A stretch of 47,228 nucleotides of DNA from an uncultured Deferribacteres bacterium (GCA_964014485.1 CAXHAT010000039.1:1-47228); one strand, 5' to 3'; shown: positions 1-47,228, numbered from the stretch's first letter. Notes: generated by a model from the sequence alone, not told the origin. Program-made: numbers and translations.

Positions 1-661
1 ACAATGCTCCGGTTGCCGCGTCGAAGCGATAAATCAAAATTTTGTCTAATCCCAAATCCGTCGCGAAAACGAATTTATTGGAAGCGTCGGCAAAAATCTG
101 GTGTGCGTGCGGCCCTTCCTGACGCTTTGGATTGACGCTCGAACCTTCGTGTTGCACAACGCTCGCCGCTTCGCCCAAAGAGCCGTCTTCCAAAATTGGA
201 AACGATGCGATTGTCCCGCTGACGTAATTTGCGACCAGCGCCCACTTGCCGGTTCGATCCAGCGAAATGTGACACGGCGCGCCGCCCTGCGATTCGATTT
301 GATTCAACAATGTCAATCCACCGTCGTTTTCATCAACCGAAAACGCGCTGACCGTGCCTGTTGGGCGGCCGTCGAATTCCAGTAATTCATTGACGGCGTA
401 GAGAAAACGCCCGTTTGGGTGAATCGCCAAAAAAGAAGGATCGGCCGCGGCGGCTTTGTTTGCAAATTTCAAATCGCCCGTTTCCGGATTGAATTTGTAC
501 GCGTAAACGCCCTCGCTGTCACCGGAAGTATACGTGCCGACGAATAGCATCATTTCATTCGATTCCCGATTTTGTGCGCAGGAAAAAAGTTGAAAACTCG
601 TCCCCGAAAACACAGCGATCAAAGCAAAGCGCCGCAGCAAAAAACGTCTTCCCGCGCCCAT
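1..661 (-). CDS. Lactonase family protein (6-phosphogluconolactonase-like beta-propeller), runs off the window's left edge
   Basis: Not in the ORF track because it has no stop inside the window. Manual translation from ATG 661 (GGAGAGG upstream): MGAGRRFLLRRFALIAVFSGTSFQLFSCAQ...MLFVGTYT...PSFLAIHPNGRFLYAVNE...GGAPCHISLD...ALVANY...RQEGPHAHQ...DLGLDKILIY, all typical Pgl motifs. Confidence 0.9.
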   Translation of the reverse strand, partial: MGAGRRFLLRRFALIAVFSGTSFQLFSCAQNRESNEMMLFVGTYTSGDSEGVYAYKFNPETGDLKFANKAAAADPSFLAIHPNGRFLYAVNELLEFDGRPTGTVSAFSVDENDGGLTLLNQIESQGGAPCHISLDRTGKWALVANYVSGTIASFPILEDGSLGEAASVVQHEGSSVNPKRQEGPHAHQIFADASNKFVFATDLGLDKILIYRFDAATGAL

Positions 662-750
662 GAATCCTCTCCGAAAAACTTGATTTTGTATTAGATTGCG
701 TTCGTGGATTGCAAGGTAGCCAATTCCCCCGGTTTTGCAATTGGAAACGA

Positions 751-2160
751 TTAAAATACTGGAGTGTTGGCGCGGTCCGGGAGCAAATAAAGAAAACAAG
801 CCGCCGGTAAGCCGACGACGCCATTGTCTTGAAAAAACTTATCTTTCGTCACTACGACGCCTTCGCCAAAGCTCCTTTTGATCGTCGTATAATCTATCGG
901 CGAGATGACCGTTTGCTGCTTGACCTCAACCGGAATCTCTCTGCCGTTCCAGAGCACAACAAAATCGACTTCCCGGTCGCGTTTCGATCGCCAGTAGAAC
1001 AGTGAATCCAAATTGGAAAATCCCTCAAATAATTGCCGCTCAGAAGTTCGCATCAGGGTTTCGCCGACGATCCCTTCAATTTTCATGGACTGCTCGAAGG
1101 CGTCGTCGCGCATGTTTGCCAACTGCGCCAAAACCCGGTACAAAATCGGATCAAAGGGGTAATATTTTCGATTCTTGTTCGGACGGGGCTGGAAGCGGCC
1201 CTTGTCAAGGAAAGGCAGAATATATAGCAAAAAAGAATCGGCGAGCATTTGGATGTATTCTTTCACCGTATTAACGGAAATCGCGCCCGCCTGTTTTGCC
1301 AAATTGTTCCAACTCACGGGAGCCGCCAAGTTGGCTATAATTCTGCGGCACAAGTTTCTCAAAATAATCCGATCCTTACGCAGTTTTTCAAAATCGGAGA
1401 TCACGACGGATCGGTAGGTTTCTATCGTTTCCGGCGAGACGGCGCCGTTTTTTATGGCGTCGGTTATCGCCGGGGGAAATCCGCCGCTGATTAAATAGCG
1501 GTCGAAATGCTTTTGTAAAACCGCTGTTGAGCGCTTCAAGGCCGGCAGTGCTTTATCGATAGATTCCCGCCAGTGGGAAAAATCCAAAGAATCGGTTATT
1601 TTAACTCCGTTCAGTTCACAAAAACGCCTGAAATTGAGGGGTAAGAGCACGCGGTCCGGACGACTGATTTTACGTCTTCCCGGTAAGCGTTCTCCGCCTT
1701 TTCGCAAGTCAATTGCCGAAGAGCCGCTCAGGATGAACAAAACTTCCGTTCCCAGTCCGAGATCGACGATATGTTTTATCGCGTACTCCCAGCGAGGTAC
1801 AAACGTAATTTCGTCGAGGAAAATGTATTTCTTGCCATTGTCGGAAATTTCCAGAAATTCTCGTACGACATTGAAGAGTTCGCGATCATTTGCAACCAAT
1901 TCCGCATTATAAAAGAGAATATTTTCCGCCGGAAAATGATCTTCCAAAAGGTCGCGGACAAGCATTTTCAAATAGGTTGTTTTACCGATTTGTCTGGAGC
2001 CGCGTAACGTCATTACGCCTGTCTGCCGCAGGTCTTTTTTTGAGATGACGCCGGGTTTGTAGTCAAACGGCGATTTTTCTGCCTGCCGAAGATGAATATC
2101 TTGAAAAATCGCCTGTTTATTATTCCACCACGGGTTTTGCAGCGCCAGTTCGTTGAGCAT
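751..2160 (-). CDS. AAA_14/DUF4143-family ATPase with a C-terminal PD-(D/E)xK-like domain
   Basis: N-terminal QNPWW, Walker A GSRQIGKTT, Walker B IFLDEI, LSGSS, YLISGGFP, and C-terminal YWRS..REVDFV...PVEVK. Confidence 0.85.
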   Translation of the reverse strand: MLNELALQNPWWNNKQAIFQDIHLRQAEKSPFDYKPGVISKKDLRQTGVMTLRGSRQIGKTTYLKMLVRDLLEDHFPAENILFYNAELVANDRELFNVVREFLEISDNGKKYIFLDEITFVPRWEYAIKHIVDLGLGTEVLFILSGSSAIDLRKGGERLPGRRKISRPDRVLLPLNFRRFCELNGVKITDSLDFSHWRESIDKALPALKRSTAVLQKHFDRYLISGGFPPAITDAIKNGAVSPETIETYRSVVISDFEKLRKDRIILRNLCRRIIANLAAPVSWNNLAKQAGAISVNTVKEYIQMLADSFLLYILPFLDKGRFQPRPNKNRKYYPFDPILYRVLAQLANMRDDAFEQSMKIEGIVGETLMRTSERQLFEGFSNLDSLFYWRSKRDREVDFVVLWNGREIPVEVKQQTVISPIDYTTIKRSFGEGVVVTKDKFFQDNGVVGLPAACFLYLLPDRANTPVF

Positions 2161-2256
2161 GTTTTGTTCTGTTGGTTGAATAAAAATGCTTCTTTTTTGT
2201 TCAGTTGACTTTTCAAAATACCAGCTTTTTGCAGAAGTTCAAGTTTTAAATCGCAA

Positions 2257-3888
2257 TCAACCATACGGGTACATGTTCTTTTTTCCAACTCCGCAAAGCC
2301 CCGCCAGATTCCATGGCGCAATATCGACGACGACGGATTCATAAAAATCGCGCAAATCCGATTTTGTTGGCTTACTCCGGGAGGTGAGTTCGAGCAATCG
2401 CTTGTAGCCGTTTTTGACTTCTGCGCGAAAATCACGATCGTGAGAAAACAAAAACTCGTCGTTCAAATCAGCAGCGCCGCTTTTATAGCGATGCTCGCTG
2501 AAAATCGAGCCGGTGTAGTAATACATCGAGAACGCGGCCAGCAAATCGAAGTTCGAGAACGCGAGATAGCTTCCGTGAATCAGCCAATCGACGAATTCAA
2601 TCTCCCGCTGCAACTGGTGATCATATTTTTCAAGCGCTTCCAAAAACTTCGGCGTTTGCCAATCGTTTTGAAAAGCGTCCGCCAGCCGTAAAACGCCCAG
2701 CAGCGTGTGCGCATTTCCGGGACTGAAAAACGGATCAAGAAAATAAGCGGCCGCAGGCAAAGCAACCCAACCGTCGCCAAAGCTTTGGGGCAATTTTCTC
2801 TCCAAGCGCCCTGTCATTGTAAATGGCCGGATCGCTTCGGATTGCGCGAATTGTTCGGCAATCGATGGATATCGCGCGAGTAAATGCGCCCATTCCTTGT
2901 TTGGATTTTCGGGGTAGGTCGGCGCATATTTTTCGCCATTTAAAACAAATCCTGCGCTGGTCACACCGTTGTTGAAACGCAAAACCCACATCCAGCCTTC
3001 ATCGAAGACATGGTGTAAAGCCGCATCGTCGGGGTGGAACGGATAATCTTCGAGAAAGGCGTTTTTTTCGCTGAGAACGTCTCGCCAAGACCGCACATTT
3101 TTAAAGTGTGAAAAGATCGTCCAGGAATTGGTCTTCATGTCATACCCGCGCTGGCGGGAGGAGCCGCTTGCAGGGGCAGGTTTTTCCTTTTTGCTCGAAA
3201 GCGCCGCTTCTGTCATACCCGCGCTGGCAGGTATCCAGCTTTGGGGCGCTGTTGTCTGGATACCCGCCTGCGCGGGTATGACGCTCAAATTTTCAGGAAA
3301 AATCTCTGAAGAAACAACCGCCGCGCCGCCGCTGGCGTCAATCAGCCACTCCGCTTCAAAGCCCAAGCTCTTGCCGTCTTTTTCGCACGACAAGCGCCAA
3401 TCGTTAGCGCATTTCTTAACTTCATGGATCGTCGTTTTATCGGAATAAAAAACGCCGGATTTGATCGCTTCCTGAGCCATAAAATGATCGAAATCAGCGC
3501 GAAACCATTGCGTATCGCCGACTTGATCGTTCGGGCTGGCGGCGACGAGCATTTCGCGGGAGTGTCGGCGGTCAGGCTGAAAAGGCAGGTTTTTTTCGTG
3601 CTTAAAAAAGGAAGAACCGCGCTTCAGACCGCAGGCAATTTGGGGATAATTCTTCTGCCATGAACCAAATTTGCACAACGGCGCGATGCGGTTGAGTCGG
3701 TAAGCTTTGCAGATTTTTTCAAGAAAAAGGTTGGCCAACGGCGTAGAAGACTCGCCGATTGAAAAGCGGGGATGGCTGCTTTTTTCAATAAGAATGGGTT
3801 GCAGCCCAATTTGCTTTAAAATCAGAGCGGTCAGGCTTCCGGCAAATCCGGCTCCGACGATGACGACGTCTCCGCGAACGACTCTCAT
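2257..3888 (-). CDS. Flavin-dependent halogenase-like oxidoreductase (tryptophan halogenase superfamily, PrnC-like)
   Basis: GAGFAG FAD motif, HPRFSIGESS, CGLKRGSSF (Lys at the halogenase catalytic position), GWMWVLRF (WxWxIP variant), FLDPFFSPG. Confidence 0.85.
   Translation of the reverse strand: MRVVRGDVVIVGAGFAGSLTALILKQIGLQPILIEKSSHPRFSIGESSTPLANLFLEKICKAYRLNRIAPLCKFGSWQKNYPQIACGLKRGSSFFKHEKNLPFQPDRRHSREMLVAASPNDQVGDTQWFRADFDHFMAQEAIKSGVFYSDKTTIHEVKKCANDWRLSCEKDGKSLGFEAEWLIDASGGAAVVSSEIFPENLSVIPAQAGIQTTAPQSWIPASAGMTEAALSSKKEKPAPASGSSRQRGYDMKTNSWTIFSHFKNVRSWRDVLSEKNAFLEDYPFHPDDAALHHVFDEGWMWVLRFNNGVTSAGFVLNGEKYAPTYPENPNKEWAHLLARYPSIAEQFAQSEAIRPFTMTGRLERKLPQSFGDGWVALPAAAYFLDPFFSPGNAHTLLGVLRLADAFQNDWQTPKFLEALEKYDHQLQREIEFVDWLIHGSYLAFSNFDLLAAFSMYYYTGSIFSEHRYKSGAADLNDEFLFSHDRDFRAEVKNGYKRLLELTSRSKPTKSDLRDFYESVVVDIAPWNLAGLCGVGKKNMYPYG
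3139..3282. repeat. Palindromic repeat element (REP/RPE-like) lying in frame inside the halogenase gene
   Basis: GTCATACCCGCGCTGGCAGGTATCCAG (3212-3238) and CTGGATACCCGCCTGCGCGGGTATGAC (3256-3282) are inverted copies (25/27). A third partial copy sits at 3139-3158. Confidence 0.85.
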
Positions 3889-3931
3889 CGCCGAACATCG
3901 CCCCTAAGCCAGAAGTCAGTCGGCAGACAAA

Positions 3932-4017
3932 CTGAAGCTTGAACTACAAACGACAGTGCTTCCTCAAAGCTCAGAGCAGGAGGAAATACTGTCGTTTGTA
4001 GTTCAGCCTTCAGGCTG
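3932..4017. repeat. GTAG-type REP doublet forming a long hairpin
   Basis: CTGAAGCTTGAACTACAAACGACAGT (3932-3957) pairs with ACTGTCGTTTGTAGTTCAGCCTTCAG (3988-4013), 24/26. It contains GTAG followed by the short palindrome CAGCCTTCAGGCTG. Confidence 0.8.
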
Positions 4018-4078
4018 CTTTTGCATCGTGGTTTTTCGAAAGAATTCGGCCCCAAGTCAAATCCGCTCAAAATCGTAA

Positions 4079-5032
4079 TCAACGACGCGAACATTCGCAC
4101 GGCACGCGCGGCAGGACGACTTGCGCCATGTTCATTTTGTAAAGCCGTTGTTTTCGATCTTCCAGACAAAGGTCGCACTTTGAAAATTGTTCCAAATCCC
4201 ACAAATCCGCAAACACTCGCCCTGATTTTTTCTCGATGCCGTAATCAAAAACTTCTTCCAACGATGCGAGCGTCGGCGGCTTGAAAAGTCCTTGCTTCCA
4301 AAGCGCGTCCAGTGCGCCGTTTCCTGCACGCGTTGGGATGACGGCGCAACATTCCACGCCGACGTCGAAAGCAAAATCGATGGTTTTTTTCGCCCATTCC
4401 ACGCCTTCGTCTTCATCGAGAAAAGGCGGACGCAACAAGACAAACGCACGAACCGCAATGCCGTGGCGCACGAGAAAACGCGTCGCTTTTTGATAATCGG
4501 ACATTGTCATCCGTTTGTTGAGCCGCCCCAGAACGCCGGGATGAACGGTTTCCAAACCCATCGCGACTTCGAGCCGCCCGCCGAGTTTTTTGGCGAAATC
4601 AACGCACTTTCCGCTTACGAGTTTTGGATGGTTTTCGATGACGACATTGTCAAAGCCGCGTACGAGATCGGCGATTTTGGGCAAGTCTTCCGGCGGGATG
4701 GCCTTGCTGTCGAAAAAGTTGCCGCTGTTGTAGAGCTTGATCTGCTTTGCGCGATCAGGCAACTCTTGCAGCGCCCACTCAATCTGCGCCGGAATCGCGC
4801 CGGACGGCACGGTTTCGTCCGTTGTGTTTTTCCAAAGATCGCACATCAGGCAGCGAAACGGGCATTCGCGATTGGTCAGAAAAATCGTCGCCGTCTCAAC
4901 GATGTCGCCGGTGTGCGTGCGTTCTTTTTCCAAAAGAAATTCATAGGGCCGGAATGGATCAACATCGTTTTTGGGCGGCCGCTGCTCGACCACCCACGGA
5001 TCGTTGATCTCAAAGAAGCTCGTCTCGTTCAT
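4079..5032 (-). CDS. Radical SAM protein, RaSEA/TIGR01210-like (Elp3 superfamily)
   Basis: CxxxCxxC (CPFRCLMC), IKLYNSGNFFD, IENHP, EVAMGLET, AFVLLRPPFL, and extra C-terminal Cys (CDLC...CEC). The start overlaps the upstream gene by 23 nt. Confidence 0.85.
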   Translation of the reverse strand: MNETSFFEINDPWVVEQRPPKNDVDPFRPYEFLLEKERTHTGDIVETATIFLTNRECPFRCLMCDLWKNTTDETVPSGAIPAQIEWALQELPDRAKQIKLYNSGNFFDSKAIPPEDLPKIADLVRGFDNVVIENHPKLVSGKCVDFAKKLGGRLEVAMGLETVHPGVLGRLNKRMTMSDYQKATRFLVRHGIAVRAFVLLRPPFLDEDEGVEWAKKTIDFAFDVGVECCAVIPTRAGNGALDALWKQGLFKPPTLASLEEVFDYGIEKKSGRVFADLWDLEQFSKCDLCLEDRKQRLYKMNMAQVVLPRVPCECSRR

Positions 5033-6353
5033 AAAGCTTGTTGAAGAACCTCCGGTACGTCAGCGCTTTTTCGGGAAATGTTTTTTGCAGCTCCTCCGGG
5101 TCAACGACCCCGTGCTGGAATCGGCGCTTGGGGAAAATCGGCATGTCCATGTTCGTCACAGCCTTGACGCCTTGCGCAACAACCTCGCCCTTCAATTGAT
5201 AGAGCCGGTCATGATCCCAGTCCGTCATCGCAATGTAGGGAATCGCCTCCGCAATTTCGATGACGTTCGGCAGGGTGTAGGGGCTGAATCCCTCGAAATT
5301 AAACATAGCCGCAGGCGCGAACGTTCGCGTATAGGCGCGGCTCAGGCCGCCGGAGTAAGTGAGCGAATGTTTGATCGATTCTACGCCCCAGCCTTCCTGG
5401 TAGAGCATGAGATTGTTGAGCACGCTGCGGATGGTCAGCTCCGGGTTTTCTTCAATCGGGTAATCTTTCAAATTTTCATCGCCGCCGTCGCCGTCGAGCA
5501 TGAATTTCCATTCCGGGTAGCGCTCGCGGATGGCTCTGAGCAGGGCCAGATTCATTGTGGCGGACTCGATGTCCAGCGGTTTGTAGTCCTCAACGATTTT
5601 GATCGTTTCCCGCCAATCGACGGCTTCTTTCGGCACTTCAATCGGTTCCAGAAACATGCCGAGATTGACGCGCTCCAGAAATTCGCGCGCTTGCGCCAAA
5701 TCGGCGCCGCGTCCTTCCACCGAGAGCGTGAAGGCTTTCAATCGTGACGGTTTCATGCCCAATTCGAGCATGGCGTGATAGGTCAAAAGAAAGACCGAGC
5801 CGCTGTCAATGCCTCCGGAAAAGCTCACGCCAATCGGGCCCTCTGGCGCACGATGCGTCAGCCATTTTTTGATTTCGTTATACAGCGCCGTCATGTAGCG
5901 TACGCCGATCATCGAAACGTCGTCGGTCAAGGACGAACGTTCCGGCGTAAAAAAGCGTTTGTGAACCGGGTTCGGATCAGGACAGCCAAGCAATGCAAGC
6001 TCGGTCACGTAGTGCGCCGGGGCCATGCGCGTATAGGACGGATGAAACTGATCGTCGAGCCCTTCTTTTTTGAGCCATTCGTGAATCGTATCGATGCGTT
6101 CGGCGATCACCAGGCAGGGTCCGTCGATCAGCTTGGCGATAAAATAACGCAGCGGCCGCCCGAGGGAACGCGCCATGCGCACGGTTTTACCGTCAACCGC
6201 AACCAGCGCAAACTGCCCGTCAATTTTGCGAACATCGTCCGCCGAACCGTTTTTGACCAATTCAGTCGCTTCGGTTTCGGACATGTTGTAAATCACGTTC
6301 CGTCCCGGCTGCATCAAGTTCACAACCCGCTCAATGTATTGGTGGTTTTGCAT
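5010..6353 (-). CDS. Asparagine-synthetase-related ATP pyrophosphatase (no N-terminal glutaminase Cys)
   Basis: PP-loop SFSGGIDS and LDGDGGDENL (compare SGEGADE). The N-domain is a remnant (IDGQFALV...MARSLGRPLRY) and begins MQNH, not MC. Confidence 0.85.
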   Translation of the reverse strand: MQNHQYIERVVNLMQPGRNVIYNMSETEATELVKNGSADDVRKIDGQFALVAVDGKTVRMARSLGRPLRYFIAKLIDGPCLVIAERIDTIHEWLKKEGLDDQFHPSYTRMAPAHYVTELALLGCPDPNPVHKRFFTPERSSLTDDVSMIGVRYMTALYNEIKKWLTHRAPEGPIGVSFSGGIDSGSVFLLTYHAMLELGMKPSRLKAFTLSVEGRGADLAQAREFLERVNLGMFLEPIEVPKEAVDWRETIKIVEDYKPLDIESATMNLALLRAIRERYPEWKFMLDGDGGDENLKDYPIEENPELTIRSVLNNLMLYQEGWGVESIKHSLTYSGGLSRAYTRTFAPAAMFNFEGFSPYTLPNVIEIAEAIPYIAMTDWDHDRLYQLKGEVVAQGVKAVTNMDMPIFPKRRFQHGVVDPEELQKTFPEKALTYRRFFNKLYERDELL

Positions 6354-6417
6354 TTCTTAGCCTCTCATTCTTACAATTTCTATCTCGATTTCCGACGGTG
6401 AACCATTTTTGTTTTGA

Positions 6418-6510
6418 ACTGGATTTACCGAATCAACCGGATTGACTGACAGCACAATTTCAGTTCGATCTTTTTTAAACGAGCGATCCAGTCGATCCTG
6501 TTATCCCGTC
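6418..6510. repeat. Inverted array of degenerate 9-nt repeats
   Basis: ACTGGATTT-ACCGAATCA-ACCGGATTG (6418-6444) faces ATCCAGTCG-ATCCTGTT-ATCCCGTC (6486-6510). Confidence 0.55.
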
Positions 6511-6832
6511 GAAAAAATGATTCTCCATTCGCCGCTCAACGATGCAGCGGCGACCAATCGAAAGAAATATAAAATTGCGGATTGTTCAATGCTATTGAAT
6601 CGAAACGGCAGTTCACGTTAAATTCGGCAATGCAATGAAAGAGTTTAGACCAATGATTATTGTTGGCTGAAAAGTCTTTACATCGCAGCGAGTATTTGCA
6701 TATTTCATCGATTTTCACTTGGCAGAAGAGTTTAGAATAAATGGAATAGACAAATCTGAAGCAATGTTTGTGAATTTCCGTGGAGAAATTTCAGGGCGTA
6801 AACAATAATAGAAAACGACGAGATTTCAAAAT

Positions 6833-8212
6833 ATGGATAATTACGATTTATGCGTCATCGGGGCCGGGTCTGGCGGGCTGGTGGCGGCGACGACGGGCAA
6901 TCGGCTGGGCTTGAAAACGGTTTTGGTTGAGAAAAACAAGATCGGCGGGGAATGTACGCATTCCGGCTGCGTGCCCAGCAAAGCGTTTATCCAAAGCGCG
7001 AAATTGTTTTACGGGACGCAGTCTTTTGAAAAATACGGTTTGCCTGAGCCTCGCATCACCGATCAACTTGATTTTGCACGCGTGATGGAACATGTTGATG
7101 GTGTTATTCAAGGTGTTTATCAGCATGAAACGCCGGAAATTTTTGAGAACATGGGCATTGACGTCATCGTCGACTCGGCGGGGGCGGAATTTCAGAACAA
7201 AAAAACGATTCGCGTCGGCGACCGTGTTTTCAGGGCGGAGAATACGATTATTTGCACGGGATCATCGCCGCGAAGTTTGGAATTTGAAGGGAGCGCCGAT
7301 CTTGAGTTTTTGAACAACGAAAACTTTTGGGCATTGCGAAAAATACCGCGCTCAATCACTTTCGTGGGCGGCGGAGTAATTTCCGCCGAATTGGGGCAGG
7401 CAATGCGTCGCTTTGGCGCTGAAGTCAATATTATTGAACACAACCCGCGTATTTTAAAAGTAGTTGACGATGATGTCGCTGATGAAGCAATCCAGATTTT
7501 TCGCAGAGAAGGCGTTAGACTTTTTCACAATGCGAACATCGGTTCTTGTCTGCGTATCGACGACCAAACGATACGCATTTCACTGGATACGCCGGACGGG
7601 AAGGAAACGCTCGAAACCGAGGCGGTTTTCCTTGCGATTGGCAGGCAGCCAAACATCGGCGGGCTCGGACTGAAGAACGCAGGGGTTGCATTTAGCCAAC
7701 ACGGGATTGAAACAAATCAATTTTTGCAGACGACGGCTGAAAATGTTTATGCCTGCGGCGATGCCGCGAGTCCGGCAAAATTTACCCATGCCGCTTCGTA
7801 CCAGGCTGAGATTTGCGTGCAAAATATTCTTAAAAAAGGTTCGCGGAAAAACGATCTTTCCATTTTTCCCTGGGCGATTTTTACCGACCCGGAAATTGCG
7901 CATGTCGGCCTGAGCGAGAAGGCGGCGCGCAAACAGAATGGCGATGTCGAGGTGCTGCGCGTCAATGCAACCCTCGACCGTTTCACGACGGACGGCAAAA
8001 CCGAAGGCTTCCTCAAAATCGTACTGGGCAAAAACGATCAAATTCTCGGCGCGGACGCAATTGGCGCACACAGCGGCGAATGGATTCAGCTTTTGACCAT
8101 GGCTATGAAAAACCGCACGCCGATCAAACAATTCGCCGAAACGATTTTTGCCTACCCGACTTATTCTGAAATCGTTAAAAAAGCGTTTGTGCGCTACTTT
8201 AGAACGAAGTGA
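6833..8212 (+). CDS. Class I pyridine nucleotide-disulfide oxidoreductase (mercuric-reductase-like / Lpd family)
   Basis: GAGSGG, GGECTHSGCVPSK redox disulfide, VGGGVISAE, YACGD, and C-terminal YPTYSE. It has no C-terminal CC pair. Confidence 0.9.
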   Translation: MDNYDLCVIGAGSGGLVAATTGNRLGLKTVLVEKNKIGGECTHSGCVPSKAFIQSAKLFYGTQSFEKYGLPEPRITDQLDFARVMEHVDGVIQGVYQHETPEIFENMGIDVIVDSAGAEFQNKKTIRVGDRVFRAENTIICTGSSPRSLEFEGSADLEFLNNENFWALRKIPRSITFVGGGVISAELGQAMRRFGAEVNIIEHNPRILKVVDDDVADEAIQIFRREGVRLFHNANIGSCLRIDDQTIRISLDTPDGKETLETEAVFLAIGRQPNIGGLGLKNAGVAFSQHGIETNQFLQTTAENVYACGDAASPAKFTHAASYQAEICVQNILKKGSRKNDLSIFPWAIFTDPEIAHVGLSEKAARKQNGDVEVLRVNATLDRFTTDGKTEGFLKIVLGKNDQILGADAIGAHSGEWIQLLTMAMKNRTPIKQFAETIFAYPTYSEIVKKAFVRYFRTK

Positions 8213-8910
8213 AGCTTTCTATCATCATTCCGGCGTTGAACGAAGCGTCAGCCATTGAAAAAACGCTCTCCCAGCTTCACTCACTCCGGAATGAGGCCGA
8301 GTTCGAAATTATCGTTAGCGACGGCGGAAGCTGCGACAAAACCGTGGAGCTGGCTCGGCGTTATTCAGCCGTTGTGCAGGGAGAGAAAGGACGGGGGGCG
8401 CAACTCAATCTTGGGGCGCGGCACGCTTCAGGGCGCGTCTTTTTTTTCGTCCACGCCGATATGGTTGTGCCCAAAGGCGCACTTATGGAGATTATGCAAA
8501 AAATCGAAATCGAAGGCTTCGACGGCGGCGGATTCTCGAACGTTTTTTCAACGCACAATCGAAAAATCAAGCGCTTGGGCCGGATAATGAACCTGCGTTT
8601 TTTGAACAATGATCACGCGGGAAACCTTACTTTTTTCGGCGACAACGGCATTTTTGTTAGGCGCGAAGCTTTCGAATCGCTGGGCGGTTTCAAGCAGATT
8701 CCGATTATGGAAGATTATGATTTCTCCAAACGTATGCGAGATCGGTTTCGCGTCGTTCGCATAGAAAACCCAAAGCTTATCGTTTCACCGAGGCGACACA
8801 TTGAGGCCGGTTTTTTCCAAACGCGGTTTCAGTGGATGGCGATTAAACGGCTCTATCAGCTCGGCGTCTCGCCGAATTTTTTGGCAAAGTTGTACAAGGA
8901 AGTGCGATAA
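8209..8910 (+). CDS. GT2 glycosyltransferase, TIGR04283-like
   Basis: SIIIPALNE, DGGSCD, GRGAQLNLGA, FVHAD, FGDNGIFVRR, PIMEDYDF, SPRR. Its GTG start overlaps the upstream TGA (GTGA). Confidence 0.9.
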   Translation: MKLSIIIPALNEASAIEKTLSQLHSLRNEAEFEIIVSDGGSCDKTVELARRYSAVVQGEKGRGAQLNLGARHASGRVFFFVHADMVVPKGALMEIMQKIEIEGFDGGGFSNVFSTHNRKIKRLGRIMNLRFLNNDHAGNLTFFGDNGIFVRREAFESLGGFKQIPIMEDYDFSKRMRDRFRVVRIENPKLIVSPRRHIEAGFFQTRFQWMAIKRLYQLGVSPNFLAKLYKEVR

Positions 8911-8963
8911 GACGATTCTTTGGGGAGAGGCTTGTGAAAAAAAAGAGGTTCAAGGGCGTCGCA

Positions 8964-10253
8964 TCAAAAAGGCAGGCCTTTGAGTTTGGGCTGGCCAAGC
9001 GTTCCAGTTATTGGGAAAAAAATCGCGTCATTTTCTCGCGGCAATTTGTTACCGCTGAGACTTTCATACATTTTAATAGCGCCCTTCAGAGTCCCGGTGA
9101 GCTGACTCAGCGCCAGCTTGCCTTGCGTGATCTGCGATGCGGCCAGGACTTCATCATCCACCCTCGCGATGGCATTCAATCGCGCAGTAAAAAACTTCAG
9201 CGCCAGCGTCGTGTTTTCCAAAGTCATCCGCTCGCCCTCGCGACGATATTCGATATCGGCGGATTGTACGGGTATTTCGTCGCTGTTCAGCCGCAGAATT
9301 GTGAGCAGCATTTGCTGTTTCATTCTGTCGCGGACATGCCCGGGCAGCATGATGCGTAAATTTTCCAACTTCGCGGACAGCTCGCCTTCCGGCAAACCGC
9401 CAATTCTCCCGGACTTATTGAAGCGCCGGGAAAGTTTTCCTTGAATGGTCCCGCTCTCGGCATAGTAGCTTCCGCCCCCATGGGGAGGCGTCAAAGTCAC
9501 GCCCGGTTCCGCAAAAACGGCGTTAAAACTGTCCGACAGTCGTTGGCGTTGGTAGGTTACCGGCGACGATCCGCGGTACTCTATTTCTCCCGCATAATCA
9601 AAAGTCATATGCTCGCTTTCGGCATGAATCGCGCGCATTTCAATCTTGTTTTCCGCAGGGTTCCAAATAATCTCGCCCGACGCCGTTTTCGCTTCCGACA
9701 CGGCCTGTACAACGGCAAACACCCATTTTGCGGCCTGCGGGCTTGATGCGTCGTTAACCGAAATATTTTGGGCCTTGAGTTTCAGCGTTTGCTTTTTCTG
9801 CGGGAAATCGGCGTCAAGACCGACATTTTCCTGTGTCAGCATACCATCAAAATCAAGCGTCAGATGCTCCGCGAGGTAATGCTGCGGCAAAAATGAAAGA
9901 CCAAGGTCAAGACTGTCGCAATCGAGCTTGAGGGAACTGAGCCGCCAGGTTTGCGCGGCGGCGTCATATGCAAATAAATCCCCGTAGGCAAGACTGCCGT
10001 GCAGTGACTTTGCACGAACTTTGGAAGCATCGAATTTGTTGATGACCGACAAACCTTCAACGAGAATTTGCGCCAGCAGCGGATTGACTGAGAGCTTGTC
10101 GTAGGAAATTTCGTAACCGGAATCGCGCAAGGCCGGCGACGATTTGAGTTGTTCGTCAATTCTGTCTGCGATCACAGAACCGGCGATGCTGTTGCCCAGG
10201 ACAACGGCGACGCCAAGACCGAAAAAAATGAAAAGTATGGTTCGCAGTTTCAT
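8964..10253 (-). CDS. Hypothetical membrane-anchored protein, possibly AsmA/GspN-like beta-rich
   Basis: 429-aa ORF with an N-terminal hydrophobic anchor and C-terminal PITGTLGQP. ATGA overlap with the upstream gene. Confidence 0.7.
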   Translation of the reverse strand: MKLRTILFIFFGLGVAVVLGNSIAGSVIADRIDEQLKSSPALRDSGYEISYDKLSVNPLLAQILVEGLSVINKFDASKVRAKSLHGSLAYGDLFAYDAAAQTWRLSSLKLDCDSLDLGLSFLPQHYLAEHLTLDFDGMLTQENVGLDADFPQKKQTLKLKAQNISVNDASSPQAAKWVFAVVQAVSEAKTASGEIIWNPAENKIEMRAIHAESEHMTFDYAGEIEYRGSSPVTYQRQRLSDSFNAVFAEPGVTLTPPHGGGSYYAESGTIQGKLSRRFNKSGRIGGLPEGELSAKLENLRIMLPGHVRDRMKQQMLLTILRLNSDEIPVQSADIEYRREGERMTLENTTLALKFFTARLNAIARVDDEVLAASQITQGKLALSQLTGTLKGAIKMYESLSGNKLPRENDAIFFPITGTLGQPKLKGLPF

Positions 10254-10951
10254 TTTTTGACGATGAGATGAGGAATGTTGTCAAGATTCCAATCGAGCAC
10301 AAGGCCTTGCGCAGTGCGTTTCGCGCTTTCGTAAGAATAGAGTTTTTCCACCAGATAAAGTGCTGGTTCGTAACTCAGGGCGCCGCCGACTGAGGTGATG
10401 AACTTGCCGTCAACCACCAAATTCACGTCATGACGAACGTCCACTTTGGGGAACATCTCCTTGAGTTTATCCCGGTCGGAAGGAAAAGTTGTGGCGATCT
10501 TTCCGTCAAGCGCGCCTGTTGCAGCCAGGGGAAAAGCGCCGTCGCAAACGGTTATGACGTACTTGGCTTTTTCAACCGCTTCTTTCACCCACCCCATGTA
10601 TTTTTCGTCTTCGAGATCAGAAGACATGCTGTTACCGGTGCTCGGAATAATCAAAATGTCGAATTCCGGCGCATCGTCAAAAGAATAGTGCGGCGAAACG
10701 GTGATCCCTTCAAAAGTTGTGAACGGCTTGCCGTCGTGATTGACGACAAAACAGCGCACATAGCTCGTGCTGTCACGAAAATACGTGTGTTGCAAAATAT
10801 CGTACGGCGCCATAAGCTCGGAATTATAAACCGTCTCCGCCGCCAGAAACGCCGCGTTGAGAATCTTGTTTTCATTTTTTTGCGCGTTTACATTGCAACC
10901 GAAAAATGCAACGCCTAGAATCACGAGCGATTGTCTACAAACTCTTTTCAT
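10250..10951 (-). CDS. DJ-1/PfpI family protein with a signal peptide
   Basis: APYDIL, FDILIIP, ITVCDGAFPLA (nucleophilic Cys), VVDGKFITSVG. Hydrophobic N-terminus followed by GC. Confidence 0.9.
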   Translation of the reverse strand: MKRVCRQSLVILGVAFFGCNVNAQKNENKILNAAFLAAETVYNSELMAPYDILQHTYFRDSTSYVRCFVVNHDGKPFTTFEGITVSPHYSFDDAPEFDILIIPSTGNSMSSDLEDEKYMGWVKEAVEKAKYVITVCDGAFPLAATGALDGKIATTFPSDRDKLKEMFPKVDVRHDVNLVVDGKFITSVGGALSYEPALYLVEKLYSYESAKRTAQGLVLDWNLDNIPHLIVKK

Positions 10952-11014
10952 ACTACCGTTTGTCCTGAATAAACCATTAGGATTGTAAGCAGTAAACTGA
11001 ATACCGCTTACAGT

Positions 11015-11758
11015 TTACTCATCACTACTCCCGGCCCGCTGTCTTGCCATTTCATAGAAAAAAGCCGCCGCTGCGGTCGAAACGTTCAAAGAATCTATTT
11101 TACCTAGCATGGGCAGACTGACGAGCACGTCGCATTTGCCGCGAATAAATGAACTCATGCCCTTTCCTTCCTTGCCAAAAACAAAAGCGACCGGTCGATT
11201 CAAGTCAACGTCCCACGGCTTGTCATCCTGCCCGGAATCCGTGCCAACAATGACGAAACCATTCTTTTTCAAACGATCAATCGCCCTGGCAATGCTGGCA
11301 ACTTCCGTGACCGGCACATGGAACGCCGCACCCGCGCTTGTCTTGATCGCCCCGGGCGTAAGGCTGGCGCTTCGTCGTGTCGGAATCAAAACAGAATCAA
11401 CGCCAGCGCCGTCCGCGACGCGCAGAATCGCGCCGAGATTGCGCGGGTCTTCTATGCCGTCGAGCAAGGCCAACGCCGGATTTTTGACGTCTTCCAGGCT
11501 CGCCAAAAGGGCGTCAATATCTTTGGTCGGCAGTGGGCGCATAAACGCGCACACGCCCTGGCTGTTTTGATCCGCCATGCGCTGAAAATGTTCGCGCCGG
11601 ATCTTGCGCAGCGAAACGCGGTTCTTACGCGCCAGCGCCTCGATCTTTTCAATGATGCGCCCCTCAGAACCAGCGGCTATGAAAACTTCCTTTAACGGCA
11701 GCTTTGCTTCCAGAGCTTCGATGACCGGACGACGGCCGGTGATTTTTATGTCAGGCAT
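11015..11758 (-). CDS. rlmB: 23S rRNA (guanosine-2251-2'-O)-methyltransferase
   Basis: Start reassigned to ATG 11758 (MPDIKITGRRPVIEAL). Motifs SQGV, LDGIEDPRNLGAILR, FGKEGKG, SLNVSTA. Confidence 0.93.
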   Translation of the reverse strand: MPDIKITGRRPVIEALEAKLPLKEVFIAAGSEGRIIEKIEALARKNRVSLRKIRREHFQRMADQNSQGVCAFMRPLPTKDIDALLASLEDVKNPALALLDGIEDPRNLGAILRVADGAGVDSVLIPTRRSASLTPGAIKTSAGAAFHVPVTEVASIARAIDRLKKNGFVIVGTDSGQDDKPWDVDLNRPVAFVFGKEGKGMSSFIRGKCDVLVSLPMLGKIDSLNVSTAAAAFFYEMARQRAGSSDE

Positions 11759-11765
11759 AATTGTA

Positions 11766-12155
11766 CTAATTTGGCCAGGAAAAATGTTCACTCTTTTTTG
11801 AATGCCGCCCCCGTGCAGCAATAAACAGGTGTGAAACGCGAATGATCTTGTCAAGCCGTTTTGCTTGCGTGTTGAACGTTGGGTGTTTTAAAAAACGCCT
11901 TATGAAAGTCGCGGCTTCATATTGGCCGACATCAAGAAAGGCCAGGCAATAACGAGCGTGGCAATATTTAAGTCTGTCAAAATCGGAGTCAAGGCTGAAG
12001 AAGGTCAAGCGAGGCAGTTTCAATAACTCGGGAATAATCTCATCATCTTTCAATCCCTTGCGGCCAATCTCATAACCTATCTGACGAACGCGAATTCGCC
12101 AGCTTTTTAGCAATTGTCGCTGACTTTCCGGAAAGTTTTCATCCAAGACAATCAT
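11766..12155 (-). CDS. PIN-like (DUF5615-type) putative toxin
   Basis: MIVLDENFP...GLKDDEII...FFSLDSDF. ATGA overlap with the DUF433 gene. Confidence 0.75.
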   Translation of the reverse strand: MIVLDENFPESQRQLLKSWRIRVRQIGYEIGRKGLKDDEIIPELLKLPRLTFFSLDSDFDRLKYCHARYCLAFLDVGQYEAATFIRRFLKHPTFNTQAKRLDKIIRVSHLFIAARGRHSKKSEHFSWPN

Positions 12156-12406
12156 GCCGGAGTTAGTTCAAGCGCGAAATCGTCTGAATGTTGATAAAAC
12201 GCTTGATTGGCGAGGCGAACCGCCTCGCCAATGGCTTCTTTCGAGATACTGTTCCGCCACTCATCGACAATCGCTTCCCACGCCATCCCGCTAGCGACCT
12301 GCTCCAGAACTTGCGTCACCATAATTCGCGTCCCGATAAAAGTAGGCTTGCCGTGACAAATTTCCGGATCGGCTACGATGTATCTTCCGAGCAACTTTCG
12401 ACTCAT
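12152..12406 (-). CDS. DUF433 family putative antitoxin
   Basis: IVADPEICHGKPTFIGTRIMV..VLE..ASG. ATG at 12406 chosen as the start. Confidence 0.9.
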   Translation of the reverse strand: MSRKLLGRYIVADPEICHGKPTFIGTRIMVTQVLEQVASGMAWEAIVDEWRNSISKEAIGEAVRLANQAFYQHSDDFALELTPA

Positions 12407-12492
12407 TGTGATCAACTCGCTAAAATAGTGAAGCGTCGCTTGTTTAAACTTAAATATACGACAATACCTGAATGAAGCAATCTCTGAAAAAA

Positions 12493-13791
12493 TTACTGTT
12501 TATAAACGACCCCGTCCTTCATAACAAAAGTAACGTTCATCATCGTCTTGATGTCTTCTTCGGGATTTCCATCAACAGCAATGACATCCGCGATTTTGCC
12601 TTTTTCGAGCGTGCCAAGACGATCTTCAACGCCAAGCAATTTGGCGCCGTGGTACGTGGCGGATTTGATCGCTTCCATCGCCGGCATCCCGGCTTCGACC
12701 ATGTATTCGAATTCGATCGCGTTGACGCCGTGCCGAAAAACGCCCGCATCCGTGCCGAAAGCAATGGGTACGCCCGCCTTGTAAGCGCGCCTGAACATGT
12801 CCTGCATTAAGGGGCCGATTTCGAGCGCTTTGGGCGTAACAAACGGATGGTAATAACCTTCAATTTTGGCCGAATCGGCGACGGATTTACCAGCGGTAAT
12901 CGTCGGCACGAGATAGCAGCCCATCTCCCTCATCAATTTCATGCCTTCATCGTCAATGTAGGTGCCGTGCTCGATTGAAGCAACGCCTGCGCGGACGGCG
13001 CGCTTCAATCCCTCAGCGCCATGAGCATGGGCGCACACTTTTTTGCCGAAATCGCGCGCCGTTTCCACAATGACGCGAATTTCTTCTTCGGTAAATTGCG
13101 GCGTGCTGCCGTTGGCCGCCAGGGAAAGGACGCCAGCCGTTGCCGTAATTTTAATCACGTCCGAGCCGCGCTTGATTTGCAAAAGCGTCGCCCGCCGCGC
13201 ACTTTCAACGCCGCTAACAATGCCTTGTTCAGCGGTTGGAACCGGCAGGATGTCTTCGCGAAAACTATTGGTACCGTCGCCGTGACCGCCAAGAACGGCC
13301 AAAGAATTTCCGGCGACAAACATACGCGGCCCAACAATATCGCCGCGGCGAACGGCGTTGCGCAGGGATATTCCCAAAAATTCCGACCCGCTGCCAACGT
13401 TGCGCACCGTTGTAAATCCAGCCATGAGCGTGCGTTTGAGATATTTCAGGGATTGCAGGACGACATCTTGCGGATAGTTTTGGAACCTGTCAATGTACCC
13501 GCCCTTTTTCGTTTCGCCGGTCACGTGCGTGTGCATGTCCATTAAGCCGGGCATGACATATTTTTGCTTCAGATCAATCACCTCGTCGCCGCTCGATGCG
13601 CTTGTGAAGCCTTTTTCGACAGAGGCGATCTTGCCGTTTTCTATAATGATCGAAACGTCTTTTTGAAACTCGTCGGCGACGCCGTCGGCCATGTGTCCGG
13701 CGTGAATGATCGTACGTTGGGCGAATCCTTGCGTCAAGGCGAACGCCAATGAAAACAGAACAACGATTGTTCGAACAACTCTTTTTTGCAT
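12493..13791 (-). CDS. Secreted amidohydrolase-family protein (Xaa-Pro dipeptidase / carboxypeptidase-like)
   Basis: Signal peptide. Metal ligands MPGLMDMHTH, VIK, HAHG, SIEHG, FGTDAG. C-terminal GTLEKGKIADVIAV. Confidence 0.9.
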   Translation of the reverse strand: MQKRVVRTIVVLFSLAFALTQGFAQRTIIHAGHMADGVADEFQKDVSIIIENGKIASVEKGFTSASSGDEVIDLKQKYVMPGLMDMHTHVTGETKKGGYIDRFQNYPQDVVLQSLKYLKRTLMAGFTTVRNVGSGSEFLGISLRNAVRRGDIVGPRMFVAGNSLAVLGGHGDGTNSFREDILPVPTAEQGIVSGVESARRATLLQIKRGSDVIKITATAGVLSLAANGSTPQFTEEEIRVIVETARDFGKKVCAHAHGAEGLKRAVRAGVASIEHGTYIDDEGMKLMREMGCYLVPTITAGKSVADSAKIEGYYHPFVTPKALEIGPLMQDMFRRAYKAGVPIAFGTDAGVFRHGVNAIEFEYMVEAGMPAMEAIKSATYHGAKLLGVEDRLGTLEKGKIADVIAVDGNPEEDIKTMMNVTFVMKDGVVYKQ

Positions 13792-13892
13792 TTCCCTCTC
13801 TCCATTTTCGGCGGAACAACGATTGAAATTCAGGCGCTTTGATACCGCAAATTGATTTGAATTGCAAGGCTTTTGCCACTGAGCAGGATTTT

Positions 13893-13920
13893 GGTTGATA
13901 ATGTTACGACGGGGTATAAT
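13893..13920 (+). promoter_or_regulatory. Candidate sigma70 promoter in a divergent intergenic region
   Basis: Perfect TATAAT at 13915-13920 with TTGGTT 18 nt upstream. GAGGAG SD precedes ATG 13973. Confidence 0.35.
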
Positions 13921-13972
13921 TTTCTTTTTGATCGAATATTGATGTAAGGCTCAATTCCGAGGAGAAGGTTCC

Positions 13973-15301
13973 ATGAAAAAATTTATAGTCTCGCTTTTTC
14001 TTTTTACGCTGATTGCTGAATCATCGGCAAATGACAAACTTCCTGTCATCCTTTCCATGCGCGAGCGCGCTGAACTGCGCGACCGATGGCTTGACGCCCG
14101 GCTGGAAAAAGTCATTCCGCAAATCATGCGTCGTGAAGGGATCGACATGTGGGTGATTATCGCGCGCGAGTATAATGAAGACCCGGTTTTCAAATCGATG
14201 GCGCCGTCCACGTGGATTTCGGCCCGACGTCGAACCATTCTCGTGTTTTTTGACAACGGCGAAGGCAAACCGACAGATCGCCTGGCGGTTGCTCGCTATG
14301 ACATTGGCCGTTTTTTCAAAAGCGTCTGGAACAAAGAAAAGCAGCCGGATCAGTGGAAACGGTTGGCTGAGTTAATCCAGGAGCGAAATCCCCAAAAAGT
14401 CGCCATAAACTATTCAAAAACCTTTGCTTTGGGCGACGGCGTCACGCACAGCGAGTTTGAGAGCTTCAAGGCCGCCTTGCCCGAATCATATCATTCCAAA
14501 ATCGTCTCTGGCGAACGCCTCGCCATCGGCTGGCTTGAAACGCGCATCCCTGAAGAAATGGCGGTTTATTCGACCATTTGCAAAATCGCGCACGACATCA
14601 TTGCGGAAGGTTTTTCGCCACAGGTCATTCAGCCGGGCTTTACGACAACAGCAGACGTACAATGGTGGTATCGCGAGCGCATTCGTGAATTAAAACTCGT
14701 GACTTGGTTCCATCCGTCCGTATCGATCCAGCGCGCCGATGACGCCGAGCATTCCGGAAATTTCTCATCGAAACCGGGCGAGCAAATTATTCAACGGGGC
14801 GATTTGCTGCATGTTGATTTTGGCATAAACTATCTTGGTTTAAATACAGACACGCAACAACACGCCTATGTGCTAAAATTCGGCGAAACCGAAGCGCCGC
14901 AAGGCTTACGGGATGCGCTGAAAGTCGGCAATCGTTTGCAGGATATTTTGATGATGAATTTCAAGCAAGGCAGGTCTGGCAATGAAATTTTAGCGGCCTC
15001 GCTGAAACAAGCCAAATCGGAAAGCATTGTTCCAAGCATTTATACGCACCCTATCGGTTTCCACGGCCACGCCGCCGGGCCGACCATTGGATTATGGGAT
15101 CAACAGGGCGGCGTGCCTGGGCGCGGTGATTACGAGCTTTTTTATAACACGGCTCATTCCATTGAACTCAACGCTACCGTCGAAATCCCGGAATGGAACA
15201 ATAAAAAAGTGCGCATCATGCTGGAAGAAGACGCCATTTTTGATGAATCAGGCTGCCGGTTCATCGATCCGCGCCAGACGGAATTAATTTTGATTCTATG
15301 A
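13973..15301 (+). CDS. M24 family metallopeptidase (Xaa-Pro aminopeptidase-like), secreted
   Basis: Signal peptide, REYNEDPVF, LHVDFG...TDTQQ, THPIGFHGH, HSIE, LEED. Confidence 0.9.
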   Translation: MKKFIVSLFLFTLIAESSANDKLPVILSMRERAELRDRWLDARLEKVIPQIMRREGIDMWVIIAREYNEDPVFKSMAPSTWISARRRTILVFFDNGEGKPTDRLAVARYDIGRFFKSVWNKEKQPDQWKRLAELIQERNPQKVAINYSKTFALGDGVTHSEFESFKAALPESYHSKIVSGERLAIGWLETRIPEEMAVYSTICKIAHDIIAEGFSPQVIQPGFTTTADVQWWYRERIRELKLVTWFHPSVSIQRADDAEHSGNFSSKPGEQIIQRGDLLHVDFGINYLGLNTDTQQHAYVLKFGETEAPQGLRDALKVGNRLQDILMMNFKQGRSGNEILAASLKQAKSESIVPSIYTHPIGFHGHAAGPTIGLWDQQGGVPGRGDYELFYNTAHSIELNATVEIPEWNNKKVRIMLEEDAIFDESGCRFIDPRQTELILIL

Positions 15302-15310
15302 AAGGAAAGG

Positions 15311-15429
15311 GGGTTGTCCTAAAACATATCCTTTTAGAGCGCGACACGACATGCCGTAGGGGTTCAAAATTTTGAACCCTTGCATTTGGGACATACCCTT
15401 CATTAAGAGACCAAGTTTTTGGACAGCCC
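15311..15429. repeat. Small inverted-repeat-bounded element containing a GTAG-type REP palindrome
   Basis: Ends GGGTTGTCCTAAAAC / GTTTTTGGACAGCCC (13/15). The internal perfect 20-bp palindrome GGGTTCAAAATTTTGAACCC (15360-15379) is preceded by GTAG. Confidence 0.6.
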
Positions 15430-15596
15430 TTGCCCTTCATCGACCAGGCTGTGCGTCGGCCATTTGCTGCGTTTTTTGTCTTGACCCACGCTGCCGCTGA
15501 ACTAAAAGCCTAAAATTTGCGGAACGGCGGCAGTCAGCACGCCCAAAATCGTTCCCAACATCCCCTTAACCCACTCGTTGCCATTATCAGCCCTAA

Positions 15597-15835
15597 TCAG
15601 AGAAGTTTGTCCGTCATCATTTCATAAAGCACGACGCCAAACGACCAAATATCCGTGCGGTGATCCAGCGGACGGTCTTCCGCTTGCTCCGGTGACATAT
15701 AGCCGAGCGTAGCGTGCCAAGCGTCGTTTGCGCCCGGGTAATGTCATCGTCGTCTGAAATTTTCGACAGGCCGAAATCCATGATTTTGATCACATCCCCG
15801 GCGGAGCCTGAAACGACCATGAGGTTGGATTTTTT
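15597..15835 (-). pseudogene. Frameshifted Ser/Thr protein kinase fragment
   Basis: KSNLM...IKIMDFGLSK...TTLGTL, then in another frame GYMSPEQ...[18 protein letters not shown]. The shift comes from the tandem duplication AGCGT-AGCGT at 15706-15715. No N-lobe is present. Confidence 0.85.
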
Positions 15836-16081
15836 GACCGATCATTCAGGTCGCGCTCTCTGCGTTTCGGGTTTGCAAAAAAGCATAATCGTTTTGGCGT
15901 AAGAATGCAAGGCGCGGGGAACGGCCTGAAGGTTTCTGAATGCGCTGACCGCAAGACGGACGAAAGCTCGCTCAAAAACATCGACAAGCTCGCGCATATT
16001 GGTACAGAATTCCGAGGTTTTTCGCCTTCAAATGTTTATGGTCTTGGGCGGCAGGAACGAGCAATTAATTTTGGGTTGAAA

Positions 16082-17206
16082 ATGCTAAAAATCGAATCAT
16101 TGATTTTACGGGAAATAAAGCTCCCCTTAAAAGAACCGTTTGAAATCTCCTCCGGCTGGGTGCGTGATCGGCGCATTCTGCTCGTTGAAACTGTGGACGT
16201 CGCAGGGCGCTCAGGCTGGGGGGAATGCGTGGCGGGAGAATCCCCGAACTATCTTCCCGAAACAATCGATACTTGTTGGCTCGCAATCAAAAACTGGGTG
16301 GCGCCGCGCGTGCTCGGCAAAAAGTTCGACAGCCCGGAGTTCGTTTTCCCAGCGCTCGAAAAAGATTTTCGCGGGCATTTGATGGCCAAAGCTGCCGTTG
16401 AAATGGCTGCTTGGGCATTGGCCGCGGAAATTGCAGAGAAATCTTTGGCGGAAATGCTTGGCGGCGTACGGCGGGAAATCCCTGTCGGCATTTCTCTGGG
16501 CATTCAAAAATCTCCGGAAGCGCTGGTGGAGCGTGCGGCAAAAGCCTTGAGCGAGGGCTACCGTAAAATCAAAATCAAGATCAAGCCGGGCAAGGATGTC
16601 GAATATGTTCGCGCCGCTCGTGAGGCTTTGGGTCCGCAGGCAGGGCTGATGGCCGACGCCAACAACGCCTACACGCTGGACGACATTGAACATCTGAAAC
16701 TACTCGACGATCTGAATCTGATGATGATCGAGCAGCCGTTGATGTGGGACGACGTGGTTCAGCACGCGCAATTGCAACGGGAGCTAAAAACGCCGGTTTG
16801 TCTGGACGAATCAATCACCAGCGTAGATCGCGCTCAGGACATGATCGCGCTCAAGAGCGGACGCATCGTAAACATCAAGCCCGGACGCGTCGGCGGATTG
16901 AGCATGTCGAAAAAAATCCATGACTTATGCGAAAAAAACGACGTGCCGGTGTGGTGCGGTGGCATGCTGGAAAGCGGGATCGGGCGCGCGCACAACGTTG
17001 CGCTGGCTTCTCTGCCGAATTTCAAGCTGCCGGGAGACGTTTCTCCGAGCGCGCGTTACTGGGCGCAGGACGTCGTTAAGCCGGAGTGGACAATGGACGA
17101 AAACGGCATCGTCGTCGTGCCGATGGACAAGCCCGGACTTGGCGTCGCCGTCGATCTCTCGAGAGTTGACGCGTTGACCGTCAGAACTGAAACTTATCGC
17201 GCTTGA
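16082..17206 (+). CDS. menC: o-Succinylbenzoate synthase / N-succinylamino acid racemase (NSAR/OSBS subfamily)
   Basis: Start reassigned to ATG 16082. KIKIKPG, ADAN, IEQP, LDESI, NIKPGRVGG, WCGGMLESGIG. Confidence 0.9.
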   Translation: MLKIESLILREIKLPLKEPFEISSGWVRDRRILLVETVDVAGRSGWGECVAGESPNYLPETIDTCWLAIKNWVAPRVLGKKFDSPEFVFPALEKDFRGHLMAKAAVEMAAWALAAEIAEKSLAEMLGGVRREIPVGISLGIQKSPEALVERAAKALSEGYRKIKIKIKPGKDVEYVRAAREALGPQAGLMADANNAYTLDDIEHLKLLDDLNLMMIEQPLMWDDVVQHAQLQRELKTPVCLDESITSVDRAQDMIALKSGRIVNIKPGRVGGLSMSKKIHDLCEKNDVPVWCGGMLESGIGRAHNVALASLPNFKLPGDVSPSARYWAQDVVKPEWTMDENGIVVVPMDKPGLGVAVDLSRVDALTVRTETYRA

Positions 17207-17277
17207 GAATCGACTGCGCCTTGCATTTGAAGCCGAGATTCCATTATCTTTGACCCCCAGAAACCGAGAACCGCTAG

Positions 17278-17961
17278 ATGATAAATCGCGAAAAGCAGAA
17301 AGAATTGGCCGCAAGGGCGGCGGTTGAATATGTTCAGGACGGCATGGTTGTCGGCCTCGGAACCGGCTCAACCGCAGCTTACGCCATCCACCTTATTTCA
17401 GACAAAATCAAAGCAGGGCTTGACGTCCACGGAGTCCCCACCTCGATCGGCGTCGAAAAAATGGCCCGAGAACTCGGCGTGCCGATTTCCGACTATACCC
17501 ATGAACCCACGAGCGTTGATCTTGTCATCGACGGCGCCGACGAATCGGACGCGCACCTTAACGTCGTTAAAGGCGGCGGCGGCGCCTTGTTGCGCGAAAA
17601 AATCGTTGCGGCGATGAGCCGGAAAGTGATTTTCATCGCCGACGCTTCGAAATTGAAGACCGTGCTGGGCGCCTTTCCTTTGCCGGTGGAAGTTATGCCG
17701 TTTGGTTGGCGGTCTACGGCCAGGTTTATCAAATCGCTTGGCGCTCAGGAGGTTGAACTCAGGAAGCGGGACGGCGAAGTTTTTGTCACCGACAACAAGA
17801 ATTGGATTCTCGACTGCCGTTTTGAACGAATCGCCGAACCGGAAACGCTTTCAAAAGCCTTGAACGCCGTCCCGGGGGTGGTCGAAAACGGACTGTTTAT
17901 TGATTTGTGCGACGTCTTGATCTTAGCTGACGGAAACGGTAAAATCCAGAAGATCGAATAA
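17278..17961 (+). CDS. rpiA: Ribose-5-phosphate isomerase A
   Basis: GLGTGST, IDGADE, KGGGGALLREKIVA, PLPVEV, PGVVENGLF. Confidence 0.97.
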   Translation: MINREKQKELAARAAVEYVQDGMVVGLGTGSTAAYAIHLISDKIKAGLDVHGVPTSIGVEKMARELGVPISDYTHEPTSVDLVIDGADESDAHLNVVKGGGGALLREKIVAAMSRKVIFIADASKLKTVLGAFPLPVEVMPFGWRSTARFIKSLGAQEVELRKRDGEVFVTDNKNWILDCRFERIAEPETLSKALNAVPGVVENGLFIDLCDVLILADGNGKIQKIE

Positions 17962-17988
17962 CCATAAGACCGAGGAAGAAAACGAACT

Positions 17989-18411
17989 GTGAAAGTGAAA
18001 AATTTTATGACCGGGCGCGTCATCGCCGCAACGCCCAAAGCGACTTGTCAAGAACTGGCCAAAAAAATGTTGGTGGGGAATTTTAGCGGTCTGCCTATCG
18101 TAAACGAAAAACTGCATGTTGTCGGCGTGGTTTCCGAATTTGACATATTAAAGGCGCTGCGGCAAGATCGGGACAATCTGTTGAGCTCCGCACTTGCCGA
18201 AGAAGTGATGAGCGCAGACCCGATTTGCGTTGACGACGACGCCGACCTGGACGAGGCGATTGACTTGATGACAAAAAACCATATTATCCGCTTACCCGTC
18301 GTTAGGGAGAACAAACTCGTCGGCGTGATTTCACGCTGCGACATCTTGAAAGCCTACGTCCGCGATACGTTCATCACCTTGGATGCTGGAAACGTTGCGG
18401 CGCGCGAGTAG
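17989..18411 (+). CDS. CBS domain pair protein
   Basis: SGLPIVN...VVGVVSEFDIL and IIRLPVV...LVGVISRCDIL. GTG start with GAGG upstream. Confidence 0.9.
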   Translation: MKVKNFMTGRVIAATPKATCQELAKKMLVGNFSGLPIVNEKLHVVGVVSEFDILKALRQDRDNLLSSALAEEVMSADPICVDDDADLDEAIDLMTKNHIIRLPVVRENKLVGVISRCDILKAYVRDTFITLDAGNVAARE

Positions 18412-18545
18412 CTGAAAATCAAAAATCATGGCAGAAAAATGTTCGACACAAAAATTAAGCTAACGCACCTGCGCTGCACATTTTCATCATGTTTTTCTGC
18501 CAAAAAATTCTGAATAATTTTAAACAAACCATGGGCGATTGAAAA

Positions 18546-21362
18546 ATGAGTTTTCCAAAGAAAGCATCTCTCATCTTATTCCAATTTTTATTGTTTGGAT
18601 TTCTGGCGTCGGCTTACAGCCAAACCGCGCCGGAAGACAAACTGCCGGTTGATTCCAAAATCACCGTTGGCAAATTGAAAAACGGTCTGACCTACTACAT
18701 TCGCCAAAATGCAAAGCCGGAAAATCGCGCCGAACTGCGCCTTGTCGTGAACGCCGGTTCAATTCTGGAGGACGACGATCAGCGCGGCGTGGCGCACTTT
18801 GTCGAGCACATGGCCTTTAACGGCACGAAGAATTTCGAGAAGCAGGAAATCATCGATTATCTCGAACTCATCGGCACGCAATTTGGCCCGGACTTGAACG
18901 CCTACACCAGCTTCGACGAAACGGTCTACATGCTCAAAGTGCCGACAGACAGCACTGAGATCATGGAAAAAACCTTTCACATCTTGAGCGATTGGGCGCA
19001 GAACGTTTCTTTTGACGCGGAGGAAATGGACAAGGAACGCGGCGTTGTCATCGAAGAATGGCGCGGCGGACGCGGAGCAAGCGCTCGAATGCTTGACAAG
19101 CAATTTCCATTGATTTTCAAGGACTCGCACTATGCCGACCGCCTGATTATCGGCACAAAAGAGAGCCTGGAAAATTTCACCCACGAAGCGGCGCGGCGCT
19201 ATTACAAAGATTGGTACCGCCCCGACCTGATGGCCCTCATCGCCGTCGGTGATTTCGAAAAAAGCGAGATCGAAACGCTGATCAAAAAGTATTTCGACAA
19301 AATTCCCGCCGGAAAAAAAGCGCGCGAGCGGAAAATCTACGAAGTGCCTGACCACGAAGAAACGCTTTATGCGCTGGCCACTGATCCAGAAGCGCCGCAA
19401 TCGCTCATCGGCGTTTATTTTAAACATCCGCCAGCGGAAGAAGGCACCTACGGCGCCTATCGCAAGAGCCTGGTTTCCAGCCTCTACAACGGCATGCTCA
19501 ACAATCGTTTTCAGGAAATGAGTCAAAAGCCCGACTCGCCTTTCATCATCGCTTTTTCCCAATTCGGCAATTTAGTCCGCCCGAAAGGGACGTACATGCT
19601 CAACGCGCTCGTCCGAAACGGCGAGCACGCCAAAGGGCTTGAAGGTTTGCTCACGGAAGCGCAACGCGTTGACCAGTTCGGGTTCACGGCTTCCGAGTTT
19701 GAGCGCCAGAAAACAAATATGATGCGGGGCATGGAACGCGCTTATGAAGAACGCGAAAAGACCGAGTCGCGCGCATATGCCAGTGAGTTTGTGCGCGCCT
19801 TTTTGATGGGAGAGAGTACGCCGGGCATCGAGTATGAGTTGGAGCTTTACAAAAAATTCCTGCCGGGAATCACGCTGGAAGAAGTCAACGCATTGGGCAA
19901 AAAATGGATCACGGACGGCAATCGCGTCATCGTATCCAACTCGCCGGAAAAGGCGGACGTCCACGCGCCGACGGAAGACGAACTGCGCGCCGCCTTTGCC
20001 AACGCCGCCAAGAGTGAAGTCACCGCGTTCAAAGACGAAGTCGCCGACAAGCCGCTTTTCGACAAGCAGTTGACCGGCGGAAAGGTGGTTTCTGAGAAAA
20101 AGTACGATGCGTACGATATTACGGAGTGGCGGTTGTCGAACGGCGTCAAGGTCGTCTTGAAACCGACAGATTTTAAAGAAGACGAAGTGTTGCTTTCCGC
20201 TTCAAGCCCCGGCGGCAGCTCCTTGAGCTCAGACGAAGAGTATGGAGCGATTAGTGGAGCGACGGCTGCTGTTGCGCGAGGCGGCGTCGGCGAATTCAAC
20301 ATGATTCAATTGCAAAAACTGCTGACCGGCAAAGTCGTGCGCGTATCGCCGTACATCAGCGGTCTTGAAGAAGGCTTTTCCGGCAGCGCTTCTCCGAAAG
20401 ACCTCGAAACGGCGTTTCAAATGATTTATCTTTATTTCACTGAGCCCAGAAAAGACGCCGAAGCGTTCGAGGCTTTTAAAATGCAAATGAAAGGCTTTCT
20501 CGCCAACAGAAGCGCAAGTCCGGAAACGGCGTTTGCCGACACCATCAGCGTGACGCTCGCGGATTATCACCCTCGCAGCAAGCCGTTCAGCGCCGAGATG
20601 ATCGACGCTTATGATCTGGACAAATCCATCGCATTTTATAAAGACCGATTTGCTGACGCGAGCGACTTTACATTTTACTTTGTCGGTAATTTTACACTGG
20701 AAGGCATGAAGCCGCTGGCGGAATCTTATCTCGGCGGCCTGCCATCGATCAATCGTGAAGAAAATTGGAAAGACGTTGGCGTGCGCGCTCCCAAAGGCGT
20801 GATCAAAAAAGTCGTTCGCAAGGGACAGGAGCCAAAAGCGCAGGCGCAAATTACTTTCACGGGCTCGTTTGAGTTCAACTACCAAAACCGCTTCGATTTG
20901 CGCGCCATGGCCGACGTTCTCGACATCATGCTGCGGGAAACTCTGCGGGAAGACTTGGGCGGCACCTACGGCGTTCGGGTCAGCGCCTCGCCGAGCAAAC
21001 ATCCGCGCGAAAGCTATTCTTTCACGATCCGCTTCGGCTGCGATCCTGAGCGGCAGGAAGAGTTGTTAGAGCAAGCTTTCAAGCAAATTGAAGATTTGAA
21101 GAAAAACGGGCCGTCCGAAAAGAATCTCGCCAAAGTGCAAGAAACGCAGCGCCGTTCGCGCGAAACCTCGGACAAAGAGAACCGCACCTGGTTGTTCCGC
21201 CTGTCATTCTATCCGGAAAACGGCGAATCCTACGACGAAATTTCAACTTTTGATGACAAGGTAAACAACCTTTCCGCCAAGGCCATTCAAAAGGCCGCCC
21301 AAAAATATCTGAATCTTGAAAATTTTGTTCAGGTGCGCCTGCTGCCGGAGAGCGGCGAATAA
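18546..21362 (+). CDS. M16 zinc protease (PqqL-like), secreted
   Basis: Signal peptide, inverted zinc motif HFVEH, NAYTSFDETVY, ERGVVIEEWR, WYRPD, second half LSNGVKV. Confidence 0.93.
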   Translation: MSFPKKASLILFQFLLFGFLASAYSQTAPEDKLPVDSKITVGKLKNGLTYYIRQNAKPENRAELRLVVNAGSILEDDDQRGVAHFVEHMAFNGTKNFEKQEIIDYLELIGTQFGPDLNAYTSFDETVYMLKVPTDSTEIMEKTFHILSDWAQNVSFDAEEMDKERGVVIEEWRGGRGASARMLDKQFPLIFKDSHYADRLIIGTKESLENFTHEAARRYYKDWYRPDLMALIAVGDFEKSEIETLIKKYFDKIPAGKKARERKIYEVPDHEETLYALATDPEAPQSLIGVYFKHPPAEEGTYGAYRKSLVSSLYNGMLNNRFQEMSQKPDSPFIIAFSQFGNLVRPKGTYMLNALVRNGEHAKGLEGLLTEAQRVDQFGFTASEFERQKTNMMRGMERAYEEREKTESRAYASEFVRAFLMGESTPGIEYELELYKKFLPGITLEEVNALGKKWITDGNRVIVSNSPEKADVHAPTEDELRAAFANAAKSEVTAFKDEVADKPLFDKQLTGGKVVSEKKYDAYDITEWRLSNGVKVVLKPTDFKEDEVLLSASSPGGSSLSSDEEYGAISGATAAVARGGVGEFNMIQLQKLLTGKVVRVSPYISGLEEGFSGSASPKDLETAFQMIYLYFTEPRKDAEAFEAFKMQMKGFLANRSASPETAFADTISVTLADYHPRSKPFSAEMIDAYDLDKSIAFYKDRFADASDFTFYFVGNFTLEGMKPLAESYLGGLPSINREENWKDVGVRAPKGVIKKVVRKGQEPKAQAQITFTGSFEFNYQNRFDLRAMADVLDIMLRETLREDLGGTYGVRVSASPSKHPRESYSFTIRFGCDPERQEELLEQAFKQIEDLKKNGPSEKNLAKVQETQRRSRETSDKENRTWLFRLSFYPENGESYDEISTFDDKVNNLSAKAIQKAAQKYLNLENFVQVRLLPESGE

Positions 21363-21542
21363 TTTTTGAATGCGCCGGGGTGCAGAAATACGCCCCGGCG
21401 GTAAATGTGTAGCGCTTCCTTTCCGCCGCTTTTAAATTTGCGTTCATTTGGCCGAATCAGTACTTTATTTCTCAAGAGCATAAAGTTCGGCTTGAGAACA
21501 TGCGTGCCCCGAATTAGAAAACGAACTCCAGGAGATACATCA

Positions 21543-21749
21543 ATGAATGAAATCATCTTTCTTGTCGAAGATGCGCCGGAAGGCGGCTTTACGGCTAGAG
21601 CGTTGGGCGAGTCTATTTTCACGGAAGCCGACACGCTGCCTGAACTTCGCCTACAAGTCCAAGACGCAGTGCGTTGCCATTTTGAGGAGGGGAAAGCGCC
21701 CAAAATGATCCGACTGCATTTTGTGAGAGAAGAAGTTCTCGCTCTATGA
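21543..21749 (+). CDS. HicB-like short antitoxin
   Basis: MNEIIFLVEDAPEGGFTARALGESIFTEADT..EL...V.DAVRCHF. GGAG SD, ATGA overlap with hicA. Confidence 0.8.
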   Translation: MNEIIFLVEDAPEGGFTARALGESIFTEADTLPELRLQVQDAVRCHFEEGKAPKMIRLHFVREEVLAL

Positions 21750-21997
21750 AGATCCCGCGAAATATCAAAGGCCGCAAGCTTGCTAAATCCTTAAAAAAAT
21801 TTGGTTACCAAACAACCCGCCAGACCGGAAGCCACATACGCCTAACGACGCAAATGAACGGCGAGCACCATATCACTATCCCCGAACACAATCCTTTAAA
21901 AATTGGCACGCTGTCCTCGATTCTCTCAGATGTTGCTGAACATATGAATTTGAGCCGTGATGAAGTCATCAAACGCCTTTTCGGCGGCGGAAAGTAA
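21746..21997 (+). CDS. hicA: HicA family toxin
   Basis: GYQTTRQTGSHIRL...HITIPEHNPLKIGTLSSIL. Confidence 0.9.
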   Translation: MKIPRNIKGRKLAKSLKKFGYQTTRQTGSHIRLTTQMNGEHHITIPEHNPLKIGTLSSILSDVAEHMNLSRDEVIKRLFGGGK

Positions 21998-22018
21998 ACT
22001 TATTATTGAAACGTAATT

Positions 22019-23413
22019 ATGACGAATGCCCTAAATTCGAGTACTCAAGGTATGCTGACAATCGAACAACTCAAGCAAATGGTCGCGGACGAGGAAATCG
22101 AGACGGTGATCGTTGGGTTTACCGATCACATTGGCCGCATTATGGGCAAGCGCTTCGACGCGGAGTTTTTTCTGGAAGAAGCGGAGAAGCACGGCACGCA
22201 CGGCTGCGATTATCTGTTGACCGTCGACATGGAAATGGAGCCGGTGCCGGGATACGACTACGCCAATTGGGAAAAAGGCTACGGCGACTTTCATCTCAAG
22301 CCCGACTTAAATACGCTCCGTCTCGCAAGCTGGCTTGAAAAAACCGCACTCGTGATCTGTGACGTTGAAGACGAACGAGCGCATCAACTCGTGAGCGTGG
22401 CGCCGCGCTCGATTTTGCGCAGGCAGGTTGAAAACGCGCAAAAAACGGGATTCACGGCGATGGCCGCGTCGGAATTGGAGTATTACATTTTTGAAGATTC
22501 TTACAAAAGCGCCGCGCAAAAAAAGTACGACGGTCTTGATCCCGCCGGTTGGTATATCGAAGACTATCACATGATGCAAGGCGCGCGCGAAGAAAAATTC
22601 ACCGCTCTGGCCCGCCGTCATTTGAAAAAGTCCGGCATCCCGGTTGAAAACTCAAAAGGCGAGTGGGGCTTGGGACAGCACGAGCTCAACGTGCGCTACG
22701 CCGAAGCGCTGGAAATGGCGGATCGGCACACGATTTTCAAGCAATGCTGCAAGGAAGTCGCGGATCAAATCGGGATGAGCGTGACGTTTATGGCCAAGCC
22801 GTTTGCCGGGCAGGCGGGCAATAGCTGCCACGTGCATTTTAGCCTGTGGCGCGGCGAAAAAAACATTTTCGCAGGCGACAAGCAACTCGGTCCAGTGCAA
22901 TGCTCCGACGAATTCCGCTGGTTCCTCGGCGGCTGGATGGCGCACGTCCAGGAAATGATGGTTTTTTATGCGCCGACGATCAATTCCTACAAACGCTACG
23001 TAGACGCTTCCTGGGCGCCGACGCGCATCGCCTGGTGTCACGACAACCGAACCGCCGGATTTCGCGTCGTCGGTAAGGGCCAAAGCCTGCGCATCGAGTG
23101 CCGGATTCCCGGCGCGGACTGCAATCCCTACCTCGCCTACGCCGCAACGCTCGCTTCGGGTCTTGACGGCATCGCCAACAAAATCGAGCCGCCGGACATT
23201 TTCGAAGGCGACGTTTACGCAGCAAAACACCTCCCGCGCGTGCCTTACACTTTGCGTGAGGCGACGGATTTGTTTTCTGAAAACGAATTTGCCAAACAAG
23301 CATTTGGCGAAGACGTCGTCAAGCACTACACGCATTATTTCCGCACCGAACAAGCCGCCTTCGACGCCAGCGTGACCGACTGGGAGCGCAAACGGTATTT
23401 TGAAAGAATATAA
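22019..23413 (+). CDS. Glutamine-synthetase-like gamma-glutamyl-amine synthetase (GlnA4-like)
   Basis: GRIMGKR, YLLTVDMEM, WEKGYGDF, ASELEY, ENSKGEWGLGQHELN, TFMAKP, SCHVHFS, DNRT, RIECRIPGADCNPY, TDWERKRYFE. Confidence 0.9.
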   Translation: MTNALNSSTQGMLTIEQLKQMVADEEIETVIVGFTDHIGRIMGKRFDAEFFLEEAEKHGTHGCDYLLTVDMEMEPVPGYDYANWEKGYGDFHLKPDLNTLRLASWLEKTALVICDVEDERAHQLVSVAPRSILRRQVENAQKTGFTAMAASELEYYIFEDSYKSAAQKKYDGLDPAGWYIEDYHMMQGAREEKFTALARRHLKKSGIPVENSKGEWGLGQHELNVRYAEALEMADRHTIFKQCCKEVADQIGMSVTFMAKPFAGQAGNSCHVHFSLWRGEKNIFAGDKQLGPVQCSDEFRWFLGGWMAHVQEMMVFYAPTINSYKRYVDASWAPTRIAWCHDNRTAGFRVVGKGQSLRIECRIPGADCNPYLAYAATLASGLDGIANKIEPPDIFEGDVYAAKHLPRVPYTLREATDLFSENEFAKQAFGEDVVKHYTHYFRTEQAAFDASVTDWERKRYFERI

Positions 23414-23430
23414 TCAACTTCACTGGGCAG

Positions 23431-23500
23431 GTGGAGTGTTGGATTAATGGATCGTTGCTTTTGGTCGCATAATCCATCAATCCACTACTCCAGTATCCCA
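23431..23500. repeat. Inverted array of degenerate 8-nt repeats
   Basis: TGGAGTGT-TGGATTAA-TGGATCGT faces AATCCATC-AATCCACT-ACTCCAGT. Confidence 0.65.
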
Positions 23501-23531
23501 AAATTCATTTATCCTAACCAGGATTTTTAAG

Positions 23532-24305
23532 ATGCGCTTACAAGACAAGGTTGCGCTAATCACCGGCGCGGGCAGCGGCATCGGGCGAGCGACGAGCTTG
23601 TTGTTCGCTCAGGAAGGTGCGCAGGTTGTGCTTGTTGATATCAACGACGAAGCTGGAAACAAGACGCTGACTGAAATTCAATCTTCCGACGGCGAGGCGA
23701 TCTTTGTCCGCGCCGACGTTTCAAAGACTGCCGATTCTGAAAACATGATCGTTCAGACGGAAAAGACGTTTGGCAAGCTTGATGTTCTTTTCAACAACGC
23801 CGGCATCAGTCACGCCGAAGATGATGATGCGCTCAACACTTCCGAATCGGTTTGGGATTTGACTTTCGACGTTAACGTCAAAGGCGTTTTTCTGGGGTGC
23901 AAGTACGGAATTCCCGCGCTGAAAAGAGCGGGCGGCGGTTCGATCATCAACACCGCGTCATTCGTTGCGCACCTGGGCGCGGCAACGCCGCAATTGGCTT
24001 ACACCGCAAGCAAGGGCGCCGTGCTGGCGATGACGCGCGAATTGGCGACGATTCACGCACGCGAAAACATCCGCGTCAACGCACTCTGTCCTGGCCCGCT
24101 GCGAACGGAATTGTTGATGAAATATTTGGACACGCCGGAAAAAAAGAATCGGCGCCTGGTGCATATTCCGATGGGACGTTTTGGTGAAGCCGAAGAAATT
24201 GCAAAAGCGGTATTGTATCTGGCCTCGGACGATTCGTCGTTCGTCACCGGCACGTCGTTCATGGTTGACGGGGGAATTACCGCCGCGTACGTGACGCCGG
24301 AGTAG
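23532..24305 (+). CDS. Short-chain dehydrogenase/reductase (NAD-type)
   Basis: TGAGSGIG, LVDI, NNAG, TAS, YTASK, VNALCPG, VDGG. Confidence 0.95.
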   Translation: MRLQDKVALITGAGSGIGRATSLLFAQEGAQVVLVDINDEAGNKTLTEIQSSDGEAIFVRADVSKTADSENMIVQTEKTFGKLDVLFNNAGISHAEDDDALNTSESVWDLTFDVNVKGVFLGCKYGIPALKRAGGGSIINTASFVAHLGAATPQLAYTASKGAVLAMTRELATIHARENIRVNALCPGPLRTELLMKYLDTPEKKNRRLVHIPMGRFGEAEEIAKAVLYLASDDSSFVTGTSFMVDGGITAAYVTPE

Positions 24306-24310
24306 GGATT

Positions 24311-24440
24311 AATTTCCAAGCCGCGAATCTCAAAAAACAAATGATGTCCAAATTCCAATGACCGTTCTCGTTCATATTTGGAGCATTGTTCTTTCGGTAT
24401 TGTGATTTATTTGTTATTTGGCGCTTGTCACTTGGAATTT
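24311..24440. repeat. Inverted array of degenerate ~7-nt repeats (long imperfect hairpin)
   Basis: Outer arms AATTTCCAAG / CTTGGAATTT. Inner AACAAAT...CCAAATTCCAATG faces CATTG...ATTTATTTGTTATTTGG. Confidence 0.6.
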
Positions 24441-24454
24441 TAGGCGGCGGAAAA

Positions 24455-25846
24455 ATGATCCAAAAAACAATATCTCCCGTCGACGGCTCGGTTTACATCG
24501 AACGAAAGTTGGCTTCTGAAAAGGAAATCGAAATTGCTTTGGAAAAGGCTGTTTCCGCTCAGAGAAAATGGAAACGGACACCGCTGGCCGAACGCGCCGA
24601 TTTCTGCACAAAAATGGTCGACGCCTTTGTCGCAAAAGTCGATGAGCTAGCGCCGGAATTGAGCTGGCAGATGGGTCGCCCAATCCGTTACGCGCCATTC
24701 GAAATCAGCGGCGGTTTTGCTGAGCGTGCGCGACACATGGTTTCCATCGCGGAGGAATCGTTGGCGGATGTTGCCGTTCAACCGAAAGAAGGATTCGCTC
24801 GCTTCATTCGGCGCAAGCCTTTGGGCGTAGTCTTTACGGTGGCGCCGTGGAATTATCCCTACCTCACTTCGGTTAACTCGATTATTCCCGCGCTAATGGC
24901 CGGCAATGTTGTTATTCTCAAACACTCCGCGCAGACGCCGCTTTGTGCGGAGCGCTATGAAGAAGCTTTCAAGGCCGCGGATTTGCCGGCGGGTGTTTTT
25001 CAGATTTTGCATATGTCTCACAGCGATGTTGCGCGCGTCATCGGCGACGAGCGTATCGATTTCGTCGCGTTCACCGGTTCGGTCGAGGGCGGGCGAGCTG
25101 TTCAAAAAGCTGCAAGCGAAAGGTTTATAGGGACGGGGCTGGAGCTGGGCGGGAAGGATCCGGCGTATGTACGTGAAGACGCGAACCTAGAGCACGCGAT
25201 TGAAAGTCTGGTTGACGGCGCGTTTTTTAATTCCGGGCAATCGTGTTGCGGAATTGAACGCATTTATGTACATCAAGCCATATTCGACGATTTTATTGGA
25301 GGCGCAGTCGAACTGACGCGCAAATATATTCTGGGAAATCCGCTCGATGAAGCAACCACGCTCGGCCCAATGGTGCGCACGAGTGCGGCGAATTTCGTCC
25401 GCAAACAAATTTCCGAAGCTGTTTCTCGAGGCGCAAAAGCGCTGATTGATGCGGCGGCGTTTCCCGCGAACAAAGACGGTACGCCTTATCTTGCGCCGCA
25501 AATTCTCGTCGATGTTGATCATTCCATGAGCGTCATGCGCGAAGAAAGTTTTGGGCCGGTCGTCGGCGTTATGAAAGTTGAAAATGATGGCGAAGCGATC
25601 CGCTTGATGAACGACAGCGCCTACGGTCTCACCGCCGCCGTGTGGACAAGCGATCTTGACGCGGCGATACGCATCGGCGAGCAAATTGAGACTGGAACCT
25701 GGTTTATGAATCGATGCGATTATCTCGATCCGGCGCTAGCGTGGACAGGCGTAAAGGATTCGGGAAAGGGTTGCTCGCTCTCAGCATTGGGTTACGAATC
25801 GCTGACGCAGCCCAAATCGTTTCATTGCAGATTAAAGTTTGAATAG
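24455..25846 (+). CDS. Aldehyde dehydrogenase
   Basis: Start reassigned to ATG 24455. PWNYP, FTGS, LELGGKDP, NSGQSCC, EESFGP, YGLTAAVW. Confidence 0.95.
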   Translation: MIQKTISPVDGSVYIERKLASEKEIEIALEKAVSAQRKWKRTPLAERADFCTKMVDAFVAKVDELAPELSWQMGRPIRYAPFEISGGFAERARHMVSIAEESLADVAVQPKEGFARFIRRKPLGVVFTVAPWNYPYLTSVNSIIPALMAGNVVILKHSAQTPLCAERYEEAFKAADLPAGVFQILHMSHSDVARVIGDERIDFVAFTGSVEGGRAVQKAASERFIGTGLELGGKDPAYVREDANLEHAIESLVDGAFFNSGQSCCGIERIYVHQAIFDDFIGGAVELTRKYILGNPLDEATTLGPMVRTSAANFVRKQISEAVSRGAKALIDAAAFPANKDGTPYLAPQILVDVDHSMSVMREESFGPVVGVMKVENDGEAIRLMNDSAYGLTAAVWTSDLDAAIRIGEQIETGTWFMNRCDYLDPALAWTGVKDSGKGCSLSALGYESLTQPKSFHCRLKFE

Positions 25847-25880
25847 AACCCAAATATTAATTCTATCGGAGGATGATTTC

Positions 25881-26351
25881 ATGGATTGGTTGATGCAACC
25901 GTGGCCCTGGTATGTCTCCGGGGCATTGATCGGCTTGATGGTTCCGCTTCTTTACTGGTTGTCTGGAAAAGAATTCGGCATGTCGCGCAGTTTTCATCAT
26001 TTAAACTCCGCTTGCTCTCCAAATTCAAAACTGTCTTATCTCAAAGAAAATAATTGGAAGGACGAATCCTGGAGCCTTATTCTCGTCGCAGGCGTGGCAT
26101 TGGGCGCTTTCATAGCAGCGCAATTTATGTCCGCTGAACCGACGAAGTTTTTGCCGGACGCTTACTATAGCTCGACAGGCGGCTTGAAATTACTGGTCGG
26201 CGGCATTCTGATCGGTTTTGGAACGCGTTACGCGCGCGGCTGCACCTCCGGACACACGATTCGCGGGCTCTCCAATTTGAGCGTCACAAGCCTGATTGCG
26301 ACCATAAGTTTTTTCGCCGGCGGTTTAATATCAATTTTCGTGATCGGTTAA
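25881..26351 (+). CDS. YeeE/YedE-family sulfur-compound transporter, subunit 1
   Basis: GGAGG SD then MDWLMQPWPWYVSG, SAC, and LIGFGTRYARGCTSGH. Confidence 0.9.
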   Translation: MDWLMQPWPWYVSGALIGLMVPLLYWLSGKEFGMSRSFHHLNSACSPNSKLSYLKENNWKDESWSLILVAGVALGAFIAAQFMSAEPTKFLPDAYYSSTGGLKLLVGGILIGFGTRYARGCTSGHTIRGLSNLSVTSLIATISFFAGGLISIFVIG

Positions 26352-26369
26352 GGCGGAGGGCATTAAGAA

Positions 26370-26801
26370 ATGAAAAAATTGAGCATTTTGTTAATAGGCA
26401 TGTTCTTCGGCGTCGTTCTCGTGAAATCGGAAGTTATTTCGTGGTTTCGCATTCAGAAGATGTTTCGCTTTGAAGAAGCGCACATGTACTTGATTATTAC
26501 CGCCGCTATAGTGGTCGGCGCCATTTCCGTAGCGCTGCTCAAAAGATTCAGACCGCATACCATTGACGGTGAGGAAATTCAGTTCTCGAAAAACAACCTG
26601 GATAAAGGCACGGTCATCGGCGGCGTGATGTTTGGTTTAGGTTGGGCGATCACCGGCGCTTGCCCCGGCCCGATCTACGCCCAAATCGGCAGCGGCGAAT
26701 ACCTGGCGCTCATTACGTTCGCAGGGGCGTTTATCGGCGCATATTTTTACGCCGTTTTTCATTCACTGGTGCTTGTCAGGCGTAAAGAAAAGGTCGCGTA
26801 G
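26370..26801 (+). CDS. YeeE/YedE-family sulfur-compound transporter, subunit 2
   Basis: KSEVISWFRIQKMFRF..HMY and GGVMFGLGWAITGACPGP. Confidence 0.9.
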   Translation: MKKLSILLIGMFFGVVLVKSEVISWFRIQKMFRFEEAHMYLIITAAIVVGAISVALLKRFRPHTIDGEEIQFSKNNLDKGTVIGGVMFGLGWAITGACPGPIYAQIGSGEYLALITFAGAFIGAYFYAVFHSLVLVRRKEKVA

Positions 26802-26890
26802 AGAGATGCGGCGCGCCCATTCAACAGAGAAAGCCGACAAAGGCCTGGCGGCGGTTTCTTTCTCGGTTTAAATGCATTTTTTCGTTTACA

Positions 26891-28042
26891 ATGAATAAAA
26901 ACGAATTCGACCTTGAAGCTGTCGTTCAAGGAAACACAACGTTTGCACTAGCGCTGTATCGAAGTCTCCAGCGTCTTAAGGGAAATTTCGTGTTCTCTCC
27001 TCACGGCATTTCGTCCGCGCTTGCCATGACTTTTGCCGGAGCCGAGGGCGAAACCGCTCGCCAAATGGCGCGAGTTTTACATTTTTCTTTGAAACAAAAT
27101 CGCCTCCACGCCGCCTTTTCCGCCGTTCAGCAAGAGATTTCAGACTCATCCCAGAGCGGCGAAACGGTTCTTAAAACCGCCAATGCCTTACGTTTTCAAA
27201 AAGGTCTTACCCTCGGCAAAAAATTTCGTTCTTTAATACAAAAACGCTACGCAGCTTCTTTCGCTTCGCTTGATTTCCGCTCATCAGAAGCCGCGCGTCA
27301 GGAAATCAATGCGTGGGTCAAACAGGCAACACAAGACAAAATCAAAGACCTGATCCCGGAAGGCGCAATCGATGCTCGCACTCGCCTTGTCTTGCTCAAC
27401 GCCATTTATTTTAAGGGAAATTGGGCGACGCCGTTTAAAGAAGAACTGACGCAACCAAAGACTTTCCACCTTTCGACGAATGAGCAGATGCAAACGCCAA
27501 TGATGACTCAGGAAAACACTTTTTATTACGTGGAAAACGATTTGGCCCAGATTCTCGCACTCCCGTACGCCGATTCTGAATTAATGATGGTCATTCTTCT
27601 CCCTCTCCAAATCGACGGTTTGGAAAAGCTCGAAAATGCAATGTCTCTGGGAAATCTTGAAGATTGGATGAGCAGAATGCGAGAAACGGAAGTTAACGTT
27701 TCATTACCTCGATTCAAACTCAACCGCATGATCGACTTAAAGGCGGTTTTGACGGCGATGGGCATGGTTGACGCTTTCGGCGATCAAGCGAATTTCTCTG
27801 GCTTGACGGAAAACAAAAACGATCTTTACATTTCGTCTATTTTTCACAAAACCATGCTCGAAGTCAACGAACAGGGCGCGGAAGCCGCCGCCGGAGCAGG
27901 CGTTGTCGTCAAAGCAAGAAGCATGTTTGCGCCGCCCGTTTTTTGCGCTGACCATCCGTTCATTTTCTTCATTTGCGAGAACACAACGGGAAGCTTGCTA
28001 TTTCTTGGCCGCGTCATGAACCCCGCCGGGGAAATTGGTTAG
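26891..28042 (+). CDS. Serpin (serine protease inhibitor) without a signal peptide
   Basis: FALALY, NFVFSPHGISSAL, INAWV..T.DKI, LLNAIYFKGNW, hinge/RCL EVNEQGAEAAAGAG, FCADHPFIFFI, LFLGRV.NP. Confidence 0.95.
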   Translation: MNKNEFDLEAVVQGNTTFALALYRSLQRLKGNFVFSPHGISSALAMTFAGAEGETARQMARVLHFSLKQNRLHAAFSAVQQEISDSSQSGETVLKTANALRFQKGLTLGKKFRSLIQKRYAASFASLDFRSSEAARQEINAWVKQATQDKIKDLIPEGAIDARTRLVLLNAIYFKGNWATPFKEELTQPKTFHLSTNEQMQTPMMTQENTFYYVENDLAQILALPYADSELMMVILLPLQIDGLEKLENAMSLGNLEDWMSRMRETEVNVSLPRFKLNRMIDLKAVLTAMGMVDAFGDQANFSGLTENKNDLYISSIFHKTMLEVNEQGAEAAAGAGVVVKARSMFAPPVFCADHPFIFFICENTTGSLLFLGRVMNPAGEIG

Positions 28043-28046
28043 CAAA

Positions 28047-29375
28047 ATGATTTCTTCCAAAGAGGCAACGCGGCGCATCGCGCTCATCGATTCGGTCATC
28101 CTCGCGCAAATGGGCGAATTGGTTAGCGAAATTGAAGATTGTCTGGAGTGGATTCGTGACAAGGGCTTCAAATTGTGGGACGATGTTGAAAGAAAACGGA
28201 TCGGGTTGGAAGCTATAGCGCCGGCGTTATCTTCGGCCACCCATACACACGCCCCCCAATTATTGCAATTACCAGAAACGGAATTTTACGAAGACTGGAA
28301 AAAGTATGTCGATGATTTTCGGCGGACGACGCGAACAATGGACGGTTCGAAGCTCGCGGAACAAACGCTGAAATCGGCGCTTTTTGAAGATTGTATTCAG
28401 CGCGTTGTTGACCATTTTGAAAAAATGCTCTCTCACTCGCCGTTTGTTTGCGATACAACGCTCAAGATAGTCGCACGTTCGAGATTGACGGAATTCGAGC
28501 CAAAGCTGAGAGCATTTAAGGCCTCCGCTTCAGCAAGACAGCTTCAAGAAAAAATTGACTGGGCGTTAAACGAGCTTGGCCCGAGGGACATTGAAACTTT
28601 AAAAAGGCAATTTCAGGAAAAGAATTTTGCGGCACGCATCGACACGCTCAACAAGCTTGACCCAAAACTTGAAACAGTCGAATCGAGTGAATTGATTGAA
28701 AAAGGGCTTGCTGACGCCGAACCTGACGTTCGATGTGCGGCGATTTACGCCCTGGAAAAATTTCGAAAAAGCGCCCCAAATTTTGCCGAAATAATGCTCG
28801 CCGCGACGACGGACGAACAAAGCGCCCGCGTTCGAGAAACGGCGTTGAGAGTCTTGATTCGCGGCGTTCGTGATGTAAAAATGATCCGCGAGGTCATTGT
28901 TGCTCGCCTGCGAGACGCAGCCCCGTCGGTCAAGTCGGCGGCGTTAGAGCATTCTCGTTTTTTAGGCTCCGATCAGTCCGCGCTGGAGACATTGGCCGCC
29001 GCCGCGCTTGACCCCGATTTGAGCACGAAAGCTCTGAAACGCCTGTATGAACTCGCCTACAAAAACAAGGCGGTCTTGCAAAAAATCCCCGTAGGATTCA
29101 TTGAGCTTGGCGAGCGGTTGTTGGACGCTGAAAACGATGACGCGGCTTCTAATTTGGCCTTCGTTCTCGGCCAAATAGGCGATCCTGCAGCCTTGTCTTT
29201 TTTAGAGCGCTTGGCCAACTCAGATTTAAGGCAGTCGACGGGGACGGCGATTGGCGCTATTGGTTACATCGGCGGTGGTGAAGCCGTTTCTTGTCTTCAA
29301 AAACTTAGCGCCCAAGAAAACCACCCAAGGCGGCGCCTCATCATGATTCAGCTTCAAAAACTCGAAAATTCTTAG
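28047..29375 (+). CDS. HEAT-repeat protein
   Basis: Repeats GLADAEPDVRCAAIYAL, DEQSARVRETALRVL, LRDAAPSVKSAAL, AFVLGQIGDPAALSFL, AIGAIGYIGG.EAV. Confidence 0.85.
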   Translation: MISSKEATRRIALIDSVILAQMGELVSEIEDCLEWIRDKGFKLWDDVERKRIGLEAIAPALSSATHTHAPQLLQLPETEFYEDWKKYVDDFRRTTRTMDGSKLAEQTLKSALFEDCIQRVVDHFEKMLSHSPFVCDTTLKIVARSRLTEFEPKLRAFKASASARQLQEKIDWALNELGPRDIETLKRQFQEKNFAARIDTLNKLDPKLETVESSELIEKGLADAEPDVRCAAIYALEKFRKSAPNFAEIMLAATTDEQSARVRETALRVLIRGVRDVKMIREVIVARLRDAAPSVKSAALEHSRFLGSDQSALETLAAAALDPDLSTKALKRLYELAYKNKAVLQKIPVGFIELGERLLDAENDDAASNLAFVLGQIGDPAALSFLERLANSDLRQSTGTAIGAIGYIGGGEAVSCLQKLSAQENHPRRRLIMIQLQKLENS

Positions 29376-29608
29376 TCGGCGTTGACCTTGCCCGGTTCCC
29401 AAAAGAAACGCGCCTTTTGTTAAGAAATCCTGTCGTCGCTTGACGAAAAATGTTAGGTTTTGAAGAGCAAAAGTTTAAACCTTCATGACTTGACGCCTTT
29501 TGTTCAGCCTCCCGAAGCCGGGATATTCTCGACGGCAAAAAAAGCGTCAAGCAATGAATTCAAACTCGTCGTAAGCTGAAGAACCAAAACATTTATTGAG
29601 GCAAGCTC

Positions 29609-31027
29609 ATGTTACTAAAATACTTTTATGACGACAAGCTGGCTCATGCATCTTACATGGTTGGTTGCCAGGCAACGGGCGACGCAATTATCATTGACCC
29701 GGATCGAAACATCGATCATTATCTTGAATTTGCGGCGCACGAAGAGATGAGAATCATTGCAGCGACGGAAACGCACATCCACGCAGATTTCGTCTCAGGA
29801 TCAAGGGAACTTGCAGCGCGTATTGGCGCAAAACTTTACCTTTCCGATGAAGGGGACGCCAATTGGAAATATCAGTTCGCCGATCAGTACGACGCCGTGC
29901 TGCTAAAAAACGGCGATACCTGGAAAATTGGCAACATCGTGTTTGAAGCCTGGCACACGCCCGGACATACGCCGGAACATATGTCTTTTATTGTCACAGA
30001 TTCCGCCGGGGCAAGCCGTCCGATGGGCGTTTTTACCGGTGATTTTATTTTTGTCGGCGACGTTGGCAGGCCGGATTTATTGGAAACGGCGGCAGGCGTT
30101 GCGGGTACAAAAGAAAAAGGCGGGCGCCAACTGTTTCACGCTTTGCAAAAAGCGCGAGAAACGCCTGATTATTTGCAAATTTGGCCTGGGCACGGCGCGG
30201 GCAGCGCGTGCGGCAAAGCGCTTGGGGCTATCCCAACCAGCACTTTTGGCTATGAAAAAATGTTCAACTGGGCGTTTTCAATCGATGACGAAGACAAATT
30301 CGTAACCGCCGTCCTTGACGGCCAGAAAGACCCGCCGCCCTACTTTGCGATGATGAAAAAGCTCAACAAACAAGGGCCGCCGCTGCTCTCTGAGTTGTCC
30401 GAAGTTCCGGAATTGGACGCAACCGTCGCCCTGGATATTATCCGTCCCGGAGCCTGGGTTGTGGACGTTCGCCCAAACAGCGCTTTCGCGCAAGGTCACA
30501 TTCCCGGAACGATCAGCGTCATGTTAGATAATTCGTTCAGCACGTACGCCGGTTGGGTTTTGCCCTACGATCAACCGATCTATCTCATCGTTGACCAGGC
30601 GCATCTGAAGCAAGCCTTGCGCGGATTAAGTGAAGTCGGATATGACAACATCAAGGGTTATTTTACGCCAGATATTGTCGAAAACTGGGAGTCGAAGACA
30701 GGGCAGGCGCTGAACACGATCTCGATGGTACAGGCTTCAGAAATCGCCGACGCCGTCGTCAGCGGCGAGATTCCGGCAATCGACGTCAGAACCAGTCAGG
30801 AGTATGGCGACGGACATCCTAAAAACGCCAAAAACATCGTTTTAGGGAATGTGAAAAGACAGTTGGACGAGATTCCAAACACAGGTCGGATTGCCGTGAG
30901 TTGTCTCGGAGGAGGGCGCTCGTTCGTGGCTTCGTCAATATTGTCGGCGCACGGCTTTAAGGGCGTGACTAATATCGAAGGGGGGTGGCGCGCCTGGGCG
31001 GCTGCAAAGCTTCCCGTGGAAAAATGA
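29609..31027 (+). CDS. MBL-fold persulfide dioxygenase-like domain fused to two rhodanese domains (CstB-like)
   Basis: ETHIHADF, HTPGHTPEH, TGDFIFVGDVGRPDL, PGHGAGSACG. Rhodanese motifs DVR...GHIPG and SCLGGGRS...GGWRAW. Confidence 0.93.
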   Translation: MLLKYFYDDKLAHASYMVGCQATGDAIIIDPDRNIDHYLEFAAHEEMRIIAATETHIHADFVSGSRELAARIGAKLYLSDEGDANWKYQFADQYDAVLLKNGDTWKIGNIVFEAWHTPGHTPEHMSFIVTDSAGASRPMGVFTGDFIFVGDVGRPDLLETAAGVAGTKEKGGRQLFHALQKARETPDYLQIWPGHGAGSACGKALGAIPTSTFGYEKMFNWAFSIDDEDKFVTAVLDGQKDPPPYFAMMKKLNKQGPPLLSELSEVPELDATVALDIIRPGAWVVDVRPNSAFAQGHIPGTISVMLDNSFSTYAGWVLPYDQPIYLIVDQAHLKQALRGLSEVGYDNIKGYFTPDIVENWESKTGQALNTISMVQASEIADAVVSGEIPAIDVRTSQEYGDGHPKNAKNIVLGNVKRQLDEIPNTGRIAVSCLGGGRSFVASSILSAHGFKGVTNIEGGWRAWAAAKLPVEK

Positions 31028-31037
31028 TCATTGCGCG

Positions 31038-31917
31038 TTAATTCTTCTGCTCGCCAAACGCAGGCGCCGGCAATGCCAGCGAATCGAATCTTGACGCACG
31101 GCGTTTGGCGACGCGGTCAACCAGATCGAATCGGTCGCCCGGGGACAAGAAGTAAAACCTTCCGTTCTCACCCAAAACTTTGTGGTCGTAAATAGCGACG
31201 TAGGATTCGCCGATCACTTCAAACTCATCTCCTCGCACAACAATCGCCGTACTTTCGTCCAACCCGATTCCAAGGAGCTCCGGTTTGGCTGCGATGATTT
31301 CCAACAGATCGAATTGGCGATTGCGGCGCAGCAAGTGCTGATCGATAGCGGAATTTTTCAAAAAGCCAAAACCTTCTTCATGATCGCCCATCATAATCGT
31401 GTTGGTTTTCGTATCGCCGCGCGCAAGGTATGTCCCCTGAGGTAGCGCCTGCGGAAGAGCCGCCAATCACCCCGCCTCGTTCCAGAACGCCCCATAAAGC
31501 TTTCTCCGTTTTTGTCCCCAGGTAAGCGTCAGCCAATCTCCACTGCCTTCCCCCGCTAAACCAAACGCCGGTCGCCCTTTGAATTGGTTCGGCAAAAGCC
31601 TCCGTATCCGCTTCTTTCGGATCGTATGTGTGAACCAATGTCAAATTTTGAGCGCCGTGCTCTGCAAAACTTCGGAAAGCCCTTCCTTGATACCCCGGGC
31701 CGAAATCCGTCGCGCCGCTGGCAGTAGGAATGACAACGATTTCCGCTTGCAGGCCACCGGCAAGCTGCAGAAAGCGCTCAACGATTTCTGAACCAAGCCG
31801 CCCGCCGCCAACAATGACAAGGGAGCCTTTTTCCGGGCCGAATTTTTGTGAAAACAAAGGCGACGCACAGAAAGCGCAACTCAGGATAAACAGTCTGAGA
31901 AGAGTCGATTTAATCAT
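31038..31917 (-). pseudogene. cphB: Cyanophycinase (peptidase S51), split by a frameshift at about 31440
   Basis: The 5' part has a signal peptide, LVIVGGG, VVIPTAS, WFSGGRQWRL and GGSSAGAT. The 3' part, in another frame, reads QGTYLARGD...IDQH..RNR...GIGLDESTA. The junction reads ACC T CAG instead of ACC ATT CAG. Confidence 0.88.
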
Positions 31918-32077
31918 TTTTCAAGCCTGGTTAATCGGTTGATCTTGGTATTCATCCATTTTGACGTTTCGAGAACCGAAAAATTCCATTGCCGCTTTGA
32001 AGCAATCTGCTTTTCAGGTGGTCAAAATCAATTGAATTAAGTGCAGATTTATCTGAAGAATTTCCAAATCGATGTTT

Positions 32078-33217
32078 TCATTGTTTCTCTTTCTTTATTT
32101 CACTTTGAAGATTTGCCGCTTCGAGGTATGATTTAAACTCAACGCCGTAGATTTCCAGAATCGTCAGGAACAGCACGGCAACGATTGGCCCCAGTATAAA
32201 GCCCATCAGCCCGAACATCACCAACCCGCCGATACTCGAAAAAAAGATCACAAGATCGTGCATGCCGGTGTCTCGCCCGACAAGCCTGGGACGCATAAAA
32301 TTATCGACGTTGCCGATGACCACCGTTGCCGCGATAATAAAAATACCTTGCCAAATCATCCCCGTGAACAAAGCAAATATTCCCGCAGGAAGCAGCACGC
32401 CCCAAGCGCCGACCATGGGGATAATTGACAGCGCCACCATAACAACGCCCCAAAGCACCGGCGAGCTAAAGCCGCTAATCCACAAAACCAAAGCTCCAAG
32501 CACGCCTTGCGTCAGGCCAATAAGCAAGGTGCCCTTAATTGTAGCGCGAGAAACGGAAACAAACCGCTCGATTAAGGCGTCTTCGTGTTCGTCGTTGAGC
32601 GGGCTCAAATATTTTGCCCAAGCGATCAATTTGTGGCCGTCTTTATAAAAATAGTACATCGTGAAAAGCATAATCACGACCTGCCAAAGAATATTGAATC
32701 CTTGCCGCGTTGTGTTTAACAAGCCTACCAGAAACGACCCGAGACCTTTTGCGGCGTCTTTGGCATAAGACGCGTAGTCAAAATTTTCCAGGTTCAGGTC
32801 GATTCCCAAGCTTTTGACTATTTTATTCTCCCGCAGATCGGCGATAAAGCCGGAGTTCAATCTGCTGATAAAATTCTGCACGCGCTCTTCGTTATTGTTG
32901 TAAAAATCCATGGCTTCGGCGCGCACCAAATCAACGACAAAAGCAATCGGGCCGGTGATGAGGACGATCATTATCAAACAGCACAAAAACGAGCTCAATC
33001 CGCGCCTGCCTTTTAGCCAATGCAGCAATTTTTCATACCAGGAATAGGTCAGCCCGGCGAATATGGCTGCAATAAAAACCGGCATAAGAAACATTCTGAC
33101 CATGTCAAAAAACAGATAGCCGATTGCGATCAGAACGACGAGCAAAAAATTTCTGCTCATGCGTTCCGCTTTAAGTCGGTTCAACTTTTCTTGTCTCGAG
33201 AATTTTTGTTCGGCCAT
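32078..33217 (-). CDS. AI-2E family transporter
   Basis: Start reassigned to ATG 33217. YYFYKDG, TIKGTLLIGLTQG, SIIPMVG, VDNFMRPRLVG, GGLVMFG..GFILGP. Confidence 0.92.
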   Translation of the reverse strand: MAEQKFSRQEKLNRLKAERMSRNFLLVVLIAIGYLFFDMVRMFLMPVFIAAIFAGLTYSWYEKLLHWLKGRRGLSSFLCCLIMIVLITGPIAFVVDLVRAEAMDFYNNNEERVQNFISRLNSGFIADLRENKIVKSLGIDLNLENFDYASYAKDAAKGLGSFLVGLLNTTRQGFNILWQVVIMLFTMYYFYKDGHKLIAWAKYLSPLNDEHEDALIERFVSVSRATIKGTLLIGLTQGVLGALVLWISGFSSPVLWGVVMVALSIIPMVGAWGVLLPAGIFALFTGMIWQGIFIIAATVVIGNVDNFMRPRLVGRDTGMHDLVIFFSSIGGLVMFGLMGFILGPIVAVLFLTILEIYGVEFKSYLEAANLQSEIKKEKQ

Positions 33218-33378
33218 GAATCGCTCTTGCGTTATTTTTATTCTGATTGCCGACAATATAGCAAGCCGGCGGAACCGGAAAAAGGAATTCCGGCGTTTGT
33301 AAGACGTCTTGATTTTCAGAAGGATTTTCTCTATATGCTCTTCGAAAGAAATCACCCTGAATTGACCAGATTTTCCAA

Positions 33379-34482
33379 ATGATTTTTAAAAAACTTGGCT
33401 TGCCGCAAAACCCGGTTATGCTGGCGCCGCTGGCCGGCGTTTCCGATCATCCGTTCCGCCGCCTGTGCACACGTGAAGGCGCGCACTTGACTTTCGTCGA
33501 GATGCTCTCCGCCGTCGCCATCGATTATCGCAGCGAACGGACGATAGAAATGGCAAAGCGGCATCCTTCAGAAACAATTTTGGGCGTGCAATTGACCGGA
33601 AGAAACGCGGACGAAGTTGCACGCGGCGTTGAATTTTTGAGCAGGCTTCCTTTCGAAGTTATCGATTTGAACATGGGCTGCCCGGTCAAAAAAGTGGTTA
33701 AAACAGGTTGCGGCAGCGCAATTTTAAAAGACCCGAATCGCGTTTATGAAACAGTGCTCAAATCCGTCAACGCCACGGATTTACCAGTGTCCGCAAAAAT
33801 CCGCTTAGGCTGGAATCGGCAATCGATCAATTTGGTAGAAGTTGGTCAAGCGGCGGAAGCCGGGGGCGCAGCCTGGGTTACGATTCACGGCAGAACGCGT
33901 TCGGACGATTATTCTACGCCCGTCGATCTTGATCGGATTGCAGACCTGAAAAAGAACGTTCGTATTCCCGTTATTGGCAACGGCAATATTTTTTCGCAAG
34001 CTGACGCGGAATACATGATAAAACACACCGGCGTCGATGGCGTCATGGTCAGCCGCGGCGCTTTGGGCAACCCCTGGATTTTTCGCGAATTGAATGGGGA
34101 TAGCGAGCCCGTTACACTCGAAGATTGGCGTTGCGGAGTTCTCGATCATTTAGACTGGCATGCTGAAGAGTATGGCAAACTCGGAATGAGCGGAATGCGC
34201 ATGCGCAAGCACCTTTTGTGGTACGCAAAAGGCTGGCCCGCTTCACGAAAAATTCGGGCGCGCATTAACCAGACCGCAAACATCGACGAAGCAAAGCAGA
34301 TCATTTGCGACTATGCAGACGAGTTAGCCCGGCAAAATGTGAAGGTGCGCGCGCCAATCGTCGAGCATGATTCGGAAAATCGCTTTTCATGGGATCCTAA
34401 ATTTGACATGGATCGCCAGCTAGATCGCGGCGTCGGAGACGACCGCTTGTTTGAAGAAGCAGGAGAAGTAGCGGCTGTTTAG
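33379..34482 (+). CDS. dusB: tRNA-dihydrouridine synthase B
   Basis: LAPLAGVSD, VQLTG, DLNMGCP, SAKIRLG, IHGRTR, GNGNI, GVMVSRGALGNPW, MRKHLLWY. Confidence 0.92.
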   Translation: MIFKKLGLPQNPVMLAPLAGVSDHPFRRLCTREGAHLTFVEMLSAVAIDYRSERTIEMAKRHPSETILGVQLTGRNADEVARGVEFLSRLPFEVIDLNMGCPVKKVVKTGCGSAILKDPNRVYETVLKSVNATDLPVSAKIRLGWNRQSINLVEVGQAAEAGGAAWVTIHGRTRSDDYSTPVDLDRIADLKKNVRIPVIGNGNIFSQADAEYMIKHTGVDGVMVSRGALGNPWIFRELNGDSEPVTLEDWRCGVLDHLDWHAEEYGKLGMSGMRMRKHLLWYAKGWPASRKIRARINQTANIDEAKQIICDYADELARQNVKVRAPIVEHDSENRFSWDPKFDMDRQLDRGVGDDRLFEEAGEVAAV

Positions 34483-34496
34483 AGCAGGAGTTTGTT

Positions 34497-36053
34497 ATGT
34501 TCGACAAGTCTCGTTTTTTGTTTTTCATTCTGATTTTCGCAATTGTTCCAAGCGGGTTGTTGGCGCAAAACGAAAATCTCGGTGAAATTGATTTTCCAAC
34601 GTCCGGATCGCCAAACGCGCAAAAACATTTCATCCAAGGCGTGTTGCTTTTGCATAGCTTTGAGTACCCGGATGCGCGTCGAGCCTTTCGTCACGCCAGC
34701 GAAATCGAGCCGGGATTTGCAATGGCTTACTGGGGTGAGGCGATGACCTGGAACCACCCAATTTGGAATCGACAATACAAAAACCAGGCGATAGCCGCAT
34801 TGAACAAGCTGGGCAAAACTGCCGGAGAGCGCGCCGCCAAAGCGCCGACCCAACGTGAACAAGATTTTCTGGCAACACTTGAGGTCCTGTTTGGCGAAGG
34901 CGAAAAAGTAGAGCGTGACTTCGCCTACATGAACGCTTGGAAAAAGCTCTACGAAAAATATCCCGATGATTTGGAAGCGGCAAGTTTCTATGCGCTCTCC
35001 ATTCTCGGCTCTGCTCAAGGCAAGCGAGAATTCAAAACGTATATGCGCGCCGGGGCCATTGCTCAACAAATTTTTGAAAAGAATCCGCTCCACCCCGGCG
35101 CCGCGCACTACGTGATCCATTCTTTCGATGATCCGATTCACGCGCCCCTGGGATTGCGCGCCGCTTTTAGTTATGCCAAAATCGCGCCTGATGCGCCGCA
35201 CGCTTTGCACATGCCGTCGCATGTTTTTATGGCGCTTGGCATGTGGGACGAATCAAACAGTTCCAACGAAGCTTCCGCCGCCGCGGGCTATAAAAAAGGT
35301 CAGCGCGCGCATCACGCCGAATGGTGGCTGAATTATGGTTATCTTCAGCAAGGCAGGTACAAAGAGGCGCAAAAGATTCTGGCCAAGATGGATGATTATA
35401 TGGCCGAAGACGCACGCATAAGCACGCGGAACCACCTCGCATACATGCGTTCATCATGGCTGGTGGAAACGCGCCGCTGGCAGACGGAGACGTTCTCGGA
35501 AAATTTTGAGCTGGACGGATTGCGGAAACAATCGGCGACCTGTGTTTTACTCGCCAAAGGCATGGCGGCGATTGCAAGCGGGCAAATAGAAGAAGCTGAA
35601 AAAAACCTCGCGGCAATGCACGATCTTCCCCAACCGGAGGCGAATTACATTGACGACAACAAAACCGCCAGGCTGATGCAGTTAGAATTGGAAGCGTTGG
35701 TCAAACTTGAAAAAGGCGAGGGTAAAACCGCACTCAAACTCATGGACGAAGCGGCGGCTTTACAAGAAAATATGCGTTTCGAGTTCGGCCCGACTATGCC
35801 GATCAAGCCGGTTCACGAACTGCGCGGAGAAATCTTGTTGAAACTAAACCAGCCTAAAGCCGCTCGCACAGCCTTTCGCAACGCGCTTTCCCGCGACCCG
35901 GAACGCCCCCTTTCGTTGATTGGACTCGCACGTGCCGCAGAGTTGGCCGGGAACGCAACGGAAAGTCGGCAAGCGCGCGAACAATTGCGCCTTGTTTGGA
36001 AACGCGCTGATCCGGACATTGTCGAACTAAAAGAAGCTGCGAGCAATGATTGA
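34497..36053 (+). CDS. Secreted TPR-like alpha-helical protein
   Basis: Signal peptide, FIQGVLLLHSFEY, FAMAYWGEAM, HPGAAHYVIHSFD, PHALHMPSHVF. Confidence 0.85.
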   Translation: MFDKSRFLFFILIFAIVPSGLLAQNENLGEIDFPTSGSPNAQKHFIQGVLLLHSFEYPDARRAFRHASEIEPGFAMAYWGEAMTWNHPIWNRQYKNQAIAALNKLGKTAGERAAKAPTQREQDFLATLEVLFGEGEKVERDFAYMNAWKKLYEKYPDDLEAASFYALSILGSAQGKREFKTYMRAGAIAQQIFEKNPLHPGAAHYVIHSFDDPIHAPLGLRAAFSYAKIAPDAPHALHMPSHVFMALGMWDESNSSNEASAAAGYKKGQRAHHAEWWLNYGYLQQGRYKEAQKILAKMDDYMAEDARISTRNHLAYMRSSWLVETRRWQTETFSENFELDGLRKQSATCVLLAKGMAAIASGQIEEAEKNLAAMHDLPQPEANYIDDNKTARLMQLELEALVKLEKGEGKTALKLMDEAAALQENMRFEFGPTMPIKPVHELRGEILLKLNQPKAARTAFRNALSRDPERPLSLIGLARAAELAGNATESRQAREQLRLVWKRADPDIVELKEAASND

Positions 36054-36119
36054 ACGGTAAAATGCGTTCTTGGCCTGAATTATTCACAAACCGCCCAGTT
36101 ACACTCAATCTTCCAGAAT

Positions 36120-36857
36120 TCAACGCCGCAGCGCCGCTTTGGAAAAAATGTGAGCCGGAACCTCGACGTTGAATTCGATGGAATCGAGGATGAATTCCGT
36201 GCCTTTGCCTTGTTTGAGCACGTCTTTGAACACCGCCGATTTGGCGACCCAGCGCTCGTCCATCCAAACGACTTCGCGCACTTCCGTGGTTTTGAGCAGT
36301 TTGCCGCTTTTGGCGTAGCGGTTTTCTTTCAACATGACATAGCGCTCTTTGTCGACCCAGACCTTGCGCGAATGGTAAGCCACGCGTTCATTTTTCGCCG
36401 TCAAGTCGAGAATCCAGCACGACCTGCCGCCAAATTCCTCTTCTCCCGCGACCTCCGCTGTGTAAATGTTAGGCAGCCGAGGGTCTTCCATCATGTCTTC
36501 ATAGGAAAGATCCGAACCCATGACCGACTGTCGCAGCATGTGGCCCGAAATCATGATCGTGCGGTCGGTTGAGGGAGAATAAGTCCAGAGACGGTCGCCG
36601 GTTTTGAGCATTTTGACGCCCTTTTCTCGCGGCGGAGAAAGGTATTCGGTAAACGATTCTTTCGTGCCGCGCAGCCAGGATTGCGCCTCAATCGTCCGGC
36701 TTCCGCGACGGCCGTGAATCACCATGCGCGAAGTGACGATCTTGTTGTCCGCCACCAGGTTGTCATCGATTTTTTTAAGAATTTCATCGCCGGAAGGGGT
36801 TTGCGCGAATGTGTTAATCGCGACGAAACCCGTCAAAAGGAAAAATATATTTTTCAC
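36120..36857 (-). CDS. Outer-membrane lipoprotein-sorting (LolA-like) protein
   Basis: Signal peptide, LSPPREKGVKML, WTYSP, SVMGSDLSYEDM, YAKSGKLLK. Confidence 0.88.
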   Translation of the reverse strand: MKNIFFLLTGFVAINTFAQTPSGDEILKKIDDNLVADNKIVTSRMVIHGRRGSRTIEAQSWLRGTKESFTEYLSPPREKGVKMLKTGDRLWTYSPSTDRTIMISGHMLRQSVMGSDLSYEDMMEDPRLPNIYTAEVAGEEEFGGRSCWILDLTAKNERVAYHSRKVWVDKERYVMLKENRYAKSGKLLKTTEVREVVWMDERWVAKSAVFKDVLKQGKGTEFILDSIEFNVEVPAHIFSKAALRR

Positions 36858-38128
36858 ACCTCGAGCTCCTTGAACAATTGCGAAGTTTGCCGCCTGTAAA
36901 TGCCAATTCCCGAAATCGCCGTGCCGAGCAGCGTCGCCAGAAGTCCCGGAATGAAACCGATGGCAAAGCTCGCGGGCGTAACTTTCGCCCGCATCACGTC
37001 GGCGATCATGATGGTCACGTTTTTCATCATGTAGCTGATGTCGATGCCATGCACTTGCAAATAATAGGCGATCCCAACGCCGATGAGCGTGCCCAAAATA
37101 GAACCCGCCAAACCGATGATCATCGACTCGAGCAGCATTGCGCGATAAATGCGGCCTTTTTCTTCGCCGATGGCCAGCCGGACGCCGATTTCACCGTAAC
37201 GCCGCAGACTGCCCATCAACCCCGCGTTCCACAAAACGATGGACATGGCCACAACGAAAATGGTGACGATAATACCCGCGTAAGCGTCAGCCAGATCGAG
37301 ATAGTCGGCCAGGCCGCTTTCCTCGCGCAATGTGCCCATTATCGGCGCGAATTCGTCCTCGATTTCTTTGTGGCGGGCGTTGAAAGCGGCGGTCATTTCA
37401 TCGGCTTCCCTTTCGTAATAAACGTCGTCTGGGAAAAATCCCATGATTTCGCCGACCGCGTCCCGCATGTCCAGCGCCGCCTGAATATCAGCGACGTCGG
37501 CGATCATCGCGCCTCTATCCATCGCCGAAACGCCGAATTCAATCGTGCCGGAAATGGTGAAATTGGCCGTCGTCATGCCGCCGTACATTGTCGCGCCGAT
37601 CAGCGTCGCGGTTTCACCGGGTTCGATTTCGAGCTTGCGGGCGAATTCGTCGCTGATCAGAATTTCGCCGCGTTCCGTCGGCGCGCGCCCGCGAACAATG
37701 GATTGATCGATGTTCATCAAAGTTCTGTCCGGGCTGTCCGGTGAAAGCAGCGAAATCGCCGTGCCGAAGACCGGCCCTTGCGCGCGCGTTTCGCCGTTTT
37801 CATCCGGAACGTCGAGCAGACCGCCGAATTTGATCCGCGGCGTCCAGAGCATTTCGGGCAATTCCGTTCTCAACTCGGCCAAGAGCGAATCAGCGCCGAT
37901 CAAAGCCAGATCGTTCGGCGCTTGATCTTTTTCTTCAGCGTATGCGCGGGACATGACGCGAAGGTGGCCAGTGCTGAAGTGCGCGGTCGCTTGCACCATC
38001 ATCGACATCGCGCCTTGCAGCCAGGAAAAGAGCAGGACGGTGATCATGACCCCGGCCACGACCGTGAGGATTGGAAAAAGCGAGCGGGATCGGTCGCGCA
38101 GCAGCCCTTTCAACAAAAAGCGCATCAT
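36854..38128 (-). CDS. ABC transporter permease (FtsX/MacB/LolE-like)
   Basis: N-terminal TM helix, periplasmic domain, RRYGEIGVRLAIG, three C-terminal TM helices. Confidence 0.9.
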   Translation of the reverse strand: MMRFLLKGLLRDRSRSLFPILTVVAGVMITVLLFSWLQGAMSMMVQATAHFSTGHLRVMSRAYAEEKDQAPNDLALIGADSLLAELRTELPEMLWTPRIKFGGLLDVPDENGETRAQGPVFGTAISLLSPDSPDRTLMNIDQSIVRGRAPTERGEILISDEFARKLEIEPGETATLIGATMYGGMTTANFTISGTIEFGVSAMDRGAMIADVADIQAALDMRDAVGEIMGFFPDDVYYEREADEMTAAFNARHKEIEDEFAPIMGTLREESGLADYLDLADAYAGIIVTIFVVAMSIVLWNAGLMGSLRRYGEIGVRLAIGEEKGRIYRAMLLESMIIGLAGSILGTLIGVGIAYYLQVHGIDISYMMKNVTIMIADVMRAKVTPASFAIGFIPGLLATLLGTAISGIGIYRRQTSQLFKELEV

Positions 38129-39294
38129 GTCAGTTTTCCTCGTAAAGCGTCCGTTGGTTTGAGTTTCGCGATTTTACGAGTCGGCAAAAAGCTCACGATG
38201 GTTGTGACGATCAAAACCAAAAGCGTCGTCCCGATCACTAAACCCGCGCCGTAGGTTGGAAAAAGTCTTTCGCCGATGGCAAAGCCGTATTCGTCCGTGG
38301 AAGCGGGGAGCGCCCAGCCGGTTTTTGCCGTGTAAACCAGCAGCGGAATGCCGTAAATCGCGGCAACGAACGCCGCCAGCACCGCGTGCATCGCGCCTTC
38401 CAGCGTAAACAACTCAATCACTTTAACGCGCGTCATGCCCATCGCCATCAATGTCCCCATCTCTTTTTTGCGGCGAAAAATCGAAAGCACTTGCGTGTTG
38501 AAAATCGCCAGCATCGCCAGGAACATCAGGATAACGTAGATGATGCTCGCGCCTATAGTTTTCGATTGCACCATCGCTCGCAAATCTTGCAGGAGAAAGT
38601 CCAAATCCTTGAACGTCCAGCTTTGAAACGCGCCGGGAGCGCTTTGTTCTTTGGCCAAAATGACAAGCGTGGCTTCGTTTGGCAACCCCGTCATTTCCTG
38701 CAAGCGCCGAAGGGGCAGCCAAAGCTGGCCGTTGTCGATTTCCTGCACGCTCGTTTTCATCACTTCGACGATTTTGACCTCGCGCGCATCGAAAGCGCCG
38801 TTGACGTCGCGCCACTGCACGGTCACTTCTTCGCCCTTGCGCAGTCCGGCGCTCTCCGCCATCCGCGATCCAATCAACGCTGGAATTGTTTCGTCGCCGC
38901 TTTCCAAAAACGCCGACGGCAGGCTGAGTATTTTTTGCGACGGCGGCACGCCTTTCAGCAGGACGGAGCGCATTCTGCCGTTGGCGTAGAGCGTTCCCTG
39001 GCGCACCAGAACCGGCACGGCTTCATCGCGGTCGATGGATTGCCGCAACGCGTCTGGGATCGTGCTGTGCGCGTCATCAAAAGAAAGCGGGTCGTAAGGA
39101 TCGTAAATTGTCTGCCAATATTGTCCGCCGCCGTAAAGCGCCTCGACGGTCGCCTGCTCGACTTGCTCGCCCATGCCAATGTAAATCCCTTGCATCCAAA
39201 TAATGGCGACAAAAGAAAAAGACAGCACGATCGCATTGAGCCAGGTGCGCAAACCCGCCCCATAAATATTTCGAAATGCCAGTTTTGCAATCAT
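38125..39294 (-). CDS. ABC transporter permease (FtsX/MacB/LolE-like)
   Basis: KLAFRNI, RRKKEMGTLMAMG, PTRKIAKLKPTDALR. Confidence 0.92.
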   Translation of the reverse strand: MIAKLAFRNIYGAGLRTWLNAIVLSFSFVAIIWMQGIYIGMGEQVEQATVEALYGGGQYWQTIYDPYDPLSFDDAHSTIPDALRQSIDRDEAVPVLVRQGTLYANGRMRSVLLKGVPPSQKILSLPSAFLESGDETIPALIGSRMAESAGLRKGEEVTVQWRDVNGAFDAREVKIVEVMKTSVQEIDNGQLWLPLRRLQEMTGLPNEATLVILAKEQSAPGAFQSWTFKDLDFLLQDLRAMVQSKTIGASIIYVILMFLAMLAIFNTQVLSIFRRKKEMGTLMAMGMTRVKVIELFTLEGAMHAVLAAFVAAIYGIPLLVYTAKTGWALPASTDEYGFAIGERLFPTYGAGLVIGTTLLVLIVTTIVSFLPTRKIAKLKPTDALRGKLT

Positions 39295-39305
39295 TTTTCC
39301 CTCCG

Positions 39306-39442
39306 GGAAAACGGAGGACGAAGAACGGAGGAAAGGAGGACGGAGATTGGATGACGACTGGCACGTAAAAAAACCTCACTTTTTGCTGTCCAGTCGCCTT
39401 TTCTCCGTTCTCCCTTCCTCCATCCTCCGCTCTCCGTTCTTT
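39306..39442. repeat. Inverted heptamer array (GGAGRAC-like units) downstream of the four-helix-bundle gene
   Basis: GGAAAAC GGAGGAC GAAGAAC GGAGGAAA GGAGGAC GGAGATT (39306-39348) is mirrored by TTTCTCC GTTCTCC CTTCCTCC ATCCTCC GCTCTCC GTTCTTT (39400-39442). Confidence 0.85.
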
Positions 39443-39445
39443 CGG

Positions 39446-39808
39446 TTAAAAGTTTTCTTTTCGTGTTTTGATTAGCTTGAAAAGCATGGCGGAGATTTTG
39501 TGCGTTTTGTCGAGCAGGGTTTTGCCTGTTTCTTTGCCCAAATAATCAAGTTCTATCGCGAGATAAAGCTGCGTTCGCATTTCTCCGCACGAACCTTTGG
39601 CAATGAAAAGATATTGCATAAATTCTTTGTTCGATTGCCGTTCATAACCTTCGGCGATATTCGACGGAACTGAAACCGCCGCCCGCTGAATCTGATCTTT
39701 GAAACCAAAATCCTTACACTCCTGCATTTCTCGGTAAATCTCAACCGTCAACCGCATCGCCTCTTTCCAGACTTTCAAATCCTCAAACTTCTGAACCCGA
39801 TCACTCAC
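39446..39808 (-). CDS. Four-helix-bundle protein (TIGR02436 / 23S rRNA IVP family)
   Basis: FEDLKVWKEAM, DQIQRAAVSVPSNIAEG, F..YLFIAKGSCGEMRTQL. GTG start with GAGGTG SD. Confidence 0.95.
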   Translation of the reverse strand: MSDRVQKFEDLKVWKEAMRLTVEIYREMQECKDFGFKDQIQRAAVSVPSNIAEGYERQSNKEFMQYLFIAKGSCGEMRTQLYLAIELDYLGKETGKTLLDKTHKISAMLFKLIKTRKENF

Positions 39809-39831
39809 AAATCACCTCTCTTTTTTGAACC

Positions 39832-39919
39832 GGAGGAAGGAGAAGGGAGGACGGAAGACGAAAACCGTATGACAAATGCCTTTTCGAATTCAAGACGCTT
39901 CACTTATCTTCCGTTCTCC
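39832..39919. repeat. Inverted heptamer array upstream of the four-helix-bundle gene
   Basis: GGAGGAA GGAGAAG GGAGGAC GGAAGAC (39832-39859) faces ATCTTCC GTTCTCC (39906-39919). Confidence 0.75.
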
Positions 39920-40613
39920 GCGCGCAGAGCGCGTCTTTCGCCACTTTGCCGTCCACCAGCGAGATTTTTCGCTTCAAATACTGCATGACTTTTTCGTCGT
40001 GCGTTGCAAAAATGAAGGTAACGTCGAGTTCTTCGTTGAGGTGCGTCATCGTTTTCATGATGTGATGCGAGTTCGCGGCATCGAGGTTGGCCGTCGGTTC
40101 GTCGGCAAGAATGATTTCCGGCTTTTTCACGACCGCGCGCGCAATGGCGACGCGCTGGCTTTGGCCGCCGGAAAGCTGGGACGGTTTCGAATCCGCGCGG
40201 TCCGCCAAACCCACCCACTCCAAAGCGTCCATGACCAGTTTTTCGCGCTCGGCCGCTGTGTTTTTTTGCAGCAGAAGCGGAAATTCAACATTTTCAAAAA
40301 CGGAATAGACCGGCAGCAAATTGAAAGTCTGAAAGATAAAACCGATGTGCCGATTGCGCAATGCGGCCGCCTTTTTGTGCGAAAGCGTCTCGATCTTTTC
40401 TCCCAGCACTTCAACGCTGCCTTGCGTTGGCGAATCCAAAGAGCCGAGGATATTGAGAAGCGTGGTTTTCCCGGAGCCGCTAGGCCCAACCAAACCGATG
40501 AACTCCGCCTTTTGGATCGACAAACTGACATGATCCAGCGCGTGAAGCGTCGTCGGTCCCATCGTATAGCTTTTTACCAGATCGTTCGTTTCTATAATGC
40601 AGCCGTTTTGCAC
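39900..40613 (-). CDS. ABC transporter ATP-binding protein (LolD/MacB-like)
   Basis: [34 protein letters not shown]. Confidence 0.96.
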
Positions 40614-40697
40614 TTTTGTTTTCTCCGGTTAGATAAATGACAGGTGTTACAAAGTAAACTTTTTCATTTCATCATTCATCCTCGATTTATCGCTCCA

Positions 40698-40892
40698 TCA
40701 TGCTGTCCATTTGGGACAATTAACCGTTCTGTATGAGATATTTGGTTCGTGTGGCGCGGCTTCACCGCATCGCGGACAGATGCAGGAGTCTTCTTCATCT
40801 AATCCATATCTTCTGCGATATCTTTTGAATCGATAATTCTCTGTTATCTGCTCGCCAATTTCAGCACAAGTCAAGCATCTATAACTCTCCAC
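40698..40892 (-). CDS. Small Cys-rich putative metal-binding protein, possibly degenerate
   Basis: CICPRCGEAAPH....NCPK resembles the small CxCPxCG..PH..CPxCG proteins, but the last Cys is missing. Confidence 0.45.
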   Translation of the reverse strand: MESYRCLTCAEIGEQITENYRFKRYRRRYGLDEEDSCICPRCGEAAPHEPNISYRTVNCPKWTA

Positions 40893-40994
40893 AAAATTCC
40901 GGCTTATTTCGAGAAGTATCTTTCAAGGTGGTCATTGCCCCACTCTCTTGACAGCGAAAATTGATAGATTTGCCTTCAGGCTGATTCCGAATGA

Positions 40995-41477
40995 CTACCC
41001 AATCACCCAGACCGCACATCCTTTGGCATGCCGGAAGACTTTTTCGGTTACACTGCCTGTCAAAAAAGTCTCGATTCGCGAACGCCCGCGCTTGCCCATA
41101 ACGATTGTGTCGTAGTTTCCCGATTCACATTCGGTCAAAATCTCGCGTGCAACGTCATAGCCTGGATCGGGAGTTACGTGTTTGGAAATAATCTGGTCAT
41201 CAAGGAATCCTCCTTCCTTCAACATGGTAACCACAGGCTCAAAACATTTACATTCGAGCTTGATTTCTGCTTTCTCCCACGCTTCTTTCTCTCTGTCGAG
41301 TACGGCCTTCATTTCCAAAGCGCCGCTTTCCAAAAAATATGGGGGTGTGGGACACAGCACATGAATCAAGGTGATGGTCACATCGGGATTGCCGCCGAGG
41401 AGCCTGGTAATATAGCGCACAGCGTTCAGCGATGATTCCGAGCTATCAATGGCCAGTAAAATCTTTGCTTTCATCAT
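40995..41477 (-). CDS. Universal stress protein
   Basis: Start reassigned to ATG 41477. KILLAIDSSESS, ITLIHV, YDTIVMGKRGRS, GSVTEKV. Confidence 0.93.
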   Translation of the reverse strand: MMKAKILLAIDSSESSLNAVRYITRLLGGNPDVTITLIHVLCPTPPYFLESGALEMKAVLDREKEAWEKAEIKLECKCFEPVVTMLKEGGFLDDQIISKHVTPDPGYDVAREILTECESGNYDTIVMGKRGRSRIETFLTGSVTEKVFRHAKGCAVWVIG

Positions 41478-41576
41478 GTTCACCTTCTTTCGGTGGAATT
41501 TGTCATAGTCCTGATATTTATCCACTGATGTTACGCACGGCAGCTCACATCCTGAGTCTTGGGGCAAATGCCGCCT

Positions 41577-41863
41577 CATTAGCGCCGGGCTCCAGCCCGG
41601 TGACGCTCCAAATGCTCGTTTTCTTCTCTTCCGCCGCGCCGGAAGAGAAGGGACCACAGCCTTCAAAAATCTCCGTTCTGAAGGATGCTGTTGGCCAATT
41701 CTCAATTCACGAGGAAAGTAAATGACGCGGCACTTTTATTAGCTGCGCGCTTCAGCGCGTGGACTCGGTCGGGCGCCGAAGCGCTCGGCTAATGAAACGC
41801 CAGGGCAGTCAGGACTGAACGATCTGGAATTCGCCAACAGTATCCTGAAGAGCGGAGCTAATG
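41577..41863. repeat. Cluster of TTAG-type REP palindromes
   Basis: CATTAGCGCCGGGCTCCAGCCCGGTG (41577-41602), ATTAGCTGCGCGCTTCAGCGCGTGG (41738-41762), CGGGCGCCGAAGCGCTCGGCTAATG (41770-41794), and a split copy ending CGGAGCTAATG (41863). Confidence 0.75.
41683..41845. mobile_element. MITE-like element, 163 bp, with 19-bp terminal inverted repeats and a 4-bp TGAA direct repeat
   Basis: GGATGCTGTTGGCCAATTC / GAATTCGCCAACAGTATCC (17/19), flanked by TGAA at 41679-41682 and 41846-41849. Confidence 0.7.
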
Positions 41864-41925
41864 AAAATCAAAAGTTGTCCGCTGACTTTGAGCGCACGTG
41901 CCAAACGACGCGTGCGCAACATCAA

Positions 41926-43083
41926 TTAGTGATTAAAAACAACCATTACTTGCGCTCCCTTGCCGGTAAAAGCGGCGCCTCCCGCGCTCTCGCGGTTGAG
42001 CAAAATGGCGTCCGGGTTCCAAAAGCCGAAAAAATAGAAACTCCAATTGTCGTACAAACGCCGCAAAATGGCCGTGCGATACAAATCACGGTTTTTCCAA
42101 TCGTAAAAGAAAATTGCCGACAGATTATCGACCAATCCAAGCGCATAATTTAGCGAGAGTGCGGAAAAGCTGGCGCCAACGCCGTCGCCGAAAAATTCAT
42201 TGGAACTGACCGTATTGAAGTATTCAAAAATAGCGTTCAATCCGTTCCCGACCCCGAAAGTATAGTCAACGCCCGCCGTCCAAAATCTTTGAAATCTCAA
42301 ATTTGGCGCATTCGTCTCACGGCGAGTGACCGCGCCTTCCACCCACGCGCCAACGCCGACGTCCCATTTGCCGTCCAGGCCGAAGCGATTTTCAGGCACG
42401 CTTTCGTCGCGAAAAAAGACGGGGTCGAATATTTCCACGCGGGTAAAGTCAGTCTTGCGATGGTGCCAAGTCAGCCCAATTTCGCCGGTTAAAAGAGGCG
42501 TTTGCAATCTGCCGCCAAGCTCGGGACGCTTTTTTCTTGTCGGCGCGATCTCCCATCCTTTGGTTTCATCGTTGCCGTAAAGCCCCCAAAACCAGAGATT
42601 GACGTTGTTTGGAAAATAGTAGCGCAGGAGAAGGCCGTACACGCCGTTGGTGAGCTGTAGAGGGTCACGGGGATCGATGCGGTCGAACCAACGCAGGGGG
42701 CGGAAAAGCGTCGCTGACCCAAAATTGATTTTTTGCAACCCGAGACGCGCTTCAAAGCGGTTTGTCGCAAGGCGCGTCCAGGCGCGATACGCCTTAATTT
42801 TGCCGTCTAATTCATCGTCGTTCAGGCGATGATCCGACAGGGCGCTAAATGCGTTCAGCGAAAATTCTGCATCGATAAATACGTTTTCAGCGAGCGTTTT
42901 CCGGGCGGAAAGAGCAGGGATGTAGCGGAAACCTGCTTGTGCAAAAAGCGAAACTTCCGGGGTGCTGATCGCCCAGGAAGAGAGTTGGCCTTGCCATGTA
43001 ACAGCTTGTGAAAAACCGCCTTGCGGCAGAAGCAGCATACCGAGCGAAAATTGCCCGATTCTTATGGCGACCTTAGGCTTCAT
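41926..43083 (-). CDS. Putative outer-membrane beta-barrel protein (type often found beside LolA-like/ABC clusters)
   Basis: Signal peptide, YRAW.R, RLGLQKINFG, WFDRIDPRDP, alternating beta-strand pattern, C-terminal VMVVFNH. Confidence 0.8.
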   Translation of the reverse strand: MKPKVAIRIGQFSLGMLLLPQGGFSQAVTWQGQLSSWAISTPEVSLFAQAGFRYIPALSARKTLAENVFIDAEFSLNAFSALSDHRLNDDELDGKIKAYRAWTRLATNRFEARLGLQKINFGSATLFRPLRWFDRIDPRDPLQLTNGVYGLLLRYYFPNNVNLWFWGLYGNDETKGWEIAPTRKKRPELGGRLQTPLLTGEIGLTWHHRKTDFTRVEIFDPVFFRDESVPENRFGLDGKWDVGVGAWVEGAVTRRETNAPNLRFQRFWTAGVDYTFGVGNGLNAIFEYFNTVSSNEFFGDGVGASFSALSLNYALGLVDNLSAIFFYDWKNRDLYRTAILRRLYDNWSFYFFGFWNPDAILLNRESAGGAAFTGKGAQVMVVFNH

Positions 43084-43129
43084 TTTTTATTTGACCCCAA
43101 AATACATTTTGACGGGGTTAACCGGACGC

Positions 43130-43576
43130 CTACGTCATGTCTTGTACCTTGTGCATAACGGTCATGGGATCGTGGACGCCGGCAAAAACGACCTCGACTC
43201 CGGCGGTGCCTGCACTGCTAAATTCGACGGCGCCAATATTGATAAGCCGGTGAAAAATCGATTGTCTCACATTGACGTTTCGTAGATCCGATACGCGAAT
43301 GACTCTGACCTCGCGCGCGACAATGCCGTGGCGACTTTCAATGTTCTCGCTGTCGACTGTGTATTTCCATGAATAGCGCCGAACGACAACGACGAGCCAG
43401 ATGATAAGACTGATGATAAGGAATGGCGCTTCGATGGTCAGAAGAGTTGGAATCGTCGTTTCGATTGTCGTGTCGGGTGAATCGTGCAAATAGAGCAAAG
43501 GCCCGGCGAGAAAAGAAAGCGCCACGAGAATTAAAAACCACTGTTTGCGCCAAGCCGGTCTGAGTTTGAGTTGCAT
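43130..43576 (-). CDS. Bacterial PH-domain (bPH_2) membrane protein
   Basis: Two TM helices, then YTVDSENIESRHGIV...VNVRQSIFHRLINIGAVEFSSAG. Confidence 0.88.
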   Translation of the reverse strand: MQLKLRPAWRKQWFLILVALSFLAGPLLYLHDSPDTTIETTIPTLLTIEAPFLIISLIIWLVVVVRRYSWKYTVDSENIESRHGIVAREVRVIRVSDLRNVNVRQSIFHRLINIGAVEFSSAGTAGVEVVFAGVHDPMTVMHKVQDMT

Positions 43577-43609
43577 TTAAAAAAATCAGTCCGTTGCCGA
43601 GTGAATAGG

Positions 43610-43834
43610 TTAGAACCATGGTTTTTTTCCAATGATGTAAACCCGTTCAAATTCGACGTCGCCCATGGTCAGGTAGACAATGTCTTCAATCAAGCTGTTG
43701 ATTGCCGCTAAAATGAAAAGCGTCAAAAGAATCACAGTCAGCATGATGAAGCCATTTAATATAAACTCAAGATAAAACTTATGGGCGCCAAAACAGCTAA
43801 TAAAAACACCAAACGATCCGGCCGCGATCTTCAT
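43610..43834 (-). CDS. TM2-domain protein, possibly degenerate
   Basis: KIAAG..G....FGAHKFYL...LIEDIVYLT..D.EF...Y..GKKPWF. Confidence 0.7.
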   Translation of the reverse strand: MKIAAGSFGVFISCFGAHKFYLEFILNGFIMLTVILLTLFILAAINSLIEDIVYLTMGDVEFERVYIIGKKPWF

Positions 43835-43882
43835 ACGATTATTTTGTCCGCAAGCCGGAACGTTTTCGTTTCGCAGCCAATT

Positions 43883-44482
43883 CTATTTCTCGATAAATCC
43901 GCCGTTCGACGAGATCGCCTTTGACGATTCTGCGTTTCTTTTGCTTAACGCTTCCCTGGGCGGGTATCTTTTCAAAATTTTGTCTACCGCCTTCTCGAAT
44001 TTTCTTTTGATTTCGTGCGGATTCGGATTTTGCTCAATCACGCCTTTGGCCCAACCGCGCCAAATCAATTTTTCAGTATTTGGATCGAGAAAATCCAGGA
44101 TAAAAAGACTTTCTTTCGATTCGTAGATTGTCGTAATGCCGCCTCCGCCTTCGGGCCAATCATGGTCTCTGGCGCCGCTCCTTACAACTTGCTCCGTTCT
44201 GCGCACGTCGATGTGGTAGTCGACGAGAAAATCGACGGGACCTTCGGCGGCAAGAGCTAGGCGTTTATCTTCGAGTTTGGCGTTAACTGCGTCGACAACG
44301 TATTCTTCCGTCAAGGTGTTGCTCAAAACCGGATCGGTGATCGGTTCATGTTCGACTTCCAGCCACTGGAATGTTTTCAGCCCTGAAAAATCAGCGTCGC
44401 TGTTAAAATCCGAATTCACCGACACCGTAGCGCAGCCGACCAAAAACAATTGCAAACTGACGATGGATATTAAGGTTTTCAT
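43883..44482 (-). CDS. DUF4136 family lipoprotein
   Basis: AAGGAGG SD before ATG 44482. Lipobox LVGC, DFS.LKTF.W, LFILDFLD....LIWRG.A, IL..YPP. Confidence 0.88.
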   Translation of the reverse strand: MKTLISIVSLQLFLVGCATVSVNSDFNSDADFSGLKTFQWLEVEHEPITDPVLSNTLTEEYVVDAVNAKLEDKRLALAAEGPVDFLVDYHIDVRRTEQVVRSGARDHDWPEGGGGITTIYESKESLFILDFLDPNTEKLIWRGWAKGVIEQNPNPHEIKRKFEKAVDKILKRYPPREALSKRNAESSKAISSNGGFIEK

Positions 44483-44665
44483 GTTGATCCTCCTTAATGC
44501 GTTTTTCAATTTTTGGCGCGCCGCTGGATGCAGACGCACCTGGGAAAAGGTCAATTCAGTCCTGGGTGAGAGCCTTGAAAGTTCATGCTCAGTATTTCGA
44601 GCGGTCAAGTCAAAACAAAAGCCATTTATGATCTCGCAAGGCGCTCAAGAAAATTTTTCGTCGGC

Positions 44666-45052
44666 TTACAATTTTTCGATCACGTCTTCTAACATCGCCC
44701 GCACTTCGTTCGCGAGGTCGGCCAATTTGGGGTTTTCTACGGCCTGCATAGAGGCGATCGGATCGACGGCGGCGACTTCAATTTTGCCTTCAGCGATTTC
44801 TTGTACGATCACATTACACGGCAACATCGTGCCAATCTTGTCTTCCGCCTGTAAGGCGCTGTGTGCAAAAGTCGGGTTACACGCGCCGAGAATGCTGTAT
44901 TTCCTAAAATCAATATCCAGTTTTTTCCGGAACGTCTCTTTGACGTTAATTTTCGTCAAAACGCCAAATCCTTTTTCCTGGAGCGCAATCGTGACTTTGT
45001 CTATGGCCTCATCAAAAGTGGTTTCGAGTTTTTTGCTGAGATAGTAGCCCAT
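44666..45052 (-). CDS. DUF302 family protein
   Basis: Start reassigned to ATG 45052. GFGVLT.I, YSILGACNP.FA, MLPCNVIV, AAVDP. Confidence 0.92.
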   Translation of the reverse strand: MGYYLSKKLETTFDEAIDKVTIALQEKGFGVLTKINVKETFRKKLDIDFRKYSILGACNPTFAHSALQAEDKIGTMLPCNVIVQEIAEGKIEVAAVDPIASMQAVENPKLADLANEVRAMLEDVIEKL

Positions 45053-45158
45053 CGGAAATCTCCGCTTAACCTTTTCTTGCGTCAAAATTTGGTGCAAAGG
45101 CCGGATAAACTTATCCAGCCCTTGCACCACGCTGAATGGGAAGGAGGCAACCTAAATA

Positions 45159-46010
45159 TCACCGTCTGCGCCAACCGCGCCACGACGGAAAACCTCTATC
45201 GTCTCTTAACTTCAAAACGTCGTCGCCTTTCACAATCTCTTTTGCAATGATTGCCGGCCTGCCCTTGTACATAATGCGGGAGCCGGTTACTTTAACTTTG
45301 TCGTTGATGAGAAATTTAGATTCGCCGTCTTCAACGAACCATTCCGGGCCAAGATGAACGTCGAACGATTCCTTCTCCGTTTTCAACATCAGATGAACGC
45401 CGAAAAAACTGCCGGCTTTTCCGGGACGTTTTTCGACCTTTTCAACCATGCCCGTAACGGTAATCACCGAGTTAACGTCATAATTGGGGCTGCCGAATTG
45501 TCCGCGTCCCGGCCCCATGCCAAAACATCCGCGATTCTGCCAGCGGCCTCTGCGCATTCCGGGGCCGCGCCAGCCGCTCCAGGCGGGAAAACCGTCGGCG
45601 GAGCGCAGCACGAGCGCTTCTTCGCCCAAGTTAATTTCAGCGGCTATTATTGCCGGCTTACCTTCATAATCAATTCTTGAGCCGGTAAGCTCGATTTGGT
45701 CGCCGGACTTGATTTTAGCGCTTTGGTTTTCGATAAACCAGGCAGGCCCCAGATGCACGGAAATTTTTTCCTGTTCCGTCTTTAAAATCAGATGAATGCC
45801 GTCGGCCACGCCTTTGCGCGCCGTAAATCGCTCAACGGCTTCAACTTCTCCGCTCATGGTTTCGACGGTTTTGACGTCGTACATTTTTCCATACTGCCCG
45901 CCGGGTCCCCAAGCGTCGCTTCGCCACCGCATGCCTCGTTGCGCAAAAACGGACGACGCGACCATTAGGCCGGCAACCGTCAGAATGAGGACAAGCTTTG
46001 ACTTGTTCAT
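45159..46010 (-). CDS. Secreted protein with two tandem OB-fold-like (MamS/MamX-type) domains
   Basis: Signal peptide. Two copies of YD..V....G.V...G(I/V)HL.LKTE....VHLGP.WF......GSRI...G.PAIIA.EI..G...L.LR...GFP.W.GW. Confidence 0.8.
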   Translation of the reverse strand: MNKSKLVLILTVAGLMVASSVFAQRGMRWRSDAWGPGGQYGKMYDVKTVETMSGEVEAVERFTARKGVADGIHLILKTEQEKISVHLGPAWFIENQSAKIKSGDQIELTGSRIDYEGKPAIIAAEINLGEEALVLRSADGFPAWSGWRGPGMRRGRWQNRGCFGMGPGRGQFGSPNYDVNSVITVTGMVEKVEKRPGKAGSFFGVHLMLKTEKESFDVHLGPEWFVEDGESKFLINDKVKVTGSRIMYKGRPAIIAKEIVKGDDVLKLRDDRGFPSWRGWRRR

Positions 46011-46235
46011 GACAATCTCCTTGTTTGAATGTTTGCGATTCAGATGTGATGCAATGCCGAAACGCTATTTAATTTTCATTCAAAAAGGCGTTCTACTCGT
46101 TTTATTCGTATCTCGATCCTTTCGCCTTTCTCGTTCTATCTCAGGCGATGCGGGAAATGTCGGATGATTGACATTCACACCTTTACGATCAGCAACGCAA
46201 GGGGCGGGCCAAAAGCACTATGGTTTCGTTAGATA

Positions 46236-46857
46236 TTGTTAATACTGATCTTATCACAGAACAGGAAAGAAGGATTGATACGGGAATATTTGCAAAGCCG
46301 CGAAACGTACGGATCGAATTCCTATCTACGGGAATTGCTGAAAAAATGGTGCGCCAGCCGCATAGACGCACAGCATTTTGTCTGGGTAAAAGCCGGTAAG
46401 AAGTTTTTTAGAACACCGCCATTACACGAAATTGCAATCATCTATTTATTCGATAGAAATTCACAAAGTGCAAATTCTATTGACTCTCTACCTGACACTT
46501 TTTTGTAAACTGTATTTTCGAGCCGTGTAAAGGCCTCGTTTTGTCATTCTGCAGGAATCTTTGTTATCGCCCAGTACAGATCGTGCTCAAAAGTTCAAGG
46601 GCCAAATCAGAAAAAACGCCTTCAGCATGACAATTCCGGTCTTTTTCTCCAGTTTTAGAAGCTCACACAAAAAGTGTCAGGTAGTGAATTCTATTGAAAC
46701 GATCCGGCTTGAATTCAAGAACTACGTTTTCAATATGACCAGCGTAGAAGCAAATCCGTTATGTGGAAACGAGACGGTCAGTTCTCCGAATCCGACGCGG
46801 CAACAGGACATTATCAAAAACGTCGTCTCGCTAGTGACCACAGTCGTTGCTTTTTAA
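46236..46857 (+). pseudogene. Hypothetical ORF interrupted by the MITE
   Basis: Deleting 46473-46686 fuses ORF 46236 (…SQSA) in frame to the tail of ORF 46561 (NSIETIRLEF…), giving 135 aa. Confidence 0.45.
46486..46686. mobile_element. MITE-like element, ~200 bp, with 18-bp terminal inverted repeats and an 11-bp flanking direct repeat
   Basis: Left end CTCTACCTGACACTTTTT, right end AAAAAGTGTCAGGTAGTG (17/18). AATTCTATTGA occurs at 46473-46483 and 46687-46697. Confidence 0.8.
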
Positions 46858-46918
46858 CAAAAATTCCTTTTCTTCAAAAAGTCATCATTCGAACGTACCT
46901 GAACCGCCCAAATTTTTT

Positions 46919-47228
46919 ATGAGAAGCTATACGCTCCGCTTATTCACCAGCTTGCTCCTGCTCCCTTTCCTTGCCATTCCGCTATTGCTCCTTTTGCATA
47001 AGGTTTTCTATGTGGAAGCGGCGTTCAACGACGGCCCAATTTTGTTAGGGATTTGGTTGCTAATTTTTCTCGCGGCGCATTTTGTTTATTCAAGGATTGG
47101 CGCTTCTCGATTCAAAAAGTTGGACGAACTCGGCTGGGGATTTTTGCAAGTCAACGATCTGCCTCGAGTAACCAAGGTTTTTGGGCAGTTAGAAGCGCTT
47201 TTTGACGGCGGCCTCCTTTCTCGCGGCA
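46919..47228 (+). CDS. Hypothetical membrane protein, runs off the window's right edge
   Basis: Open frame from ATG 46919 to the window end: MRSYTLRLFTSLLLLPFLAIPLLLLL...GPILLGIWLLIFLAAHFVY..., with two hydrophobic segments. Confidence 0.65.
   Translation, partial: MRSYTLRLFTSLLLLPFLAIPLLLLLHKVFYVEAAFNDGPILLGIWLLIFLAAHFVYSRIGASRFKKLDELGWGFLQVNDLPRVTKVFGQLEALFDGGLLSRG

Follow-up and report, generated by a model that had tools for sequence, protein, structure and literature searches.

What do an AsnB-like ligase, a RaSEA-like radical SAM enzyme and a halogenase-like flavoprotein accomplish together? The question is raised by a stretch of 47,228 nucleotides from an uncultured Deferribacteres bacterium (GCA_964014485.1, CAXHAT010000039.1:1-47228; hereafter the window), in which the three genes lie side by side (Table 1). 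The original prediction, made from this DNA alone, proposed that an amine is ligated, radically cleaved or rearranged and the result halogenated, and it held that no pathway with this combination had been described. Our literature searches likewise found no published function for the ligase/radical SAM/halogenase module. The trio is conserved together across many bacterial phyla, yet without a described pathway for its product. We put at roughly 50% the probability that it makes or tailors a small molecule of as yet unassigned identity, a dealkylated amide with optional halogenation and an extracytoplasmic role.

Table 1. The trio and associated features, with positions counted from the first letter of the window
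Feature	Position	Strand	Basis
AsnB-like PP-loop ligase, 447 aa	5010..6353	-	ORF calling, Pfam/NCBIfam, AF2/Foldseek
RaSEA/MnmL/Elp3-clan radical SAM enzyme, 317 aa	4079..5032	-	ORF calling, NCBIfam, AF2
PltM-type flavin-dependent halogenase-like protein, 543 aa	2257..3888	-	Pfam, solved relatives, alignment
Intergenic gap, 190 bp, with dispersed palindromic repeat	3889..4078		Inverted-repeat and genome repeat search
Second palindromic repeat family, in frame within the halogenase gene	3139..3282		Inverted repeats I2 and I3
Divergent intergenic region, 479 bp, 5' of the ligase gene	6354..6832		Presumed promoter region

The trio consists of real genes; homologue searches gave thousands of conserved relatives for every member. 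ORF calling on the window places all of them on the minus strand, in agreement with their predicted co-directionality, and the 23-nt overlap claimed for the first two is present at 5010-5032. The gap before the third gene has the size originally given, but to call it largely occupied by a hairpin was generous: the hairpin at 3932-4013, whose 34-nt arms (3932-3965 and 3980-4013) proved 88% complementary in the inverted-repeat search, takes up just 82 of these 190 bp. Its family is dispersed, matching the window's genome 80 times over both strands. Within the gap (3889-4078), the minus strand shows no terminator-like site. The trio is probably one transcript. The region upstream of the ligase gene holds one minus-strand sigma-70-like match (6829-6802), in a search whose four matches, against 3.0 expected, are at chance level. 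As had also been stated, no NRPS, PKS or carrier protein stands beside the trio in the window (Pfam and NCBIfam); none of the three proteins matched a family among the PADLOC-DB models of anti-phage defence.

The trio is one functional module. We sampled 80 genome loci and 80 metagenome loci, limiting each count to loci with enough flanking sequence. On the strand of the radical SAM gene and at most 2 kb upstream of it, the ligase gene is present in 62 of 71 genome loci and 46 of 48 metagenome loci; for the halogenase gene at most 600 bp downstream, the corresponding counts are 28 of 64 and 38 of 50, and for the complete trio they are 24 of 60 and 27 of 37. Order and strand are preserved in most of the 160 loci, in at least five named phyla, which bears out the idea that these genes belong together. 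The most distant locus sampled (L082) has the trio intact with a radical SAM protein just 41% identical to the window's, while each of the five other window genes that we tested turned up at most once in 80 loci. The halogenase is an optional member of the module, found in only 1 of 32 Bacteroidota-labelled loci. Among 151 genomes of the window's phylum, which are kin and not independent samples, the ligase gene occurs in 12 and the radical SAM gene in 11 of these same 12, the pair adjoining on one contig. In one protein (P0395, 784 aa), ligase and radical SAM domains even form a single chain, the C-terminal half of which is 40% identical to the entire radical SAM protein of the window. The sole hint that the adjacency is fortuitous, with the genes serving unrelated processes, is the gap with its repeat element before the third gene. 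This explanation is contradicted by the preserved order and strand and by the occurrence of the two core genes in the same genomes, and we regard it as extremely improbable.

The translation of the first gene contains SFSGGIDSGS (the PP-loop) and LDGDGGDENL, and its N terminus (MQNHQY) has no Cys after the Met; the retained SGGIDS and GDGGDE and the missing cysteine are thus as first described. The protein thereby lacks the N-terminal Cys nucleophile of the glutaminase domain of TIGR01536 enzymes, and its N-terminal domain is shortened to ~140 aa. It scores 47.1 bits against Pfam Asn_synthase (cut-off, 21) and 43.3 bits, under the cut-off of 267.1, against TIGR01536 (asparagine synthetase B, glutamine-hydrolysing), and 30 homologues, drawn from several phyla, share 57 to 72% identity with it. 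The AF2 model (pLDDT 85.3, pTM 0.88) places the ligase, at the level of the predicted fold, in the AsnB superfamily, with an SGGxDS PP-loop and a two-domain architecture. Foldseek matches to beta-lactam synthetase, human ASNS, CarA and E. coli AsnB range from 2.6e-14 to 3.0e-11, and TsnB9 is found as well. The top match, beta-lactam synthetase (1mc1, 2.6e-14), lacks a working glutaminase, as do CarA and the window's ligase. This would suit an enzyme that closes a lactam in the manner of beta-lactam or carbapenam synthetase, with the radical SAM enzyme rearranging or tailoring the ring and no amide dealkylation. However, human ASNS scores nearly the same (6.3e-14), sequence similarity to solved chains does not extend beyond the ATP-binding half (profile E about 1e-3; a single-sequence search returned nothing at E <= 1), and no beta-lactam-type partner genes were seen among the 63 + 12 neighbours scanned. 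We consider this route as a whole unlikely.

All motifs ascribed to the second gene can be read in its translation: CPFRCLMC (CxxxCxxC; C57, C61 and C64), invariant in 20 of 20 sequences, KLYNSGNFFD, EVAMGLET and the extra C-terminal cysteines 286, 289, 312 and 314. Cysteines of the enzyme, the C-terminal ones included, are invariant or nearly so across 20 homologues. RaSEA (TIGR01210) is the best family model by a wide margin, with 110.3 bits versus 24.7 bits for MnmL (TIGR01212; cut-off, 180), so that the proposed kinship stands, but the score is under the curated RaSEA cut-off of 212.15. The match spans profile positions 5 to 250 of 313, with the last ~60 positions of the model unmatched and the last ~45 residues of the enzyme outside it. 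Because of the low score and a conserved upstream partner that is AsnB-like, not ArcS, we rejected RaSEA proper and class the enzyme, as judged from its sequence, as RaSEA-like. Its gene is the sole TIGR01210-like one in the window's genome, where no TIGR01210 match above the cut-off was found. For the AF2 model (pLDDT 93.9), Foldseek ranks nothing but Elp3 radical SAM domains among its top ten matches (4.3e-08 to 1.1e-06).

These nearest solved folds would agree with a pair that modifies a nucleic acid base, in an archaeosine-like or xnm5U-like modification of tRNA or DNA, as would the action of both characterised relatives, RaSEA and MnmL, on tRNA; PP-loop enzymes, moreover, often act on nucleosides. 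Against this, the distribution is patchy (11 to 12 of the 151 phylum genomes), Pfam and NCBIfam detected no tRNA-binding domain, an Rfam search of 1-12000 returned zero families, and the linked genes encode a free-substrate-type halogenase and exported proteins. What speaks for the nucleoside modification entertained in the original prediction is family resemblance, and we think it very unlikely.

The third protein, originally described as PrnC-like, scores 54.1 bits against Pfam Trp_halogenase (cut-off, 21), and its nearest solved relatives are PltM (1.4e-51, 179 bits) and then tetracycline 7-halogenase (4.4e-33), which act on free phenolic substrates. Of the halogenase motifs previously announced, it has GAGFAG (GxGxxG), FLDPFFSPG and, in GLKRG, a Lys that aligns with that of CGIKLG in PltM. 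This residue, which we take to be the catalytic Lys of flavin-dependent halogenases, is kept in 34 of 34 sequences (33 homologues and the window). The position of WxWxIP, presumably a further motif of these enzymes, reads WMWVLR in the window; 32 of 34 sequences retain both Trp of WxWx(L/I)(R/P), most members having LR in place of IP, so that the flavoprotein could be a monooxygenase instead of a halogenase. On the strength of GxGxxG, the Lys and the Trp_halogenase score, we classify it as PltM-type halogenase-like. The repeat at 3139-3282, whose family has 79 matches in the window's genome, lengthens a loop of the protein by some 50 residues (about residues 196 to 250). Such an insert is missing from 32 of 33 homologues, L023 having a different one in the same loop, and it may impair the window's copy.

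Recurrent partners of the module, which were out of reach of the original prediction, are exported FG-GAP/UnbV_ASPIC (CRTAC1-like) propeller proteins; their genes are found at 31 of the 80 genome loci and, in the metagenome set, at 20 of 80. With at most nine candidates scored per genome, a relative (E <= 1e-70) of a module-adjacent 552-aa propeller occurs in 11 of 12 ligase-positive genomes versus 11 of 139 others; orthologues of the adjacent propeller at >= 50% identity occur in only 4 of the 12. Since UnbV_ASPIC proteins are found in 139 of the 151 phylum genomes, the family-level link to the module is not discriminating. The N termini of the exported partners are of Sec, lipoprotein or membrane-anchor type (loose twin-arginine pattern in 6 of 80, lipobox in 13 of 80), which makes cofactor loading in the cytoplasm unlikely. 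Of the 80 genome loci, 8 have HZS_alpha-like genes, and the window's contig has none; among the 151 phylum genomes, an HZS_alpha domain is encoded by 9 of 12 ligase-positive ones versus 24 of 139 others. In L015, the extended cluster is headed by a chorismatase-like gene, and another is found just beyond L062. This fits an aromatic acid substrate, although such a gene is seen within the flank in only 2 of 80 loci.

The recurrence of propeller genes also fits a module that modifies a protein or peptide, be it these propellers before Sec export or an unlinked ribosomal precursor peptide (RiPP-like). AS-like enzymes amidate, cyclise or nitrilate peptides, as in lasso cyclases, TsrC, ScdTA and PesC (accessible text of PMC13060819), and the flavoprotein has weak NCBIfam matches to the protein-modifying QhpG, GoxB and LodB (45.9 to 65.1 bits, all far under cut-off). 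These are far exceeded by its similarity to PltM, however, and one protein that reads as a radical SAM enzyme fused to FG-GAP/UnbV_ASPIC (P0261) may reflect read-through in gene calling, which P0391 and P0393 apparently do too. The propeller C termini have no conserved fixed end, and the window's contig carries no partner of this type, the trio standing alone in its genome. Within 900 bp of the module, no conserved small ORF (18 to 90 aa) was found in the genome-contig loci L002 to L081; the small ORFs that recur are all shadows of neighbouring genes. For these loci we thus rejected a RiPP cluster with its precursor beside the module, though a precursor may be encoded elsewhere, and we hold modification of a protein or peptide to be improbable.

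This leads us back to the small-molecule reading. With the gene structure, family assignments, conserved order and co-occurrence of the trio established, we infer its chemical steps, substrate and extracytoplasmic role along the following lines. In view of its fold and PP-loop, the AsnB-like enzyme would adenylate a carboxylate and couple it to an amine other than glutamine-derived ammonia, giving an N-substituted amide or lactam. The radical SAM enzyme would then take a hydrogen beside that nitrogen and break the C-N bond, as its sole two characterised relatives, RaSEA and MnmL/YhcC, do, leaving the nitrogen with the product, such as in a primary amide. Only with the third gene, as in the window, would a PltM-type flavoenzyme halogenate an electron-rich ring. 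The product probably works outside the cytoplasm with the exported propellers. Of the route originally put forward, the co-occurrence, the RaSEA-like family and the preserved order hold, whereas halogenation is optional and the chemistry is what we infer. Speculatively, and with low probability, the ligase/radical SAM pair might be a general machine that attaches an amino-acid nitrogen donor and radically removes its carbon skeleton. The product would then be a phenolic amide, in some cases halogenated, which the exported CRTAC1-like propellers and hydrazine-synthase-like haem proteins use as a diffusible ligand, mediator or substrate. If true, such a nitrogen-transfer machine would carry ArcS-RaSEA logic from archaeal tRNA into bacterial small-molecule metabolism.

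Several known systems share parts of this arrangement. FG-GAP/CRTAC1 genes adjoin hydrazine-synthase homologues (Genome Biol Evol 2025, PMC12758564, in the text accessible), and in some loci HZS_alpha-like, haem-propeller, FG-GAP/CRTAC1 and substrate-binding-protein genes flank our pair; neither "radical SAM" nor "asparagine synth", however, occurs anywhere in the accessible part of that paper, and HZS_alpha is missing from the window's contig. PltM, a phloroglucinol halogenase, and tetracycline 7-halogenase have GxGxxG, the aligned Lys and F.DP.FS.G in common with the third protein, which differs in WxWxLR for WxWxIP and, in the window's copy, in the repeat-derived insertion, and the genomic context of the module is free of polyketide genes. 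The ligase shares the two-domain AsnB fold and PP-loop with beta-lactam and carbapenam synthetases, TsrC, ScdTA and PesC, members of a group that, in the part of PMC13060819 available, activates carboxylates to form amides, lactams or nitriles. In contrast to these, it shows about 17% identity in the structural alignments, and its family has a shorter N-terminal domain and a radical SAM partner. MnmL/YtqA/YhcC (TIGR01212) belongs to the same radical SAM clan and performs a radical C-N cleavage, stripping the carboxymethyl group from the nitrogen of cmnm5s2U to give nm5s2U (bioRxiv 10.64898/2026.05.18.725915, as far as its text was available), but acts alone on tRNA with no ligase partner, and its model matches the window's enzyme weakly. 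In ArcS-RaSEA of Euryarchaeota, lysine is attached as the amine donor and its carbon chain then cut off: RaSEA converts preQ0-Lys to G+ (archaeosine) and requires the ligase-like ArcS in complex (PMC11298593, accessible portion). The window's partner is instead an AsnB-fold PP-loop ligase, not an ArcTGT-like ArcS, its radical SAM enzyme does not reach the RaSEA cut-off, the Cys-rich C-terminal tail falling outside the match, and the module is bacterial and patchily distributed, with no pointer to tRNA. Yet both systems combine a nitrogen-attaching enzyme with a small radical SAM enzyme, and the two radical SAM enzymes belong to one clan.

The three ORFs of the module, those of the AsnB-like ligase (gene 1), the radical SAM enzyme (gene 2), and the halogenase-like protein (gene 3), occupy the minus strand of the window, and all motifs quoted in the original prediction were found in their translations. 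Genes 1 and 2 overlap by 23 nt, and gene 2 is spaced 190 bp from gene 3 by a gap that holds an inverted repeat and in which no minus-strand terminator-like site was found. This hairpin belongs to a dispersed repeat family, whose 80 matches, counted on both strands, are spread over many contigs of the 8.4-Mb, 465-contig genome. Three DNA runs, all from a single marine metagenome study, contain the stretch wholly or partly, and no RNA sequencing run containing it was listed.

Features of the window and of related loci (L, sampled locus; G, genome)
Feature	Position	Strand	Detail
Gene 1, AsnB-like ligase	5010-6353	minus	447-aa ORF
Gene 2, radical SAM	4079-5032	minus	317-aa ORF
Gene 3, halogenase-like	2257-3888	minus	543-aa ORF
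Inverted repeat (hairpin) in gene 2-gene 3 gap	3932-4013		34-nt arms 3932-3965 and 3980-4013
In-frame dispersed palindromic repeat within gene 3	3139-3282		arms 3212-3238 and 3256-3282; third arm copy 3139-3158
AAA_14/DUF4143 ATPase	751-2160	minus	downstream of trio
Pyridine-nucleotide-disulphide oxidoreductase	6833-8212	plus	4-nt overlap with next gene
Glycosyltransferase	8209-8910	plus
Gene row	25839-31027	plus	members in the next four lines
YeeE/YedE-like sulphur-transport half genes	25839-26351, 26370-26801	plus	adjoining
Bacterial serpin	26891-28042	plus
HEAT-repeat protein		plus
Metallo-beta-lactamase-rhodanese fusion	29609-31027	plus
Chorismatase-like gene	L015:59-1234
Chorismatase-like gene	G154:C8:52539-53684
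RnfD/NqrB-like membrane protein	L096:9477-10337
RnfD/NqrB-like membrane protein	L101:4562-5440

When genomes were scanned at one per species, at least 579 stretches with gene 2 relatives emerged among at least 599 pattern matches. The best 80 of these stretches were analyzed (38 labeled Planctomycetota, 32 Bacteroidota, 4 Rhodothermota, 3 Gemmatimonadota, 1 Acidobacteriota, and 2 unlabeled), together with 80 metagenome loci for which distant relatives served as seeds. By tblastn, the ligase was present in 68/80 genome and 61/80 metagenome loci and the halogenase in 33/80 and 50/80, respectively. Where enough flank was available, the ligase lay upstream on the same strand in 62 of 71 genome and 46 of 48 metagenome loci, and the halogenase lay downstream in 28 of 64 and 38 of 50. 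With both flanks testable, the full trio was found in 24/60 genome and 27/37 metagenome loci, which bears out the predicted co-occurrence of the three genes across genomes. All three are kept even in the most distant metagenome locus, L082, whose radical SAM protein shares 41% identity with that of the window. The halogenase was found in 24 of the 38 Planctomycetota loci, 1 of the 32 from Bacteroidota, and all of those from Rhodothermota (4/4) and Gemmatimonadota (3/3); on a quick tree of 63 ligases, its presence or absence requires eight changes, and the window ligase is sister to the Bacteroidota clade (SH-aLRT 95). Two carriers, Roseithermus sacchariphilus MEBiC09517 and Maioricimonas sp. 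JC845 (loci L034 and L076), are cultured, which makes the module experimentally testable.

Five other genes of the window were each present in none or one of the best 80 genome loci. The AAA_14/DUF4143 ATPase, which matches the PADLOC candidate defense family PDC-S01 (5e-37), lies beside the module in 1/80 loci and is thus not conserved there, and the oxidoreductase and glycosyltransferase do so in 0/80. The glycosyltransferase scores 192.3 bits on TIGR04283, "arsenosugar biosynthesis glycosyltransferase," which exceeds the 182-bit cut-off. The plus-strand row from the YeeE/YedE-like half genes to the rhodanese fusion lies further along the contig.

Within the phylum of the window, the radical SAM gene occurs in 11 and the ligase gene in 12 of 151 genomes (E <= 1e-40), which makes the module an accessory one of patchy occurrence. 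All 11 radical SAM genomes are among the 12 with the ligase, and in each of them the pair is adjacent on one contig. Judged by sequence, the module proteins are unusually conserved despite this patchy, accessory distribution.

Gene 1 itself is 57 to 72% identical across phyla (mean column identity, 72%), and no fewer than 7,994 protein clusters (90% identity) match it at E <= 1e-100. Databases name it only as "asparagine synthase (glutamine-hydrolysing)," and an Atlas search brought up nothing but clusters with generic asparagine synthetase names. On the evidence of the gene 1 sequence, which contradicts it, the glutamine-hydrolyzing name is wrong: no Cys follows the initiator Met, and the protein scores 43.3 bits on the asparagine synthetase equivalog, far under the cut-off of 267.1. 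A profile search gave 47.1 bits on Pfam Asn_synthase. Alignment to solved chains was limited to the ATP-binding half (profile E of ~1e-3), and a single-sequence search against solved structures gave no match at E <= 1. The AlphaFold2 model (pLDDT, 85.3; pTM, 0.88) matched beta-lactam synthetase (2.6e-14) and human asparagine synthetase (6.3e-14) as well as carbapenam synthetase, TsnB9, and E. coli AsnB. This predicted fold is compatible with a lactam-forming role for the ligase, which we nevertheless consider unlikely.

The halogenase-like protein scored 54.1 bits on Trp_halogenase, and its closest solved proteins are PltM (1.4e-51) and tetracycline 7-halogenase (4.4e-33), relatives that act as halogenases on free phenolic substrates. 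The Lys aligned with the PltM motif CGIKLG is invariant in gene 3 and 33 homologues, and most of this set have WxWxLR in place of the WxWxIP motif. Gene 3 also carries an in-frame palindromic repeat of a second dispersed family (79 matches in the genome), distinct from that of the gap hairpin. The repeat adds about 50 residues (IPAQAGIQ...IPASAGMT...) in a loop and is missing from 32 of the 33 homologues; locus L023 has an unrelated insertion at the same loop. It resembles the repeat elements inside coding sequences of Rickettsia.

When all ORFs of the loci were clustered, a single additional family proved recurrent, that of exported FG-GAP/UnbV_ASPIC (CRTAC1-like) propeller proteins, which are often accompanied by TPR proteins. 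Their N termini are of the signal-peptide, lipoprotein, or membrane-anchor type, with a loose twin-arginine pattern in 6 of 80. Propeller genes occur in 31/80 genome loci, 26 of them from Bacteroidota, and in 20/80 metagenome loci, 17 of which also carry the halogenase. The genome of the window has 30 UnbV_ASPIC matches, none on the contig of the window, where the trio lies apart from the partners it usually has. At the Pfam level, UnbV_ASPIC was rejected as a co-occurrence marker since it is nearly universal in the phylum and hence uninformative alone (139/151 genomes; 137/149 without the unpublished genomes G087 and G144, both of which lack the pair). In groups drawn up after the neighborhoods had been seen, and among genomes that are kin rather than independent, a relative of the module-adjacent 552-aa propeller (E <= 1e-70; at most nine candidates scored per genome) was found in 11/12 ligase-positive genomes and 11/139 others (10/137 without the two unpublished genomes), and an HZS_alpha domain was found in 9/12 and 24/139 (22/137).

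A RiPP-like or protein-modifying role for the module is improbable, as there is no conserved adjacent precursor ORF (a small-ORF search within 900 bp of the module in the genome-contig loci gave shadow ORFs only) and the propeller C terminus is not conserved. Genes for hydrazine-synthase-alpha-like proteins (8/80 genome loci), haem-propeller proteins, and substrate-binding proteins flank the pair in a subset of loci. Clusters of hydrazine-synthase homologues with CRTAC1-family genes were described in 2025 in passages of PMC12758564, and those searched contain no occurrence of "radical SAM" or "asparagine synth." Eight metagenome loci encode a membrane protein of ~290 aa with weak RnfD/NqrB similarity (~33 bits); the halogenase and a propeller gene are likewise present in all eight, with the membrane protein gene between these two in L096, and the protein is possibly a fourth component of the module in this lineage. 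An extended Bacteroidales cluster containing the pair is headed by a chorismatase-like gene (FkbO/Hyg5 N-terminal domain plus Rid domain), which is within the flank in only 2/80 loci, occurs elsewhere in three of four further genomes checked, and was not found in the genome of the window with the L015 query.

One 784-aa protein, P0395, joins ligase and radical SAM in one chain, consistent with a physical complex of the two. It is the sole long ligase form that looks like a true fusion, and this single sequence could also reflect a frameshift or gene-call read-through. Of the other candidates, the N-terminal half of P0391 and P0392 resembles a product of spurious translation (judged from P0391), P0393 reads through into a neighboring gene with its own signal peptide, and P0396, a halogenase, matches the ligase only in part. 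Another single sequence, P0261 (896 aa), combines a radical SAM domain with FG-GAP/UnbV_ASPIC and could likewise stem from a frameshift or read-through.

The placement of gene 2 relative to archaeal RaSEA, MnmL, and Elp3 comes from HMM scores and fold matches. It scored 110.3 bits on the RaSEA model TIGR01210 (cut-off, 212.15) and 24.7 bits on the MnmL model TIGR01212, and its predicted structure (pLDDT, 93.9) most closely resembles the radical SAM domains of Elp3. Beyond the extent of the RaSEA match it has four conserved C-terminal cysteines, and its relatives form 373 clusters (50% identity) at E <= 1e-30. This family resemblance is the sole basis for a role in nucleic acid modification, which fits the patchy distribution poorly and is very unlikely. 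None of the three proteins matched a PADLOC model, and searches of the openly accessible literature found no description of the ligase/radical SAM/halogenase combination.

Translational coupling of a glutaminase-less AsnB-fold ligase to a RaSEA/MnmL-like enzyme suggests that an amine is ligated and its carbon chain then removed: the ligase would attach the amine and the radical SAM enzyme would cut off the chain, leaving behind an amide nitrogen for which no glutamine would be needed. An aromatic acid as substrate would agree with the chorismatase-like gene seen in two extended clusters. The module is widespread, and solving it would give function to a large misannotated family, test radical C-N cleavage after ligation as a general means of nitrogen delivery, and offer an initial way into the CRTAC1-like and hydrazine-synthase-like proteins of bacteria that accompany it. 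The window contributes one further instance, a trio detached from its usual partners, and a halogenase gene with an in-frame repeat. Of the two characterized relatives of gene 2, RaSEA converts preQ0-lysine to archaeosine and works as a complex with ArcS, the enzyme that adds the lysine (PMC11298593), and MnmL/YhcC strips the carboxymethyl group from cmnm5s2U (bioRxiv 10.64898/2026.05.18.725915); both cut a C-N bond such that the nitrogen stays on the product.
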